Below are positions 1-64,000 of a stretch of DNA of 64,000 nt, piece after piece (within the stretch, counting starts at the first letter, position 1; the number at the start of each line of letters is the position of its first letter). The position numbers were made by a program, and so were the translations under genes. The stretch is from Elusimicrobia bacterium RIFOXYA12_FULL_51_18. Its GTDB lineage: Bacteria > Elusimicrobiota > Elusimicrobia > Elusimicrobiales > UBA9959. The DNA lies in assembly GCA_001800245.1 (NCBI GenBank), contig MGVA01000059.1:1810-65809 (forward strand). The letters are read 5' to 3'. The notes beneath the pieces are model-generated. The model was not told where the DNA came from and ran no database searches. It saw only the letters and a program-made list of their open reading frames with translations.

Positions 1-19
1 GTCTAATATTTACAGAAGC

Positions 20-2668
20 GTGGGCAACGTAGGCATCGGGAATACGAATCCCGGATATAAGTTGGTTGCTGATGGAGATACAAACGGGGCGCTTATCCCG
101 GCGGTATTCAGAAATATAAATACAGGCAGTTCCGCTTATGCTGAAATTAATGTGGTTTCAGGCGCGTCTAAATTAAGGCTTGGTGTTACTGACGACGCAT
201 ATGCTGGTTGGACCGGCGGTTCGTTTGTTTATTCTACCGATACTAATGGGCGGCTTGCATTGGGAACGGCGAGTTCCGAGAGGGTAACCATAAGTTCAGG
301 CGGATATGTCGGTATCGGGACTACGACCCCGCAACTTCCGTTGGATATCTACTCTGGCACACTTGCGATCATGCAAGTTCAAGGCCCCTCCACATTGAAC
401 AAAGGAATATATCTTACCGATAGTACGAACAATAGGACTTGGGCTATATCTCATTCGAACAATAATCTCTTTCAACTGGCTTACTACAACGGTTCGTCAT
501 GGATGTCTCCACAGCCTATAACGGTTGACACGGGCGGTGACGTAGGCATCGGTACCACGAACCCGACGCATAGATTAAGAGTGGAAGGAGATGTACTGGC
601 GACATCATCAATAACGGCCAGCGGCGACATCTCCGCGGCGCGTTACATGATAAACGGCAGCACGGTGCTTGCGATCTTGCCCGGCATCGGCAATTTTGCC
701 GTGGGGCCGGATATAAGCACCGGCAGTACGGGGGATTATAATGTGTTTGTCGGTTCCAGCGCCGGCCGCAGCCTCACTGATGGCAATAATAATGCTTTCC
801 TGGGATATAATGCCGGCCGTAGTAATAGTAGGGGTACTAGCAACACTTTTGTGGGGTTTCAGGCCGGATATAAGGATACACTGGCCTCAAGCAACACTTT
901 TGTGGGGGCCTATGCCGGTTACAATGAAAGCACCGGGTATGCCAACGCTTTCTTTGGGTATTATGCCGGAGGCACAAACACCACTGCCAGCGCCAACTCT
1001 TTCGTAGGTTGGTATGCCGGCGGTTCAAATCAAACTGGATCGAGTAACGTTTTTATGGGGTATAATGCGGGCCGCACCAACGTTTCGGGAGTAGGTAATG
1101 TTTTCCTGGGGCAATCTGCCGGCTACGCCAACACGGCCTCATATAACGTTTTTCTTGGATATAATGCCGGTTACAATAACAGTAGCGGCAAAGAGAATTC
1201 TTTCCTGGGGACTCAGGCCGGCGTGGGTACTACTACGGGTGGAAACAACACCTTCGTGGGGTATAGGGCCGCTCTCAGTAATACCACAGGCTCCACTAAT
1301 ACTATCGTGGGGTATATGGCCGGTTATTTCACCCAGACAGGTTCGGCTAATGCCATATTCGGCAATGACGCGGGGTTTGGTGCAACCGGCCAATCTTTCT
1401 CCAGTACAACGCTTGTGGGTTACAGGGCTGGATTCGGGCTTACGACCGGCAATGATAATATTCTGGTGGGCTTCAAGGCCGGATACAATATAACCAGTGG
1501 CACAGGCAATATTATTATTGGTTATGATAAAGCCGCGCCTGCCGCTACCACAAGCAATCACCTTAGTATCGGCGGCATTGTTGACGGCGATCTGGTTTCC
1601 GGCAATATCGGTATTGGTACTACGGCGCCTACGGATAAATTGGAGGTTAGGGCCACAGTTCCCAGCCAGGCGGCGATTTCCGGCTCTATAACCGCTACAT
1701 CCGGGACAAATTATGGAGTGTACGGGCAAGCGACCGGTGTGGGAGCGACAACAAATTATGGCGGATATTTTTATGCAACCGGAGCGACTTACAATTATGC
1801 ATTGAGGGCTGTCGGAGATATCGAAATGCACGGTTCACGGGCGGCGCCCGCATATATTAAAGCACAGGGAGAGATGGATGATTCTCAGCTCATCCTGAAG
1901 GCGGGCAGCAGCGCTGGATATTTTGGCGCAATCAGCGTGTCGGGATGGGACGGGACAGGGGTAGCGTCGCATATTTATATGACTACCGCGGGTAATGAGC
2001 GGCTGCGCATAGACAATAGCGGCAATGTCGGTATAGGGACGGCGAGTCCGGGGGCGGTACTGGATGTAAAAGGTGGCGAAATAAGGCACCGTTATGACTC
2101 CGCTTTTCATTCATTTTATAACACCGCTGGTACGGCCCGGACCGGATTTCTCCAGATGACCACCAGTGCCAGTTACCTGGTTACTGAACTTAATAATCCA
2201 ATGTATTTTCGTACCAATAACACGGATAGAATAAGTATAACAGCCGCCGGCAATGTCGGCATCGGTACTACGGCGCCGGGGTATGCTTTAACCGTCGTCG
2301 GAACCGCCTGGGTGACAAGCTCCGCCTGGTCCGGTTCGGATAAACGCTGGAAAAAGAACATAACTCCCTTGCAGAGTTCGTTAAGTAAAATTATGCGGCT
2401 CAACCCCGTGGACTTTGATTGGCGCAAAGATGAATTCCCGGGTTTGAATTTAGCTGAAGGCCGCCAGATAGGATTTATAGCCCAGGAGGTTGAAAGTGTT
2501 ATACCCGAAGTGGTTACAACCAATAAGGAAGGTTATAAAGGCATATCGTACGAACAAATAGTGCCGGTGCTTACCAAAGCCGTACAGGAACAGCAGGCGC
2601 AGATAGATTCCCAGCAAAAAGAAATAGTAGAGTTAAAAGCGAAAATATCCGAGATTACCGGCCATTGA
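20..2668 (+). CDS. Tail-fibre-like repeat protein with C-terminal intramolecular-chaperone (Peptidase_S74-type) domain; N-terminus probably cut by the window edge
   Basis: 882-aa ORF open from the window start. It has recurring GNVGIGTTxP modules and a long run of Gly/Asn/Thr repeats (NTFVGYxAGxxNTTGSxN). The C-terminus reads SDKRWKKNI...GFIAQEVESVIPEVV...ISYEQIVPVLTKAVQEQQAQI plus a coiled coil, as in tail-spike/endosialidase chaperone domains. Confidence 0.7.
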   Translation: MGNVGIGNTNPGYKLVADGDTNGALIPAVFRNINTGSSAYAEINVVSGASKLRLGVTDDAYAGWTGGSFVYSTDTNGRLALGTASSERVTISSGGYVGIGTTTPQLPLDIYSGTLAIMQVQGPSTLNKGIYLTDSTNNRTWAISHSNNNLFQLAYYNGSSWMSPQPITVDTGGDVGIGTTNPTHRLRVEGDVLATSSITASGDISAARYMINGSTVLAILPGIGNFAVGPDISTGSTGDYNVFVGSSAGRSLTDGNNNAFLGYNAGRSNSRGTSNTFVGFQAGYKDTLASSNTFVGAYAGYNESTGYANAFFGYYAGGTNTTASANSFVGWYAGGSNQTGSSNVFMGYNAGRTNVSGVGNVFLGQSAGYANTASYNVFLGYNAGYNNSSGKENSFLGTQAGVGTTTGGNNTFVGYRAALSNTTGSTNTIVGYMAGYFTQTGSANAIFGNDAGFGATGQSFSSTTLVGYRAGFGLTTGNDNILVGFKAGYNITSGTGNIIIGYDKAAPAATTSNHLSIGGIVDGDLVSGNIGIGTTAPTDKLEVRATVPSQAAISGSITATSGTNYGVYGQATGVGATTNYGGYFYATGATYNYALRAVGDIEMHGSRAAPAYIKAQGEMDDSQLILKAGSSAGYFGAISVSGWDGTGVASHIYMTTAGNERLRIDNSGNVGIGTASPGAVLDVKGGEIRHRYDSAFHSFYNTAGTARTGFLQMTTSASYLVTELNNPMYFRTNNTDRISITAAGNVGIGTTAPGYALTVVGTAWVTSSAWSGSDKRWKKNITPLQSSLSKIMRLNPVDFDWRKDEFPGLNLAEGRQIGFIAQEVESVIPEVVTTNKEGYKGISYEQIVPVLTKAVQEQQAQIDSQQKEIVELKAKISEITGH

Positions 2669-2770
2669 CTTGGCGGTCTGCCGGTCCCTCTTTTTAGAGG
2701 CTTTGTCTTCCTGGTCTTGGCGGAAAAATCCAGTTTGCAAAAATAGAGCCGCTTTTGTTAAACTAATGCC

Positions 2771-4159
2771 ATGAGCATGGCCAAGCTTCTCCTTGCGGCG
2801 ATTATATTGTTCCCCCCCCATCTTTGTTCAGCGGAAGTTAAATTAGAGACACCGGTAATTCCTGAACAAATTTTAATAGAAAATACGGCAAACGGAAAAA
2901 TACTGGCCTATTTTAAGAGTGCCGCCGAGCCTGTCCGGATCGGCAGCGTCTTAAAGCCGCTAGAAGAAGACCTGTCCGTCATAACGGTTCCGGGTTTTAC
3001 CGCCGCAAATTTTTTTAAAAAAAATTCCTGCGTGGTGGCTTCCGCCGCTAATGCGATACATGTGAGAGTAAGAGAAAACGCCGGCGGAATGGCGATGCTT
3101 TTCTCTTTCGTTCCCAACGAGTATTATTCACTGGATCATTCAAGTTATACCAGCTATTCCGGAGCCTCTGTCTATACGGATATTCCCGGCGGGACCGGTC
3201 TTTTCGGCAGGGAATATTCGCCCTTCCTGGGCAATGAGATCCTTGTGAAAAGGGACGGGAATTGGGCTAAAATGGATTCTGTTCCCGGTTATAAACCAAA
3301 ACTTGGAGATGTGTGGGCGATAAAGATCACCCTGCCCGCAAAACAAATTACCGAAGTTAGATTCCAGAACAAGATTAACGGCGAGGTTACGGTTAAATTT
3401 GAGGACGGAACGGCCCGGTTGGCGGCAAGGGTCATAAGGCCAGTCCGCGGAGTGGGCGGGTTTACCGGAGCGGTTTTTGCGGGCAGCGGGCAGATGCGGG
3501 CTCACCATCCGGGCGTGGTTGAAATCGCGACCAGTAAGCGGTTTGTGCATGTGGACGCGGCATTTAATCCTCCTCAGGGGGAAGGTAAGCCCAGCGCGTT
3601 CCAGATCGTGCCGTTCGCCCACACGGAAGATTATGCCGGGCCCGGAGACGGTTTCGGCGGAGAAGGCTTTTTCGGTTATGCGCGCACGGTGCCGGTGTAT
3701 CTGCTGCTGGACGCGCCCGGTACAAAATTTGAAACGCTCGATAAATTCCCGGACGGAGACCCCACCGCCGCTCTGAGGCGCCGGTTTATGAAAGAGCTTA
3801 GAAAAAACAGCATGTCCCCCCCCCAGACGCTTGCCTCGTTCAGCGAAATTCCTTATGCAAAAGAAGTCGCTGCCCGGTATAAAAATATCGAGGACTATTT
3901 CGAAATAGGCGACAGGGACGGCTCCGCTGTGTTCGGCAGGCTGGTGCGTCCGGCGGAAAAAGAAGAGCCGATGTACGCGCATGGGTTGCTTTTCGGCGAG
4001 GGCTGGCTGCGCCCGCGCGAAGGCGAAATTAAAGTCAGAAAAACAGGCTCATCCGATTTAGTGGCGCCGCCTGAGTTTAACCAGGGCAAGGATTTGAAAG
4101 CTTTGGCCGATTGGGAAGAGATCATATTATATCCGCCTCTGAGAGGAGACACAAAATGA
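2771..4159 (+). CDS. Hypothetical secreted protein (signal peptide)
   Basis: 462-aa ORF with N-terminal MSMAKLLLAAIILFPPHLCSAEV. No family recognised. The stop overlaps the next start as ATGA at 4156-4159. Confidence 0.6.
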   Translation: MSMAKLLLAAIILFPPHLCSAEVKLETPVIPEQILIENTANGKILAYFKSAAEPVRIGSVLKPLEEDLSVITVPGFTAANFFKKNSCVVASAANAIHVRVRENAGGMAMLFSFVPNEYYSLDHSSYTSYSGASVYTDIPGGTGLFGREYSPFLGNEILVKRDGNWAKMDSVPGYKPKLGDVWAIKITLPAKQITEVRFQNKINGEVTVKFEDGTARLAARVIRPVRGVGGFTGAVFAGSGQMRAHHPGVVEIATSKRFVHVDAAFNPPQGEGKPSAFQIVPFAHTEDYAGPGDGFGGEGFFGYARTVPVYLLLDAPGTKFETLDKFPDGDPTAALRRRFMKELRKNSMSPPQTLASFSEIPYAKEVAARYKNIEDYFEIGDRDGSAVFGRLVRPAEKEEPMYAHGLLFGEGWLRPREGEIKVRKTGSSDLVAPPEFNQGKDLKALADWEEIILYPPLRGDTK

Positions 4160-5622
4160 CAGGATTGCTGATACTGGCTGTATTCGTCGCGCTTGCGGTA
4201 ATGATGTATCTAGGCAAAATGCCGGCTATTCTGGCGCTGCCGGTGCTCGCCATCGCGCTGACCCTCGCGGCGGGAACTCCGTTTTACTTTGCCGCTTCAT
4301 CGGCGGATCTTTCTTTTCTGAACCGGCTTTCCGGAGCGTTGAGCGATTCTATGCAGCTTGCTTTCGGAGTTGTGGTGGCCGACGGTATAGGGCGGCTGCA
4401 GGTCGCCATCTTCACGGTGATGATAGGCGGAGTGTTCGGATATTTTCTCAAGCTTTCAGGAGTGGGCGAATCGCTGGTGAGGAAAGTGGCCGAGCTTGCG
4501 GGCGATAAGCCCTTCAGCCTGTGCCTGATCCTGACGCTGGTCGTCACCTTCCTTTTTACGACCCTTTCCGGCCTGGGCTCGGTCATTCTGGTGGCCAATG
4601 TTTATTTCCCGGTGCTGCTTTCTCTCGGAGTCCCCCCGCTTATAGCGGGATCCCTGTTCCTTATGGGGTTTTCCCTCGGCGGCGTGTTCAATATAGTGAA
4701 CTGGGCTTTTTATACCGACCTTCTTAATATGTCGCAGCAGGATGTGATGAAATTCGCGCTCCCTTTCGGAATGATCTTCTTTGCGGTACTGCTTGTTTTC
4801 CTTGTGGTGGAATTTAAAAAGGCGAGGCTGCCTGTGCCTGTGGACTCGCTTGTTAAATCCGTGTTGGGTATCATACTCCTTGTGGCACTGGCCGTGTGGC
4901 TTAAATCGGGCGCGGTTTTGGGCGAAAGCTCGTATGCCGCGATTCAAATGCTGTTTAAGATCTTTATGGTCCTTCTCTTCTGCCTGCCGCTGACCACAAA
5001 AAAATATCCATGGCTGGCCATGCTCACTCCTTTTATACCGATAAGCCTTGTGCTTGTTCTGGGCTGGTCCATCAATCCGGCTTTTCTTCTGGGCATCGCT
5101 TTCCTTTTTATCGCCATAAAAAACCAGCCGGGGCAGGAATCCCTGAGCGGCCGCTCGCGCATGCTTATACAATCCATGATCGAAGGCATGCAGAGCGTAA
5201 TTCCCGCGGTGGCCGTTATGATGGGGATAGGCATGGTTCTTATCGCCGTAAACCAGCCGCCCATAAAAGCCAGCCTGAACCCCCTGCTCTTAATAGTGCT
5301 GCCCCAGAGCAAACTGTACTATATAGCTTTTTTCACCATACTCGCGCCGCTTGCGTTATATCGCGGCCCGCTCAATCTCTGGGGTATGGGCAGCGGCCTG
5401 ATGGGGCTTATGCAGCAGACGGGGCTTTTATCGGGGTTTTCGCTTTTGGCGGCGTTTTTCTCTACCGGGCAGATCCAGGGGGTGTGCGACCCGACAAATA
5501 CTCATAACGTGTGGATCGCAAACCAGCTTAAAATAGAGCTTAACGCCATACTTACGAAAACACTGCCTTATATCTGGGTACTCGCATTTCTAGGATTAAT
5601 ACTGGGGGCTTATGGCGGATAA
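4156..5622 (+). CDS. Polytopic membrane permease (ion-transporter superfamily, GntP/CitMHS/DcuC-like)
   Basis: Start moved to the ATG at 4156, preceded by gagaggag. The protein is hydrophobic throughout with about 12 predicted TM stretches. Family assignment is tentative. Confidence 0.6.
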   Translation: MTGLLILAVFVALAVMMYLGKMPAILALPVLAIALTLAAGTPFYFAASSADLSFLNRLSGALSDSMQLAFGVVVADGIGRLQVAIFTVMIGGVFGYFLKLSGVGESLVRKVAELAGDKPFSLCLILTLVVTFLFTTLSGLGSVILVANVYFPVLLSLGVPPLIAGSLFLMGFSLGGVFNIVNWAFYTDLLNMSQQDVMKFALPFGMIFFAVLLVFLVVEFKKARLPVPVDSLVKSVLGIILLVALAVWLKSGAVLGESSYAAIQMLFKIFMVLLFCLPLTTKKYPWLAMLTPFIPISLVLVLGWSINPAFLLGIAFLFIAIKNQPGQESLSGRSRMLIQSMIEGMQSVIPAVAVMMGIGMVLIAVNQPPIKASLNPLLLIVLPQSKLYYIAFFTILAPLALYRGPLNLWGMGSGLMGLMQQTGLLSGFSLLAAFFSTGQIQGVCDPTNTHNVWIANQLKIELNAILTKTLPYIWVLAFLGLILGAYGG

Positions 5623-7762
5623 AGTAAGGATCGGAATAGACGTAGGCGGAACATTCACTCATGCGGTGGCTTTGGCCGGCGACAAATATGAAATGCTGAG
5701 CCAATCCAAGGTTCCCACAACCCATACGGCCGAAGAAGGGGTCGCGCTCGGAATAATACACAGCCTTGAAGAGATAATGAAAGCCGGTATTAAACCGTCG
5801 GATGTTATCCGGGTGGCCCATTCCACAACCCAGGCCACGAACGCCCTTCTTGAAGGCGATGTGAGCGCGGTCGGCATCCTTTCCGTCGGATACGGCCTTG
5901 AAGGCAAAGGCGTGAAATCGCAGGCCAATCTTGATCCCATAGAGCTTGCGCCCGGCAGATTTTTGAAAATATTCCACCGGTACATAGATTCAAAGGACGC
6001 GCCCGACGATAAAACCATTTCAGCGGCGTTGGACGAGCTTGTGAAGGAAGGCGCGGGCGCGATAGTGGCCGCGACCGCTTTCAGCGTTGATAAACCTGAA
6101 ATTGAAAAAAAAGTAATGGAAACGGCCCTGAGGATGGGGCTTCCCGCCACGGCCACGCATGAAGTGTCCCAGCTTTACGGGCTTAAGGCCCGCACCAGAA
6201 CCGCCGCCATAAACGCGGCCATTCTGCCGAAAATGATCCATACCGCGGTGCAGACCGAGAAAGCCGTAAGGAAAATGGGCATCACCGCCCCCCTTGTGGT
6301 GATGCGTTCCGACGGCGGCGCTATGGATATAAACGAAATGAAAAAGCGCCCGATCCTCACTCTCCTTTCCGGCCCCGCGGCGGGAGTGGCCGCCGCGCTT
6401 ATGGCCGCCAAAATTTCCGACGGCGTTTTTCTGGAAGTGGGCGGCACCTCCACGGACATCTCCTGTATAGTCAACGGCCATCCGTCCATTAAGATGGCCC
6501 AGGTGGGCGGCCACAGGCTTTATCTTGACACGCTTGACGTGAGAACATTGGGCATAGCGGGCGGCTCGCTGTTCAGGATAAACGCGCACAAGCATGTTGA
6601 AGGCGTCGGCCCCAGAAGCGCGCATATCGCGGGGCTCAAATACAGCGCTTTTCCGGGAGCAAAACCTATAACTGAAAAAGCGGCTATAAAAATGTTTTCT
6701 CCCGGAGCGAACGAGCCGCAGTGTTATACCTCCATAGAGGATGACGGAGGCAAATGGACATTCACAACCACCGACGCGGCGAATTTTGCCGGCCTTCTGC
6801 CTGAAAACGATTATTCACGGGGCGATCTGGCTTCGGTGAAACGCGCGGCCAAGCTGACGGGAGATTTTCTCGGCATAACTCCTGAAACGCTAGTGGACCG
6901 GATAATGGAAAGCGGCGCCAAACCGATAATAACCACCGTCTCGGAACTGCTTTCGGAAAAGAAACTGGACAAGGACAGGATACGGCTTGTGGGCGGCGGA
7001 GGCGGTGCAAGCGTCTGGGTCCACTATGTGGCGAACAAAATGGGCTATCCGGCTGAACTGATAGAATACGCTCCCGTTATCTCGGCTATAGGCGCGGCCA
7101 TGGCCTTATTGCAGGAAACCGTTGAAAGAACGCTTATAGACCCCAAGCCCGAGGATTTTGCCCAGATCCGGCATGATGCCGAAGCTGTGCTTATAAAATC
7201 AGGCGCAAGCCCGGAAGCCATTGAGGTGCGGGTTGAGGTTGACAGCCAGCGCGGCATACTCCGGGCTACGGCAGTTGGTTCGCATGAAATGACGCTTGCC
7301 GGCTCAAAACTTACGGAAGACGAAATGAAAGCTAAAGCCGCCGAACTGTTGAAATCAGATATCGGCAAAGTTGTAGTGGCGGCAAAGACCGCTAACTTTT
7401 ACGTGTTTCAAGCTGAAATTGAAACTAAAAAATTATGGGGCCTCATAAAAACGAAAAGAAAGCCATGGGTTGTGCTGGACCAGCGCGGACGGGCGCGTTT
7501 CGGCGCCTCGCATGGCGAAATAGTCTCTATCGAGGCTAATCATCTTTTGTCGGCGCTTTCTTCCACGCTTGAGAAATATTCCGCGTTCGGCGACGCCGGT
7601 AAGATCCTGCCCGCCGCGTTCCTGGTCACAAACAACCGGACCGTGGATCTTTCAGGGCTGGTTTCAGCCGAGCAGATGGCGCCCATCTGCCAGGAGGAGC
7701 TAAAAAAGATGAAAATGGAAGATAATGTGGTTATAGCGGTCAATCTGGAAGGAGCTATATGA
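5612..7762 (+). CDS. Hydantoinase/oxoprolinase A-family (HyuA-like, ASKHA-fold) protein
   Basis: 716 aa. N-terminal RIGIDVGGTFTHAV phosphate-1 motif and later LEVGGTSTDIS, typical of Hydant_A_N/Hydantoinase_A. The start overlaps the permease stop. Confidence 0.75.
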   Translation: MADKVRIGIDVGGTFTHAVALAGDKYEMLSQSKVPTTHTAEEGVALGIIHSLEEIMKAGIKPSDVIRVAHSTTQATNALLEGDVSAVGILSVGYGLEGKGVKSQANLDPIELAPGRFLKIFHRYIDSKDAPDDKTISAALDELVKEGAGAIVAATAFSVDKPEIEKKVMETALRMGLPATATHEVSQLYGLKARTRTAAINAAILPKMIHTAVQTEKAVRKMGITAPLVVMRSDGGAMDINEMKKRPILTLLSGPAAGVAAALMAAKISDGVFLEVGGTSTDISCIVNGHPSIKMAQVGGHRLYLDTLDVRTLGIAGGSLFRINAHKHVEGVGPRSAHIAGLKYSAFPGAKPITEKAAIKMFSPGANEPQCYTSIEDDGGKWTFTTTDAANFAGLLPENDYSRGDLASVKRAAKLTGDFLGITPETLVDRIMESGAKPIITTVSELLSEKKLDKDRIRLVGGGGGASVWVHYVANKMGYPAELIEYAPVISAIGAAMALLQETVERTLIDPKPEDFAQIRHDAEAVLIKSGASPEAIEVRVEVDSQRGILRATAVGSHEMTLAGSKLTEDEMKAKAAELLKSDIGKVVVAAKTANFYVFQAEIETKKLWGLIKTKRKPWVVLDQRGRARFGASHGEIVSIEANHLLSALSSTLEKYSAFGDAGKILPAAFLVTNNRTVDLSGLVSAEQMAPICQEELKKMKMEDNVVIAVNLEGAI

Positions 7763-8436
7763 GCAGGATCAAACAGCTGCTTGATAAAAAAAAGTTTTTG
7801 GTAGTGGTAAGCCTTCCCAAAAACGACCCGGCGCTGGCGCGGGCGGCTTTTGACGCCGGTGCTCATGCGGTAAAGGTCCACACGAACGTGACGCACAAGG
7901 CGAGCGGAACTTTTTTCGGAAGCTGGAAAGAAGAAAGAGCCGTCATCAGCCGCATAATCAAAAACGCAAAAGGCCCGGTGGGGATCATGCCGGGGTCTGC
8001 GATAGTGCCGTCGTTAGACGAAATGAAGGAAGCCTCGGATCTGGGTATTGATTTTTTGGATATATACGATTTCGATATGCCCGCCTGGATGCTGAAGCTT
8101 AATATGGGGAAAATGGTGGCCGCCGGCCATGAGTTTACGATAAAACGGGTTCAAGCTCTTGAAAAACTTGGAATGGATTTTCTTGAGGCGTCCGTGGTGC
8201 CTTCGGAATTATACAGAACCACGCTTAAAGTGAAGGACCTTGAAAATTATTCGCTGCTGGCATCGGCGGTAAAAAAACCGGTTCTTGTTCCCACGCAGAA
8301 AAAAATAGAGCCGTCCGAAATTACGCTCCTGAAGAAAACCGGAGTAAAGGGACTTGTCCTGGGCACTATCGCCATAGGCGCCACTCCTGAAAGTTTTGCC
8401 GAGCGAATTCCGTTATTTTTAGATGCCGCAAAATAA
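7759..8436 (+). CDS. Hypothetical protein, possibly a TIM-barrel (NanE/BtpA-like) fold
   Basis: 225-aa ORF with an ATGA overlap to the upstream gene. Alternating beta/alpha-like pattern (VVVSLPKND...GAHAVKVHTN...GIMPGS...VLVPTQ...GLVLGT). Fold assignment is weak. Confidence 0.5.
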   Translation: MSRIKQLLDKKKFLVVVSLPKNDPALARAAFDAGAHAVKVHTNVTHKASGTFFGSWKEERAVISRIIKNAKGPVGIMPGSAIVPSLDEMKEASDLGIDFLDIYDFDMPAWMLKLNMGKMVAAGHEFTIKRVQALEKLGMDFLEASVVPSELYRTTLKVKDLENYSLLASAVKKPVLVPTQKKIEPSEITLLKKTGVKGLVLGTIAIGATPESFAERIPLFLDAAK

Positions 8437-9802
8437 AACCATCGGATTTATTCCCCAGGACAACAGGCCTGTTTCTTTCCGCCAGCCTGTAATGGCCGCG
8501 CGGCTGGCGGGCTGTAAAATTCTCACTCCCCCCTCCGGACTTCTGGGATACCGCACAAAGCCCGGAGACTGCGATAAAATATCGGAATGGTTTATTGAGA
8601 GCTTTCCAAAGGCTGACGGCTGGGTTGTCTCGCTTGATATGCTGGCTTACGGCGGGCTTGTCGCGTCGCGCGAACTGTTGGAAAGCCTTTCAAACTCTAT
8701 GCGGCGTATAGATACGATAAGCGAAGCAAAAAAATGCTTTCCCGCAATTCCCGTTTACGCTTTTCAGGCCATACGCAGGCTTTCTATCACGGTAAAATCC
8801 TCCGCCGATCTGCGCAACTGGAAAAAGCATCACGAAAACGATCTTCTCAAAAAATACCGGTCCAGAAATCATAAAGTAAATCTGCGCGCGATAAAGTATC
8901 TCCAAACCGGCGCGCTGGACAGGCTCTCGCTTTTGCAGGAAGACGCACGGCCGGACGGCCCGCAGTTAAAAGAGCAGAAAGCGCTGCTTGCTTTCGCCGC
9001 GGCCTCTAAAACGCGGAGCAAGCTTTGCCTGACCACCGGCGCGGATGAAGGCGCCCTGGTTCTGCTCACGCGGCTCATCAACCGGTTAGAAGGAAAAAAA
9101 ATAAAAGTAAAAGTCATTTTTTCATCGGAAAAAGGCGCGGATCGCATAGCTTTGTATGAAGACCGGCCTGTCAGGGAAACGGTTTTCGGGCAGTTAAACG
9201 CGATCGGGGCGGAAATTGCGGTAAATTCCACAAAGCCGGATTTCGAATTATACGTCTGGTGTCCGGACAGGCCGTGTGTTGACCTTGTATTTCAAGATAG
9301 AGTAAGCGGCAATCCTCTTGAACTTACGCGTTTTGTAAACTGGATCCGGAAGTCCGTTCAGAACGGCCGCAGCGTCGTAGTGGCGGATCTGGCTTACGCG
9401 AACGGGGCGGACCCGGAATTCTGCCGGATGCTTTCCAAGACTGTGGCGCTGCCCCGCCTGGCCGGGTATTCCGCCTGGAATACCGCCGCGAATGCGGCAG
9501 GTTATGCGGTCGCGCAAGGCGCGCTAAACCTTAAAGATAAACATTTCCTCGCCTTGAGGCTGATGGAAGATTGGGGGTATCAGGCTGAAATAAGAGCCGC
9601 AGCCGACCTGTATGTGAAAGCGGTGTTGAAGGGCGATGTGTGGAGCCTGACCCCGCGGAAAAAAATCCAGGCCGAAAAATATATTAAAGCGGGGCTCTGC
9701 CGCTGGGTCAAAAAAAATCTCAGCCGCTTTAATATAAATTCCTTTAGCGCCGCCCTCCCTTGGGCGAGGACGTTCGAAATGGATATATGGAATATATCGT
9801 AG
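8423..9802 (+). CDS. DUF4127-family protein
   Basis: 459 aa. N-terminal IGFIPQDNRPVS and LDMLAYGGLVASR match my recollection of DUF4127. It overlaps the upstream gene by 14 nt. Confidence 0.6.
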   Translation: MPQNKTIGFIPQDNRPVSFRQPVMAARLAGCKILTPPSGLLGYRTKPGDCDKISEWFIESFPKADGWVVSLDMLAYGGLVASRELLESLSNSMRRIDTISEAKKCFPAIPVYAFQAIRRLSITVKSSADLRNWKKHHENDLLKKYRSRNHKVNLRAIKYLQTGALDRLSLLQEDARPDGPQLKEQKALLAFAAASKTRSKLCLTTGADEGALVLLTRLINRLEGKKIKVKVIFSSEKGADRIALYEDRPVRETVFGQLNAIGAEIAVNSTKPDFELYVWCPDRPCVDLVFQDRVSGNPLELTRFVNWIRKSVQNGRSVVVADLAYANGADPEFCRMLSKTVALPRLAGYSAWNTAANAAGYAVAQGALNLKDKHFLALRLMEDWGYQAEIRAAADLYVKAVLKGDVWSLTPRKKIQAEKYIKAGLCRWVKKNLSRFNINSFSAALPWARTFEMDIWNIS

Positions 9803-11172
9803 AACCAGAAAGAAAGACGCCGGTCTCCGCTTCCTGCGGGGTTCTGGTATGCGGCGGCGGAACCTCAGGAGCATGCGCCGCGATCGCGGCCGCCAGAAAC
9901 GGAGCTAAAACGATATTGGTCGAAAGGGAAAGTTCTCCCGGCGGGACCCCGGTGCATTCTCTTGTGACCCCGCTTATGACTTTTCATGCGAGTCCGGGCA
10001 GGCAGATCGTAAAAGGCATAGCCGAAGAACTTGTCCGCGATGCCGTAAAGATGGGCGGCTCTCCGGGGCACGTCCCCGACCCGCTGGGCGTCGCCGCCAC
10101 AATAACTCCGATCGACCCGGAGATCCTTAAAATCTGCATAATTAAAATGTGCGCCGGATCCGGAGTCGAGCTTTTTAACGACAGCTGTATTTCCGGAATT
10201 CTGAAGGCGGATAGCGGCGTAACCGGGATAATTATTGAAAGCAAATCCGGAAGGCGGGCGATAACCGCCGGCGTAACAATAGACGCGACCGGAGACGGAG
10301 ATGTCGCGGCGGCGGCCGGCGTCCCTTTTTCGATCGGAAGGGAGCGGGACGGCAAAACCCAGCCTATGACGCTGATGGCGGTGGTGGGCGGCGTGGATAA
10401 TGAGAAAGTCCGCGCTTATATCAAAAATCATCCCGGAGAGTTTATCCTTAGCGCCTATGCGCGAAAAAATATAAACAAAGTGAAATTCCTGGCTGTATCG
10501 GGCTTTTTCAGCCTTGTGAAAAATGCGCAAAAAAAAGGCGAGCTTGAAAATTTCAGGGACAGGGTGCTCTATTTTGAGATGCCCAGATGCGGAGAAGTCG
10601 CGTTGAATATGACGCGTATAACCGGGATGTCCGGCCTTGATCCGAAAGACATCTCCCGAGCCCAACAGCTGGGGTTCGAGCAAATGTTGCAGTCTGTGGA
10701 GTTCCTGAGAAAATATGCTCCGGGATTTGAAAACTCATATATCGTCAGGATCGCGGAAAAAATAGGAGTACGCGAGACAAGGCATATCAGAGGACTCTAT
10801 ACGCTTACGGCCGAAGATGTGCTGTATGGACGGGATTTTAAAGACGCTATAGCGCGCGGAGCGTTCCCGATAGATATACATTCCCCGGACGGTTCCGCGC
10901 TTGAGATGAAAGCAATGAAGCCCGGAACCTCCTACGGCATTCCATATCGGTGCATGCTGCCGGAAAAAATTGAAAATCTGATCGTCACAGGCCGGGCCAT
11001 TTCGGCCACTCATGAGGCAAGCGCCTCGGCCCGGGTTTCGCCCACCTGCATGGCTTTAGGACAGGCCGCCGGCACCGCGGCGGCGATAGCCGTAAAAAAG
11101 AAAATCCCCCCGTCAAAAGTGTCCGCTTTTGAACTTAGAAATACGCTGAAAAAGCAGGGTGCGGTTGTTTAA
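9787..11172 (+). CDS. FAD-dependent oxidoreductase (FAD_oxidored / GIDA-like family)
   Basis: Dinucleotide-binding motif VLVCGGGTSGACAAIAAARNGAKTILVERESSPGG. Start placed at the ATG at 9787; the ORF track starts at a TTG at 9760. The start is uncertain. Confidence 0.75.
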   Translation: MEYIVEPERKTPVSASCGVLVCGGGTSGACAAIAAARNGAKTILVERESSPGGTPVHSLVTPLMTFHASPGRQIVKGIAEELVRDAVKMGGSPGHVPDPLGVAATITPIDPEILKICIIKMCAGSGVELFNDSCISGILKADSGVTGIIIESKSGRRAITAGVTIDATGDGDVAAAAGVPFSIGRERDGKTQPMTLMAVVGGVDNEKVRAYIKNHPGEFILSAYARKNINKVKFLAVSGFFSLVKNAQKKGELENFRDRVLYFEMPRCGEVALNMTRITGMSGLDPKDISRAQQLGFEQMLQSVEFLRKYAPGFENSYIVRIAEKIGVRETRHIRGLYTLTAEDVLYGRDFKDAIARGAFPIDIHSPDGSALEMKAMKPGTSYGIPYRCMLPEKIENLIVTGRAISATHEASASARVSPTCMALGQAAGTAAAIAVKKKIPPSKVSAFELRNTLKKQGAVV

Positions 11173-11195
11173 CCTGCAAGGCGTTCTGATACGTT

Positions 11196-11954
11196 TTATT
11201 TTTCCTGCTGGAGTTTTCCGAAGGAAGTTACGCCGATATAAGTGGTCGCCAGGCAGAAGCCGGCTATTGCCCCTAGATCCGTCCATGCCGAGAACACGCC
11301 CCGGCCCAGCATGATGATGCGCATGATGTCCACGGCGTAGGTCACCGGGTCTAAAAGGCTGATGAGCTTTATATACGGCGCGGCGGCGGCCAGGTCGAAC
11401 AGCGCCCCGCTGAAAAAGAAAAGCGGCCAGGTCAGAAAACTCATCACAAGGCCGAAGCCCTCCATGGATTTCATCTTCGCGCCTATGGTCAGGCCAAGGT
11501 TTACTATCATGTAGGATACCGGAAAGGCCGCCAGCAGGCATAGCGCGACCTTAACTATGTCCAGCGGGAGTATGAAAAACGCGCCTATAATAAGCAGTAT
11601 AAAGGTCTCTATTATAGCGCCCAGCATTCCGCCTAAAGATTTGCCTATGAACAACGTGCTCCTGGATATCGGCGCCGCCAGCACTTCTTTCAGAAAATCC
11701 AGCCTTTTATCCCAGATGATATATAGTCCGTAGGTGATGGAAGTGAAAAGTATTACCATCGCCAGAATACCCGGGAAGATGAACTGTTGATAAGTGAAAC
11801 CCGCCACGGGGCTGGTGCCGGAGACCATTCCACGTCCCATCACGAACAGAAACAGCAGAGGCGAGACTAAAATAGAGATGATGCGTTCTTTCTCCCTAAA
11901 AAATATTTTGGCCTCTCTAAGGAGCAGGGCGTAGATGGCGTTAAAGTTAAACAT
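11196..11954 (-). CDS. ABC-2 type transporter permease
   Basis: Six hydrophobic segments, N-terminal MFNFNAIYALLLREAKIFFRE typical of ABC-2 permeases, and located downstream of the ATPase. ATG at 11954 is preferred over the TTG at 11999. Confidence 0.7.
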   Translation of the reverse strand: MFNFNAIYALLLREAKIFFREKERIISILVSPLLFLFVMGRGMVSGTSPVAGFTYQQFIFPGILAMVILFTSITYGLYIIWDKRLDFLKEVLAAPISRSTLFIGKSLGGMLGAIIETFILLIIGAFFILPLDIVKVALCLLAAFPVSYMIVNLGLTIGAKMKSMEGFGLVMSFLTWPLFFFSGALFDLAAAAPYIKLISLLDPVTYAVDIMRIIMLGRGVFSAWTDLGAIAGFCLATTYIGVTSFGKLQQEK

Positions 11955-12029
11955 TGCGATTTTAAGGTTCAAGGGCGGGCCGGGGGAGTTTGCTCTCAAA
12001 GTCGTCCCATCCTTGTAAACCCTCGTATT

Positions 12030-12998
12030 TTATTTCCTGGTTGCCTTTGCCGAGACGATCCGCTGAAAAATACCGTTGTTCTCCACGTCGTTCTTTATCT
12101 GGTGTCCGGCGAATTTCATGAAAACGTCGTCCAGCGTTACCGGCCTGACCTCCACTTCTTCTATAGCGCCCGCGGAGTTGAGCAGCGCCTGCAGATTCCT
12201 GCCGGAATCGCTGATGCTTATCCTGAACCTTCCTTCTTCCAACTCCACGCTTTTGACAAAAGAGAGCCCGCGCACCGCCTGGGCGTTTACCGCGCCTTTT
12301 ATAAAAACCAGGTCCCGGCCCACCTTTTTTTTCAGGTTCGCGGGCGTATCCATTTCGATGATCCTGCCCTGATAGATGATGCCGATGCGGTCGGCCAGAT
12401 TGTCGGCTTCTTCCATGTAATGCGTGGTAAGTATGATGGTGGTTTTTTTTGCCGCTTTCAGCCGGCCTATATAGCCCCATATCGTCTGGCGGCTGACGGG
12501 GTCAAGGCCGAGCGTCGGTTCGTCCAGAAAAAGTATTTTGGGTTCGTGAATGAGGCCGCGGGCGATCTCAAGGCGCCGTCTCATGCCTCCGGAATAGGTC
12601 TTGACCAAACTATCGGCCCGGTCGGCAAGGTTCACCAGGTCCAGCATTTTGTCGGTTCTTGGACCTATCTCAGGGCGGGGCACGCCGTAGAGCATGGAAT
12701 GCAGATATAGATTTTCCCGTCCGGTCAGCAGATCGTCAACGCTCGGCTCCTGGAAGACGATGCCGATGTTCTTTCTTACTTCGAGCGGCTGGAGGCGCAC
12801 GTCAAAGCCGGCCACTACGGCCGAGCCCGATGTGGGTTCGATCAGCGTGGCAAGCATGCTGATGAGGGTTGTCTTGCCGGCGCCGTTGGGGCCAAGGAGG
12901 CCGAAAACTTCTCCTTCGGGTATATCGAAAGAAATGCCGTTGACGGCGGTAACTTCCGTGAATCGTTTCACCAGATTATCGGTCTTAATGGCGGCCAT
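12030..12998 (-). CDS. ABC transporter ATP-binding protein (DrrA/ABC-2 exporter type)
   Basis: Walker A GPNGAGKTT, signature YSGGMRRRLEIA, Walker B ILFLDEPTLGLD. Confidence 0.9.
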   Translation of the reverse strand: MAAIKTDNLVKRFTEVTAVNGISFDIPEGEVFGLLGPNGAGKTTLISMLATLIEPTSGSAVVAGFDVRLQPLEVRKNIGIVFQEPSVDDLLTGRENLYLHSMLYGVPRPEIGPRTDKMLDLVNLADRADSLVKTYSGGMRRRLEIARGLIHEPKILFLDEPTLGLDPVSRQTIWGYIGRLKAAKKTTIILTTHYMEEADNLADRIGIIYQGRIIEMDTPANLKKKVGRDLVFIKGAVNAQAVRGLSFVKSVELEEGRFRISISDSGRNLQALLNSAGAIEEVEVRPVTLDDVFMKFAGHQIKNDVENNGIFQRIVSAKATRK

Positions 12999-13121
12999 AA
13001 ATAAATTTTACTAAAAACAGCGTTCCCGCGCGCCGGAACCGGCGACATGAGCGTTCAGTAACCCCGGATTATAATTGAGCGGCGGTGAAAAGCGGCACGC
13101 CTGGGATTTAAAAAAACGGTT

Positions 13122-13790
13122 TCAGCGGTTATTTGCCAGCATCGGTACAAAACGTACTTCGGTGATGAATCTTTCTTTTATGTCCGCCCCGTCTTTAGTA
13201 TAGAGCATAAGGCGCTGGGCGCCGCCCGCCTCTCCGACCGGGACCACCATTCGTCCTTTGTCGGCCAATTGGCTCAATAACGTTTCCGGCGCTTCAAGCG
13301 GGGCGCAGGTTACGATAATCGCGTCAAACGGCGCGTTTTCCGGCCAGCCCGCGGCGCCGTCGCCCGTTCTGAACCGTATCTTTGAGTAGCTCTCAAAGGC
13401 CAGGACCGCTTTTGCTTTCTCGGCCAGCGCCGGAAAGAACTCCACCGTATATACTTCCCCGGCCAGCTCGGCCAGAACGGCCGTTTGATAGCCCGATCCG
13501 GTGCCTATTTCTAAAACTCTTTCCCCGCCCTTGAGCGCCAATAGCTCCGTCATCAAAGCCACGATATAGGGTTGTGAAACGGTCTGGCCTTCGGCAATGG
13601 GCAGAGGCTGATCTTCGTAGGCGCGGGTTTTGAGATAGTCGTCCACGAAAACGTGGCGCTTTACTTTTTCCATAGCCTCAAGGACCATGCCGTCTTTCAC
13701 TCCGCGTCTGATGATCTGATCTTCCAGCATTTTTTGGCGGATAAAAGCCTGGTATTTTCCAATTTTTGCGTTAAGGATGTGTTTGAACAT
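13122..13790 (-). CDS. pcm: Protein-L-isoaspartate O-methyltransferase
   Basis: GQTVSQPYIVALMTELL and the SAM motif VLEIGTGSGYQTAVLAEL. Length is 222 aa. Confidence 0.85.
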   Translation of the reverse strand: MFKHILNAKIGKYQAFIRQKMLEDQIIRRGVKDGMVLEAMEKVKRHVFVDDYLKTRAYEDQPLPIAEGQTVSQPYIVALMTELLALKGGERVLEIGTGSGYQTAVLAELAGEVYTVEFFPALAEKAKAVLAFESYSKIRFRTGDGAAGWPENAPFDAIIVTCAPLEAPETLLSQLADKGRMVVPVGEAGGAQRLMLYTKDGADIKERFITEVRFVPMLANNR

Positions 13791-13800
13791 AATTTCCTTT

Positions 13801-14172
13801 TTACCAGATCCCTTCTTTAATCATGAAGCAGGCGGTTATGGCGTTTATATCGTATTCTCTCGCTTTCTTCACGGCTTTGGCGGAGTCGGAGCCGGGCTGC
13901 ATCCATAGGTTTTTGATGCCGAGCTTATTGCATTGCTCCACCACTTTTTCGGTGATGTCCGGGGGTACCACGGTAATAACAAGGTCGGGCTTAGTTTCTA
14001 TCTCTTCCAGGCTTTTATAGATGTTGCGGCCCAGAACGAAGCCGCCCTTCGGATTTATTCCCTTGACCGGATATCCGGAGTTCAGGAGATCCCGGAATAT
14101 TTTGTAGCCATATTTGCCGGCGTCTTCCGATACTCCCACGACCGCTATTAGTTTATAAGTTTTGGGATCCAT
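13801..14172 (-). CDS. CoA-binding domain protein (YccU/YneT-like)
   Basis: IAVVGVSEDAGKYGYKIFRDLLNSGYPVKGINPKG. Start set at the ATG at 14172, preceded by ggaggga. Confidence 0.7.
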   Translation of the reverse strand: MDPKTYKLIAVVGVSEDAGKYGYKIFRDLLNSGYPVKGINPKGGFVLGRNIYKSLEEIETKPDLVITVVPPDITEKVVEQCNKLGIKNLWMQPGSDSAKAVKKAREYDINAITACFMIKEGIW

Positions 14173-14250
14173 TTTTCTCCCTCCGTGACCGCTATTTTCG
14201 GCGCTCAACTGCGATTTTATGCCTGCCGGGGTGCGGCTATAGGCCTGAAT

Positions 14251-14706
14251 TTAACCGTCTCGCAGCTTCTCCTCCCAGATCCGGTATTTCGGGAAATAAA
14301 TCAGTTCGATCGCCGTGGAAAAAGCGGCTAACAAATAGAAATCCCAGCGGCTTCCGGCCAGGAAAAAAAGCATTAAGCCCAGAAAAGCCGGGATCTCTGC
14401 CATGGCGGCGGTAAGGGCGGTCCGTTTTACGAGGGTTTGGAGAATTTTCCCTGTGGGTTCCTCCGCCCTGGTTTTCATGACCGGCCTGATAAATCTTAGC
14501 GCGAAGACCGCGACCGTACCCAAAATGTAAAAGGCGTATCTGACGGCGGCCGCGGTCGGGCCCGCCAACGGCGGCTTGAACGGCATTGAGCGGGAGACCG
14601 CCTCCACCACCAGCGCGTATACAAAGATGGCGCTGATGACGGCGCCGCTGATGGCGGCGGCGGTGAGCCAGGCTTTTCTAAGGTCCTCTTTTCTTATGGA
14701 TTCCAT
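14251..14706 (-). CDS. Hypothetical membrane protein (4 TM)
   Basis: 151-aa hydrophobic ORF, 3 nt downstream of the preceding gene on the minus strand. Confidence 0.5.
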   Translation of the reverse strand: MESIRKEDLRKAWLTAAAISGAVISAIFVYALVVEAVSRSMPFKPPLAGPTAAAVRYAFYILGTVAVFALRFIRPVMKTRAEEPTGKILQTLVKRTALTAAMAEIPAFLGLMLFFLAGSRWDFYLLAAFSTAIELIYFPKYRIWEEKLRDG

Positions 14707-14709
14707 TCA

Positions 14710-15657
14710 TTATTTTGCTTCGCCGATTTTGTAAAATTCCACGCCTTGCGAGTTTTTGTGCGAGCAATCCACGAAAACCCTGCCGTAATATCTTGATTTT
14801 TTATGGGAGAAATAAAGCCACTTGCCAGTGTCGTTGAAAGCCCGGGAATGGTCCGCGTCGTAATCCCTGGACTCTATCTCCACTACTTCCGCCGTCTTGG
14901 GATGGCCGGCGACACTTACGGCGGGGATGGCGGGGATATATTTAGGCGCCAGGTCTTTCAGGCGGGTGGGGTATTTCCCCTCTTCTCTCAGGAAGTTAGA
15001 GAGGGCAAGGGTGAGTTCCGAGATCGTCAGCAGCGTTTCTGTTTGGTTGGAGATCTCTTCTCCGTCGGCCGAGGCTCTGTTTTTTCCGGCCTGCGGCTTA
15101 GGGTCTATGGCCACGGGAATAAGACTGTGCGCCGCCAGTTCGTCGTTTATGGCAAGGTAAAGATCGCGTGTCGAGAGTATGGCCGCTCCGGTGTCGGCGG
15201 CCGGCAGACGGTCTTTTAATTCTTTGAGGATCCTGACGCTGCGCAGGACGCTTTCAAGCAGGCCGCGGTAGTTTTTTATGTTTTCCCGGTCAGGCTTGGG
15301 TTCCGGAGCCATGAAATACGCTGCGGCGGTTTTATTGACGGCTTTGTCCAGGTCATAGGCTTTTTTAAGGGTGTCTGTTGATATGCGCAGGCCGAGGTTC
15401 TCATAAAGTGAAGATATTATTTCCAGCCGTTCAGCGGTGCCGTAAAGCAGGGCGTTTATTTTCCTGGGATCAACGCCGGCCGGTTTGGCGGCAACGGGTC
15501 TGCGGCGCGGCTTTTTTTGCTTTTTGGCGGGTTGTGCGGCCGTCGCGGCCGTCTGTTGCGCCGCGGCAACCGGTTGTTGGCCATAGACCTTTGTCACGGC
15601 GCCCGCGCAATCGTTGAGGAGGATCGCCGTGGTGAAAAAAGTTGTCAAAAGTTTCAT
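14710..15657 (-). CDS. Secreted protein, paralog B, with a pseudopilin-like C-terminal module
   Basis: Has a signal peptide. The C-terminus GKYPTRLKDLAPKYIPAIP...DTGKWLYFSHKKSRYYGRVFVDCSHKNSQGVEFYK is paralogous to the C-terminus of 15751..16464. Confidence 0.6.
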   Translation of the reverse strand: MKLLTTFFTTAILLNDCAGAVTKVYGQQPVAAAQQTAATAAQPAKKQKKPRRRPVAAKPAGVDPRKINALLYGTAERLEIISSLYENLGLRISTDTLKKAYDLDKAVNKTAAAYFMAPEPKPDRENIKNYRGLLESVLRSVRILKELKDRLPAADTGAAILSTRDLYLAINDELAAHSLIPVAIDPKPQAGKNRASADGEEISNQTETLLTISELTLALSNFLREEGKYPTRLKDLAPKYIPAIPAVSVAGHPKTAEVVEIESRDYDADHSRAFNDTGKWLYFSHKKSRYYGRVFVDCSHKNSQGVEFYKIGEAK

Positions 15658-15681
15658 ATGCGGATTCCTAATATCGCTTAA

Positions 15682-15734
15682 CCTGAAAAATTCAGTTGAA
15701 TTTTTCCCTTCGCGGAGCTCAGGTGCGCTTCGCG
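15682..15734 (-). repeat. Intergenic hairpin motif, copy A
   Basis: 53 nt sharing the blocks cctgaaaaat / tttt(t)ccc / ttcgc / gctcagg / gcttcgcg with 24372..24424. It lies 24-77 nt upstream of the ATG at 15657. Confidence 0.6.
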
Positions 15735-15750
15735 CGGTGCGGGATTCGGG

Positions 15751-16464
15751 TTAATGTTTAAAGAGTTCAATACCTTTATCGTCTTTGTGCGAACAATTCA
15801 GGATAAGCATGCCGAAGTCGGCTGACTTCGGATCCGTGAAATAAAGCCAGCCGCCGGTATCGGTGACCGCTTTTCCCGGATCATGTCCGGTCCCGCGGGC
15901 CAGCGTCACGGCGGCCGTCTTTGCGTGCCACGGTAGTTGCAGTTCCGGCACGTTGGAGATATATTTGGGAACAAGTCCCGCTGGGGTCTCCGGGTATTTG
16001 CCTTCGGTATCTCCGTAGTAGGAGATCAGGAGCGAGCGCATGTTGAGCAGTTCCGCTTTAGCCGCGGCGATCCGTGCTGTTGACAGCAGTTCTTTTTCCT
16101 GCTCGTCCAGTTCGCGGATAATGTCGGGACCGAGCAGGCTTGTTATCCTGGCGTCAAGCTTGCTTATTTCTCCGGCCACATTGTCCAGTTCTTTCTGATC
16201 CACACGCGAACTTTTGCTGAGCAAAGCTGAAAGATGTTTTACGGCGCTTAGTATTTCCTGAGAGTATCGCGGCGGCTGCGCGGCGGCGGGAGCGGTTGCG
16301 GCCGCGGGCGCCGTTGAAGTCTGCTGGGCCGCAATCATGTCCTCGCCGGCCCCGAAGGACGGCGCTAAAATGGTCAATCCCAAAAAAGCGGAGATAGCGG
16401 TTTTCTTCAGCACTTTTATCCTCCAGATGCGCGGCTCCGCGCTGAAAACACGGGGCTTGGACAT
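15751..16464 (-). CDS. Secreted protein, paralog A, with a pseudopilin-like C-terminal module
   Basis: Has a signal peptide. The C-terminus GKYPETPAGLVPKYISNVP...DTGGWLYFTDPKSADFGMLILNCSHKDDKGIELFK aligns with 14710..15657. Confidence 0.6.
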   Translation of the reverse strand: MSKPRVFSAEPRIWRIKVLKKTAISAFLGLTILAPSFGAGEDMIAAQQTSTAPAAATAPAAAQPPRYSQEILSAVKHLSALLSKSSRVDQKELDNVAGEISKLDARITSLLGPDIIRELDEQEKELLSTARIAAAKAELLNMRSLLISYYGDTEGKYPETPAGLVPKYISNVPELQLPWHAKTAAVTLARGTGHDPGKAVTDTGGWLYFTDPKSADFGMLILNCSHKDDKGIELFKH

Positions 16465-16471
16465 GATCTTG

Positions 16472-17227
16472 TCAAAATTCCCAATTTTCCAGTTCGGTTA
16501 CAAATTTGTAATCAGTGAGGTCGAACTGGATAGGTGTTATCGATATCCGGCCACGGCATACGGCGGCGACATCGCTGTCTGGGGCCGCGTCCTTCTGGTC
16601 CAGGGAGCCGGTGAGCCAGTAGTAGGTCTGGCCGTGCGGATCCGTGCGTCTGTCGAACCGGTCTTTGAAGAGGGTATGGCTCTGTCTGGTTATACTGACG
16701 GCGTTTTTTACCCGGCTCGCAGGTCCGGCCGGAATATTCACGTTAAGCAGGGTTCCCGGCGGAAGGCGGCGCTTGTATGCGGAGGTCGCCAGCTTAACGG
16801 CGAAGGACGCGGCGCGGCTGAAGTCGGGTTTTACGAACGTGGCAAGCGAGATGGCTATGGACGGGATTCCCAACAGGGCGCCTTCGGTCGCCCCGGAAAC
16901 CGTGCCGGAATATAGAATGTTATAGCCCATATTCGCTCCCAGGTTGATGCCGGAAAAAACCATATCCGGTTTTTTTTTCATGATGGAGCGTATGGCCAGT
17001 TTAACACAGTCGGCCGGGGTGCCGCTGGTAGCGTAACCGAAGAATTTTCCCCGGCGCCTGGCTTCGTTCACCCGTAACGGGTCGGTCAGAGTTATAGCGT
17101 GTCCCACGGCGCTGCGCTGTATGTCGGGGGCGACAACGGTCACCTTCCCCACTTTCCTCAGGGCCGCGTAAAGGGCGAAAATGCCCTCCGAATATATCCC
17201 GTCGTCGTTTGTTATGAGTATTTCCAT
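16472..17227 (-). CDS. surE: 5'/3'-nucleotidase SurE
   Basis: MEILITNDDGIYSEGI, GINLGANMGYNILYSGTVSGA. Length is 251 aa. Confidence 0.9.
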   Translation of the reverse strand: MEILITNDDGIYSEGIFALYAALRKVGKVTVVAPDIQRSAVGHAITLTDPLRVNEARRRGKFFGYATSGTPADCVKLAIRSIMKKKPDMVFSGINLGANMGYNILYSGTVSGATEGALLGIPSIAISLATFVKPDFSRAASFAVKLATSAYKRRLPPGTLLNVNIPAGPASRVKNAVSITRQSHTLFKDRFDRRTDPHGQTYYWLTGSLDQKDAAPDSDVAAVCRGRISITPIQFDLTDYKFVTELENWEF

Positions 17228-17229
17228 AA

Positions 17230-18423
17230 TTACATTTCCGACTGTTTCATGATCTGATTGTAAAGGAATTCCGCGGCCGGGCCGGCGCCCATGTCCCGGG
17301 CGGTGGAGTTGATGGTGGCGCAGAGGTCATGCTGGTAAACAAAAGGCATTTGTTCTCCGGCGGAAGTTACCCGTTTGCGTCCGGAAATATTTATAACATG
17401 CAGCATCATCATCACCCTTCCGGAGTAACCCAAGCAGTCTCCATAATAGGCGACGGCGAAGTCCAGGACGGATTTCATAAATTGAGGAGTGTCTTCGGGC
17501 CGGAAGATATCTTTTCCGCCGTAACGTTCGCGCCAGGAACGATCCGCGAACGCTAAAACTCCGTTTTTGTAGAAACAGGCCGCCTGGATGGCTTCTTCGC
17601 CTTGGGCATGAGCGTGGTAAACGGTGAGCTTGTTCAGGGTATGCCCCTCCTCCGAGTAGATCGGCGCGGCCAGAGGTATGTCGCGATAGCGGGCTTCCAG
17701 CCAATCTTTATGCCTGGCGGCGCTGAAATTGTTCCGCATGGGTTCCACGGGATGGATGGTAAGGGCGGTGTAAAGTTCGGAGAAGCCGTTGAATATCCAA
17801 TCCGGGTCGAAAAGGTCGAAAAAAATTATTTTTGCCTTGGTATGTGCGGCGGGCGCCGCCTGGCGGTTCTTTCGCAGTTCGCCCGCTCCATACGGGATGT
17901 AGGCGTAGACTTCCACATTGCCCAGCAGAACGCCGCCTGGCGCGTAAAGTTCTTTCACTGAATCGTCCAGTACGTGGTAAACTTCGGCGGGGATGATCAG
18001 CACTGAGCCGCTGGCTACCTTGCGCGCTTCATCTTCCAGACGAGCCGCCAGCACTAATCCGGAACTTTTTATAAGTCTGCCCACGTCCGTCCAAAAGCGG
18101 GCGGGCGAAGAGGCCGCGCCGATCCTGAAGCGCCGCTCCGGCAGCATGGCGTACAGCCGGTCCAGAATGGTGCGGGACATGGCTTCTCCGGAACGCATAA
18201 TGTCGTCCTCATCCCCGGTGGTGCCCAGAAACGCCACGGCTCCGTCGCCTTGCCAGGCGCCTATTATACCCCCCCACTGCTGAACCTCTTCCACTACGGT
18301 ATTCGTGTAGAGACTGTTGAGCTTTCTGTATTGTTCCGGGCTTATGGATGCCACTATCTGCTCGCTGTTGACCATGTCAACGCGCATGAAGAACAACTGG
18401 CCGTAATCCCCGTTCTTAAGCAT
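17230..18423 (-). CDS. Class III nucleotidyl-cyclase-homology domain protein with an unrecognised C-terminal domain
   Basis: N-terminal half carries FFMRVDMVNSEQI, GGIIGAWQGDGAVAFLG, RFRIGAASSP and LAARLEDEARKVASGSVLIIPAEVYHVL, in the order expected for a cyclase homology domain. The C-terminal ~210 aa is unassigned. Confidence 0.55.
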   Translation of the reverse strand: MLKNGDYGQLFFMRVDMVNSEQIVASISPEQYRKLNSLYTNTVVEEVQQWGGIIGAWQGDGAVAFLGTTGDEDDIMRSGEAMSRTILDRLYAMLPERRFRIGAASSPARFWTDVGRLIKSSGLVLAARLEDEARKVASGSVLIIPAEVYHVLDDSVKELYAPGGVLLGNVEVYAYIPYGAGELRKNRQAAPAAHTKAKIIFFDLFDPDWIFNGFSELYTALTIHPVEPMRNNFSAARHKDWLEARYRDIPLAAPIYSEEGHTLNKLTVYHAHAQGEEAIQAACFYKNGVLAFADRSWRERYGGKDIFRPEDTPQFMKSVLDFAVAYYGDCLGYSGRVMMMLHVINISGRKRVTSAGEQMPFVYQHDLCATINSTARDMGAGPAAEFLYNQIMKQSEM

Positions 18424-18581
18424 GTTTCTCCGGCCTGACCCTCTGGTTTTTAAAAACTTCCTTAATGATCATATTCCGATTTCTTGGTGTTCCGCCAACA
18501 GCGATATTTAAGCCGTACTATTGCGCCGGAAAATATTGGCGCATTGCCGAAAAACTTTATTGCCGCTACGCCGTTGAGACA

Positions 18582-18609
18582 CTGACAATTCCGAGTCTCA
18601 TTATATAAT
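18582..18609 (+). promoter_or_regulatory. Candidate sigma-70 promoter of the gnd-zwf-pgl operon
   Basis: cTGACA (18582-18587), 16-nt spacer, TATAAT (18604-18609), about 64 nt upstream of the gnd ATG. Confidence 0.5.
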
Positions 18610-18672
18610 ATTATATACAGGGAGGCTGGGAACATGAAAGCCTTATGTCGGACAGGCTCCTTGGGAGGATAT

Positions 18673-19575
18673 ATGAAAATCGGATTAATAGGTTTGGGCC
18701 GTATGGGCTCAAATATAGCAAGAAGGCTTTTGAGAAAAGGCCATAAAGTCGCGGTTTACAACAGGACGCCTGAAAGAACCGAGGCACTTGAAAAAGAAGG
18801 CGCTATCGGCGTCTACAGCCTCGGGGAACTTTCGGATAAACTTGATGCTTTCAAAATAGTATGGCTTATGCTGCCGGCCGGAGGTGTCACCGAAGCTTAT
18901 ATACAAAAATCCACCGCCCTGCTTAAAGCCGGAGATATTCTGATAAACGGCGCCAACAGCCATTACAAGGATTCAATAAAAACCTATAAATTTCTTAAAG
19001 CCGGAAAAATAGGGTTTCTGGACGTTGGCGTCTCCGGCGGTATCCGCGGTCTTGAAAACGGTTACTGTGTCATGGCCGGAGGAGAAAAGCCCGTATTTAA
19101 ACAAATCGAGCCCCTGTTAAAAGATCTCTGCTCCGAAAACGGCTATATGCATTGCGGCGCTCCGGGCGCGGGCCATTTCATGAAAATGGTGCACAACGGT
19201 ATAGAATACGGCATGATGGAAGCTTACGGCGAGGGATTTGAACTTTTAAAAGCCTCCCCCTACGGAGACATAGACCCGGCGGAAGTGTCAAAATTATGGA
19301 ATTCAGGATCCGTCATCCGCTCCTGGCTGCTGGAACTTGCCGGCGAAGCGTTCAAAAAAGATCCCGGTCTTAAGAAGGTAAAAAGTTATGTCGAAGATTC
19401 CGGCGAGGGCCGCTGGAGCGTGGAGGAAGCCGTGCGCCTGGCCGTGCCCGTCCCCGCCATAGCGGCGGCGGTGTTTAAACGCTTTCGCTCCAGGCAACGG
19501 AGCAATTTCTCCGACAAGCTGCTTGCCGCCCTGAGAAAGGAATTCGGCGGCCACGAAGTTAAAAAGAGTCGCTGA
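18673..19575 (+). CDS. gnd: 6-phosphogluconate dehydrogenase (decarboxylating, short ~300-aa type)
   Basis: MKIGLIGLGRMGSNIARRLL Rossmann motif and HNGIEYGMMEAYGEG. Start set at the ATG at 18673, after gggagga. Confidence 0.85.
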   Translation: MKIGLIGLGRMGSNIARRLLRKGHKVAVYNRTPERTEALEKEGAIGVYSLGELSDKLDAFKIVWLMLPAGGVTEAYIQKSTALLKAGDILINGANSHYKDSIKTYKFLKAGKIGFLDVGVSGGIRGLENGYCVMAGGEKPVFKQIEPLLKDLCSENGYMHCGAPGAGHFMKMVHNGIEYGMMEAYGEGFELLKASPYGDIDPAEVSKLWNSGSVIRSWLLELAGEAFKKDPGLKKVKSYVEDSGEGRWSVEEAVRLAVPVPAIAAAVFKRFRSRQRSNFSDKLLAALRKEFGGHEVKKSR

Positions 19576-19619
19576 AGCCCGCGTAAATAATTACCCGGGT
19601 CTCGGAAAGCGAGGCACGA

Positions 19620-21113
19620 ATGCAGGATACCATAGGTTTTTGCCAGGAAACACGCCCGGAAAGTTGCGGCTTTATACTCTTCGGAGCCACGGGACATTTA
19701 TCCTCCGGAAAAATAATACCGGCGCTCTTCGGTCTTTATAAAAAGAAACTTACGCCAAAGGATTTCTACTTTCTTTTCGTGGCCCGCACGGCCATTGAGC
19801 TGGCTGATTTTGAAGAACGCTTAACCGCCGCGATCTCCGGGACGGAAAGCAAACCCGCGCTCCCGGAAATAAAGGGTTTCCTGGAACGGGTGGAATATAT
19901 CCGGGCCGACTACGGAAACGATGATTTTTACCGGCGTCTGGCAAGGCGTCTGGACGAGCTTGACGCTAAATTCAATATCAGAAAAAAGCGGCTGTTTTAC
20001 CTGGCTACGCCGCCGTCGGCTTTTGAGCCCATAACTGAAAAACTAAAGACCAGCGGCCTTCTGGTCGATCCCGGGAACCGCACCGGCTGGTCCCGGGTGA
20101 TAATAGAAAAGCCCTACGGCTCAAGCCTTGAAAGCGCGTATTCGCTTGACACAGGCCTCAAACAAGCGGTATCGGAAGGGCAGATCTATCGTATAGACCA
20201 TTTCACCGGCAAAGAAACGGTGCAGAATGTTCTGGCGCTAAGGGCGGCCAACAGCGTCTTTGACGAAACCTGGAACAACGGTTTCATAGACCATGTGCAG
20301 ATAACTGTTTTTGAAGAGCTGGGGCTTGAGGGCCGGGCTGGTTTTTTCGAGCATATGGGTCTGGCCCGGGACATGATGAGCCATATTTTTCAGCTGGCCG
20401 CCATAACGGCGATGGATCTGCCGGCTTCCTTCAGGGATATGGATTTTAAGAGCGAAAAAAAACGTTTTTTCGAAAGCATAACTGGATTGGACAAGGAATC
20501 AGTATCCCGCCAGGTGGTGCGCGCGCAGTATGAAGGCTATCTTAAAGAACCCGGAGTTGCCGCCGCTTCAACAACCGAAACCTTCCTGGCCTTTAAATTC
20601 CATGTGGACAACGACCGGTGGCGCGGAGTGCCGTTTTATGTGCGAGCCGGGAAAAAAATGGGCGCCAAGAAAACAAAAATAGACCTGATTTATAAAAAGC
20701 CGGCTCATGGCATATTCAAACCCATGGACATAGGCTACCCCAATGTGTTTTCGTTTACGATACAGCCTGAAGAAACAATGGCTTTTACCCTTATCGCCAA
20801 GCATCCGGGGCCTAAACTATGCTTTACCCCGCGCAAGATGGAGCTTAATTACCGTGTGCATCAGGAGGAATTATCCGCTCCCACCGAGTATGAGCGGCTG
20901 CTCATAGAGGCCATGGCCGGAGATCAGACGCTTTTTCTGAGCTCTTTTGAGATGCGTTTTATCTGGGCATTCATTTCCCCCATGCTGGAAACCTGGACCT
21001 GGGATTCCGGTTCCGCGCCTTTGCTCGGTTACCCCGGCGGTTCCGAGGGCCCCGCGGAAGCCCGGGCTTTAATTGAAAAAGACGGGAGGAAATGGCTGTC
21101 GCCCATTTTATGA
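19620..21113 (+). CDS. zwf: Glucose-6-phosphate 1-dehydrogenase
   Basis: FILFGATGHLSSGKIIPAL, EKPYGSSLESA, RIDHFTGKETVQN. Confidence 0.9.
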   Translation: MQDTIGFCQETRPESCGFILFGATGHLSSGKIIPALFGLYKKKLTPKDFYFLFVARTAIELADFEERLTAAISGTESKPALPEIKGFLERVEYIRADYGNDDFYRRLARRLDELDAKFNIRKKRLFYLATPPSAFEPITEKLKTSGLLVDPGNRTGWSRVIIEKPYGSSLESAYSLDTGLKQAVSEGQIYRIDHFTGKETVQNVLALRAANSVFDETWNNGFIDHVQITVFEELGLEGRAGFFEHMGLARDMMSHIFQLAAITAMDLPASFRDMDFKSEKKRFFESITGLDKESVSRQVVRAQYEGYLKEPGVAAASTTETFLAFKFHVDNDRWRGVPFYVRAGKKMGAKKTKIDLIYKKPAHGIFKPMDIGYPNVFSFTIQPEETMAFTLIAKHPGPKLCFTPRKMELNYRVHQEELSAPTEYERLLIEAMAGDQTLFLSSFEMRFIWAFISPMLETWTWDSGSAPLLGYPGGSEGPAEARALIEKDGRKWLSPIL

Positions 21114-21817
21114 TGCGAATAATCAGGCGTTTCAGGGATGAGCGAGCCATGGCGGAAAAAGCCATTAAAATTTTTCGGACGGAATATGGCAAAGCCGTCC
21201 GCAAGAAAGGCTTTTTCAGCGTGGTATTATCCGGTGGGAAATCGCCGCGCCGCTTTTTAAAAATATTAAGCGCGCAAAAAGGTCTGAACTGGAATAAAAT
21301 ATATTTTTTTTTCACCGATGAAAGGCTGGAGGGCCGGAACCTCAAGCATAGTAATTTCAGGGCCGCAGATACGCTTTTGTTTTCAAAAACGGACACCCCC
21401 CGCTCCAATATCTTCCCTATCCCGGTCTCTTCGGACTCCAGCAAGGCCGCCGAGGCCTATGAAAGTGCGATCCGATCTTTTTTCGGCGGGGGTGCGGTGG
21501 GTTTCGATGTGGTTTTTTTAGGCCTTGGCTCGGACGGGCACGCAGCTTCTCTTTTTCCGGGCGGTTCCGCGCTCCGCGAGAAAAAAAAGCTCGCCGCCGC
21601 GGTGACAGCGCCGGCTTACGTCAAACCCCGCAAACGCGTCACACTCACCCTGAAAGCGCTTAATTCCGCCAAAACGGCCGTCTTTCTGGTGTCTGGAAAA
21701 GAAAAAAAAGAAATTTTCACCGCCTTCGCCTCCGGCAAAAAAAATCTGCCGGCATTAAAAATCAAACCGGCGGGAAAACTTTATTTGCTGCACGCCGTCA
21801 ATGCCGCTGATTATTGA
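21092..21817 (+). CDS. pgl: 6-phosphogluconolactonase
   Basis: VLSGGKSPRRF, FFTDERLEG, LGLGSDGHAASLFPG. The start is ambiguous: 21092, or the ATGATG at 21110-21115 overlapping the zwf stop. Confidence 0.85.
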   Translation: MAVAHFMMRIIRRFRDERAMAEKAIKIFRTEYGKAVRKKGFFSVVLSGGKSPRRFLKILSAQKGLNWNKIYFFFTDERLEGRNLKHSNFRAADTLLFSKTDTPRSNIFPIPVSSDSSKAAEAYESAIRSFFGGGAVGFDVVFLGLGSDGHAASLFPGGSALREKKKLAAAVTAPAYVKPRKRVTLTLKALNSAKTAVFLVSGKEKKEIFTAFASGKKNLPALKIKPAGKLYLLHAVNAADY

Positions 21818-21942
21818 GCCGCATTCAAGTAATTCCCCACAGGGATAAATCGTTTTGTTAAACCTTTCTGAGCGGGAAGGCGTGCGCCGACATGCGAATG
21901 AATGCTTTCCCCCATCCGTCTCCGCTAAATTGCCTGCGGCAT

Positions 21943-24342
21943 CTAATGAGATACTCTTTTAAAAACAATATGACCCGAATCCACGATCTCACCGCTGATT
22001 ACCGGGCTGAACTTGTCTTTGGTTTTAATTACAATTGATGTTTTAGCCTTAGCGTTGCCGTGGAGCAAGCTTTTGATGATACTATTCACCGTCGAAGGCT
22101 TAGGCGGTTGAATCGTGGATGATTTTGCGGCTATTAATTTCCTCGCATTACTCTTAAAGCCGGTATGTTTTTGCGCTTTTCCTTTATGATGATCGACTTT
22201 ATTGGTAATCCATTTTTCTTCCCTGCTGATATCGGTCCATTCGGATTTGGTCCTGGCGGTCATGTTCATGAAATTTGTTAACTGGGGACTATTTTCAACG
22301 GTATGTATCTTAAAACTCTCAGCTTCCAAATTGATGCCGCCGCTAATTTCCAGGATGATGGCATGAGTCGTATTAAAAGCGGCGACCATTTTATTAAAAT
22401 TATCCCCCCTGGTTTGGAAGATTTTTCTCCGGTCACTCATGGCTGCGGCCATTTCGTGGTATCGCTGCGGAACTGTGTTGTCCCCGGCCGCCGCGCCGCT
22501 GGATATTTTGGCCAGGTAATCTTGAAGTTGTTTTTCTTGCGATCTTAATTCCCTTTGCATTTCCATCATGGTATTATTTTCAGCTTCTATCTGCGCCAAT
22601 TCCATGTTCAAATTGCCCGGATCCCGCCTTTTTCTGCCTGCAAACACCGCGAAGGCCTGTAAATCTTTCTGGGACGTCAGAAGCGCTCTCACCGGCTGAT
22701 GGCCCTTGGTTTTTAATATGCGTGAAGCTTCGGCTTGCCAAAAAACATTGTCTTTATTGCGCTCGGCTTTGAAATCCAAAAATTCCGCCAGATCATTATT
22801 AGCCGGGAAATATTCCGCTGTTGATTTATCCAGATCAGGGCTCAAAAAGTAAATGGATAGATTCTCTTTAATATCCCCCATCCGTTTTCCATAGTTCCCC
22901 GGGCGCGGCGACGCCGCGGCAATAAGCTGCGTCCGCTCACGTTCGGTGGTCATCGCCGGTAGTTCAACGGACAAGAGCGCGCCAAGGTCCAGCCAACGTG
23001 GGTTAATCCTGTGCAGCCAGCTGCAGACCGCCATCAGTCGCCCAACGGTTACTAATTCCCGGTATTCAGGAAAGGCGTCCGCATAATAGTCAAAGCGGCT
23101 GTTCAAATCGTCGATATTCTTTCTGATCGCGGGCAATAACAGAGCTTTCTTCTTTTTCTCGAATTCCGCGGAAGACGGAAAGTCGTCCCGGCTGCGCTCG
23201 GCATCCGCTAAAAAGTGAGGGTTTATTATTCTGGCAAAATGTTTAGTCGCATCGGTTTGAACTTCAATGGAATCAGGATAAAACCAGAATCTGGTTTTTA
23301 TCCAGTCCGATTTACCATTGGGTGAAAACAGGTCCCTTTCACTGACAGTCAGGAAATCGGGAACATGTTTTCTGGTATCAGACCGGATGTCGTTATAAGT
23401 ATTCGGGTCAAGGCCGCTTGTAATTGTTTTAAAGCGTTTGTCCGCTTCTAAAACTACTTTGCCGACGGCGGTGTCTTCCAGGAATCCGCCAAAGTTCACG
23501 GCCGCCCTGGTAACGTCTTTGTGGGGGTCAAGGCTGATGAACGCTTTGTTGTTTCCGGCATGAAAAACCGCTCTGTAAGCGACAGCCAGATCAGAGAGTC
23601 TCACCCTCTTTCCCGCGAGTGTGGGCGGTGCGGCCGCCCTGGCATAAAATTGCAAACCGGCATTTTCGTTTATGCGCGCCCCTTCCAGTTGCCCGCCCTG
23701 GGCAAAAAAATCGCCAAGGCCGGCAAGATCGAGAGGAACTTTGCCGGCGGGTGTTCCAAAATATGAACCGCTTAATAATGCCGGTACCGGGTTAAGTTTC
23801 AGCGCCAGCGTGCGGTAATCATTTTCAAAGGTGTAAATTTCCACATTAAGCTTCCCCCATCTGGGCGTAAGCGTATTGAGTAAGTGTCTGATCACGGCAT
23901 AGTTTTCAGCGTAAGCTGTCTGGGGGTTTGAGCCCTGCAGAAAAAGCCTGACCGTTTTCCGGTTATCTGTAAAGGCCGACATTTGACCGCTGCGAAACAA
24001 GGCAACCCAGGCGGGCTGTGGCGCCCCGGCCGGATACTTTGCGGCGACATCAGCAAAAGGCGAGTCTTCATTGTTGACAAGTTCGACAGTATATTCCAGA
24101 AGAGTCGAATACCTGTCCAATAAGGGCTGTAAGGCCCCCTTTAAACCGCCGCTGCTCAGCGCAGAACCCAAAGTCTGTCCGGTTCGAATAATAGCGCTCT
24201 TGTCCACCAGATCGCTATAATCAACATTAAGCCATTGGGTAGAACGAAGCGGCGCCGAGGCCATTACCATGGGAAAAAACATCAACAGAACAGCTGATAT
24301 CCCCAAGGCCCTGGGAATTGATCCGAACCGGATAGCTTTCAT
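21943..24342 (-). CDS. Large hypothetical secreted protein with a central coiled coil
   Basis: 799 aa. Signal-peptide-like N-terminus and a coiled-coil stretch NLNMELAQIEAENNTMMEMQRELRSQEKQLQDYL. No family recognised. Confidence 0.6.
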   Translation of the reverse strand: MKAIRFGSIPRALGISAVLLMFFPMVMASAPLRSTQWLNVDYSDLVDKSAIIRTGQTLGSALSSGGLKGALQPLLDRYSTLLEYTVELVNNEDSPFADVAAKYPAGAPQPAWVALFRSGQMSAFTDNRKTVRLFLQGSNPQTAYAENYAVIRHLLNTLTPRWGKLNVEIYTFENDYRTLALKLNPVPALLSGSYFGTPAGKVPLDLAGLGDFFAQGGQLEGARINENAGLQFYARAAAPPTLAGKRVRLSDLAVAYRAVFHAGNNKAFISLDPHKDVTRAAVNFGGFLEDTAVGKVVLEADKRFKTITSGLDPNTYNDIRSDTRKHVPDFLTVSERDLFSPNGKSDWIKTRFWFYPDSIEVQTDATKHFARIINPHFLADAERSRDDFPSSAEFEKKKKALLLPAIRKNIDDLNSRFDYYADAFPEYRELVTVGRLMAVCSWLHRINPRWLDLGALLSVELPAMTTERERTQLIAAASPRPGNYGKRMGDIKENLSIYFLSPDLDKSTAEYFPANNDLAEFLDFKAERNKDNVFWQAEASRILKTKGHQPVRALLTSQKDLQAFAVFAGRKRRDPGNLNMELAQIEAENNTMMEMQRELRSQEKQLQDYLAKISSGAAAGDNTVPQRYHEMAAAMSDRRKIFQTRGDNFNKMVAAFNTTHAIILEISGGINLEAESFKIHTVENSPQLTNFMNMTARTKSEWTDISREEKWITNKVDHHKGKAQKHTGFKSNARKLIAAKSSTIQPPKPSTVNSIIKSLLHGNAKAKTSIVIKTKDKFSPVISGEIVDSGHIVFKRVSH

Positions 24343-24371
24343 AGTTGAAGTATCATTCTACACCATATTGA

Positions 24372-24424
24372 CCTGAAAAATGCGGGCATTTTCCCCCTTC
24401 GCAGTGCTCAGGGGCCGCTTCGCG
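24372..24424 (-). repeat. Intergenic hairpin motif, copy B
   Basis: 53 nt sharing conserved blocks with 15682..15734. It lies 29-82 nt upstream of the ATG at 24342. Confidence 0.6.
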
Positions 24425-24556
24425 ACGGATACTAACTTTTAATCATACGCTGGCGAGTAAGTCCGGTTGGTTGCTTTACCGGCGTATGCGGCGGTTTTGC
24501 CTCGACTGAGGTAATTGCGGTATAATTTATTTGCGTTTGAACAAGCAGATATCCGC

Positions 24557-24710
24557 ATGACCGAACAAAACAACACCATTACTATCTTATGACAACACCG
24601 CTAACCCCGCACCGCTCGGTCTGCTCGGTTTCGGAATGACTACAATTGTCCTAAACCTGCACTGCACAACGCCGGCTTATACTCATAATTCCGCCAAACC
24701 GTCTAGTTGA
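24557..24710 (+). pseudogene. Remnant of a satP/yaaH (GPR1/FUN34/YaaH family) acetate/succinate channel gene, N-terminal ~35 codons only
   Basis: From 24600 one frame reads [21 protein letters not shown], the family N-terminal signature. A tandem tgcac/tgcac duplication at 24658-24667 shifts the frame before HNAG, and stops follow. There is no in-frame ATG. Confidence 0.55.
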
Positions 24711-24752
24711 GAATTTTAAACCCAGGCATGGTCTAGTTTTAGGGACAAGGTT

Positions 24753-26027
24753 ATGTTGAACATCTCAAATCTCCAGAAATTGATTTCCGGATTCCTTGCC
24801 CGTTCCCAATACAAAGTGGCGGAAAGGATTTTAGGTCATGCAATTTGCAAAACACCTCAGGATTCGCTGCTACGTTACCTTGCCTTTAAAATCGCTTTTG
24901 CTTCTGGCGGAGATAACCGTAAACATCTAAATGAGCTGCTGGATCTGCGGCAGAATGATGAGTTTACCCTTTACAGGCAGTTCTGCGCACTGATGATTAT
25001 GGGGGAATATGAAAAGGCTTTTAGCAAGGCGGAAGAACTTAGCTTAAAGTGGGTGCGCATCGGAGTGGGCGAAATGCTCAACCCGGCGGGTGAAGACCTC
25101 GGGTTAGCACTTGGGAACACCGGGATCAGGATCTGGGCTGAAAAAACGCTAAAGAGTTTTAATAAATGCCCTTCCAGAATAAAAAGAACGCTATGGTATA
25201 TTTTTTTTAAGGCAATACTTCTTGATTCTTTGAACAAAGAAAAAGCCCATAACCTTATGGAAGGGTTTTGCGTAACTGATATACGGCGTTATGGCTGGAT
25301 GCTTTATCACTTGGGCCGCCTGAGGCTGTTTTTTGGTCTTACCCGGAAAGCGTTAAATGCGTTCGATTCTGCGTTAAAGTCTAAGCCTGGCGACTGGCTG
25401 GTACTTTGTATGAGAGCGGAGTGCCTGGCCAGTTTGGGAAACTACAAGGCGGCATATAAGGATTTTAAAACAGCCGTTTGCGGCAACCCACACGCGCTTG
25501 CCCAGATAAAGGCCTGGGAAGGAGAGATTTTACTTTGGGATGGCCGATATGAGGAAGCTTTAAAAAATATTGATGGTGTTTTACTGACGTGCCCCAGGTT
25601 CGCGTACTCGTGGCGCGGGATAGCTAATCATAAACTCGGTAACTTGAAATCTGCGCTGGACGATCTGGAAACAGCTTTAAATTATGATCCGCACGATTTA
25701 GAAGCCTTGGTTTACCGTGCGGAGATCGCAAGGCTGGAGAAAGATTATGTCCTGGCCGAACGGCTGATAAAAAGGGTTCTTAAGGAAAATGCCGTCTATT
25801 TTTGGGCGCTTGCAAATCTTGCGCTTTTAAAATTTGCGCAAGGTAAATATGGCGAATGTGTGAATAATTACAAGAAAGCGAGGCTCCGCCTTAAACCCCT
25901 GATATCCAAAAGTCTGAAAAAAGAAGAGCGCGTTGCCGCGGCGGTTAAGACGCTTGAAAAATGGTTTTTGCTTGCTAAAGGGAACCGCAGAAATGAGTTG
26001 CATTGCCTTAAAAACTGGCTTAATTGA
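24753..26027 (+). CDS. TPR-repeat protein
   Basis: 424 aa with repeated A/Y/L 34-residue patterns (GNYKAAYKDFKTAV, GRYEEALKNIDGVL, GNLKSALDDLETAL, KDYVLAERLIKRVL, GKYGECVNNYKKA). Confidence 0.75.
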   Translation: MLNISNLQKLISGFLARSQYKVAERILGHAICKTPQDSLLRYLAFKIAFASGGDNRKHLNELLDLRQNDEFTLYRQFCALMIMGEYEKAFSKAEELSLKWVRIGVGEMLNPAGEDLGLALGNTGIRIWAEKTLKSFNKCPSRIKRTLWYIFFKAILLDSLNKEKAHNLMEGFCVTDIRRYGWMLYHLGRLRLFFGLTRKALNAFDSALKSKPGDWLVLCMRAECLASLGNYKAAYKDFKTAVCGNPHALAQIKAWEGEILLWDGRYEEALKNIDGVLLTCPRFAYSWRGIANHKLGNLKSALDDLETALNYDPHDLEALVYRAEIARLEKDYVLAERLIKRVLKENAVYFWALANLALLKFAQGKYGECVNNYKKARLRLKPLISKSLKKEERVAAAVKTLEKWFLLAKGNRRNELHCLKNWLN

Positions 26028-26323
26028 AGAGGAATAATGCGGCTGGACTTCTTTGGGGAACCGTTCTTCTACGGCAAATATCAAACAGCGTACGGCCTAA
26101 AATGGTGTTCGGATTTGTGCTCGGTTTGACGCTGTGATGACCGGCGAGCTTTTCTAGGGTTTACTGCTGTCTACTTTCGCCCCGATATCTACGGCTCTTG
26201 GTTTTGCAAAGAACGGAGCCCAGGTCTGCATTTAATAACTCTCATATTTACGGCTAAAAAGGTAAAATAGTATTATAACACCAAGTTGTGCAAGCGAAAT
26301 TCTACGGACAAATAAGGAGAATT

Positions 26324-27433
26324 ATGAATAAATTCATATTTACAGCCCTGGTGACTGTACTGCTGTTCAACGGCTCAGCCGCCATTCGTGCCGAGGAAAC
26401 AATGGTTTCAAAATACAAAACCACATTTTACGGCCAGGTAAAAACCGACGTAGTATATGACGAACATGGCGTCACCGGCGACGATTACATGCAGTATGTC
26501 GTTTCCAAGCACGATAATGAGCGGGACTTCAGGATGAGCGCCCGCGGCACCCGCCTTGGCTTCGACATAACGGACGGGGCAAACGTCTCGGGAAAGATTG
26601 AAACGGATTTCATCGGGCTTAGCGAAAGCGTCGGCGGAACTGCCGGATCCACCACCGATCTGCGGCTCAGGCACGCTTATGTGAATGTCAAGGCCGGGAA
26701 ATTAGAAATTCTGGCCGGGCAGACCTGGCACCTGCTGCCCCTTGAGTTTTCCGGGACCAATAATGAATTCGCGCTTGGCTACAGCGGCGTGCTTTGGTTC
26801 CGCGCCCCGCAGCTGCGCGTCACCTATAAACGCAGCGACCGCCTGACCTACGCCCTGGCCGTGGTCCGGCCCACGCGCAAATTGACCGACTCCGAAGGCA
26901 CAGCTTCAGGCTTTCCGCAGGTTCAGGCTCAGGCGCAGCTCAAGGCGGGCACGGCCAAGTTCACGCTTATGGGCGCCGTGGGACAGTGGCGCAATACGAC
27001 TACGGGTCAAAGGGGCGACATCACGCTCGCTGATCTCGGTTACAATATCCCCCTCAACTCCCTGGTTACGCTTAACGGCCAGCTCTGGACCGGACGGAAC
27101 CTTTATGACTTCCTGGGCGGCATCGGCAACATGGGGTATGGCTCCGACGAGGTTAAAGCTTCCGGCGGGTTCGCCAATATTAATGTTAAACCGGAGGGGA
27201 AATTTTCTTACAACGCGGCATACGGCATAGACGATCCGGTCAACAAAAAGATAGCGGCGGCGGCCACGGCAAAGACCAAGAACATGACCATGCTGGCCAA
27301 CGTGGTCTATCTCTATGACAAGGTCACCGTTACGATGGAAGCGGCGCGCCAGATAACCGAATACAAACTGAGCACCGGTTTTAAAACCTTATTCAATATG
27401 CATTATCAGCTCAGCGCTAAATTCCCATTCTAA
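26324..27433 (+). CDS. Outer-membrane beta-barrel porin-like protein
   Basis: Signal peptide MNKFIFTALVTVLLFNGSAAIRA after aaggaga. The sequence alternates amphipathic strands and ends in an aromatic C-terminus ...QLSAKFPF. Confidence 0.6.
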   Translation: MNKFIFTALVTVLLFNGSAAIRAEETMVSKYKTTFYGQVKTDVVYDEHGVTGDDYMQYVVSKHDNERDFRMSARGTRLGFDITDGANVSGKIETDFIGLSESVGGTAGSTTDLRLRHAYVNVKAGKLEILAGQTWHLLPLEFSGTNNEFALGYSGVLWFRAPQLRVTYKRSDRLTYALAVVRPTRKLTDSEGTASGFPQVQAQAQLKAGTAKFTLMGAVGQWRNTTTGQRGDITLADLGYNIPLNSLVTLNGQLWTGRNLYDFLGGIGNMGYGSDEVKASGGFANINVKPEGKFSYNAAYGIDDPVNKKIAAAATAKTKNMTMLANVVYLYDKVTVTMEAARQITEYKLSTGFKTLFNMHYQLSAKFPF

Positions 27434-27464
27434 CCTTCACAGCGCCGCACGTATAACAAAAAAA

Positions 27465-27491
27465 GCCCCGGCTAAAAACCGGGGCTTTTTT
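27465..27491. terminator. Bidirectional rho-independent terminator between convergent genes
   Basis: gccccgg-ctaaaaa-ccggggc stem-loop, flanked by an A-run upstream and tttttt downstream. Confidence 0.8.
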
Positions 27492-27501
27492 CTTACCCTT
27501 C

Positions 27502-28200
27502 TCAGCGGGCGAAATACGAGGACAATATCCGCTTGTGATCGGGAACTTTCCGGGCCGCAAAACCCTCCAGCAGTTCCGCTTCGTCATAGGGGACGGCCTT
27601 GTGCTGTATCGAGGCCTTGCCTTTGTGGAACCTTACAATGGCGTAACGAGCTGCCGGAGTATGCCAGCAGCCCAGGGAGCCGGGGTTTACGTATCGCACA
27701 TTCCCCTTCAGGTCGGAAGCCTTGTGCCTGTGGCCGTGGAAGACCAGCAGCGATGAATGCCTGCCCAGCAGGGCGTCAAGATCGCTGGTTATATGCTCGC
27801 TTATAGGTAGAGAGACCTGCCGGCCGCAGGGTTTTAACGCGTAATGAACGAAGGCCGAGCGCACGCCTTCGAACTCATACTCCGCCAGGTAGGGCCAGGC
27901 GGCGGCCGCGGTTATGTGTTTGCGGGAGATCTGGCCGGACATCCACGCATAATGTTCTTCCAGCCAGCGCGCGGAGCCTTTGGGCGGGCCCGCGCACATC
28001 CAGGCGTCGTGGTTGCCGGTCAGCAGGGTGAGACGAGGAATCTCGCCCAGTAATTCTACGGTTCCAGAGGGCCATGGACCGATGCCGACAGCGTCGCCGG
28101 TGTGGAATGCCGCGTCGTAGCCCTCACGCTTTATCTCGCGGGCAAGGGCTTTCAGGGCCGGAAGGTTGGCGTGTGTGTCGGTAAAAACCACTATTTTCAT
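27502..28200 (-). CDS. Metallophosphoesterase (calcineurin-like, YfcE-type)
   Basis: MKIVVFTDTHAN, GDAVGIG, GNHD, GHRH motifs in the canonical order. Confidence 0.8.
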   Translation of the reverse strand: MKIVVFTDTHANLPALKALAREIKREGYDAAFHTGDAVGIGPWPSGTVELLGEIPRLTLLTGNHDAWMCAGPPKGSARWLEEHYAWMSGQISRKHITAAAAWPYLAEYEFEGVRSAFVHYALKPCGRQVSLPISEHITSDLDALLGRHSSLLVFHGHRHKASDLKGNVRYVNPGSLGCWHTPAARYAIVRFHKGKASIQHKAVPYDEAELLEGFAARKVPDHKRILSSYFAR

Positions 28201-28207
28201 GCTGTCG

Positions 28208-28249
28208 TCAAATAAAAGCGGGAAAGGACTTTCCTTGCCCCTTCCCGCT
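28208..28249 (-). terminator. Rho-independent terminator after actP
   Basis: Minus strand reads agcgggaaggg-gcaaggaaagt-cctttcccgct followed by tttattt (10 of 11 stem pairs). Confidence 0.65.
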
Positions 28250-28261
28250 GTGTAATGATCG

Positions 28262-30160
28262 TTAAACCGCAGGCTGCTCTTTCTTCTGGGTCAGCAATGA
28301 AACGACTATCAGAACCAGGAAGCTAAGCGGTATCGAGAAGATGCCGGGATTGTCCAGCGGTATAGGCGCCGTAGCCGGGTCCAGGCCGAACTTCTCGTAA
28401 ATGCTCGGAGAGAACATTATTATTCCTATGGCGGACACCATGCCGGTGACGATGGAAGACGCGATCCCCTTGGCCGTGGTCTTCTTCCAGAAGAGTATCA
28501 TGATGATGGACGGCAGGTTCGCCGACGCGGCTACTGCGAAAGCAAGGCCCACCAGGAAGGAGACGTTCATGCCCTTGAAGAGTATCCCGAGGGCTATAGC
28601 GATGATGCCGACAACGAAAGCCGCTATCTTACCCGCGCGCACCTTCTGTTTCTCATTGTAACCCAGCTGCATGTAGCGGTCCATAAGGTCGTGCGCCACT
28701 GCGCCGGAGGCGGCTATGATAAGGCCGCTGACGGTGCCCAGCACGGTGGCGAACGCGATAGCCGAGATGATAGCGAACAGGAAGGTCCCGAAAGACCTCG
28801 CCAGCAGCGGGGCCGACATATTATCGGTGAGCGGGTTCACCACGGAGTTGACCAGGGCGCCGAGGCCCAGGTACATTGTCAGCACGTAGAAGAAGCCTAT
28901 GGCGGCTATGGCCACTATGGTGGATTTGCGGGCGCAGGCCGCGCTCGGCACGGTATAGTAGCGTATCAAGATGTGCGGCAGAGCCGCAGTGCCCAGGAAC
29001 AGCGCCAGCATCAGCGAAAAGAAGTCCAGCTTCTGCATGGGCGTGCCTTCCACCTTGAACTTGAGGCCGGGCCGCATGAGCTTGTTGCCGGGGGTGACGT
29101 TGGGGGCGTAGACCGTCACTTTGTCCGCGCCGTCGGAGAACTTGACCGTCTTCCAGCGATTAATTTTAGTTTCCGGGTCGCTCAGGATCGAAAGGAATTC
29201 TAACGGACCCACTTTGCCCGTCGAGGCTTCCGGGCCGGTCTTCCCCTTGATGGCTTCGAGGTTGCCGGACAGCCGCGGCTGGTTCTCCTTTGTTTCCGGC
29301 AGGCCGTTCACCAGTTTAGTTCCGTCGGCTTTGGCGACGGAATACTGGGTCTCGCGCAGGGTGATATTTCCGTCCTTGTCATAGCGGGCCCACCAGGTTT
29401 CGAGGCCGCTGACGGACAGTTTAACGAACTTGGCGCCTTTAACTTCCTGGCCGCCCATCACCACAAAGGTCTTGTCCTTGATCAAAAGCCGTCCCTCGGC
29501 TTCGGCGGCGGTTATCGTCTTATACTCGTGGAATGGAACGCGTCCGCCCTGGTCGGGGGTCGTGGAAAGGCCGCGGTAGAGCACTGCTATGCAGACTACC
29601 AGCGAGAACACTACGAGCATGCCGCCCTTTATGAACTGCACGTAAGTCGTGGACGTCATGCCGGCGGTGGCTACGATCGTTATAACTATCGCTCCCACCA
29701 TGATGACGCCCGCGTAATGAGGTATGCCCAGCAGCGGTTCTACCAGCACGCCGGCGCCCACCATTTGCGGTATCAGGTAGAACACCGATACGACCAGGGT
29801 GCTGATGGCCGCGGCCAGTTTAATGCCGCGCGAGTTGAACTTCGCGTCCAGGGCGTCGGTAAAAGTGTACTTGCCGAGGCGCTTCATAGGTTCGGCAACT
29901 ACGAACAGGGCCACCATCCACCCGGCCAGGTAGCCGATGGAATAGAGGAACCCATCGTAGCCGGCGGTAGCTATCATGCCGCAGATGCCCAGGAAAGAGG
30001 CGGCGGAAAGATAGTCTCCGGCGAAGGCTATGCCGTTCACGGCCCAGTGTATCTGCCCGCCGGCTGCGAAGTAGCCGCTGGCCGACTTGGTCTTGGCGGC
30101 GAAGTAAAACGAAAGCCCCAGAACGAGGCCGACAAAAACCAGGAAAATGGTTATGGCCAT
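28262..30160 (-). CDS. actP: Cation/acetate symporter ActP (SSF family) with an enlarged hydrophilic loop
   Basis: YFAAGGQIHWAVNGIAFAGDYLSAASFLGICGMIATAGYDGFLYSIGYLAGW and GTAALPHILIRYYT match ActP. At 632 aa it is longer than E. coli ActP as I recall it (~549 aa), and a long hydrophilic loop (aa ~196-378) accounts for more than the difference. Confidence 0.85.
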   Translation of the reverse strand: MAITIFLVFVGLVLGLSFYFAAKTKSASGYFAAGGQIHWAVNGIAFAGDYLSAASFLGICGMIATAGYDGFLYSIGYLAGWMVALFVVAEPMKRLGKYTFTDALDAKFNSRGIKLAAAISTLVVSVFYLIPQMVGAGVLVEPLLGIPHYAGVIMVGAIVITIVATAGMTSTTYVQFIKGGMLVVFSLVVCIAVLYRGLSTTPDQGGRVPFHEYKTITAAEAEGRLLIKDKTFVVMGGQEVKGAKFVKLSVSGLETWWARYDKDGNITLRETQYSVAKADGTKLVNGLPETKENQPRLSGNLEAIKGKTGPEASTGKVGPLEFLSILSDPETKINRWKTVKFSDGADKVTVYAPNVTPGNKLMRPGLKFKVEGTPMQKLDFFSLMLALFLGTAALPHILIRYYTVPSAACARKSTIVAIAAIGFFYVLTMYLGLGALVNSVVNPLTDNMSAPLLARSFGTFLFAIISAIAFATVLGTVSGLIIAASGAVAHDLMDRYMQLGYNEKQKVRAGKIAAFVVGIIAIALGILFKGMNVSFLVGLAFAVAASANLPSIIMILFWKKTTAKGIASSIVTGMVSAIGIIMFSPSIYEKFGLDPATAPIPLDNPGIFSIPLSFLVLIVVSLLTQKKEQPAV

Positions 30161-30162
30161 GG

Positions 30163-30447
30163 TTATTTCCCCCCTTCAGCGTCTTTCGAGTCGGCTTCGT
30201 GCAGGCCGCACATGTGGTTGTAGATGAGCGCGAGCACGAGGGCGAAGGCGATAAGCCCGAAGCCGTAAACTACGGCCAGGTTGAGGCCGGAGAATATTAT
30301 CTTTTCCATCCAGAGGGGTTTAAGCAGGTTGATGGCTACGAACACGGCGTATACCACGGCGTAGAGCAGGAACATCCATACGCCTATCTGCATCTTGTAA
30401 TCCGCCGAAGCGTCGGGCCCGGATTGGGCCGCAGGTTCATGAAGCAT
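30163..30447 (-). CDS. DUF485 (YjcH-like) inner-membrane protein
   Basis: Two TM segments (VWMFLLYAVVYAVFVAINLL, LNLAVVYGFGLIAFALVLALIY), positioned directly upstream of actP as in yjcH-actP. Start set at the ATG at 30447, after aggag. Confidence 0.8.
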   Translation of the reverse strand: MLHEPAAQSGPDASADYKMQIGVWMFLLYAVVYAVFVAINLLKPLWMEKIIFSGLNLAVVYGFGLIAFALVLALIYNHMCGLHEADSKDAEGGK

Positions 30448-30463
30448 TTGGTCTCCTAAAATA

Positions 30464-30488
30464 GGGCGTCCGTATAAGGTGGGCGTCC
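30464..30488 (-). promoter_or_regulatory. Direct repeat GGACGCCC-N9-GGACGCCC upstream of yjcH-actP
   Basis: Forward gggcgtcc at 30464-30471 and 30481-30488, lying 17-41 nt upstream of the yjcH ATG in the 52-nt gap after the sensor gene. Confidence 0.35.
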
Positions 30489-30499
30489 ACAATTTTGTT

Positions 30500-33403
30500 T
30501 TAAACGATTAAGAATTTTACTAAATACGTCAGTTTATTAATAGTCTCTACCGCGGCCGCGGCGGCTTCCCTGAGCGCCAGTTGGTCCGCCTGTGAGAGTT
30601 CGGCGGGCTTTATCCGGTTATTTGCGGCGATCCCTTCCCCCGCCAGCGCGGCCTGGCGCCTGAGGCGCAGGCGCATGAGGAAATCGAAAGCCTGGGTGAA
30701 GGACTCTTTTTCCGCCTGATCAAGCACGTTGGCGTCTGCCAGGGCCGCGAGGCGGTTAACGGTAGGAATCGCGGCCACATCACCTCGCAGGGCGTAGATC
30801 CTGGCAAAATCAGTTATTGCCCGCACCAGCTGTTTGAGGTCGAGGGTCCCGCGGTGCTCACCTTCGTCCTCGACCGTAACGGCGCCCCTGAACCCTACGG
30901 GAACTTTAAAGAGCAGGGCATTGTTGGCGAGATTGAGAAAAAATATTTTCTTGCCTTTTACCGCGGCCCGCACATGCTTGCGCAATTGCGCCTCAAGCGA
31001 ACTGTCTCCGGCAACGCAGCGAAAATCAAAAAATACGTTCACGTCCAGCAATGACTGCGGGTCCGTGATCCCCGCCCACTCAATGAAATAGTTTTTCCAT
31101 ACGGCTATGGGCCGGCACCACTTGGTATTATTCGCCATGGCGGAGCCCTTGCAGAACGGATATCCCGCGTCGTTAAGCCAGGAACAGACTTTTTCTCCCA
31201 GGGTCTGAAAGTATTCCTCGGCGTTTTTCTCAAGGCCCGGCGGCGGATCAGAGTAGACGATGGCATTGTCCTGGTCGGTAGCCAGGGTTTGTTCGCCCCT
31301 GGCCTGGCTGCCCAGCGCCATGAAAGCGAACGGTACCGGGGGGGCGCCCAAAGCGTCCACGGCGAGCTTTACAAAGCGAGCCGTGGCGGCGTCAGTCGCG
31401 GAGGAAATAAGACGGGTTATGCCTGCGCTTCCGGCGCCGCTATCCGAAAGAGTTTTAATCATGCGGGGAAGGCATTCTTTTAACGCTATCACTTCCTTTA
31501 CGGTCGCCGCCCTGGCGAATTCTTCCATCAGAACAGCCGGGGAATACCATTTTAGGGCCAGGAGCTCTTTTTCGTCGATCACGCCGACCACTTTTCCGGA
31601 GTCGTCCCTTACCGCCAGGTGGCGGATGTTATTCTCCTGCATCAACAGCACGGCCTCAAAAATCAGGGCGGTGTCCGGGACGCTGATAAGCGGCGAGCTC
31701 ATTATGCGCGAGGCGGGCTCGGCCGGGGTGTTCGTTCCCGCAAGGACGCGGGCGCGCAGATCGTGGTCCGTCACTATTCCCAGCAACTCCCCGCCGCTCT
31801 CCACCAGGATGCAGCTGCTTGCGGCCCTGGTCATTATTTCAGCGGCTTTGCCTATGGGCGTGGTGAGCGGGCAGGCGGCCGCCGCGCGGGCGACGCCGCG
31901 GACCGACTGGTTCAGCGAGCCCAGGGATAACTGAAGTTCCGACAGGAGCTTTTCCCTTTCCGCTTCCGACTTCCTGCGGGCGGTAACATCCTCAAGGAGC
32001 CCGTCGCAGTAGCGGGCCGGTCCCGGCTCTCCCTCCAGTGGCATAAGGGAAACGATAATCGAGCGCTCCGCGGACCCGCCGTAGAGCATGGTTAAGGGGG
32101 CTTCCCTGACGGTCTTTCCTTCTAAAACGTCCGCGAGGAGGCCTGCGCTGTCAAGCGGCTTGAGCGGCGCGTCACCGGCGCGGACAAGTTCTTCAAAGCC
32201 GGAGTAACCCAGTATGCGGAAGGCGGCGGGGTTCGCTTCCGTTACGCGCCGCTCCAACAGATCCACCCTGAAGACCCCGAGATTTATGCTGTCCGTCAAA
32301 AGGCGGAACTTTTCCCTGCTCTCCGAAAGTTCCTCCTCGGTTTTCTTATTCCGGTCTATATCCTTTATGGTAAGTATGAATCCTTCGCGTCCGCCGAAGA
32401 GCAGTTTTGAAGCGGTGAGAAGTGCCCGGAAAGTTTCCCCATCCTTGCGCACAAGGGAAGCCTCTACCCGGGGCGGCGCTCCGCCGCTTTCCAGGAGTTC
32501 CTGAAGATAGTCAAAACTGGCGGTGGAACCTGGGTGAAGGATCCCGTTTAAGTTAAGTTCCCCGAGCTCGGCCGGAGTATAGCCCAGCATATCTAGCATG
32601 GTGCGGTTGGAGTAAGCCAGACCGCCGTCCAGGATCATCATGATGCCTTCGGTGGAAGCTTCGACCAGTTTGCGGTATTTTTCCTCCGACTCGGAAAGAA
32701 GTTTTTCCGCCTGGCGGCGGGAGCGTTCAATGCGCAGGCTCTGCTGATTGACATAAAGCAATATAAGAACGATTATACCGGCTATCAGCAACGAAATCTT
32801 TATAAGGCTGGCTTCAAGGCGCGCTATCTCTTCCCGGACGTCCTCGATGTAGATGCCGGTGCCCGTGACCCAGCCCCAGGGAGCGAATAGACGCACATGG
32901 GAAAGCTTCGGGACTATGCGCGCGGCATCGTCCTTCCACTGCCACATATAATCCACGTAACCCGCGCCGTCCCGCCTGCCGATCTGGGCGAATTCCACGA
33001 ATATTCTCTTGCCGTGAGAATCCGTGAAGCCGGAAAGATCTTGGCCGTCCAGGTCAGACCTGTACGGGTGCATTACCATCTTTGGGGCAAGGTCCGTTAT
33101 CCAGAAATAGTCTTTATCCTCCGGCCCGTAGCGCATGGCACGCACGCTCTCGGCGGATTTACGCTGCGCCTGGGCGCGCGTAAGCAGCCCGGCTTTCTCG
33201 TCACGATGAAATTTTGCCAGCAGGCTGTGGACGGAATTATTAAGCTCTCTTATCGTTTCCCGCTTGCGGTCCATCATATTGCGCTCGAAGGAAGGGATAA
33301 TGAACAGGAAAGTGGCGGCTATGAACAGGGAGATGGCCAGAGCGCTGGGCAGCACTATGCGCGCCAGGAAGCTGCCTCCGTAAGGGCGTGGTTTTATAGC
33401 CAT
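30500..33403 (-). CDS. Membrane sensor: TM, sCache_2-like domain, TM, 2x PAS, CBS pair, DUF294 putative nucleotidyltransferase plus DUF294_C
   Basis: 967 aa. The Cache-like segment YFWITDLAPKMVMHPYR...GAGYVDYMWQWKD...PKLSHVRLFAPWGWVTGTGIYIEDV lies between two TM helices. PAS-like blocks follow, then a CBS pair (ILVESGGELLGIVTDHDL, HLAVRDDSGKVVGVIDEKEL), then FAFMALGSQARGEQTLATDQDNAIVY (NTase G-S...D-x-D). Confidence 0.75.
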   Translation of the reverse strand: MAIKPRPYGGSFLARIVLPSALAISLFIAATFLFIIPSFERNMMDRKRETIRELNNSVHSLLAKFHRDEKAGLLTRAQAQRKSAESVRAMRYGPEDKDYFWITDLAPKMVMHPYRSDLDGQDLSGFTDSHGKRIFVEFAQIGRRDGAGYVDYMWQWKDDAARIVPKLSHVRLFAPWGWVTGTGIYIEDVREEIARLEASLIKISLLIAGIIVLILLYVNQQSLRIERSRRQAEKLLSESEEKYRKLVEASTEGIMMILDGGLAYSNRTMLDMLGYTPAELGELNLNGILHPGSTASFDYLQELLESGGAPPRVEASLVRKDGETFRALLTASKLLFGGREGFILTIKDIDRNKKTEEELSESREKFRLLTDSINLGVFRVDLLERRVTEANPAAFRILGYSGFEELVRAGDAPLKPLDSAGLLADVLEGKTVREAPLTMLYGGSAERSIIVSLMPLEGEPGPARYCDGLLEDVTARRKSEAEREKLLSELQLSLGSLNQSVRGVARAAAACPLTTPIGKAAEIMTRAASSCILVESGGELLGIVTDHDLRARVLAGTNTPAEPASRIMSSPLISVPDTALIFEAVLLMQENNIRHLAVRDDSGKVVGVIDEKELLALKWYSPAVLMEEFARAATVKEVIALKECLPRMIKTLSDSGAGSAGITRLISSATDAATARFVKLAVDALGAPPVPFAFMALGSQARGEQTLATDQDNAIVYSDPPPGLEKNAEEYFQTLGEKVCSWLNDAGYPFCKGSAMANNTKWCRPIAVWKNYFIEWAGITDPQSLLDVNVFFDFRCVAGDSSLEAQLRKHVRAAVKGKKIFFLNLANNALLFKVPVGFRGAVTVEDEGEHRGTLDLKQLVRAITDFARIYALRGDVAAIPTVNRLAALADANVLDQAEKESFTQAFDFLMRLRLRRQAALAGEGIAANNRIKPAELSQADQLALREAAAAAVETINKLTYLVKFLIV

Positions 33404-33413
33404 TCTGCAGTCG

Positions 33414-34799
33414 TCAGCCCAGTTTTTCGGATATAAGTTTCCTGAGCTCCGGGCTCATTTTTTTGCTCATTAGGCCCGGGTAGTATTTGAGCAGATTCAT
33501 CTTCAGCGCCATCAAAAAAGGCGAAACGGAGAGGACGGAGTCAGCCTGCTGCAGGGCTTCCGCGTGCGCACCGGACATGTCCAGGGCCACGGCTTTCTCA
33601 AGCAGCGCCAGCGGGGTCCCGGGCGCCAATTGCAGACAGCGCACGAAGCATTCCGCCGACTCTTCTGCGCGTCCGGCCATGATGCAGGCAAGCCCCCTGT
33701 GCCGCCAAGCTTCAGCGTCGCCGGGAGCCAGTTCCGTGATCTTTTTGCGGCAGTCGGCTTCCTCGGGGAATTGCTGCAGCTTTTGCTTGATCTCCGCGAG
33801 GAGGTCCCACGCCTCTATATTGGACGGCGCCAGTTCGCAGGCGCGCTGCGCCGGCGTCACAGCCGCGCGCAGCTGTCCCGCCGCGCCAAAAGTGACGGCG
33901 AGGTTCTTCCAGGCGCTGTAGTTCAACGGGTCCACCACTACGGCGTTGCCGAAACAGTCCGACGCCTCGGCCAGGCGGTTGGCCTCAAAAGCCGCTATGC
34001 CGTTGAACATGAGCTCCTCCGCCCGGTCCGCCGCTTTCGTCGACATGATATCTTTCGGGTCGGGCGCGGGTGCCTGCGCCAGCTCATCGGACATCTTGGT
34101 CAGTGTTGTCATAAGCACCAGGGCTTCTCCCGCCAGTTCCGGGTCGTAGCCCAACGCCTGCTTGCAGAATTCGGCGGCCGTTACTATCCTTGTCCGCTGC
34201 GGCAGCGTGCCGCGGTCCAGTATCAGTTCCGCCTGTTTAAGAAAGCCTTTGCCCCAGGGGCCGCGCGGAATGTTCTTTACGGCGGCTATCTCTTCGAGCT
34301 GCTTGAAAAAAGCGAATTTTTGTCCGTCCCTGAAAAAGAGCATCGCCCTGCCTATCGGCGTGATGAAATTGGCGCCGAAAGATACGCGGACATTGACCAG
34401 CTCTACGGCCCCGTCCGGGTCTTTTTGCCAGGCTCCGCCCGCCACGCGCCGGCAGACCTCGCCGAAATAGGACCCCAGCTTGATTATTACCGACTCGATC
34501 CCCTCGTTGGGGGCATAATCGGGGTCGCCAGGGGCTTCGCCGTTGGGGCCCATGACCAGGTTCATGGCCGCGTCTATGGCGCGCAGGCTGGCGGGGCTGA
34601 AATCCAGTTCTATGCCCAGCTTCGCGAACAGGGGCGCCTGCATGCTGGTCTCCGCGGCTTCGCGCGCCATCTCCTCGTAAGGCAGGGCCGCGGCGGGTTT
34701 GGGCGGCTGGTTCTCCCGGCGGAAGATATGCTGGCAGAGATTGCAGCAGAGGGCGGCATCCTCGTTGTCGTAGCCGCAGATGGGGCATTTTGTGGCCAT
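33414..34799 (-). CDS. Zinc-ribbon / TPR-repeat protein
   Basis: N-terminal CPICGYDNEDAALCCNLCQ zinc ribbon and C-terminal TPR-like repeats (AEASDCFGNAVVVDP, SAWKNLAVTFGAAG, EAWDLLAEIKQKL, AEAWRHRGLACIMAG). Confidence 0.65.
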   Translation of the reverse strand: MATKCPICGYDNEDAALCCNLCQHIFRRENQPPKPAAALPYEEMAREAAETSMQAPLFAKLGIELDFSPASLRAIDAAMNLVMGPNGEAPGDPDYAPNEGIESVIIKLGSYFGEVCRRVAGGAWQKDPDGAVELVNVRVSFGANFITPIGRAMLFFRDGQKFAFFKQLEEIAAVKNIPRGPWGKGFLKQAELILDRGTLPQRTRIVTAAEFCKQALGYDPELAGEALVLMTTLTKMSDELAQAPAPDPKDIMSTKAADRAEELMFNGIAAFEANRLAEASDCFGNAVVVDPLNYSAWKNLAVTFGAAGQLRAAVTPAQRACELAPSNIEAWDLLAEIKQKLQQFPEEADCRKKITELAPGDAEAWRHRGLACIMAGRAEESAECFVRCLQLAPGTPLALLEKAVALDMSGAHAEALQQADSVLSVSPFLMALKMNLLKYYPGLMSKKMSPELRKLISEKLG

Positions 34800-34873
34800 G
34801 AATCGAATTCTACTTTTTATCCGGGAATAAAAACAAGTTGCCTATTTTTTGTAAAATATGCGGACTTGGATAT

Positions 34874-35314
34874 ATGCGCGATGATCTGGAAAAGAAATTG
34901 CTGGCGGGAGTCGGGATAGGCGTTTCCATCTTGGGCGGGGTCCTGCTGCTCATGGCCGCCGGCAGCGTAGTCCTTGCGTTTATGGGGGTGTTCTCCGGAG
35001 AATACAGGGACAGTTTCCTCCTCGCCGCGGCGGCCGTACCGATTTTACTGGTCAGTGTCACCTGCCTGTTCGTGGGCCTGGCGCTCCGTCTTCAGCCGCT
35101 GACGCTGAAGAACCTGCTCCGCAGCGCCGGGGAAACCGTCGTCCTATTAGTCACCGGTTTCTGGGGCATGCGGATCACGTCGGTACAGGTTCCCGCCTGG
35201 GAACATCTCGCTTACCTGCTGCTGCTCTGCTGTGTCATCATCGCGGGAAAAAAATGGCTGCTGAAAACCAAAACCGACGCCCAGCCGGGCGTATCTCTCC
35301 GGCAACCCCGCTGA
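34874..35314 (+). CDS. Hypothetical membrane protein (4 TM)
   Basis: Hydrophobic ORF. The first in-frame ATG is at 34874; the ORF track starts at a TTG at 34838. Confidence 0.45.
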   Translation: MRDDLEKKLLAGVGIGVSILGGVLLLMAAGSVVLAFMGVFSGEYRDSFLLAAAAVPILLVSVTCLFVGLALRLQPLTLKNLLRSAGETVVLLVTGFWGMRITSVQVPAWEHLAYLLLLCCVIIAGKKWLLKTKTDAQPGVSLRQPR

Positions 35315-35368
35315 CATTCCAGTAAATCGTATTGTAGTCGTGCCGGAGAATTTTCAGAGGATGGCAAC

Positions 35369-36532
35369 ATGACTTTCTATATTGTTGGAGGCTTGGCAGT
35401 AATTTTGATTCTTTTCTTAATTCAGCGCAGAAAACTGATGCTGACTGCGATTCAGGCCATCAAACAGGCTTTTCTAAGCCAGTCTGACATGATTCTCCTG
35501 CAAAGGGTCGGCAAACCTCAATGGAAAAGAGCGGAACTTGTAGATAAACTGACACAGGAGTTGCTTGCGGAGGGCTTTAGTGACGCCGGATCGTTTGCCA
35601 TAGACAGGATGCCCGGCGCGTTAGTGCGCATGATGACGGGCCCTGGGGGTGATGCAACTGCCGCTGTCTGCGATCATCCAGGGATCGGGGCATGGGTTGA
35701 TATCACTACCATCTACGAGGATGGGCGTATTGTGACCGCGACCTCAGCTCCTAAAACTGGCCTGCCTAGCCCCGATTGGAGCAGGACATTACGCTTTCCC
35801 GGAGAGCCGGTTGCCAAACTGTACTCCGAACTGCTGGTAAGCCGGCCAAAGGACGGAATCCGGCCTATCTCTGCAGACGAGGCGTCAAGCGAGTTCGAGA
35901 GGGCCTATTTTAAGCATACTGTCTGGGTTAAGCAGCGTGACATAAGCCTCGCTGACCTGCAGAAAATGATAGATGAGCGGATAAAGGACGGCAGTGAGCA
36001 AACGCCTTACATGACCGCCAAACACGCACAGAAGCGCCACGACAGAAGGGAAAGATGGATCGCGGCGATCGGGTTGGCAATAGCGGCGATTATGCTTATA
36101 TCGGCCTATTTTATTCTGGCTTTAGGCTGGCAGGAGCATTGCCTGAGTACGCGGGGAAAAGTGATCAGCGCGGCCGTGACGGACCTCAGGGTCAGGAAGA
36201 TTAGGTCACGTCGAGAAGTATGTGAGGTTCGCTACAAATTCCAGGTTGAGAATGGGGAGCAGTATTATACTAACCGGGCACTATGGCGCGGTGAAAATCC
36301 CTGGGCGAGTCTCAGACGCTCCGTTTGCGATGATGTCAGAAAGTCCGGCTTTGTGGCGGTTAAGTACGACCCGAAAGATCCCTGGACCCATGAGCTTGTG
36401 GAGACTTCCGGCATCAGCGGTGTAACGGACAAGCCGTGGATTTTTGTCTTGAGTTCTCTGCCGTTTATTTTAGCCGGTATTTTCGCTTTTGTGTTAGGGT
36501 TTTCCGCACTGATGTTGGTGTTGATCGGCTGA
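35369..36532 (+). CDS. Hypothetical membrane protein with a DUF3592-like C-terminal module
   Basis: TM, soluble domain, TM, then the beta-rich segment GKVISAAVTDLRVRKIRSRREVCEVRYKFQVENGEQYY...VAVKYDPKDP, then TM. This layout is typical of DUF3592. Confidence 0.5.
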   Translation: MTFYIVGGLAVILILFLIQRRKLMLTAIQAIKQAFLSQSDMILLQRVGKPQWKRAELVDKLTQELLAEGFSDAGSFAIDRMPGALVRMMTGPGGDATAAVCDHPGIGAWVDITTIYEDGRIVTATSAPKTGLPSPDWSRTLRFPGEPVAKLYSELLVSRPKDGIRPISADEASSEFERAYFKHTVWVKQRDISLADLQKMIDERIKDGSEQTPYMTAKHAQKRHDRRERWIAAIGLAIAAIMLISAYFILALGWQEHCLSTRGKVISAAVTDLRVRKIRSRREVCEVRYKFQVENGEQYYTNRALWRGENPWASLRRSVCDDVRKSGFVAVKYDPKDPWTHELVETSGISGVTDKPWIFVLSSLPFILAGIFAFVLGFSALMLVLIG

Positions 36533-36609
36533 CGCGGCCTGGAGGTTGTCGCTTTCTCAACTGAATATTTGGCACGCAGGATTTTGGACAGATTAATCAG
36601 AGAAAAATT

Positions 36610-37656
36610 ATGGGAACGAATATGCGGAACGTTGATGCTGATCCAGTTTTTGAAATTAAGCCCTGGGCAAATAGCAAGTGGTATGCCGGGCTGTTGCTCA
36701 TGGGTGTATTCTTTTTATATCGTGGCATTAAGCTGGGCTTCAGCCTCCTCCAAGTTTGGCATTTCCCCATCCTGCCGAGCATTCTCTGCATTGATTACCT
36801 GCTGTTGGGAGTCGGCCTGATGAAGCGGAAGTATTGGGCCCGGATGCTGGCGTTTGTATCCTCCCCATTCATTTTTTTATTCACATTGTTCCTCCTCCAG
36901 AAGTATCCCCGCGCCGCTCACCGGTCTTCCGTATATGTACTGGCGGTAATGGCTGTGGCGACCTTCATTTACCTGCTTATACCTCAGGTAGAGGAGGAAT
37001 TCGCGCAAGGCCGTCCGCCTGTGAAAAGGCGGGATAATCTTGCGCCCCCGCCGCGACAGATACCGCTGACACTGAAGCTGTCTGCGATTTGTGGTAATAA
37101 ATTTATGCTGATGTCCTGGCTGTCCATTGGCTTCGTATTCTGCGGTATCGCTTATATGCTCCGGAAAGCCGGGGTTTGCGTTGAACGGGGCATGCCTATG
37201 GGGTTCGCCGCCGTGTGGCTGTCGCTTTGGCTGTTCTTCCTCGGGGTCATCGGGTACATGGCGGGGCGGCTGACGCATTGGATCCTTTCAAGCGATCTCC
37301 GTCTTCTTGAACAAGGCATGCTAAGTCTGGCGATCCTGAAATCTCAAAAAAAAATAGACTTGAGGCATGGGGGCGGGCCCCTGTTCCACTTGGTCTTCGA
37401 GTATGAGGTTAATGGCAAGAAATTCCATACCTGGATGGATACTCCTTATGCAGTCAGACTATTGGACGAGACCAAGGAACCGATCATCTACGATCCTCAA
37501 AAACCGGGGAATTCCTTATTGTTAGACGAGTTGCCGGCGCATGTGGAGTTGGATGATACCGGCAACTTGAAGCACCGCTATCCATTTATGGGCTTTGTTT
37601 ATCTGATGATCCCGTTCGGCACGCTAGTCTGTATGACGTATATAACATTAAGGTAG
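36610..37656 (+). CDS. Hypothetical polytopic membrane protein with a DUF3592-like C-terminal module
   Basis: Several TM helices, then LFHLVFEYEVNGKKFHTWMD...IIYDPQKPGNSLL, then TM. The architecture is analogous to 35369..36532. Confidence 0.5.
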   Translation: MGTNMRNVDADPVFEIKPWANSKWYAGLLLMGVFFLYRGIKLGFSLLQVWHFPILPSILCIDYLLLGVGLMKRKYWARMLAFVSSPFIFLFTLFLLQKYPRAAHRSSVYVLAVMAVATFIYLLIPQVEEEFAQGRPPVKRRDNLAPPPRQIPLTLKLSAICGNKFMLMSWLSIGFVFCGIAYMLRKAGVCVERGMPMGFAAVWLSLWLFFLGVIGYMAGRLTHWILSSDLRLLEQGMLSLAILKSQKKIDLRHGGGPLFHLVFEYEVNGKKFHTWMDTPYAVRLLDETKEPIIYDPQKPGNSLLLDELPAHVELDDTGNLKHRYPFMGFVYLMIPFGTLVCMTYITLR

Positions 37657-37695
37657 CGGCAAGCGAATTCCACGCCAGTTAAAAGCAACTCTGAT

Positions 37696-37868
37696 TTAAC
37701 AGTCTGCTGAAAAACCCCCTTTCGGGGTTTTTTGGCCTATTTTTGCCTACGCCTTTGCGCTGCTCAACTCACAGTCCCTAGTCGAGAATGCTCGTTTCGC
37801 ATCGCTTCGGCTCGGCTTCAAAATCCGCTCAAAATACCTCCGAGTGGGGTTTTTCAGCAGACTGTTAA
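37696..37868. repeat. MITE-like element bounded by perfect 23-bp inverted repeats (hairpin motif copy C)
   Basis: ttaacagtctgctgaaaaacccc at 37696-37718 is the exact reverse complement of 37846-37868. The left arm also forms aaaaacccc-ctttc-ggggttttt, a bidirectional terminator shape. The interior carries cctttgcgctgctcaac and tcgcttcgg blocks resembling copies A and B. Confidence 0.7.
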
Positions 37869-37925
37869 CGCGCATCATATTGTTCCCAGTGGTATATATA
37901 AGGGGCACCAGGAAATCATGGCCGC

Positions 37926-38117
37926 CTACTTAATTAGTATCGCTTTCACCGGACAGGCCCACATACAACCGCCCAGCCGGTCGCATTTGGTTTCATCAGT
38001 TGCCTTGCATTTCCTGCTTTCCTTGTCCAAATATAGTATCTGTTTCGGGCACATGTTTACGCATTTCCCACAGCCCATACACAGCTTTTCGTCAATGAGA
38101 ACTATTTTATTCGCCAT
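37926..38117 (-). CDS. Small 4Fe-4S ferredoxin
   Basis: 63 aa with CMGCGKCVNMCP and CDRLGGCMWACP cluster motifs. Confidence 0.75.
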   Translation of the reverse strand: MANKIVLIDEKLCMGCGKCVNMCPKQILYLDKESRKCKATDETKCDRLGGCMWACPVKAILIK

Positions 38118-38172
38118 TATTCCCCCTCTGAGTCGGTTTCATCCCAGTCATAAGGAAAGGTTGATCTTGAAC

Positions 38173-38526
38173 TTATTTTATATTCAATACGTCTGCGATA
38201 GCCTTTTCCAGGCCTTCCTTCGGCAGAACGCCGCTTACCATCTGCGGCTGTCCGGTCGCCGGTATTAAAAGCATGGTCGGGATGCTCTGTATGCCGAACA
38301 TGGATGAGAGCTGCTGCTCCTCATCAGTGTTCACCTTGTAAATATCCAGTTTTCCGGCATACTTATCCGCCAACTCGGCCAGCACGGGCGAAAGCATCTT
38401 GCACGGCCCGCACCAGTCGGCGTAGAAATCCACAATACAGGGTTTATCCCCGGCGAATTTCCAATCTTTGTTCTGTTCGAAGTCGAACACTTTTGTCTTG
38501 AACATGTCTTTCGTAAGATTCTGCAT
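38173..38526 (-). CDS. trxA: Thioredoxin
   Basis: FYADWCGPCKMLSPVL active site and ...FGIQSIPTMLLI. Length is 117 aa. Confidence 0.9.
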   Translation of the reverse strand: MQNLTKDMFKTKVFDFEQNKDWKFAGDKPCIVDFYADWCGPCKMLSPVLAELADKYAGKLDIYKVNTDEEQQLSSMFGIQSIPTMLLIPATGQPQMVSGVLPKEGLEKAIADVLNIK

Positions 38527-38538
38527 AGATCCTCCTCG

Positions 38539-38706
38539 CTACCTGTTCATAGTGAATAACAGTCCTAAAAGGGCTCCCCATATAGTGCTTAAATACGGGT
38601 TCTTTACTATCGGGCACATGCCGGAGGCACAACCGACAATTCTATGCCAGAGATACCCCGCTATTCCTCCGGCGGCTATTCCCAGAATAATTTTAAAAAC
38701 AGGCAT
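38539..38706 (-). CDS. Small two-TM protein with an H-x4-C-x4-C-P motif (DUF6132-like)
   Basis: MPVFKIILGIAAGGIAGYLWHRIVGCASGMCPIVKNPYLSTIWGALLGLLF. Start set at the ATG at 38706, after aaggag. Confidence 0.5.
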   Translation of the reverse strand: MPVFKIILGIAAGGIAGYLWHRIVGCASGMCPIVKNPYLSTIWGALLGLLFTMNR

Positions 38707-38822
38707 TTCGGCTCCTTCGCATTTTTCCCCTTCAAATATTAGACGCGCAGAACGCAAAAAGGATGCGCGCCATTTTTAGCGGGCTGATGTCGAGATTGAG
38801 TATGTGGCTGTTTCGGGATGAA

Positions 38823-39368
38823 TCAGCGGAAATCTTTAAGCTGTTTTTTAAGGAGCAATCTTGCGCGATGTAACTTCGACTTCAACGCCGGCAGAGAGAC
38901 TTTTAGCCTGGCGGCCCCCTCTGAATTGGATAGTCCCTCAATATCGCACAAGGTTATGGCTATTCTATAGTCTGGCGGAAGCGCTGCCAAAGCCTTGCTT
39001 ACCGCGCGGCTGAGCTCGTTTTTGAGGGCGTTTTCGCCAGCCGACGGAGTTGACGGGTGTCTGGCGCTTTTGTCCCCGGGTATTTCCGAACTGGCCGTGG
39101 TCTTTGCTTTTCGGAACCGCTGCCAGCAGTTATTGGCGGCGATGCGGTAAAGCCAGGTGCCGAAAGCGGCATTAGCCTTGAAAGAATTTATGTGTTTAAG
39201 CGCGGAAACAAATGTCTCCTGCGCCACGTCGTCCGTCTCCGAAGGCATTCTTGCGCAGACGCTGGAAGCGATCCCGTAAAGCCGGTCCTTATATTTCAGC
39301 ACCAGGGTTTCAAAGGCTTTATCATCGCCATTGCGGGCGCGTGTTATAATCTCGCTTTCTTTTATCAT
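38823..39368 (-). CDS. ECF-type RNA polymerase sigma-70 factor
   Basis: Region 2 (DDVAQETFVSALKHINSF...FGTWLYRIAANNCWQRFRK) and region 4 (LPPDYRIAITLCDIEGLSNSEGAARLKVSLPALKSKLHRAR). Confidence 0.85.
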   Translation of the reverse strand: MIKESEIITRARNGDDKAFETLVLKYKDRLYGIASSVCARMPSETDDVAQETFVSALKHINSFKANAAFGTWLYRIAANNCWQRFRKAKTTASSEIPGDKSARHPSTPSAGENALKNELSRAVSKALAALPPDYRIAITLCDIEGLSNSEGAARLKVSLPALKSKLHRARLLLKKQLKDFR

Positions 39369-39625
39369 TCGAGACTTGAAGAATAGCCGGCCATTATGAT
39401 GCGGTCTTCTCCGCTTCCGTTTTTTGAATTTGCTGCGGCATGTTTCGGATCAGGCAAATAAGCCCTGTCCATTTTCCGGTATCTCGATAGCCCGACCGTG
39501 ATGGCGGCTATTCCGGCCGGAATACAGGCGATTCCTGCGGTTAGAAACCAGCTGTCATGCGGAAAATGCGCAATCGAGACGCCCGTGATCAACAATGTCA
39601 CACCTGAACGCAGGTATGCAAGCAA
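39365..39625 (-). CDS. DUF202 (YidH-like) membrane protein with an uncertain start
   Basis: LAYLRSGVTLLITGVSIAHF plus a second TM. The ORF-track start is a TTG. The conserved NERT motif lies upstream of it, in open frame but without ATG, GTG or TTG. Confidence 0.5.
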   Translation of the reverse strand: MLAYLRSGVTLLITGVSIAHFPHDSWFLTAGIACIPAGIAAITVGLSRYRKMDRAYLPDPKHAAANSKNGSGEDRIIMAGYSSSLE

Positions 39626-39741
39626 GGTTCGTTCATTCGTCAGAAGAGTTCTGTCAATCGCAAGCTCGTCCCTAAGTATGAGATCGTTGCCGTCCGAAGC
39701 GTAAGTAGTTAGAGTCTTTCATAACATTCATTGTTCCCTAA

Positions 39742-40443
39742 TCATAGACCCATAAATGTAACAGCCACTCCACACATTAAAACCGCGAAACCGGAGAGTG
39801 CATGCGAATACCTTTCAACCTTCCGGAGAGGCAATAGCTCAATCCCGCGCAAAGTCGCTAAAACCATGACCATCATTGTGGAGATAGTGGTGAGCGCGAA
39901 AACCGCCGTAACGGCGAGTACCCCGCTCATGCTGCTTTTGGCAGCCGGGTACATAAGCAGCGGGATAAGCGGCTCGCAGGGGCCGAAAACAAAAATCGTG
40001 AATAATATCCATGGAGTGATGTTAGCTTTTTTAGTGTCGTGGACGTGGGCGTGTTCCTCGGCGTGAGCGTGTGTATGAATATGCCTGAATCCGGCGTGAG
40101 CGTGCGAATGCTCGTGTTCCCTGGCTGAATATGCCTTCTTGATCCCCCAGATAAAATATAACAGGCCGAATACTACCAGCAGCCATCCGGCAATTCCGCC
40201 ACGGAAGGATTCTATGTTCTCCAGGCTGGTTACTTCCGCGCCGAGATAAACCCCGGCAAACCCCAATACTACCGAACTCCCGACATGACCAAGGCCGCAG
40301 ACTAATGTAATAACGCCGGTTTTCAAATAAGACCAGTCACGGGCTTTGGCCATTGCGATAAAGGGCACATAATGGTCAGGCCCGAGCAAGGTGTGAAAAA
40401 AGCCAATCGAAGCGGCAGTAATCACCAGAACGCTTGAATCCAT
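39742..40443 (-). CDS. Integral-membrane metal transporter with a His-rich loop (NicO/RcnA-like)
   Basis: Six TM segments, FHTLLGPDHYVPF near TM1, and a central loop SAREHEHSHAHAGFRHIHTHAHAEEHAHVHD. Confidence 0.5.
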   Translation of the reverse strand: MDSSVLVITAASIGFFHTLLGPDHYVPFIAMAKARDWSYLKTGVITLVCGLGHVGSSVVLGFAGVYLGAEVTSLENIESFRGGIAGWLLVVFGLLYFIWGIKKAYSAREHEHSHAHAGFRHIHTHAHAEEHAHVHDTKKANITPWILFTIFVFGPCEPLIPLLMYPAAKSSMSGVLAVTAVFALTTISTMMVMVLATLRGIELLPLRKVERYSHALSGFAVLMCGVAVTFMGL

Positions 40444-40496
40444 GTTGTCTCCTGGGATGTGTCTGTATTTTTATACTAGCATTTTCTTCTTCGGGC

Positions 40497-40796
40497 TTAT
40501 TTAGCTAATATCAGCGCGCAGATCTGCTTTGGCGTGTTCTGTTCAGATAGCTGCGAGCAATAAAGGAGGCCAGCGCCAGGTCTGCCGGATGCAGGTGCGG
40601 CATGAGATATTTGCATGCGGGAGGTGGATTCGATATAGAGACGTGATAAGCTATGGATGTTGGGCAATATTTCCAGGCGCCCACGCGTGGTTACGATATC
40701 AAGCTGAGCATTCTTAGACAGGCCCAGTTTCTTCGCAGCGTCGGCTGGAAGAATTATGGTGGTGTCATTTATTGCCTTGGTCTGAGACTTTTTCAT
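40497..40796 (-). pseudogene. AbrB/SpoVT-like domain fused to a decayed, truncated radical-SAM N-terminus
   Basis: TIILPADAAKKLGLSKNAQLDIVTTRGRLEILP (AbrB-like) is followed by RLYIESTSR. A +1-shifted frame then reads CKYLMPHLH where a radical-SAM CxxxCxxC would sit. The ORF ends about 40 codons later. Confidence 0.4.
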
Positions 40797-40831
40797 GGTT
40801 CTGTCGGCTTTGTGCCGGGCAACAAGCGTTC

Positions 40832-41905
40832 TTAGGCCTTGCTCTCGGGTAAAGTGGTTGAGGTTGCGAACCAGCGCCGGCCTATCCATAGGGATACGTT
40901 TACCAGGCCTATAAGCACCGGCACTTCCACCAGCGGGCCTATGACCGCCGCGAACGCCGCGCCGTGGCCTATGCCGAAGGTGGCTATCGCGACCGCTATA
41001 GCCAGTTCGAAGTTGTTGGAAGCGGCGGTAAACGACAGCGTGGCCGATTCATTATAGGAGGCCCCGGCTTTTTTGCTCATCCAGAACGAGACGAAGAACA
41101 TCAGCATGAAATAGATCAGCAGCGGTATCGCTATCCGCACCACATCCAGCGGGACCTGCACGATGTTTTCGCCTTTTATGGAGAACATGACCACAATAGT
41201 GAACAGCAGAGCTATCAGCGTGAGCGGGCTGATCACATGAATGAATTTCTGCGAATACCAATCCTTACCCTTAGCCGCTATAAGCGAGAAGCGTGTGATT
41301 ATGCCCGCTATGAACGGTATGCCCAGATATATGAACACGCTTTTCGCAATTTCTCCCATGGTAATGTTAACTTCCGCGCCCTGAAGCCCCAACCAGCGCG
41401 GCACCAGTGTGACGAAGAAATATGCGTAAACGGAAAAGAACAGCACCTGGAATACGGAATTAAAAGCCACAAGCCCGGCACAGTATTCGCGGTCGCCCTT
41501 GGCCAGGTCGTTCCAGACTATAACCATGGCTATGCAGCGGGCCAGACCTATCATTATAAGACCCACCATGTATTCCGGTTTATCTCTGAGGAATATGATT
41601 GCCAGGGCCGTCATCAGCGCGGGTCCCACCACCCAGTTCTGGACCAGCGACAACGCCAGAACTTTTTTGTTGGCAAACACCCTGTGCATCTCTTCGTATT
41701 TAACCTTGGCCAGCGGCGGATACATCATCAGTATCAGACCGATGGCTATCGGTATTGAAGTAGTCCCGACGCTCGACGCGGCGTTAAATTCGGCAACGGC
41801 AGAGGGCCAAACCCAGCCTACACCTACACCCACGGCCATCGCCGCGAATATCCATACAGTAAGATAGCGGTCCAGAAAAGAAAGTTTTGCTATTATTCCG
41901 TTCAT
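40832..41905 (-). CDS. acr3: Arsenite efflux transporter, ACR3 family
   Basis: [32 protein letters not shown]-terminus, ~10 TM segments, 357 aa, within an ars cluster. Confidence 0.9.
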
Positions 41906-41920
41906 TTAATTCTCCTTCTT

Positions 41921-42379
41921 TCAGTATTTCACTAAACCCGAAACAAATTCTTTTATTTCATCGCGGACGCGGCGGTAATAAGCCAGGGCCTCTTCCTCAT
42001 TTTTGGCCGCTTTAGCGAGGAAGGGCGGGTCCTCAAAACTTTGATGCAGTTTACGGGCTTTGCCAAACCACACCGGACAGCTTTCACGCGCTTTGGCCGC
42101 TTGATGGGCATTGCCCTTGTGCGGCACTGGCATAGCCTTGTCGCAGACTGTCACCACAAGGTCAAAAGCGATATCCTTGAACTCGCTGACATGCTTTGCT
42201 CTGTGGGTGGAGATATCCACTCCGGCCTCGGCCATTACTTTGATCGCGCGCGGGTCCACGATGCCTGGGTTTGTCCCGGCGGAGTAAGCCTCAATAAGAT
42301 CCGGGTGCAGTTTCCTGGCCCAGCCTTCCGCCATCTGGCTGCGGCAGGAATTTCCCGTGCATAGAAAAAGGACTTTCAT
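41921..42379 (-). CDS. arsC: Arsenate reductase, LMW-PTPase/thioredoxin-coupled type
   Basis: MKVLFLCTGNSCRSQMAEGW P-loop. Start set at the ATG at 42379. About 13 extra residues sit between the VTVCD and SCPV cysteines. Confidence 0.85.
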   Translation of the reverse strand: MKVLFLCTGNSCRSQMAEGWARKLHPDLIEAYSAGTNPGIVDPRAIKVMAEAGVDISTHRAKHVSEFKDIAFDLVVTVCDKAMPVPHKGNAHQAAKARESCPVWFGKARKLHQSFEDPPFLAKAAKNEEEALAYYRRVRDEIKEFVSGLVKY

Positions 42380-42451
42380 GGAATCTCCAATTGCTAGTGG
42401 CAGCAACCTCCGCCCTGTTTTGACATGCCTTTTATTTCCATTTTTTATCCC

Positions 42452-43228
42452 TCAGGCTGTTTTCGGCTTTTTCGCCAGAACCGTTATACTGGAAGCGGCG
42501 CCATCCAGCGCTTTCCCGGCCTTTTCCGTTATCGGGTCGGAGCAGGTGCCGGAGGCGGAATAAAGCCGGTCGGAAAGCAGTTTTATCCAGGCGAACCCGG
42601 CCGCTTTTATCGCGCCCAGATAATCGCGCCGGATAAGGGCTCCGGCCACGCAACTGGCGTAAAGTCCCGCGTGCTTTTTAAGAGCCGGCGGCAATTCCCT
42701 GTTCAGCACTATATCGCTGACCACTATGCTGCCGCCGGGTTTCAACGCGCGGAACGCTTCCCGGAAGACAGCCGGTTTGTCGGGTGACAGGTTGATTACG
42801 CAGTTGGAGATTATCATGTCCGCCTCGCCGTTCTTCACGGGAAGTTTCTCAATAACGCCCTTCCGGAACTCCACGTTCTTAAGGCCGGTGCGCAGGGCGA
42901 ACTTCCCCGCGTTCTTCGCGGCCAGTTTAAGCATATCCGGAGTCATGTCCACGCCTATTGACAGACCCTTGTGGCCTACTTTCTCAGCGGCGATAAACAC
43001 GTCCTTGCCTGCGCCGCTGCCCAGGTCCACCACGGTCATGCCCTTTTTCAACTTTGAAAAGGCCACCGGATCGCCGCAGGAAAGCCCCATGTCCCCCTCG
43101 GACGCGGAAGTAGCGGCTCCGCCGCAGCAGGAAGAGCCAGAGCAGCAGGAGGTTGAGTTTCTGGCGACCTCGCCGTAAGCTCTTTTCACCAGCAGGTGTG
43201 TGGTCGTGTGTTTTTTATTTACAGTCAT
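42452..43228 (-). CDS. arsM: Arsenite S-adenosylmethionine methyltransferase
   Basis: Cys-rich N-terminus (CCSGSSCCGG), SAM motif VVDLGSGAGKDVF, ISNCVINLSPDK, LKPGGSIVVSDIV. Confidence 0.8.
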   Translation of the reverse strand: MTVNKKHTTTHLLVKRAYGEVARNSTSCCSGSSCCGGAATSASEGDMGLSCGDPVAFSKLKKGMTVVDLGSGAGKDVFIAAEKVGHKGLSIGVDMTPDMLKLAAKNAGKFALRTGLKNVEFRKGVIEKLPVKNGEADMIISNCVINLSPDKPAVFREAFRALKPGGSIVVSDIVLNRELPPALKKHAGLYASCVAGALIRRDYLGAIKAAGFAWIKLLSDRLYSASGTCSDPITEKAGKALDGAASSITVLAKKPKTA

Positions 43229-43251
43229 AGTCGGTTCTCCTTAGTAAATGG

Positions 43252-43641
43252 TCAGCATTTGCAGCCTATCACACAGACGCCGTCGCGGCGCAGGGCCAGC
43301 CTTTTTTCAAGCCGGGCGATGTCGCCCGCCACTATTCCGCAGCAGGGCGCTGGCTTGGCCAGGCGCTTTACGAACGCATTCAGCGGCCCGGCCCCGGGAA
43401 CCAGTGAATACATGGCCCAGCGGCCGCTTTTTTCCTTCCTTATTATGCCGGCCGCGCAGAGCGCGCCCAGGCAGCGCGAGACGTTGTACTGGCTCTCACG
43501 CATCGCGTCCACGAGTTCGCAGACGCACACTGGCCGGCCCGCCCGTGCCAGCAGCGCCGCCGCCCGCAGGCGCTTGGGCTCCGCCAGCGCCTTAAGCGCT
43601 TTTACGGAGGCGTTGATATCCCGGTTGTCGTGTTTCGCCAT
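43252..43641 (-). CDS. arsR: ArsR/SmtB-family metalloregulator with a Cys-rich C-terminal tail
   Basis: LKALAEPKRLRAAALLARAGRPVCVCELVDAMRESQYNVSRCLGALCAAGII. Start set at the ATG at 43641. Confidence 0.8.
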   Translation of the reverse strand: MAKHDNRDINASVKALKALAEPKRLRAAALLARAGRPVCVCELVDAMRESQYNVSRCLGALCAAGIIRKEKSGRWAMYSLVPGAGPLNAFVKRLAKPAPCCGIVAGDIARLEKRLALRRDGVCVIGCKC

Positions 43642-43659
43642 ATGCACATTGTTGCATAT
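43640..43659. promoter_or_regulatory. Inverted repeat (candidate ArsR operator) overlapping the arsR start codon
   Basis: atatgca-N6-tgcatat with perfect 7-bp arms at 43640-43646 and 43653-43659. A TTGACA lies at 43671-43676 on the minus strand just upstream. Confidence 0.4.
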
Positions 43660-43739
43660 ATAAACATGGTTGTCAACACCGCGCCACGCCAGGACAACAG
43701 GAACCGCGGCGGCGGTCAAGGCTGGCGGCGTTAGGCGTG

Positions 43740-44432
43740 TCAGAGGATGCCGAAGCTGTATTTAAGTCCCAGATAGACCCCGCAGGCTATGAATATCCAG
43801 GCGGTGGCGGGTTTTGCCCAGCGTTCGAACTTCCCGGCCAGGCCGGTTATTGCGGAGATCTTTTTAAGGCCGAAATCGAGAACCACCGCCATGCCTATCA
43901 CCGGCAGGGCGGTGCCTATGCCGTACAGCAATGGCAGCGAGAACGGGGCGGTGGTGTTCGCCGCCAGCGGTATTATGACGCCGAAATAGAGGGCGGCGGA
44001 TATAGGGCAGAAAGCCAGGGCAAAAAGAAAGCCCATGATCAGGGAGGAAACCGCCCCCCCTTTGGCCTTGAATTTTGAGAGGTCAAGAAGATTGAATCCG
44101 ACAAAGCCCCGCCCGAACATGTCCAGCATATACATCCCGGCCAGCACCAGCACGGGTGACAGCGCCTGGTTGCCGTATTTCTGCATAAAGAACGAGAAGG
44201 AGGGCGCGCTTAACAGGCTTTTTACCAGCAGGAAGCCTATGACGATATAGGCCACCGCCCGGCCCAGGGCGTAAAGCAAGCCGTGCAGCAGCACGGCCAG
44301 CTTGTGTGAGCCCGAATGCTTGGAGATATAGGTCAGCGCGGCTATATTAGTGGCCAGCGGGCAGGGGCTCACCGAGGTGATAACCCCTGTCCACAAGGCC
44401 GTCAATGCCGCCGCCCAGAATTCAGCGCTCAT
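43740..44432 (-). CDS. CcdA/DsbD-like thiol:disulfide transmembrane electron-transfer protein
   Basis: Six TM segments, SPCPLATNIAALTYI in TM1, and a conserved Pro/Gly pattern in later helices. Confidence 0.7.
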   Translation of the reverse strand: MSAEFWAAALTALWTGVITSVSPCPLATNIAALTYISKHSGSHKLAVLLHGLLYALGRAVAYIVIGFLLVKSLLSAPSFSFFMQKYGNQALSPVLVLAGMYMLDMFGRGFVGFNLLDLSKFKAKGGAVSSLIMGFLFALAFCPISAALYFGVIIPLAANTTAPFSLPLLYGIGTALPVIGMAVVLDFGLKKISAITGLAGKFERWAKPATAWIFIACGVYLGLKYSFGIL

Positions 44433-45010
44433 TTCTCGTCCAGCAGTTTATGCGTTTCATCAGCGATATAATTCAGAAACCCGTCTTTATCGCCGAGCAG
44501 CTGCCATACTTTTTCCAGCTTTGCATGTTTGAGGGCCTTCTCTCCGGAGAACTTCTGCACCACCACCGACTTTGAGTTAAGCCAGTAGTCCTGAACAAAA
44601 TGTTTGTCAGGCTCTTCCTCCACGTTTACGCCCTTAAAAACCACTTTCCAGCCTTTATAATCGGAAGTAAAGTGTTTCTCCACCGCTTCCCGTGTATATG
44701 CCTCTATGGTTTTGCAGGAAGAACAGCGCGTATTGGTGTAGAAGTAATAAACCACTGCGGTTTTCCCTTCCGCGACGGACTTAACCGCTTTTTTTGCGGT
44801 TGCCGGAGCTTTCGGTTCAGACTTAACCGCAGGCTGGACCGGTTCCACTGGCGCAGTCACCGCTTCAACAGGCGTCCCGGGTGCTTTGGGAACTGCGACC
44901 ATTTTGTACGCAGCCGCCGCTATGCTCACGCCCACAAAGGCCAGGAGCACGAATTTTAACGCTTTCCCCGTGCTTTTGGGCGTGGGGTTTTCAGATAAGT
45001 TGTTTTGCAT
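44429..45010 (-). CDS. Membrane-anchored thioredoxin-fold protein with one CxxC (ArsF-like?)
   Basis: N-terminal TM anchor, an Ala/Pro-rich linker, then VVYYFYTNTRCSSCKTIEAYT. The family name is from recollection only. Confidence 0.5.
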   Translation of the reverse strand: MQNNLSENPTPKSTGKALKFVLLAFVGVSIAAAAYKMVAVPKAPGTPVEAVTAPVEPVQPAVKSEPKAPATAKKAVKSVAEGKTAVVYYFYTNTRCSSCKTIEAYTREAVEKHFTSDYKGWKVVFKGVNVEEEPDKHFVQDYWLNSKSVVVQKFSGEKALKHAKLEKVWQLLGDKDGFLNYIADETHKLLDEK

Positions 45011-45356
45011 GTTTATATACCTTTTCTATGTTACGCTCGGTTATTACGGTTTTTCCCTTCTCAAAGCCGCAGTCTGTCACCTTCAGATGTTTGAATTTTT
45101 TAACACCGTGAGTTTCCAGTGTTTTCTTGGCGCAGGCCACCGGGCAGCCGTCCAGGGCTATTACCAGGTCAGCCCCGTTTGCGGAGGCTATGAAACCGCT
45201 GATATTGGCTCCAACACCCGCAAGACAACTAAGTTTCACACAGGTCTCTTTGGAGAGGAGCCGCGCAGACCTGTCAGCCAACTCCCCTACATCCGCCGCA
45301 CCTGAGCAGGGAAACACCAGCATCGCTTTCCCGCCGCATGCACATTGTTCTGCCAT
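44991..45356 (-). CDS. DGC-domain putative zinc-binding protein
   Basis: MAEQCACGG...VFPCSGAADVGELADR...ALDGCPVACAKK. Length is 121 aa. Confidence 0.6.
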   Translation of the reverse strand: MAEQCACGGKAMLVFPCSGAADVGELADRSARLLSKETCVKLSCLAGVGANISGFIASANGADLVIALDGCPVACAKKTLETHGVKKFKHLKVTDCGFEKGKTVITERNIEKVYKHAKQLI

Positions 45357-45357
45357 A

Positions 45358-45603
45358 CTATTTAGCCTCCGATATTATCTTCTTAAGTTCTTCCACAGAA
45401 GGGATCTTGGACGCGAATTTAACTTCGTCGTTTATTGCCAGCGCGGGCGTCATTATAACGCCCATATCCGTTATCTTGTTGATATCGGCTATCTTTTCCA
45501 TCTCGTACTCGATCCCCAGCTCTTTAGCGGCCGCTTCCGCCGCCGCATAGAGTTTGGCGCACTTGGGACAGCCCATACCAAGTATCTGTATTTTCTTTTT
45601 CAT
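45358..45603 (-). CDS. Small thioredoxin-like protein (redox-active disulfide protein 2 type)
   Basis: MKKKIQILGMGCPKCAKLYAAAEAAAKELGIEYEMEKI. Length is 81 aa. Confidence 0.75.
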   Translation of the reverse strand: MKKKIQILGMGCPKCAKLYAAAEAAAKELGIEYEMEKIADINKITDMGVIMTPALAINDEVKFASKIPSVEELKKIISEAK

Positions 45604-45614
45604 ATATTCCTCCG

Positions 45615-46916
45615 TTAAAAAAACGTCCCATAGAACATGCCGCTGAATGTCGCCATTATCACCACCAGCGTCACATATACAGCGGTTTTCTTTGTCCCCA
45701 TTACGCTTTTAAGCACCAGCATACTGGGCAACGAAAGCGCGGGGCCAGCCAGCAGAAGAGCTAAAGCCGGGCCTTTACCCATTCCAGAACCTATAAGCCC
45801 CTGAAGTATAGGCACTTCGGTCAAAGTAGCGAAATACATAAAAGCCGCCACTATTGAGGAGAAGAAGTTGGCGGCGAAGGAATTCCCGCCCACCGCCCAG
45901 GCAACCCAGGTGGAAGGAATAACCCCCTCATGCCCCGGCCTGCCCAACAGGAACCCCGACACGAAAACGCCGCCTATTAATAGCGGGAAGATCTGCTTTG
46001 ACAGGTCCCAGGAGGCAGCGAACCAGTCACTCATTTCCCCCTCACCGGAAGAGTTCAACAGCCAGGAAAGGCCGATAAAACCGGCTGAGAATGAAAGTAC
46101 AGGCAGGTCACGGTATAGAAAAGCCAGTATAACCGCGGGCAGGGCCGCGATTATCAGCTTTTTGGAGTCCGCGCCGAACCACAGCTTGAGCATTAAGCCC
46201 AGTGCAACGGCGGAAGCAGCGGTTAAGAGCCATTTAGCCTGGAACAAGGCGTAGAAGAAAGCGTCGGAAGGATCGGCCTTGGCCCAATTGGCGAAAATAA
46301 GCACGGCGGCCATAGCGGCGAAATACAAGGAAGTCTGCCAAAGAGGTCTTTTGACTTCCGGCTCCGGGAAGTCCGCCTGCGCTTTCACCTTGGCGTCCTC
46401 TTCATGCCTGAAGATAAAATGCATGGCCAGGCCGATCACAACGCTGAAAACTACCGCACCTATAGCGCGTGCCGCGCCCATTTCAAAGCCGAGTATGCGG
46501 GCGGTCAGCACTATGGCCAGCACGTTTATGGCTGGGCCGGAGTAAAGAAAGGCAATGGCCGGGCCAAGGCCCGCCCCGCGCTTATAAATACCGGCAAACA
46601 GCGGCAGCACCGTACAGGAGCAAACCGCAAGTATGGTGCCGGAAACCGAAGCCACGCCATAAGAAAGGAATTTATTGGCTTTGGCTCCGAAATACTTCAT
46701 CACCGAAGCCTGGCTTACAAAAGCGGAAATGCCGCCGGCAATGAACAACGCGGGAACAAGACAAAGCACTACATGCTCCCGGGTGTACCACTTAGCCAGT
46801 TCCAACCCCTCTGTTATGGCCCCGTCAAAGCGCGGCAGTCCGACCGGCAGAAAGTAAAAAGCGAAAAACACTCCGATAAACCCGGCCAGCCATTTCCATT
46901 CGTCTTTCCAGTTCAT
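45615..46916 (-). CDS. YraQ/ArsP-family permease
   Basis: Polytopic protein with the vicinal-Cys segment GTILAVCSCTVLPLFAGIYKRGAG, characteristic of the DUF318/ArsP permease family. It sits directly downstream of arsR. Confidence 0.7.
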   Translation of the reverse strand: MNWKDEWKWLAGFIGVFFAFYFLPVGLPRFDGAITEGLELAKWYTREHVVLCLVPALFIAGGISAFVSQASVMKYFGAKANKFLSYGVASVSGTILAVCSCTVLPLFAGIYKRGAGLGPAIAFLYSGPAINVLAIVLTARILGFEMGAARAIGAVVFSVVIGLAMHFIFRHEEDAKVKAQADFPEPEVKRPLWQTSLYFAAMAAVLIFANWAKADPSDAFFYALFQAKWLLTAASAVALGLMLKLWFGADSKKLIIAALPAVILAFLYRDLPVLSFSAGFIGLSWLLNSSGEGEMSDWFAASWDLSKQIFPLLIGGVFVSGFLLGRPGHEGVIPSTWVAWAVGGNSFAANFFSSIVAAFMYFATLTEVPILQGLIGSGMGKGPALALLLAGPALSLPSMLVLKSVMGTKKTAVYVTLVVIMATFSGMFYGTFF

Positions 46917-47212
46917 ATTTCCCCCTTCTTTTTATTGAAGTTGGGACAAACGCTTAAGCTCAGCACGCAGCGGAGCTTTAACCTATAAATTATCTGATTG
47001 CCTTTCCTTACGGAATCGATGATGCCCGCGCTTCTGAGCACCGACAGATGCTTTGATATGGTAGATATGTCATCACCCACCATCTCCGTCAGCTCGCAGA
47101 CGCAGGAATCTTTTCTGCCAAGCTGGTGGACCATGAATAGGCGTGTCGGGTGCCCCAGCGCCTTGAAGGCCGCCGCTTCCTTTTCATAAACATCGAGAAT
47201 TGTTTTCTTCAT
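46913..47212 (-). CDS. arsR: ArsR/SmtB-family metalloregulator
   Basis: FKALGHPTRLFMVHQLGRKDSCVCELTEMVGDDISTISKHLSVLRSAGII. Start set at the ATG at 47212. Confidence 0.8.
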   Translation of the reverse strand: MKKTILDVYEKEAAAFKALGHPTRLFMVHQLGRKDSCVCELTEMVGDDISTISKHLSVLRSAGIIDSVRKGNQIIYRLKLRCVLSLSVCPNFNKKKGEI

Positions 47213-47320
47213 ATTTGCTATTCTACCAAATTCCCAAATACATGTCAAAGGCCCCAAGTCCCCGTTTTTTTGGAGAACGCGCCCGCCCTTATGCCAGCTT
47301 GATTCTAAATTTAGGTGGCA

Positions 47321-47538
47321 CTATGTCCCCCCGCGCATCAGTTTTACTGGTCCGCCTTCTATTTTAAGCGCCTTGCCGTTCACACTACGGCATCGGCCAG
47401 CTTCCGCCTGGCGGAAGCGAGTATGTTGCCGAACGTCTGCCTGGAAACCTTCATGGCCGAGGCAGCCTTTTTCTGCTCTTTCTTGTCCAACTCTGAATGC
47501 TTTATATTGTGAGCCCAGCCGTATATGATATGCGGCAT
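47321..47538 (-). pseudogene. Frameshifted, N-terminally diverged DUF134-like HTH gene
   Basis: Minus strand reads MPHIIYGWAHNIKHSELDKKEQKKAASAMKVSRQTFGNILASARRKLADAVV*. A shifted frame then continues VNGKALKIEGGPVKL. Compare MGVSRQTFGNIINSARQKIADALVSGKSVQITGG in 58838..59248. Confidence 0.45.
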
Positions 47539-47623
47539 TGTTTGATGGTTAAAAGAGGCTGAGGGTGTCGCATATTTCTAGACTATGCCTGTGCCGTATC
47601 AAGCGCTATGCGCAACAGACGGC

Positions 47624-49039
47624 CTAAGTTTTAGGACCCGGCTTATAACGCCTTCCCTTCCCCTCCGGAACCAGCACGCTGATAAACATCCCATCGCCAT
47701 CGCGTTCAATATCAAACAGTACGCCTTCCGCCAGATTTACCGCATCGAAAACGTTTGGCATTTCGGCGAAGGATCCGACGGTGGTTCGATTCACCGCCCT
47801 GATTGTGTCGCCGCGTTTTAGATAGCCGAACAGCTTTGAGTCCGCGCTTATCCGCTCCACCACGGCCCCGCCTTCCTCAAAACGCAGATCCAGGCCCTCC
47901 CATGAATAGGCATTGCTTTTGTGTCCCGGCCGAACTTTGTCGGCTCTTCCTGAAGTGTAGATAACCGAAGAGTCACGGCCTGGCCGCTCAGCAAGCTTGA
48001 TCTTCTGTTTTTTAGTCAGCTTCCCGCTGATAATCGTCAGTTCCATGATATCACCCGGCCTCCGGGTATATGTCCGGTAAAAAAGGTCTTCCTCCTTCTC
48101 AATAGGCTCGCCGTCGCTTTCTGTTATAATGTCGCCCCTGGCTATCCCGGCCTCGTAGGCCGGGGAACCTTTAGCCACCGCGTTAACAATCCCACCGGAA
48201 GTTGTCTTCACTCCCAGCCGCGCCGCCATCACGGGGTCAAGTGCCGTAAGTGATATGCCAAGCCAGCCGCGTTTTACCTCTCTCCCGGCAAGCATATCAG
48301 GTAGGACGCTCCTGACCTCCGATGCAGGAATGGCGAACCCCATACCGGCAAAAGCCCCTGAGGGAGAGAAGATTGCTGCGTTGACGCCTATAACTCGGCC
48401 ATTCAGGTTCAGTAACGGTCCGCCGGAATTCCCCTGGTTGATCGCCGCATCGGTTTGTATCAGCTTCTCGTATTTCCGGCCTTCCACTTTTATGCCAGCG
48501 TTAAGCGCTGAAACTATGCCGGATGTGAACGTCTGCCTGAAACCGAATGGGTAGCCTACTGCCAGCGCAAAATCTCCTACTTTCGCTTCAAGCGGTTCCA
48601 GTTCTAGATAAGGAAACCGGTCGTTGGAATGTATCTTAAGCACTGCGAGGTCGAGCGCCGGATCTCCGCCGGAGAACGAAGCCATATATGTTTTTTCTTT
48701 CCCACCGGCATCCGCCACGGAAACCTTTATGCGGGAAGCTCCTTCCACTACATGATAATTTGTCAGGATATGGCCTTCCGGGTCTATAATTAAGCCGGAG
48801 CCCACGCCTTGGGTGTCATAGCGGTAGGTCCGCTCCCTGGGAATTATATAACCAAAAAAGAATTCCGGTTCTATAAACGTTTCGGCGTCTTCACGCACTA
48901 CTTTCAGGCTGACCACCGCCGGTTTGGCTTTGGCGGCGACCATATTGAAAGTTTGTTGGACTTTATATGCTTCCTCCTGAGTTCCGGCTGCAACGGAGAT
49001 GAAAAGGATTAACGCAGTAAACGCTGTTTTTTTAATCAT
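47624..49039 (-). CDS. HtrA/DegP-family periplasmic serine protease with PDZ domains
   Basis: GSGLIIDPEGHILTNYHVV (His), DLAVLKI (Asp), GNSGGPLLN (Ser), followed by two PDZ-like segments. Confidence 0.9.
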   Translation of the reverse strand: MIKKTAFTALILFISVAAGTQEEAYKVQQTFNMVAAKAKPAVVSLKVVREDAETFIEPEFFFGYIIPRERTYRYDTQGVGSGLIIDPEGHILTNYHVVEGASRIKVSVADAGGKEKTYMASFSGGDPALDLAVLKIHSNDRFPYLELEPLEAKVGDFALAVGYPFGFRQTFTSGIVSALNAGIKVEGRKYEKLIQTDAAINQGNSGGPLLNLNGRVIGVNAAIFSPSGAFAGMGFAIPASEVRSVLPDMLAGREVKRGWLGISLTALDPVMAARLGVKTTSGGIVNAVAKGSPAYEAGIARGDIITESDGEPIEKEEDLFYRTYTRRPGDIMELTIISGKLTKKQKIKLAERPGRDSSVIYTSGRADKVRPGHKSNAYSWEGLDLRFEEGGAVVERISADSKLFGYLKRGDTIRAVNRTTVGSFAEMPNVFDAVNLAEGVLFDIERDGDGMFISVLVPEGKGRRYKPGPKT

Positions 49040-49121
49040 AGGGTTCCTTCCTTATGGATAATCAATGCGCATATTGACAAAAAATTCGGGAGCATATATT
49101 TAACAGCTTACATGAACGGCA

Positions 49122-50543
49122 CTATGAGGACGCCGGAGTAATCGCGGCCGCCTTTTCAGGAATAGAAACAGGAATGGTGATGGATATTTCGGTTCCCTTC
49201 CCCGGCTCTGATCGTACATCAAGTCGGGCAGAGTGCCTGTCAGCCACCAATTTGCAGAATGCCAGTCCCAGGCCCACATTTTTAGCGGTTTTAGAAAGCG
49301 ACGTGTACTTCTTGAAAATTTCTTCCCGGAATTTTTCAGGGATTCCAACTCCGGTGTCTCGAACGAACAGTTCAACGTTGTCTTTGCCTTGGGATCGGAC
49401 GCCTAGCTTTATCTTCCCGCCTTCGGGAGTATAATGGATGGCGTTCAAAACAAGGTTCCCGATGACACGCCGTATAAGAACATCGTCGCCGTAAATGCAC
49501 CAATCTTTTATCTTCGGCAGGATTTCCACGGACCACTTTCTGCCTGAAGCGATTACGATCGCGGAGTTCTCCTCGGCGCTTTCTTTGATCAGGCTTTCCA
49601 GCATTATCCGCTCTTTCTGGACCGGAATATCCTTATCGCTCAGCTTGGCGATATTCAGGATATCCTCGACCATGCCGTTAAGACGGCTCAATGAGTCTTT
49701 TGCCAAATGGGCAATTCGGCCCATGCCATTTTTACCATACGCGCCTTCATTTATCTCCTCAAGCATGAATTCATTGACCGCTTTCAGCACCGTGATGGGC
49801 TGCTTGAGGTCATGCACGGTCATGGCGAAAAAATCATGGTTTAGCGTCTCTGTTTCTTTGCGCAGATTCCTTTCTTCCACAAGCGTGTCATGAAAATCCC
49901 TGAAAGCCGCAGAAAGTTCACCCATTTCAGACCCTTTAGTCGCCGCTGGGAGGGAAGGCATTTCTGCATCCTTCATTTTCCCGGCGGCGCTTACCAGCAT
50001 CCGTATATCCAGCGCCAGTCTTGAACTGGCCGCCCAAAGCAGTGCCGCAAGCGCGCACAGGAATACCACGCCTTGAAAGATCGCCCGCCAGAGTACGTTT
50101 TCCCTCTCTCCCCTGGCCGCATCGACCGGTATACCCAATTCCAGCGTTCCGTAGAGTCGATTATTATTTACGAGGTCTTTTCTTATGTCAAAAACCCCGT
50201 CCTCTATCATATTGCTGGAGGCATCGATTCTGCGATCGGCAAATTTAATTCCAGGACTAGCGTGCGTAAATATGGGATCACCTTTGGTATTGGATACCTG
50301 CAAGTAGCTTATGTGCTGCAGGCGGGCAATAGAGGATAACGACTTCTTCATGCTGGATGAATCGTTTCCCGCCATATACTGCAGCGACAAATCCGCTATC
50401 AGGTCGGTAGTAACTTCCGCCTTGGTCATGGAGGATCTTGAAATGGCGCTTTTATGTGCCAAAACGCTTTCGTACACGACAGCGGCAATAAAAACAAACG
50501 CAATGCTCATGAATACTAAAAAAAGCTTTGTTCGTATATTCAT
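49122..50543 (-). CDS. Sensor histidine kinase with no response regulator adjacent
   Basis: N-terminal TM, periplasmic region and second TM. H-box MTVHDLKQPITVLK. HATPase motifs NLVLNAIHYTPEGG, RDTGVGIP and GLGLAFCKLV. Confidence 0.85.
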   Translation of the reverse strand: MNIRTKLFLVFMSIAFVFIAAVVYESVLAHKSAISRSSMTKAEVTTDLIADLSLQYMAGNDSSSMKKSLSSIARLQHISYLQVSNTKGDPIFTHASPGIKFADRRIDASSNMIEDGVFDIRKDLVNNNRLYGTLELGIPVDAARGERENVLWRAIFQGVVFLCALAALLWAASSRLALDIRMLVSAAGKMKDAEMPSLPAATKGSEMGELSAAFRDFHDTLVEERNLRKETETLNHDFFAMTVHDLKQPITVLKAVNEFMLEEINEGAYGKNGMGRIAHLAKDSLSRLNGMVEDILNIAKLSDKDIPVQKERIMLESLIKESAEENSAIVIASGRKWSVEILPKIKDWCIYGDDVLIRRVIGNLVLNAIHYTPEGGKIKLGVRSQGKDNVELFVRDTGVGIPEKFREEIFKKYTSLSKTAKNVGLGLAFCKLVADRHSARLDVRSEPGKGTEISITIPVSIPEKAAAITPASS

Positions 50544-50684
50544 ATTATTCTCCGAAAATGCCAGGCGTTGCGGGTGTTGTGGCTATGGCCCGGCGCGCGC
50601 GGGCCCATGCAAAAGTTAGGTCCGCGCGGGGATTCAAGGCCGTACCGCGACACCTGATGCTGTTATTGTGTGCTCGTTTTTATG

Positions 50685-50978
50685 TCAAAGGTTATCGTCG
50701 TCCGCGCCCTGCTCCTCCTTTTCCTCATGGCGTTCGCAAGAGATGGCAAGCGAGTTCTCCGTGAGGTCCAGGTTAATGTCCTTTTTCTCAACTCCGGGCA
50801 GCGCCACGGACACCTGTATCTCTTTGTCGGTTTCTTTTATGTCTATCTGAGGTGTATTCGTGCCGCCGCTTATCAGCGGGAGGTCAAAGAGGTCTTCAAA
50901 AACCCTGCCAAGGGATTTAAAAGGCCTCAGCGCCGCCGCTGATCTTTTCTCGAGGTTGGCTATGTCTTTGTCGCCCAT
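50685..50978 (-). CDS. Hsp20/alpha-crystallin family protein, C-terminally truncated or decayed
   Basis: IDIKETDKEIQVSVALPGVEKKDINLDLTENSLAISCERHEEKEE is the first half of an alpha-crystallin domain. The ORF stops at 97 aa. Reading past the TGA in frame gives ...ITASGVAVRP*, which resembles the terminal strand. Confidence 0.65.
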   Translation of the reverse strand: MGDKDIANLEKRSAAALRPFKSLGRVFEDLFDLPLISGGTNTPQIDIKETDKEIQVSVALPGVEKKDINLDLTENSLAISCERHEEKEEQGADDDNL

Positions 50979-51035
50979 AGTTGTTTCCTCCGTTGTGGTG
51001 GTTGTTTTTATGTCAGACTGGGGCCTGGCAAAAAT

Positions 51036-51064
51036 AGTGTAGCATGCTGGCAGTTTAATGTCAA
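51036..51064 (-). promoter_or_regulatory. Candidate sigma-70 promoter of hsp20
   Basis: Minus strand: TTGACA (51064-51059), 17-nt spacer, TACACT (51041-51036), about 58 nt upstream of the ATG at 50978. Confidence 0.55.
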
Positions 51065-51073
51065 GAGTGCTAA
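51047..51073. promoter_or_regulatory. Half-conserved CIRCE-like element overlapping the hsp20 -35
   Basis: Minus strand reads TTAGCACTC-ttgacatta-aactgccag. The left arm is a perfect CIRCE half-site (TTAGCACTC-N9-GAGTGCTAA). The right arm matches 5 of 9. Confidence 0.35.
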
Positions 51074-51261
51074 TTATGAAATACTTTCCTTATATATAGG
51101 CGTGGAATTTCGTGTTTCACCGGCGCAATCGCGTGATGTGAATGCTTCGCGTAGAAAGTAGGATCAAGCGCAGCTTGAATTTCTTGGCTTCTGCAAGCAG
51201 GCCGTTTTTAATATTTCTTTTTCCCGTCACATGATCAACTACTAGCAAATAGGGTAAGGTG

Positions 51262-51296
51262 AAAATAAAATGAGAAACAAAAAGGTTGTTTCTCAT
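51262..51296 (-). terminator. Rho-independent terminator
   Basis: Minus strand: atgagaaacaa-ccttt-ttgtttctcat (perfect 11-bp stem) followed by tttatttt. Confidence 0.7.
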
Positions 51297-51304
51297 CTAG
51301 GATT

Positions 51305-51883
51305 TTAAAAGTCCGGGTCCTTAGCGAATAGCAGCAGTGGCGCGAAACTCAAACGCACATCCCCGTTCCGGGGCTCTGCCAGCCTCAAATCAATAAGTCC
51401 CTGCTTGGCATCCAGGCCGGGCCTGAATTTTTCAGCGACACTCCGGACAAGATCTTCGCGTAGATCAGCCATGCCCGCACCGGGAACAAAAGCGTGTTCG
51501 GTCAGGCTTTGCTTCTTAAGAGCTTTGGCAGGGGCGATGCGATCTGCGTCCATCGGCAGATTTCTGTCATGGTCCCGGTAGAGGTGTTTGCCGTTTGTGG
51601 TTCGATGCGTAACCAGGGACGGCCCGGTTTCAAAAAGAAGAATCTTCTGGACACCAGAGTTGTAGATGTGGGACTTTGCCGAAAGGGGCGGGTCGATTCT
51701 GGAGGCAGGGATCTCAAGAAGCTTGGAAACCTGCTTCTCTGTATCGGGAAGGCCGGACGTTGTCCCATCGTCATCAAGACCTATAAGCAACTCTCCGCCG
51801 TCCGCATTTGCAAAGGCTACCAGAGTTTCGGCTATTTCGGCGGCAATGTTCTTAAGATGTTTTATATTCCGGGCAACAACTGA
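51305..51883 (-). pseudogene. Fragment of an AlbA_2 (Schlafen-type) putative DNA-binding protein, truncated at both ends
   Basis: The open frame reads ...NIKHLKNIAAEIAETLVAFANADGGELLIGLDDDGTTSG...LIDLRLAEPRNGDVRLSFAPLLLFAKDP. There is no proper start upstream of AFANADGG, and the usual C-terminal ATPase-like domain is missing. Confidence 0.5.
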
Positions 51884-52098
51884 TCATCCCCAGTGGCACG
51901 GGCACCAGCTTTAACGAATACAGGCTGGGCCTCAGGCTGGAGGAAGCTAAACGGCTGTTGACGCAGTCCGGTTATACCGTGGACCAGATCGCCCGCAGGT
52001 TCGGCTACGAGAACCCGGGTTCACAACGGTTCAAAAAGTTTTCCGGCCTGACCCCGGCCGCATACCGCAGGAATAAACGCTCCGACCCCCGCCGCTGA
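51856..52098 (+). pseudogene. C-terminal fragment of an AraC-family transcriptional regulator
   Basis: An 80-codon frame without a start reads ...SFNEYRLGLRLEEAKRLLTQSGYTVDQIARRFGYENPGSQRFKKFSGLTPAAYRRN. This is the second HTH of an AraC domain. Confidence 0.55.
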
Positions 52099-52433
52099 AA
52101 CACCCCGCGTACCGGTAAAGTGAGAATAATTCCACACCATGGGCCCAGGTATAAATATTCCGTAAGTTTCCCAGGTCAATCTGTAGAAAAGCATTTCCCC
52201 AGGAGCCATCCCATCCTGATAAGCCCGCGCTTGCCCATAATCCGGCTAGGTTCTTAAGGTACTGCTGATAATCCCCTTCCTAAGGGAAAAGGCAGGTCCA
52301 CCTCGCGCCCGTTCTTTATCCCGAGCTTAAACTTTTTTTGTTAACCAATTAGACTTGCGGGAACTTAGGGGTAAGGTCGGGTTCGACCTGGCTGGAACAT
52401 CTTTTGATGGCGGTTACGGAACAACGGTCCTTC

Positions 52434-53111
52434 TCACCTCTTTGTTGCCGGGATGAAAAGAGTGTGTTGTGAAGAAACCTTGGCCATGAGGGTGGGCAAT
52501 TCTTCTATAGTGCCGTTTATGACAGAATGGCCGTCTGAATTCACAAAAAACGCAGCAAGGAATACACGTTTTTCCGGTGGATAGGCGGACGCGATCTTTG
52601 AAAGGAATTGGGTCCGTTTCTTTTTATGCCCTGAAGCGTTAAGGCTCCCCACGCAGAAAAACAGTGTGTCGGTTTCAGGGGTCAGTTCCGCGCCGTCTGC
52701 TACATTGCCTACAGTTAACAACCTTAGCTCGCTCTCTAAGGTCAGGTTGAAGTGGATTAGGAGAGAGTCTATCGAAGAGACGGCCTCAAGAAGTTTTACG
52801 CGGATATTCTTTTTCGCAGCGGCAACGGACAGCGCATGTATAGTGGAACTGATGAACGCCGGGTTCCCGTAGGTCAGAAAACCGATAGTGTCATGTGTTC
52901 GGAAGCCCTGCAGAATCGTTTTTACACACGCGGCGTTGTTTGCGCGCGGCAGAAGAACCAGATCGGCGGTTAGTCGGGAAATATTGGAGGCTGTGGCCTC
53001 ATCTAAGGCGTTGCTGTATACCCTGTCACACTTCCTAAGTACGGCGATCGTTTCAAGGGTTAGATGGTTGAATTTAATGCCATGTGAAATACCGTAAAGC
53101 GTTTTTGCCAT
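52434..53111 (-). CDS. Tetrapyrrole-methylase-fold (TP_methylase-like) protein
   Basis: MAKTLYGISHGI..LTLETIAVLRKCDRVY...IGFLTYGNPAFISSTIHALSVAAAKKNIRVKLLEAVSSIDSLL follows the TP_methylase motif order. Alternative ATG starts are at 53135 and 53192. Confidence 0.5.
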   Translation of the reverse strand: MAKTLYGISHGIKFNHLTLETIAVLRKCDRVYSNALDEATASNISRLTADLVLLPRANNAACVKTILQGFRTHDTIGFLTYGNPAFISSTIHALSVAAAKKNIRVKLLEAVSSIDSLLIHFNLTLESELRLLTVGNVADGAELTPETDTLFFCVGSLNASGHKKKRTQFLSKIASAYPPEKRVFLAAFFVNSDGHSVINGTIEELPTLMAKVSSQHTLFIPATKR

Positions 53112-53283
53112 TTTAATACTGCTCCGTTTTCTCATATTGCCACATATTTCCGTCCCCCGATCATTTCCCTGATAGATCTGGTCATGGCGCAATTTTTATT
53201 TTAGCAAATAAGCACGGCGGCCAGCGGGTAAGCTCGAGCCCCCCTCCTCGATCCCGTGGTGGGGCGGTCGACGCTTCATGGCG

Positions 53284-53348
53284 AAAAAAATGCCCTGCGT
53301 CCAAGCAGGGCGATCCGTCGGGCTACTAGATTAAATTTGGGGGGTGGC
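53284..53348 (+). repeat. 5' stub of the repeated HTH-gene module (copy 1); also a minus-strand terminator hairpin
   Basis: aaaaaaatgccctgcgtccaagcagggcgatccgtcgggc...aaatttggggggtggc parallels 59444-59548 of copy 2. The stem is gccctgc/gcagggc at 53292-53311. On the minus strand it is followed by a T7 run. Confidence 0.6.
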
Positions 53349-54042
53349 TTTCAGGCCTCAGTCATAACCTACTTTGCGTAACATCCCGAGGAATCTTTAT
53401 AAATACCGCTTTCCGGTCGTTTCCCTCAGGTTCCCCCATCCAGGACCGCGAGAAGCCGTCGCGGGCGTGGGGCCACGCGGCGCGGCCCCGCACCGCTCCT
53501 CTGCACCGCACGATAGCCGCACGGTCGGCCACGCTGCGCGGCCGCCCATGCTTGCCGCAGGAAAAAGGGTTCGCAGGCTCGGCACGTTGCGCCTTCGCTC
53601 TGCTCCAGCAGAAAAGAGGTGTTTCTCATACTCACCCCTTCGGGGCCAGGGCGCATACGCGCCCGCGCAACAGCCGGGTGTCCACCGGACACCGTGCGCC
53701 CTCCTTATGCGCGGCCTGCTGGCCGCTCCCGTCCGCCTTCGGCGGCCGTACAACGCAGAAAATTATTTCCCGCGCGCGCTGCAAAGAGTTGATGCCGGTG
53801 GCCACCATATTTATAAAACACCACCCCGGCGTCCGCTGCTGCAGTCGCCGCGGTGGTCTTTTCTGTTAATGTTTTGTCGCCACCGGAAGAGGCGGAAACT
53901 ACAAAACCATAAGGTAGGACCAGGCCTGGAGCTCTGGCCGCGTGGGGGCCGCCGCTCCCGTCCTGGCCCGCCTTACCTGCCCCCGGCCATTTATGATACG
54001 GCATAATTCCACACCCTCAAATAATCACAGCTAATCCCGTGG
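53349..54042 (-). other. ~690-nt non-coding, hairpin-dense tract (GC-rich core ~53430-53990); candidate structured RNA or palindromic-element cluster
   Basis: All six frames give only overlapping Arg/Pro/Gly/Ala-rich ORFs. Local hairpins occur at 53446-53464, 53635-53645, 53649-53664 and 53677-53693. Palindromes are ggtggccacc (53797-53806) and ccaggcctgg (53920-53929). Strand is inferred from the terminator at 53284-53311. Confidence 0.3.
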
Positions 54043-54375
54043 TTAATGGGTCCACTCAATAACCTTCACTTCCGCCCCTAACTTTTTTACGACGGCTTCC
54101 CTCATCTTTTCAAAGTGCGGGCACGGAAAGCCTATGGGGTTTCCATTCTTAATGCAGGAGGCGAACGCGATTATCTGCGCGCCGCGTTCCACCATCATTT
54201 TGGCCCTTGTGACCGCTTTCTTTCCTGGGCAGCCGCCGCATGAAACAAAGCCTATAATTTCCACGGGCCCGGTTTCGGCGAACGCGCATTTTCCCTCCTG
54301 CGCGATCTTGAAATCGGTGCTGCCGGGGCACATGTCCTCCGTTTGCTGGCATCGAATGATCCCTGCTTTCATCAT
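54043..54375 (-). CDS. CGGC-domain protein
   Basis: 110 aa with IIRCQQTEDMCPGSTDF and FVSCGGCPGKKAV motifs. Confidence 0.7.
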   Translation of the reverse strand: MMKAGIIRCQQTEDMCPGSTDFKIAQEGKCAFAETGPVEIIGFVSCGGCPGKKAVTRAKMMVERGAQIIAFASCIKNGNPIGFPCPHFEKMREAVVKKLGAEVKVIEWTH

Positions 54376-54431
54376 TTGTTCTTCCTTCGGGGTTTAGATC
54401 CCCGCCTCTTGGTGTTTATACTGTTCGGCGC

Positions 54432-54806
54432 TTAATGGCACCCGGTTGCGCCGTGATGCGCGCAGGCGCAGGCGGGGTCGGCTTCTTTAAGCTTGCCGGC
54501 TTGTAGTGCTTTTACAGCTTCGGCAACCGTGGTCAGTGGTACCAGATAAACTTTTATGCCGGCGGTCCGTAGGCCGTTTATCGCCCCGGCGCCCATTCCG
54601 CCCGCAAGCACCGCGTCCGGCTTCGCGTTCCCCACGGCCTTGAGCGGATTGCACATTCCGTGCTCATGGTCGAGATTCCCATTGTCTATGATCTCGCATT
54701 TAAGTGTTTCCGTGTCGCATAGCGTAAAGTACGGCGCGCTGCCGAAATGCCCGTAAACATTCGCCTTCAGTCCGTCTTTTGTTTCCGTGGGTATGCAGAC
54801 TTTCAT
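54432..54806 (-). CDS. NifB/NifX-family (dinitrogenase FeMo-cofactor-binding-like) small protein
   Basis: MKVCIPTETKDGLKANVYGHFGSAPYFTLCD...DAVLAGGMGAGAINGLRTAGIKVY. Length is 124 aa. Confidence 0.75.
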   Translation of the reverse strand: MKVCIPTETKDGLKANVYGHFGSAPYFTLCDTETLKCEIIDNGNLDHEHGMCNPLKAVGNAKPDAVLAGGMGAGAINGLRTAGIKVYLVPLTTVAEAVKALQAGKLKEADPACACAHHGATGCH

Positions 54807-54831
54807 TTTAGTTCTCCTAATGCCGCTGATT

Positions 54832-56136
54832 TTAAAAATAATACTTGGCCCTCAGTTCAACCTTGGTGCTTCCCGCTTTCTCCCCGAATTCCGTTCCGGA
54901 GGAGCCGGCCAGGAAGATGGCTTTCAGGCGGAGCTCAAGATTAGTGACCCGCGTCCACACTGTTTCGGGGGCAATAGAAAAACTATTATCACCCGCGTTG
55001 ATCATGGTGGTCAGCGCAGGGGTGAAGTAAAGAATCTTAAAAGGCTCCTGCTGGATTACCCGCAGATAAAAATACTCGCGCATGGGGTTTGCCGCGCCAT
55101 AACCGGAATTGCTTAAATCTGCGGCCTTTTGCATCAGCGCGGCGCTGCCTGTTCCCGTATAAGAAACATAGGCGGCATCGACGAAAGAAAAATAATCGGT
55201 CATAGCTTCATCCGAAAAGCCGCCGCCGTTATGGTAATATTCGGCTATGTAAGTTGCGTCTTTCTCGGTCTGGTAGCGCAAACCGAGCAGGTAACTTTTT
55301 GCGTCAAAGACTTTCTTTGTGGTATTGCCGTTTTTATCCGTTATGGTATGGGGATTATCCGCTATTAAAGCCGCCTCGCCGTGCACTTCGAAGTTGGTGG
55401 AAATATTCCGCGAGAAATCAGCCCCGTAAGCGGCCGGTTTGCTTCCTCTTGCGCGGTAGATCAGGTCGATGTCCGTGTCGTAATACAAAAAATACGCCTT
55501 GCATGCGAAGTCCAGATGATTCAAGCTGCCGAAGGTGTTGTTGAGATGTTCGTAAACCGGCAGGATAACCGGCGTAACTGACGCGGTTTTCAACTGCCCG
55601 TTAAAACTCCGGGTATAGTCGGCGGACAGCACCGCATAGCCCTCAAGCGGCAGCTCGGGGTCGTCCGGGTTTTTGGGGCGGTCTATCAACGCCGCCGGGT
55701 TCCAGGCGTAGCCCTTGCCCCAGCGCATCACCTTTTTCCCTGCGATTATATCCGCCTCTGAAGACGGTTTGACAGAAAGGTAACCCTCGTAAATCTGTAA
55801 ATCGCGGTCCCAGCCCTGGTAAGTGTTGTTTAGGTCGGAATTTATACGCAGATAGGCCCGTGAAATCCCGCGCTGATAGCTGCCTTCCAATTGAAGCTTG
55901 GAATTGTATTCATACGTGGTCCGTTCTTTGGCGTGGTTGTGAAATTTAAGTTTATATAGTGCGGCATCCCTGTCCATTGCGGCCAGCACCGGCCTGAACT
56001 CGGCGTAACCGTTCAGGCTGTACGGTTTCTTTTCCGTCTCGGAAACATCAAAAGAATAATCCTCGGCGGCGGCCGGCAGAAGGCCCGCCGCTGCGGACAG
56101 GAAAGCCAGGGCAATAAAAGGCCGGCGCGGGCTCAT
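54832..56136 (-). CDS. Putative outer-membrane beta-barrel protein
   Basis: Signal peptide, a Tyr/Gly-rich alternating sequence, and a C-terminal ...VELRAKYYF OMP signature. It has a 4-nt overlap with the upstream LolA-like gene. Confidence 0.55.
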   Translation of the reverse strand: MSPRRPFIALAFLSAAAGLLPAAAEDYSFDVSETEKKPYSLNGYAEFRPVLAAMDRDAALYKLKFHNHAKERTTYEYNSKLQLEGSYQRGISRAYLRINSDLNNTYQGWDRDLQIYEGYLSVKPSSEADIIAGKKVMRWGKGYAWNPAALIDRPKNPDDPELPLEGYAVLSADYTRSFNGQLKTASVTPVILPVYEHLNNTFGSLNHLDFACKAYFLYYDTDIDLIYRARGSKPAAYGADFSRNISTNFEVHGEAALIADNPHTITDKNGNTTKKVFDAKSYLLGLRYQTEKDATYIAEYYHNGGGFSDEAMTDYFSFVDAAYVSYTGTGSAALMQKAADLSNSGYGAANPMREYFYLRVIQQEPFKILYFTPALTTMINAGDNSFSIAPETVWTRVTNLELRLKAIFLAGSSGTEFGEKAGSTKVELRAKYYF

Positions 56137-56864
56137 CTTAATGTTTCCAGTTTAGACATAAAAGGAACCGTGAAGATCTCGTCTTTCAGATCGCGTTTTT
56201 TTATCTTCGAGAAGATCATCACGGATTTATAGCCCTTATACAGCGGGCTTTCGGTCTCTATCACGGAAGGCCGCACAATTCCCCCGCCGAAGTCCTTGGT
56301 TTCTTTGAAATACAGTGTTTTAATGAGCATCAGTTTTTCGGTAAGGCACTCGACCTTAACCGGCAGCCTGGTCTTTTTGTCCACCCACATATTAAGCCGG
56401 TCATAGGCCACGGTCTTTGTTTTGGCTTTGATGTGCAGGAGGTATTGCTCGCCTTTGTCTTCCATCTGATCGACCGTGTACTCCGCGCCGAAGTCTATCT
56501 TTAGAATGTCGGCATTATTGAATACCCCGCCGGTGGCGGATTGCAGGCTGGTGATGCGTATTGGCTTGCCCACATTGGGGATATACAGCCACATATTATC
56601 GCCGAGCCGCAGCATCCCGCGCCCTTTGTCGCTGGCTGGCGAAAGGAATAGCCCCGCCACTTTCTCGTTCCCTTTACGGACCATGTAGAGAACGAATTCT
56701 TTTTTGCGCCCGTCCGGTTCGATGTTTATCAGTTTTCGGTACATTTCATAAGACGGCGGCTCCAAATTGCGGTCAACTTCCCGGAGCAGTTCGTTGCCAT
56801 CCACGGCATGGGCGGCGGCGCCCATCAGGGCGATAAGTGAAACTGCCAATATTTTCCTAAGCAT
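56133..56864 (-). CDS. Outer-membrane lipoprotein-sorting (LolA-like) protein
   Basis: GNELLREVDRNLEPPSYEMY...FLSPASDKGRGMLRLGDNMWLYIPNVGKPIRIT matches the LolA_like family as I recall it. Confidence 0.65.
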   Translation of the reverse strand: MLRKILAVSLIALMGAAAHAVDGNELLREVDRNLEPPSYEMYRKLINIEPDGRKKEFVLYMVRKGNEKVAGLFLSPASDKGRGMLRLGDNMWLYIPNVGKPIRITSLQSATGGVFNNADILKIDFGAEYTVDQMEDKGEQYLLHIKAKTKTVAYDRLNMWVDKKTRLPVKVECLTEKLMLIKTLYFKETKDFGGGIVRPSVIETESPLYKGYKSVMIFSKIKKRDLKDEIFTVPFMSKLETLR

Positions 56865-56873
56865 CGGGTTCTC

Positions 56874-58112
56874 CTATATGCTCTTTAACGCTTTTACGGG
56901 TTCCAGCCGGGAGGCTTTCCAGGCGGGCTGTAAGCTGCCGAATACCGCTACGGTCAGCACGATAGCCGAGATAATGGAGAAGTCCCCCGGGTTCACGGAG
57001 GGCGTCAGAACAAAACCCTCGCGCATACCGAAAGAGAACGTGATATGCAGCAGCCTTACCCCGTAAATTACCGCTACACTAATGATATTGCCGGCTATAA
57101 CTCCGGCCAGGCCAAGGCACAACCCTTCCGACATGAACATGGCGAGGATGGTGCCCGGCTGGGTCCCGATAGCGGCGATAGTCCCGATCTCCCTGGTCCG
57201 CTCGTAGACGGACATTATCATCACGTTCATAATGCCGATAAGCACTATGGCCACCAGCATTATCTTTACAAGCAGCGTCATCATGTCTATCATGGTGGCG
57301 ATGCTGGCGAACGGGGAAAGTTTCTGCCATGGATGTATCTCAAAGACCGGCTTGCCGTCGTTGGTCTTTTCCTGCGCGAAGGCTTTTGTCAGCGAGGCGA
57401 AGGCCGGCTCCAGCTTGCTGAAGTCCTTTAAGCGTATGGCGATCTCACTTATTTCCGGCGGGTCCATGCGCAGCAGTTCCGTGGCGTCGCTCAAAAGAAT
57501 GTAGCCGTCGCGGCCGCCGGGGCCGGGTGCGGTTTCTATTATGCCGCCCACGGTGAATTGCTTGCCGTTGACGGAGCCGTCTTTGTTCGTGGCCACCAGC
57601 ACCACGGTAGCGCTGGTTTTAAGTTTCATGCCGCGCGCCAGCAGTTCCGGCACCAATACCTCGCCAGGCTTAAGCTGGCTGGTCCCTTCAATAACCCTTG
57701 AGGGAAGGAGCGGTACGGTTTTAAATTCCTCTGCCGGATTAATAGCCGCCAAGCGGATATTTGTGGTTTCGGAGAAGTTGCTTATAATTCCGCCGAGTTT
57801 TATCCTGGTCGAGTAAGATTCCACCTGCGGGTTGGCTTTAAGTATGGCCTCGGCCCGCGTCATCTGCTCCGCCGTCAGGTTCATGTTCAGCGGCACGTTC
57901 TCCACCGACACCAGGTAGCCTTTCCTATGCACCTGGATATGGCCGAGCATGGAGTCGGTTATCTGCGAGATGATCAGGTTCTTGTACGAGTTGGTAGCCG
58001 CCATGTACACCTGTACGAAAACTACGCCCACGGCGATAAGCGAGACTATCAGCAAGGACCGCCGGGCGTACCTGTGCGTGTTGCGGACCGCCATTTTAAA
58101 TATCTTAAGCAT
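56874..58112 (-). CDS. ABC transporter permease, FtsX/MacB type
   Basis: [23 protein letters not shown]1, a large periplasmic domain, then three C-terminal TM segments. Start moved to the ATG at 58112, giving an 8-nt overlap with the ATPase. Confidence 0.8.
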   Translation of the reverse strand: MLKIFKMAVRNTHRYARRSLLIVSLIAVGVVFVQVYMAATNSYKNLIISQITDSMLGHIQVHRKGYLVSVENVPLNMNLTAEQMTRAEAILKANPQVESYSTRIKLGGIISNFSETTNIRLAAINPAEEFKTVPLLPSRVIEGTSQLKPGEVLVPELLARGMKLKTSATVVLVATNKDGSVNGKQFTVGGIIETAPGPGGRDGYILLSDATELLRMDPPEISEIAIRLKDFSKLEPAFASLTKAFAQEKTNDGKPVFEIHPWQKLSPFASIATMIDMMTLLVKIMLVAIVLIGIMNVMIMSVYERTREIGTIAAIGTQPGTILAMFMSEGLCLGLAGVIAGNIISVAVIYGVRLLHITFSFGMREGFVLTPSVNPGDFSIISAIVLTVAVFGSLQPAWKASRLEPVKALKSI

Positions 58113-58809
58113 TGGTGTTGCCTCCGGTGCGGGTTGCCCCGACAAGTTCTCCGTCTTCAAGCGTGAAGACGCGCTCGGCCTCGCCGATTATTTTCTGGTC
58201 GTGCGTGGAGAATATGAAGGTGGTGCCGGTCTCGGCGCGCATTTTCTTCATCAGTTCCAGTATCAGGTAGGCCGTTTTGTGGTCGAGGTTAGCGGTTGGT
58301 TCGTCCGCAAGCACCAGTTTGGGGCGGGTAACCAGCGCCCTGGCTACGGCCACGCGCTGTTTCTGCCCGCCGGAAAGCTGGTCCGGGTATTTGTTGAACT
58401 GGTCGGTCATGCCGACTTCTTCCAACAGGGCCATTATCCGTTTTTTTCTTTCGTCTTCCGGCAGCGGGTTTACTATCAGAAGCGGGTATTCAATATTCTC
58501 GTAGACGGTCAGCACCGGGATCAGGTTGAAGTCCTGGAAAACGAAACCGATGTGCTGGCCCCGGAAGCGGGCCCCGGCTTTGCGGTCCAGTTTGCCTGCG
58601 TCCATGCCGCAGACCTCCAGCACGCCGCCGGTGGGTTTATCCAGGCAGCCTATAAGGCTTAGTAGCGTGGTCTTGCCGCTGCCGGACGGGCCCACAAAAG
58701 CTGCGAAATCGCCGGGCTCCAGCGTGAAGTTAAGGCCTTTGAGCGCTTCAACTTTGGTCTCGCCGGCTATGTAATATTTTTTTAAATCTTTTCCCGATAT
58801 GATTGGCAT
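58105..58809 (-). CDS. ABC transporter ATP-binding protein (LolD/MacB-type)
   Basis: Walker [10 protein letters not shown], signature [15 protein letters not shown], Walker [13 protein letters not shown]. Confidence 0.9.
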
Positions 58810-58837
58810 ATGGTCTCCTTTTAGTGCAAAGCTGCCG

Positions 58838-59248
58838 TTATTTGGTTTTATTTGCGGTTGATTTCTTCTTCGCGGCCGAAAGGTTTATCTTTTGCGTATC
58901 AGAACAGCAGCGCTTGCCGCTTTGCCCGGCGTGGTTGCCGCAACCGCAGCCGCCATTGGTAAGTTTTACCGTGCCGCCGGTTATCTGTACGGACTTGCCG
59001 CTTACCAGCGCGTCCGCTATCTTCTGACGGGCGGAGTTTATAATGTTGCCGAAAGTCTGGCGCGAGACGCCCATTTTCCTGGCCGCGTCTTCCTGATACA
59101 GCCCTTTGGCGTCGGCCAGGCGGAGCGCTTCGAATTCGTCCAGCTTAAGGAGTATCTCGCCTTTCGCCTGCGCGGTCTTGCCGTCCGGGCCGAAACAGGA
59201 GCAGGCGGGCTTAGCGTGGACTTTTCTGCATTTTCTGGACTCGCACAT
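58838..59248 (-). CDS. DUF134 (UPF0251) HTH protein with a Cys-rich C-terminal extension
   Basis: MCESRKCRKV...LKLDEFEALRLADAKGLYQEDAARKMGVSRQTFGNIINSARQKIADALVSGKSVQITGG, then GGCGCGNHAGQSGKRCCS. The ATG at 59248 is preceded by ggaggag. Confidence 0.75.
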   Translation of the reverse strand: MCESRKCRKVHAKPACSCFGPDGKTAQAKGEILLKLDEFEALRLADAKGLYQEDAARKMGVSRQTFGNIINSARQKIADALVSGKSVQITGGTVKLTNGGCGCGNHAGQSGKRCCSDTQKINLSAAKKKSTANKTK

Positions 59249-59269
59249 ATACTCCTCCAAAGAAGCCTG

Positions 59270-59283
59270 TTGGCATATGCCAA
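59270..59283. promoter_or_regulatory. Perfect 14-bp palindrome upstream of the DUF134 operon
   Basis: ttggcatatgccaa, 22-35 nt upstream of the ATG at 59248. Confidence 0.4.
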
Positions 59284-59436
59284 TAGCAATTGTAGGCCTT
59301 TCCCATCCGGTAAGTCAATAAATTAACGTGTCGTTGCGTCTAAAAAGTATTGGGAATTGGGGTCAGGTCGTGATTCTTGACTGCCCGCTCCTAAGCACGG
59401 ATAGATTGTATAGATTATGCCGACTGGGGGCAACGC

Positions 59437-60027
59437 GTGGAAATAAAAAATGCCCTGCGTACAAGCAGGGCGACCCTTCGGGCCGTTAAATGTAGAATTG
59501 GCGCGCAAAAATTAAGTAAAAAACAACAATTTCAAATTTGGGGTGGCCGGTCCGACTGTCTTCGAACAATTTCTCGGAAATATACGGCGGATTTACGTCA
59601 ACAACCTGACTTTTGCCTGATAGACGAATCGTCGTTCGAAGTTGTAATCGGCCCTAACGGCAAAAAGATGATGTTTTCACCGGAAGAGGCCCAAACAATC
59701 CGGAACCGCCGGGTCAAGTCCCCCCGCCCGCCCAGAATCCAGCAAGATCTGCTGGAAGCCCGCCAACTCAAAGACCGCCTTGAAAAAACGCCGGGCTTGA
59801 CAAAAACCGCCCTTGCCGCCGAACTGGGCATCTCTCGCTTTGAGCTGATCCTCCGCCTGAACCTCCTGCGGCTTGCACCGGAGATCCAGGCTGAGATCGC
59901 GGCCATGCCGCCGAGTGTGTCTGTGCGCTGCCAGATATCGAAACGCGCCCTGCGGAATATTGCCGTAATCTCTGATAGCGCGCGGCAGAAAATAGAGTTT
60001 AACAGACTGCTCGGCTCAGAAGGGTAG
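59437..60027 (+). CDS. Repeated HTH protein, copy 2 (ParB/KorB-like helix-turn-helix); start uncertain
   Basis: LTKTALAAELGISRFELILRLNLLRLAPEIQAEI. It is a near-duplicate of 62341..62958, and the differences upstream of the first ATG (59668) are synonymous, so translation probably starts earlier (GTG at 59437?). Confidence 0.6.
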   Translation: MEIKNALRTSRATLRAVKCRIGAQKLSKKQQFQIWGGRSDCLRTISRKYTADLRQQPDFCLIDESSFEVVIGPNGKKMMFSPEEAQTIRNRRVKSPRPPRIQQDLLEARQLKDRLEKTPGLTKTALAAELGISRFELILRLNLLRLAPEIQAEIAAMPPSVSVRCQISKRALRNIAVISDSARQKIEFNRLLGSEG

Positions 60028-60044
60028 GAGCCGTCGGGTATTTA

Positions 60045-61106
60045 TTACTCGTCTCGCTTTTTTCGCTTCGGCTTATGCTCAAGCTTTTTGACTTGGTTCT
60101 CAAGTTCTTCCATTTCCGCTTCCTGCGCGACAATATCCTCGCGGTGTATGCGGGCGGAATGAAAAATCTCGTATTGTTTCAGCGCAAAGGCTTCGGCGAT
60201 TTCTTTTTTGACCTTGCCGGCATTGCTCAGAATGGCCTTACGGTTGAATTTCAGGAATTCGTCCAGTAAAGAGCGCCAGTCCTTCATGTATAACGGCACC
60301 CCCTCCTCGGCGCGTTCCTCTGCGAAGTCCAGGTACATGGTTACGAGCCGGTCCAGCTTCTTGATCTCATCGGTATTGAGGTAATTCTTGGCGATAGTCA
60401 CATCCGCCTTGCGGACTTTGCCAGCCTTCCAAGAGGTAAGCCCCATGTTATCCTTTCTTGCGTCGGCGCGTTCATGGATAATTTCCGGAGCCGTCTTGCC
60501 CGTTATCGCCCAATGGAGCTTGTTCTGCACAATCTGGAAAAACTCCTGGGTTTCCGCTGCGTTGGGGTCGTAGTCTACCGCCAAACTATAAATATCCCGC
60601 ACCTTCTGATAAAACCGCTTTTCAGAGGCGCGGATGTCGCGTATACGCTCAAGCAGTTCATCAAAATAATCCGCACCGAACTCCTTCGGGTTCTTCAAGC
60701 GCTCGTCATCCATCACAAAGCCTTTGATCAGGTATTCACGGAGTCGCTCCGTAGCCCACCGCCGGAACTGGGTGCCCCTAGGTGATTTTACTCTATAACC
60801 TACGGCGAGAATCATGTCCAGGTTATAAAAAACAATGCGGCGTTGAACCTGGCGCCCGCCCTCATTTTGAACTGTCAAGTATTCCTTGACAGTTGCCGTT
60901 TCGGAGAGTTCCTGTTCCTCAAGCACATTGTTAATATGAAGGCTTATGTTTTGTTTGCTTGTTTGGAACAACTCGGCTATCTGAATCTGAGAAAGCCATA
61001 CAGTCTTATCAGCGAATCGCACCTGCAGACGACTCTGGCCATCCTCAGTCTGGTAAAACAGTATTCCAGATTGATTGGGTGCTTTTTCAGGAAAGTTTTT
61101 GGTCAT
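60045..61106 (-). CDS. RhuM-family (Virulence_RhuM) protein
   Basis: ILFYQTEDGQSRLQVRFADKTVWLSQIQIAELFQTSKQNISLHINNV...FYNLDMILAVGYRVKSPRGTQFRRWATERLREYLIKGF. Confidence 0.8.
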   Translation of the reverse strand: MTKNFPEKAPNQSGILFYQTEDGQSRLQVRFADKTVWLSQIQIAELFQTSKQNISLHINNVLEEQELSETATVKEYLTVQNEGGRQVQRRIVFYNLDMILAVGYRVKSPRGTQFRRWATERLREYLIKGFVMDDERLKNPKEFGADYFDELLERIRDIRASEKRFYQKVRDIYSLAVDYDPNAAETQEFFQIVQNKLHWAITGKTAPEIIHERADARKDNMGLTSWKAGKVRKADVTIAKNYLNTDEIKKLDRLVTMYLDFAEERAEEGVPLYMKDWRSLLDEFLKFNRKAILSNAGKVKKEIAEAFALKQYEIFHSARIHREDIVAQEAEMEELENQVKKLEHKPKRKKRDE

Positions 61107-61143
61107 ATGTTTTGAGGGGGCATATTATCATATCCGGCGCAAA

Positions 61144-62241
61144 CTACCGGTCCCATATCCTTATTTTCTCCGCAGTATCTGGATATGAAAGCACATCTGT
61201 GCTGTCTATGAACTGGTCAATTGCTCCGGCATTCGTTTTTATAGCTTTGATTGCTTTGCTTTGAATTTTACTTTTGAATGCCTCGGCGAATTTCACTGCA
61301 TGAATAACACGATATGGTCGCTCATGGAATAAAGAGACTTTATGTGGCAGAGGGTGGATGATATGTTTCGAGTTACACAACTTGGCGACTATCGCGTATG
61401 CTTCCGATAAATGCTTTTCTCTTTTCCTCCAGGTCTCCGCGCTCAATATTTTGTTGAAAACCGGAATAAGGGATTTTGAGGGTTTGAGCGCTAAGAAAGC
61501 AGTGCCGAGCCATTTAGAGTACGGCGCGTACTCCCGCTCTAATAGGAAGCATAATCGCATCAGATCTCTGATGATTCTTGCTGCGACGATTCGCGAGCCA
61601 AGTTCGTCTCCTACATCTCCGCAGCGGCCCACGAATGCTTCTTCCTGCGAAATCCGAATCCATTGGGCGGCGAGCATGTAAAGCCAGACATCGCGCGGGT
61701 AAAAACGAAACTTCTTTCTTATTCTGCGCAATTCGCGAAGTCCATCATAAAACACCTCTCCTCGTACTATTTCCAGTAATCTTTGCTGGGGAAAAGCCAG
61801 CCAGTCAGATACGGAAATCTTTTGAAAGGGATCAACCTTAAGCCGCGTTTCAATAAACGATTTTGTTGTTAAAATAGCCACCCTGTGGTTCACCGGACCA
61901 GATGTAATATTCAGCGGAGTGCGCACCCCCTTGGAGTCTGGGGCGCTGAAATTGGTGGGATAACCTAAAAAACTGTGTGGAAGGTTCGTGGAAAGCACTT
62001 TTGCGATTTTCTCTTTAATTTCGTTGTGACTGGTTTTACTGAGGAAGATAAAAACTTTGGGCCCCCAGTCATGGTCACGTGAAACTGGGGTGTCATAGCC
62101 TAAAACTTCAGACCCTGCCCCTAGCAGGCCTGCGGAATAATTCAAGCGTGGAAAACGGATGTGCAAAATTGGGGCAACAGTTTTTTTGTAGAAAAGCCTG
62201 CTTAATTTAATGCCAGAGATAAATTGCGCCGGTTTATCCAT
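61144..62241 (-). CDS. DUF4037 domain protein (Pol-beta-like nucleotidyltransferase motif)
   Basis: LSRLFYKKTVAPILHIRFPRLNYSAGLLGAGSEVLGYDTPVSRDHDWGP matches my recollection of the DUF4037 N-terminus (G-S...D-x-D). Confidence 0.65.
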   Translation of the reverse strand: MDKPAQFISGIKLSRLFYKKTVAPILHIRFPRLNYSAGLLGAGSEVLGYDTPVSRDHDWGPKVFIFLSKTSHNEIKEKIAKVLSTNLPHSFLGYPTNFSAPDSKGVRTPLNITSGPVNHRVAILTTKSFIETRLKVDPFQKISVSDWLAFPQQRLLEIVRGEVFYDGLRELRRIRKKFRFYPRDVWLYMLAAQWIRISQEEAFVGRCGDVGDELGSRIVAARIIRDLMRLCFLLEREYAPYSKWLGTAFLALKPSKSLIPVFNKILSAETWRKREKHLSEAYAIVAKLCNSKHIIHPLPHKVSLFHERPYRVIHAVKFAEAFKSKIQSKAIKAIKTNAGAIDQFIDSTDVLSYPDTAEKIRIWDR

Positions 62242-62340
62242 AATTTACACATCGTTGACTTTTAACTGCGATTCCCCTTTGCGGCGCATACTTGGATAGG
62301 CATCGCAACGGGCGCCTAAAACACCCTTGACGTTCATTAT

Positions 62341-62958
62341 ATGATACTTGGCAGGCCGGTTTCCGGGGCTTGGGGTAGTGTGGCCCAACTGGAAGGATTG
62401 TTCGCTTACCGTCAAAAATGGGGTCCCTGGTCCGACGGTAAACGAACAATTTCCGACCATTTTGACCCGGTTTCTGAACAAAAAAGCGATTTTTGCCTTA
62501 TAGACGAATCGTCTTTCGAAGTAGTAATCGGTCCTAACGGCAAAAAGATCATGCTTTTCCCGGAAGAGGCTCAGGCGATCCGAGCCCGCCGGACCAAGTC
62601 CCCCTGCCCGCCCCGGATTCAGCAGGACCTGCTGGAAGCCCGCCAACTCAGAGACCGCCTTGAAAAAACTCCGGGTCTGACCAAAACCGCCCTTGCCGCC
62701 GAACTGGGCATCTCCCGCTTTGAGCTGATCCGCCGGCTGAATCTACTGCGCCTCGCACCCGAGATTCAGGCGCGCATAATGGCCTTGCCGCCGACCTCTC
62801 ACAGGTGCCCGATATCGAAGCGAACATTGCGGCAGATTACCATAATCCCCGATTATCAACGCCAAATGCAAAGGTTCGACAACCTACTGAAGGACCTTGG
62901 TGACCGGCAGAGTAAAATAAAATTTGGCGCCATGGCCTGGAGTGGATTCGACCAATAG
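62341..62958 (+). CDS. Repeated HTH protein, copy 3; start uncertain
   Basis: LTKTALAAELGISRFELIRRLNLLRLAPEIQARI. The sequence is highly similar to copy 2 from ~62440 onward. Its 3' end overlaps the convergent kinase gene by 75 nt. Confidence 0.6.
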   Translation: MILGRPVSGAWGSVAQLEGLFAYRQKWGPWSDGKRTISDHFDPVSEQKSDFCLIDESSFEVVIGPNGKKIMLFPEEAQAIRARRTKSPCPPRIQQDLLEARQLRDRLEKTPGLTKTALAAELGISRFELIRRLNLLRLAPEIQARIMALPPTSHRCPISKRTLRQITIIPDYQRQMQRFDNLLKDLGDRQSKIKFGAMAWSGFDQ

Positions 62959-63942
62959 TTTGCTGCCGTGGTTTTCAATAAGTTCACGTGATACTTTCAA
63001 TCCCAAGCCGAAGCCTTTGGCCGCATGTTTGCCCTGACTGGTACGGTAAAAACCGGAGAATATAGCGCTCAGGTCATTCTTGTCTATCCCGGGACCGGTA
63101 TCTTCTATGGATACCCTTGCCATATTGGCAGGGTAGTCTTCCATCTTTATGGCTACTATAATGTGGCCACCGGTTGGGGTATATTTAATGGCGTTTCCAA
63201 TAAGGTTCCCCATAACCAGGGAGAGAGCGTCTGGGTCTGCTTCCAGGGGGATGGGTATATCCGGGAAATCAGTGATTATTTCCACACCTTTTTCTTCACC
63301 CAGCGGCTTAATAATATCTAGGGAGTGTTTGACTATTTCGCGCAGTTTGATCGGTTTTCGCTCCAGCGTAAATTTCCCGGCGTCCAAGCGGGCGTTCGCA
63401 AGGAATGTTTTCACTGTGCGGGTCATCGCCCGGTGTGTTTGTGTCAGAATCCCATACAGTTTGCGCCGATGTTCGGATATATTGTCGCCGTCATCCTCTT
63501 CAAGAAGAGTGGATGCCAGGTTTATGCTGACCAGCGAGTTGTTGAACTCATGGCTGACTATGGACATCATTTCCGCCTTTAGTTTTGATGATGTCAACGC
63601 ATCTCTTAATGCCATCCTCAAACGTACGAGGAGGACGCCGGAAATGAGAAAAAAGCTCGCTCTGACCAGTGCGTTCCAATAAGGGATAAGGTGATGGGGA
63701 TAAGTTTTTCCGCCCAGTACCGTGTCCATAATAAGCCAGATGGTTGCGGCGATAAGGGAGGCTACAATCGCAAATGTCTCATCGGTGTGCCACGCGGTAA
63801 ATAGAACTGGGACAAGGTAAAAAATGGAAAAACTGATGTCCGTTCCCGTGACGTGGTCTAGATATGCCACCACGCACAACATTAAAATGCCGACTATGAT
63901 GGTGCGATACCGGTGTATATCGAAATACGCAGACAAAATCAT
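62884..63942 (-). CDS. Membrane sensor histidine kinase
   Basis: Four N-terminal TM helices. H-box MMSIVSHEFNNSLVSI. HATPase motifs GNLIGNAIKYTPTGG, EDTGPGID and GFGLGLKVSRELIE. Confidence 0.8.
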   Translation of the reverse strand: MILSAYFDIHRYRTIIVGILMLCVVAYLDHVTGTDISFSIFYLVPVLFTAWHTDETFAIVASLIAATIWLIMDTVLGGKTYPHHLIPYWNALVRASFFLISGVLLVRLRMALRDALTSSKLKAEMMSIVSHEFNNSLVSINLASTLLEEDDGDNISEHRRKLYGILTQTHRAMTRTVKTFLANARLDAGKFTLERKPIKLREIVKHSLDIIKPLGEEKGVEIITDFPDIPIPLEADPDALSLVMGNLIGNAIKYTPTGGHIIVAIKMEDYPANMARVSIEDTGPGIDKNDLSAIFSGFYRTSQGKHAAKGFGLGLKVSRELIENHGSKLLVESTPGHGAKFYFTLPVTKVLQ

Positions 63943-64000
63943 TCTCCCTCCTACGCTAATGCGGCATCAATAGTCTACCAAAATCGGATGTTGCTTTTGC

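Follow-up and report, generated by a model that had tools for sequence, protein, structure and literature searches.

The window, as we call the whole 64,000-nt stretch of DNA analysed, carries two plus-strand ORFs for helix-turn-helix (HTH) proteins, at 59437..60027 (copy 2, 196 aa) and 62341..62958 (copy 3, 205 aa), together with a stub of what had been taken for a third copy. The question is what this repeated unit is, and why unrelated genes lie between its occurrences. Very probably, it is the 3'-terminal 160–195 codons of a gene for a large serine recombinase (LSR, a phage-type integrase) with attP within its own ORF, and the part of the window from 53.3 to 64 kb consists of old elements at tRNA-His.

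The HTH ORFs and the integrase gene

The two ORFs, the neighbours named in the original prediction (RhuM, DUF4037, CGGC, DUF134 and HisKA/HATPase, all confirmed with Pfam) and the 75-nt overlap of copy 3 with a histidine-kinase ORF at 62884..63942 (-) are present as described. The 60 nt from 59608 and from 62488 differ at exactly five positions, all of them synonymous third positions (D, L, S, V, G), as had been counted. The copies are not near-identical in DNA, as had also been claimed, but diverged paralogues, with 84% identity over 300 nt (59599-59898/62479-62778) and 78% from the att core to near the end. Purifying selection is evident in the conserved core (aa 57-155 of copy 2), where 61 codons are identical, 26 differ synonymously and 11 non-synonymously, with 9/7/29 differences at the three codon positions. 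Copy 2 against copy 3 gives a dN/dS of 0.33 (Nei-Gojobori). Upstream of aa 57, to which selection had been extended, the differences are even across codon positions (12/11/9) although the frame is still open, and therefore no signature of purifying selection is visible there. The proposed ParB-type HTH is weak by sequence (Pfam HTH_ParB, E = 2e-3, under the gathering score) but supported by fold: the AF2 model of copy 3 has the DNA-binding fold of Noc, Spo0J and ParB as its top Foldseek matches (residues ~90–190, probability ~1.0). LNLLRLAPEIQ is similar to the ParB recognition helix region. Pfam PF17762 is precomputed on the proteins P0034 and P0039. Unlike ParB, the tail is without an N-terminal CTPase domain and is fused to a recombinase instead of having a partition role.

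The origin of the module is revealed by a related contig, L025, in which it forms the C-terminus of an intact 704-aa LSR ORF with Resolvase (E = 1.6e-40), Recombinase (1.7e-14) and Zn_ribbon_recom (9e-13) domains. Copy 2 matches residues 538–696 of this protein (tblastn 75% identity, E 3e-60), so that 59533..60027 (+) is a 3' fragment with the linker and the ParB-like HTH, and its homology to the integrase gene starts at the att core (LSR aa 538). Copy 3 matches residues 503–696 (71%, E 3e-69), and 62329..62958 (+) is a 5'-deleted LSR gene with ~40 codons upstream of the att core in addition to the HTH tail. The window had been said to hold no recombinase; it has no catalytic domain, but both ORFs are themselves fragments of a recombinase gene. 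The HTH ORF is collinear and in frame with the LSR body in seven independent full-length proteins.

The point at which the gene is cut was located by comparing short and full forms. The 542-aa protein P0029 is identical (100%) to residues 1-542 of the 704-aa protein. L025 and L057 share 97.6% nucleotide identity up to ...CAAAAATGGGGTGGC, past which L057 runs on as TGACGGGATTTGAACC, which is tRNA-His (ARAGORN 11618-11693), and L025 as TGTTCCGAC... into the HTH tail. The ORF of the 542-aa form thus enters tRNA-His and borrows its TGA stop. Since the homology of the two forms stops exactly at TGGGGTGGC, attP lies inside the integrase ORF, and because site-specific integration cuts there, the module is the severed 3' part of the gene. 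In its intact state, unintegrated or reconstituted, the gene encodes ~700–750 aa comprising Resolvase, Recombinase, zinc-ribbon, coiled-coil, linker and ParB-like HTH tail, the linker being the translated att site. The integration core TGGGGTGGC is the reverse complement of tRNA-His ...GCCACCCCA. Insertion at the extreme 3' end of this tRNA gene keeps the first 542 codons beside it (attR), with the stop from the tRNA, and carries the tail with the preceding P' arm, TCCGAC-N6-CGAACAAT, to the distal element end (attL), where it adjoins the accessory genes of the element. Read-through from the integrase body, and not an unusual start, accounts for the conservation upstream of the first ATG, attributed earlier to translation and selection, and the predicted disorder of the first 55 residues of copy 3 is what is expected of a translated att site and linker. 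The tail would be an extra DNA-binding domain on the episomal integrase only, possibly tuning directionality or regulation. The severed tails are under moderate purifying selection and may therefore still be expressed.

Judged from sequence, the split design is recurrent across the clade. A second short/full pair, P0042/P0035, is 97% identical over residues 1-540, and P0035 has phage surroundings: a large terminase gene directly precedes it, and genes for PIN, DndB and methylase proteins come after the tail. Short forms terminate in translated tRNA 3' ends (WGG, WLRD or WLPD directly before the stop, and WLPGLDSNQ...), among them P0036, which terminates within tRNA-Gln. A profile search (E<=1e-10) returned 169 cluster representatives, nearly all of them orphan tails of 90-350 aa, and a full-length fusion was found once among the best 150 of the 169.

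Attachment sites and gene blocks at tRNA-His

The tRNA-His gene lies 856 nt past the window end (window-equivalent 64856-64929, L001:12516-12589), with the chromosomal neighbour Memo/AMMECR1 as at the occupied sites of L057 and L059. A look for a recombinase beyond 64 kb had been suggested, and a relic, a small Recombinase-domain (REC) ORF, is indeed found just outside the window (window-equivalent 64152-64679, L001:11812-12339). Neither the window nor the next 10 kb holds a catalytic part of an integrase, and activity at the locus can therefore not be inferred. The ~210 nt after the REC ORF are conserved in L001, L015 and L035 and end at GGGTGGC; in L001 and L015 the tRNA comes next, in L035 the P' arm and tail. 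At this conserved right end L001 has a displaced P arm at 12450 and the core at 12506; the P arm at the tRNA-proximal end of the window element is 47 nt from the core, unlike a canonical attP. L015 is a single element between TTGGGG(G)TGGC repeats, and it is for this non-autonomous type of element only that attL/attR pairing is demonstrated.

Copy 3 contains a complete attP-like site at 62397..62450 (+), with P arm ATTGTTCGCTTACCGTC, centre AAAAATGGGGTCCCTGG and P' arm TCCGACGGTAAACGAACAAT. Its arms match as inverted repeats at 16/17 positions, and the attP of L025 has the same architecture (14/17); both sites have palindromic arms and the canonical LSR size (~54 bp). The centre of copy 3 is a variant with GGTCCC replacing GGTGGC, for which the sequences examined contain no matching tRNA. 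L001:10013-10084 is 87.5% identical to the coding sequence that directly precedes the core in the L057 integrase gene. Copy 2 has an attL-type junction at 59534..59570 (+), with core AAATTTGGGGTGGC (59534-59547), P' arm TCCGACTGTCTTCGAACAAT (59551-59570) and no P arm on its left side. A scan for the arm motif returned only 59551+, 62431+ and 62397-. The P' arm is kept in all module copies, and the arm spacers co-vary within elements.

The stub is real, but it does not correspond to the opening 65 nt of the HTH gene, as had been supposed; it consists of a terminator-like minus-strand hairpin and an att core. Its flank at 53285..53323 (-), with the hairpin GCCCTGC-N6-GCAGGGC (53292-53311) and a T-run, is 92% identical over 39 nt to a second terminator-like flank at 59445..59483 (-), upstream of copy 2. 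The two hairpins are the two top matches of a terminator scan, and that of the stub is the top-scoring minus-strand site. At 21 nt from the hairpin follows the stub core AAATTTGGGGGGTGGC (53333..53348, +), which aligns with AAATTTGGGGTGGC of copy 2 and contains GGGTGGC, the reverse complement of the tRNA-His acceptor 3' strand. Homology with copy 2 ends at ...GGTGGC, and neither P' arm nor HTH ORF follows. The flank is probably the native downstream region of tRNA-His with its terminator, that is the B-arm side of an attL. A comparable stub occurs at L007:5900-5945.

To the right of the stub core lies a GC-rich tract (53349..54042, 60-70% GC in the composition profile) without an Rfam match, which extends to the CGGC gene; genome G2 has an intact tail ORF and five genes at this position. 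The block between stub and copy 2 (54043..59260, -) encodes CGGC, NifX-like, 434-aa, TP_0789-like, MacB/FtsX, ABC ATPase and DUF134 proteins (Pfam). It is syntenic with L035:6224-11148 (77.7%), there too between two modules, and represents either the cargo that an old element carried or chromosomal DNA that was captured. Between copies 2 and 3 are the minus-strand genes for RhuM (60045..61106, Pfam E 8e-117) and DUF4037 (61144..62241, E 1e-35). The histidine kinase gene (HATPase_c 5.5e-28, HisKA), convergent with copy 3, is either cargo or a relic between copy 3 and the REC ORF. Defence and toxin genes abound in the cargo (RhuM, Fic, zeta toxin, RM, SIR2). The minus-strand cargo said to face each copy is not a general rule, as L015 has cargo on both strands.

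Each module copy is thus the edge marker of an old inserted element. The region from 53.3 to 64 kb, with the 0.9 kb beyond that contains tRNA-His, would comprise elements stripped of the catalytic parts of their integrases. Copy 2 would be an attL junction of terminator-bearing flank, core, P' arm and tail, copy 3 what is left of an intact junction after deletion of the integrase body up to a point about 40 codons ahead of the core, and the stub a flank and core with everything rightward replaced; RhuM, DUF4037 and the kinase would be cargo. As the P' arm of copy 2 co-varies with the P-arm relic beside tRNA-His, the two are probably the ends of a single non-autonomous element of about 5.3 kb. 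On this reading tRNA-His has become a graveyard for integrative elements that carry cargo of the defence type. The predicted recombination hot spot stands, in that a repeated unit bounds unrelated cargo blocks, but not the view that the HTH gene serves a cassette array as its boundary or for targeting.

Alternative explanations

It is conceivable, though on balance we consider it unlikely, that the orphan ParB-like tail, of integrase origin, has been domesticated and is expressed alone with a role for lysogen or host, for example binding the P' arm to block further recombination or regulating the adjacent accessory genes. A dN/dS of 0.22 between L007B and L009A, positional orthologues that are homologous from the core onward, argues against purely dead relics. 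The frame is open from core to stop in most copies, the 169 orphan-tail representatives are called as genes, in L035 an ATG falls exactly on the core, several homologues begin MGPWSD or MGGRSD, and the P' arm is conserved throughout. However, the selection signal could predate severing and stem from active integrases in independently acquired elements, and the constraint is weaker than in neighbouring genes (dN/dS 0.02-0.12). About a third of the copies are disrupted (frameshifted or truncated, as in L011B, L042, L007A, L022 and L023), and copy 2 has no plausible start and ribosome-binding site: the one start codon in frame ahead of its conserved core is GTG 59437, beyond the hairpin.

Two observations count against serial integration: the terminator flank is duplicated at the stub and copy 2, around a 6.1-kb housekeeping-like block, and gene order shows an apparent circular permutation between G1 and G2. 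Both would fit homologous recombination between scattered tail relics, or segmental duplication between them, shuffling chromosomal blocks such as the CGGC-DUF134 operon. According to PMC3783163, serine integrases normally recombine attP with attB only, attL and attR not being normal targets, and simple repeated integration alone therefore does not explain tandem arrays; for these, attB-like sites must be regenerated, pseudo-sites used or modules joined by homologous recombination. We nevertheless judge recombination in place of serial site-specific integration improbable: many independent junctions lie within a few nt of the att core, which recombination inside 500-bp modules would not give.

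A cassette array of the integron or shufflon kind, in which an autonomous HTH gene defines or targets the boundaries and the recombinase is encoded elsewhere, is very improbable, and the short/full integrase pairs largely disprove it. It would account for the direct-orientation modules with unrelated cargo between them (in the window, L007, L011/L034, L009 and L037) and for the variation at module boundaries sought in related genomes, where the neighbours on one side of the module vary and the other side is conserved; homology between L007 and L009 (85.5%), for instance, begins exactly at the att core. It does not account for the in-frame collinearity with the LSR body, the absence of a canonical start near the conserved region of copy 2 or the mapping of junctions to the tRNA 3' end. 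Neither an IntI-type integrase nor attC-like repeats occur within 10 kb, and twelve contigs with copy 3 have the same arrangement, with no population variation seen.

That the ORFs are paralogous ordinary regulators of the divergent left-hand minus-strand operons (DUF134; DUF4037-RhuM) is scarcely credible: the divergent arrangement (window, L007, L009, L011, L015) and selection on the HTH domain would fit, but the left neighbours, on the non-homologous junction side, are unrelated between loci, a terminator hairpin and no promoter-type region separates operon and copy 2, the disordered N-terminal 55 residues correspond to att DNA, and several copies are broken.

Comparison with other integration systems

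We found no published description of a self-splitting serine integrase with attP inside its ORF, and the design seems new for this class. Myxophage Mx8 (intP/intX), in work reportedly by Tojo in 1996 and Magrini in 1999, is said to have attP in the 3' part of int, a prophage integrase with altered C-terminus and a tRNA target; it shares with the LSR described here the bacterial phage setting, the position of attP and the tRNA target, but its integrase is reportedly of the tyrosine type and exchanges only a short C-terminal stretch. Genomic islands grow by accretion at tRNA genes, where tandem elements at one attB include older, cis-mobilisable relics without integrase (CIME-type), usually via tyrosine integrases with long identical cores. 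The region here resembles them in its tandem elements at one tRNA and its defence and toxin cargo, and differs in that the repeated marker is an integrase coding fragment. Canonical LSRs (phiC31, Bxb1, A118, TP901-1) have the same Resolvase, Recombinase and zinc-ribbon architecture, an attP of about 50 bp with imperfect inverted arms and central crossover, and a small ORF beside int. Their attP, however, is intergenic, their targets are protein genes or intergenic sites instead of a tRNA gene, and none has a C-terminal ParB-like HTH domain that is lost on integration.

A parallel in design is that of the SSV1-type (type I, 'suicidal') integrases of archaeal viruses and plasmids, in which attP lies in the ORF, insertion at a tRNA gene divides the integrase gene between opposite element ends, the att site is translated and tandem integration restores the intact gene (PMC7253208, PMC8371274), all as in the LSR. 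These are tyrosine recombinases reported to be exclusive to archaea (PMC8371274), and both of their halves are inactive pseudogenes, whereas the LSR is bacterial, its 542-aa part has all canonical catalytic and DNA-binding domains, and the split sheds only the extra C-terminal HTH domain. In mycobacteriophages with integration-dependent immunity (BPs, Brujita, Mab clusters), the attP core lies in an ORF beside int, integration into a tRNA gene cuts off the 3' end of this ORF, with the remnant ending up at the other end of the prophage, and tandem prophages occur at one attB (PMC4557955, PMC9934374). There the repressor is split by a tyrosine integrase and loses a short ssrA-like degradation tag, whereas here the serine integrase itself is split and loses a folded domain of about 160 aa.

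Origin of the repeated HTH modules

The two HTH-encoding ORFs of the original prediction, copy 2 (59437..60027, plus strand, 196 aa) and copy 3 (62341..62958, plus strand, 205 aa), are both present. Their sequence recurs in contig L025, where an intact ORF of 704 aa has it as its last ~180 residues. The product of this ORF contains Resolvase, Recombinase and Zn_ribbon_recom domains (Pfam), which identify it at the sequence level as a large serine recombinase (LSR, or serine integrase). Full-length homologues are the database proteins P0032-35, P0039, P0043 and P0053. When the L025 LSR was used as a tblastn query, residues 538-696 matched copy 2 at 59533-60009 and residues 503-696 matched copy 3 at 62329-62886, while residues 1-502 had no match anywhere in the window or in L001, the same scaffold from window position 52341 onward. 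Judged by these matches, the window carries fragments of a recombinase gene and not a recombinase. The HTH gene had been regarded as the boundary or targeting component of a cassette array. The modules are instead very probably severed integrase tails, that is, the C-terminal ParB-like HTH part of an LSR gene split by an attP site within it. That the region is a recombination hot spot in which the modules form boundaries is supported.

The two copies are less alike than the near-identity first described, with 84% identity between 59599-59898 and 62479-62778 and 78% over the stretch that runs from the conserved start almost to the end, although the tally of five differences within 60 nt, all synonymous, was exact. 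Purifying selection, argued from these five differences, holds for the conserved core, where 26 codon changes are synonymous and 11 are non-synonymous, with 9/7/29 differences at the three codon positions. 5′ of this core its signature is not visible: the frame is open, but the differences are spread evenly across codon positions (12/11/9). The dN/dS between copies 2 and 3 is 0.33; for the positional orthologues L007B and L009A it is 0.22 at a dS of 0.51, with values of 0.02-0.12 for neighbouring genes. Most tail copies keep the frame from the core to the stop codon; L011B, L042 and L007A have lost it, and further copies are truncated. The in-frame start codons nearest to the module in copy 2 are a GTG, which precedes the hairpin, and an ATG, which already lies within the conserved region, with none between them. 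Many gene calls of the tail family start at different positions; the family has few members, all of them from metagenome bins of Elusimicrobiales.

The third, minimal copy at 53.3 kb is real, and consists of flank and core only (39 nt at 92% identity, then AAATTTGGGGGGTGGC). Among terminator-like sites on the minus strand of the region, its hairpin and the one preceding copy 2 score highest. A similar stub, with 91% identity to the flank of module L009B, lies in contig L007 (5900-5945), where a hairpin (aaaaatccccgac...gtcgaggattttt) and a partial core (aaagtaggcgg) are followed by unrelated sequence. Between the core of the window's stub and the CGGC gene, positions 53360-54040 have a GC content of 60-70%, compared to ~50% in the flanks, with no Rfam match and no convincing ORF; the equivalent position in the related genome G2 holds an intact tail ORF and five genes. 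The window yielded no structured RNA or tRNA with Rfam at the gathering threshold or with ARAGORN, and the only match from an E-value scan of 53200-54100 was a chance one to a miRNA.

Both window copies score below threshold against the Pfam family HTH_ParB (PF17762; 18.4-18.5 bits, cut-off 22.6, E ~2e-3), an assignment that is precomputed for two full-length relatives. In the AF2 model of the copy 3 ORF, residues 1-55 are predicted to be disordered and residues ~90-190 form a confident helical domain (pLDDT >90). A Foldseek search with this domain returned Noc/Spo0J/ParB DNA-binding domains as 29 of its 29 top PDB matches, the best with an E-value of 0.014, a Foldseek probability of 1.0 and a TM-score of 0.6 normalised to the Noc DNA-binding domain. 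Support for a ParB/Noc/Spo0J fold of the tail is modest. The N-terminal ParB/Srx CTPase domain was not found, as Pfam gave no ParBc match and the AF2 model contains only a β-hairpin and helices.

An attachment site within the integrase gene

Protein P0029 reproduces residues 1-542 of the L025 LSR at 100% identity and ends there. Contigs L057 and L058, which encode it, and contigs L059-L061, which encode a relative with 79% identity, carry a prophage-like element with the gene order Prim-Pol/D5 primase, AAA_24, HNH, PDDEXK, LexA-like repressor, small ORF and 542-aa LSR, which abuts a tRNA-His gene with Memo/AMMECR1 beyond. L025 and L057 are 97.6% identical as far as ...GTCAAAAATGGGGTGGC; from there L057 continues with TGACGGGATTTGAACC, which is the tRNA and the source of the TGA stop codon, whereas L025 continues with TGTTCCGACAGCAATCGAACAAT and reads on into the tail. 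Reverse-complemented, the att core TGGGGTGGC gives the tRNA 3′ end, ...GCCACCCCA. On its two sides, L025 has imperfect inverted arms, ATTGTTCGATGACAGTC and GACAGCAATCGAACAAT, which match at 14 of 17 positions. The P′ arm has the form TCCGAC-N6-CGAACAAT. The resulting attP spans ~54 bp, the usual size for an LSR. Comparison of L025 (P-core-P′) with L057 (P-core-tRNA) reveals a flank exchange of the attP × attB type at a short core, and the junctions of L035 compared with those of L001 and L015 show the same exchange. Integration into the tRNA 3′ end would split the integrase ORF at its intragenic attP.

The same design recurs across the clade. In a second pair of short and full forms, P0042 (542 aa) and P0035 (743 aa) are 97% identical over residues 1-540 and then diverge; the P0035 contig is of phage type, with a large terminase gene just upstream and PIN, DndB and methylase genes right after the tail. 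Forms of ~531-560 aa end in translated tRNA 3′ ends (WGG*, WLRD*, WLPD*, WLPGLDSNQ...), as in P0036, whose terminal codons TGG CTG CGG GAC TAG lie inside a tRNA-Gln gene, and forms of 700-750 aa continue into a linker and the HTH domain. A tail profile search returned 169 cluster representatives at E<=1e-10. Orphan ORFs of 90-350 aa make up almost all the matches, and the 150 best include just one full-length fusion, as expected if most genomes hold the integrated state. A scan of IMG/VR found no relative. One full-length LSR with a tail (707 aa, L062:10001-12124) is intact within a 365-kb chromosome contig, where it has a Prim-Pol gene on one side and several small ORFs in a row on the other. 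Type I RM and a tyrosine integrase are encoded nearby, and no tRNA lies within 10 kb. This LSR may mark a tandem junction that was reconstituted, or its element may have integrated in some other way. Three independent assemblies (L011, L012, L013) end ~150 nt past the tail ORF of the same module, as would be expected if repeats caused assemblies to break at multi-copy modules.

The window belongs to a 175-kb scaffold, on which, shortly beyond the end of the window, a 175-aa ORF that matches the Pfam Recombinase domain only (REC; L001:11812-12339, window-equivalent 64152-64679) is followed by ~180 nt of conserved non-coding DNA, a tRNA-His gene on the minus strand (window-equivalent 64856-64929), and then POTRA and Memo/AMMECR1. 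The DNA 3′ of REC is conserved in L001, L015 and L035 as far as GGGTGGC, after which L001 and L015 continue with the tRNA, and L035 with a P′ arm and a tail ORF. L015 represents a clean single element, bounded on both sides by core repeats, in the order flank-TTGGGGGTGGC-P′ arm-tail, methylase/PDDEXK/SIR2 cargo, REC, TTGGGGTGGC and tRNA-His. In this REC-bearing "type II" lineage the integrase body is gone, and 47 nt separate the core from a P-arm relic. The spacer of this relic and the tail-side P′ arm co-vary: L001 and copy 2 have TGTCTT, L015 has ACTAAT, and both L035 arms have the TTAGAACA variant. REC is a candidate directionality factor or regulator, and its N-terminus is homologous to the small ORF preceding int in intact prophages (E 3e-11), an ORF of 58-80 aa that is itself a candidate directionality factor. 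A recent origin of REC by deletion from an integrase was rejected, as BLAST against the L025 LSR gave no significant match. REC-type proteins (141-175 aa; also at L015:14882-15340, L035:406-828 and L022:3957-4421) have a strong ribosome-binding site, start with MPYWKKM, match just the first half of the Recombinase domain with their C-terminus, lack a catalytic domain and are always encoded next to an att site.

We read copy 2 as an attL-type (tail-side) junction, composed of the terminator flank, the core (59534-59547), the P′ arm (59551-59570) and the tail, and together with the tRNA-proximal end it probably delimits one non-autonomous element of ~5.3 kb. Copy 3 contains a complete attP-like P-core-P′ site (62397-62450) with arms matching at 16 of 17 positions. 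A motif scan returned only the two arms of this site and the P′ arm of copy 2 (3 matches, 0.43 expected). Since copy 3 also retains ~40 integrase codons 5′ of the core, we read it as a once-intact junction from which the integrase body has been deleted. No tRNA matching its core variant GGTCCC was found in the loci compared. An invertible switch, to which inverted copies of an 18-nt motif had pointed, was discarded because these copies are the P and P′ arms of attP and the junctions map to tRNA-His. Regeneration of an ATG start at the core upon excision, as seen in L035, is not general, since the reconstructed L015 junction lacks the ATG.

Known systems and a proposed role for the tail

An integron array, in which IntI acts with attI and attC-bounded cassettes, differs from this locus, where the repeats are coding fragments with an LSR-type att site; no Phage_integrase gene was found in the window region or 10 kb beyond. 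Closer likenesses exist among integrating elements. Tyrosine integrases of the SSV or "suicidal" type are known to have attP within their own ORF, a feature that the literature confines to archaea (PMC7253208, PMC8371274), and gene-splitting recombinases have been described as archaeal only and of the tyrosine family (PMC8371274). The LSR clade shares with these enzymes the attP in the integrase ORF and the split upon integration, but SSV-type integrases have a tyrosine catalytic domain (R..KxxR..Y), whereas the LSRs carry Resolvase, Recombinase and Zn_ribbon_recom and lack Phage_integrase (Pfam). Both SSV-type fragments are inactive after integration, whereas the 542-aa fragment, since it keeps every canonical LSR domain, is probably not inactivated. 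A tyrosine integrase with a C-terminus altered upon integration is reportedly encoded by Mx8.

In mycobacteriophages, attP can be located in the repressor gene (PMC4557955, PMC9934374). [quoted passage not shown] Serine integrases are said not to be known to target tRNA genes (PMC7192596), and no description of a serine integrase with an intragenic attP was found in the literature searched, an absence that is no proof. The locus led to a bacterial serine-integrase clade that both splits its own gene and targets tRNA.

The architecture of this clade, with an intragenic attP and a tRNA 3′-end target, is well supported. A further reading for this bacterial LSR clade (Elusimicrobiota and some other phyla), less likely than not, is that the tail would act as a sensor of the integration state and that the severed tail would be selected at attL. 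Integration would reversibly strip the C-terminal ParB-like DNA-binding domain from the integrase, and this loss, as a built-in sensor, could set directionality or immunity. Selection on the severed tail at attL would persist because it served the prophage or the host as a factor in its own right. Genome engineering has major tools in serine integrases, and the control of their directionality is an active question; an integration event that alters the enzyme's own C-terminus by loss of an extra DNA-binding domain would be a new and directly testable control principle. The clade also supplies a set of tRNA-targeting attP/attB pairs. Furthermore, small HTH proteins labelled "hypothetical", in at least 169 clusters (E<=1e-10), become readable as integrase tails marking attL ends, which would give nucleotide-precise boundaries for prophages and defence islands in poorly studied phyla.

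Arrays, cargo and related genomes

Serine integrases are described in one account as normally recombining attP with attB only (PMC3783163), so that tandem arrays would require regenerated attB-like sites, pseudo-sites or homologous recombination. Contigs L035 and L009 overlap at 100% identity and thus belong to a single genome, G2, whose identity to that of the window, G1, is ~77%. The NifX...DUF134 operon lies between two modules in both genomes, which argues that the arrangement is old, and REC is on the opposite side in G2, as if the order were circularly permuted. The explanation by severed tails does not account for this permutation, for the duplication of the terminator flank, for a P arm displaced by 47 nt or for the GGTCCC variant of the copy 3 core. 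L007 and L009 share [core-tail-63aa-TreT...DUF1646] at 85.5%; the homology begins exactly at the core, and the DNA to its left is unrelated. Population variation was not seen, as all 12 of the 12 contigs with copy 3 have the same arrangement. Genes adjoining tails include those for RhuM, DUF4037, Fic, zeta toxin, RM, SIR2, PIN and DndB, which suggests that the accessory locus of the elements lies next to attL.

Several window segments have homologues in G2 or near other modules. Positions 51312-51856 (ORF 51305..51790, minus strand) are 93% identical to L009:2303-2848, a gene in a G2 primase/helicase island, at an identity of otherwise ~77% between the two genomes, and look like a 5′-truncated fragment of a recently exchanged mobile gene; 47523-47675 match L009:1199-1366 at 84%. 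Positions 39738-40488 (80%) and 42162-42376 (69%) are homologous to G2 genes (L035:2305-3052 and 2082-2296) that directly adjoin a tail module; genes that neighbour cargo in one genome are thus found 20 kb off in the other. Positions 21952-24369 are 91% identical, well above background, to a 799-aa ORF in L011, L012 and L034, a few kb from two tail modules. At 738-1323 (also 300-2277), a repeat with a period of 51 nt occurs in eight copies, all in register, together with four copies of a 31-nt motif; this is probably the coding region of a repetitive surface protein. Finally, a 50-nt inverted repeat (37696-37745 and 37819-37868, 73 nt apart, 78% complementary) holds a terminator-like hairpin in each arm.
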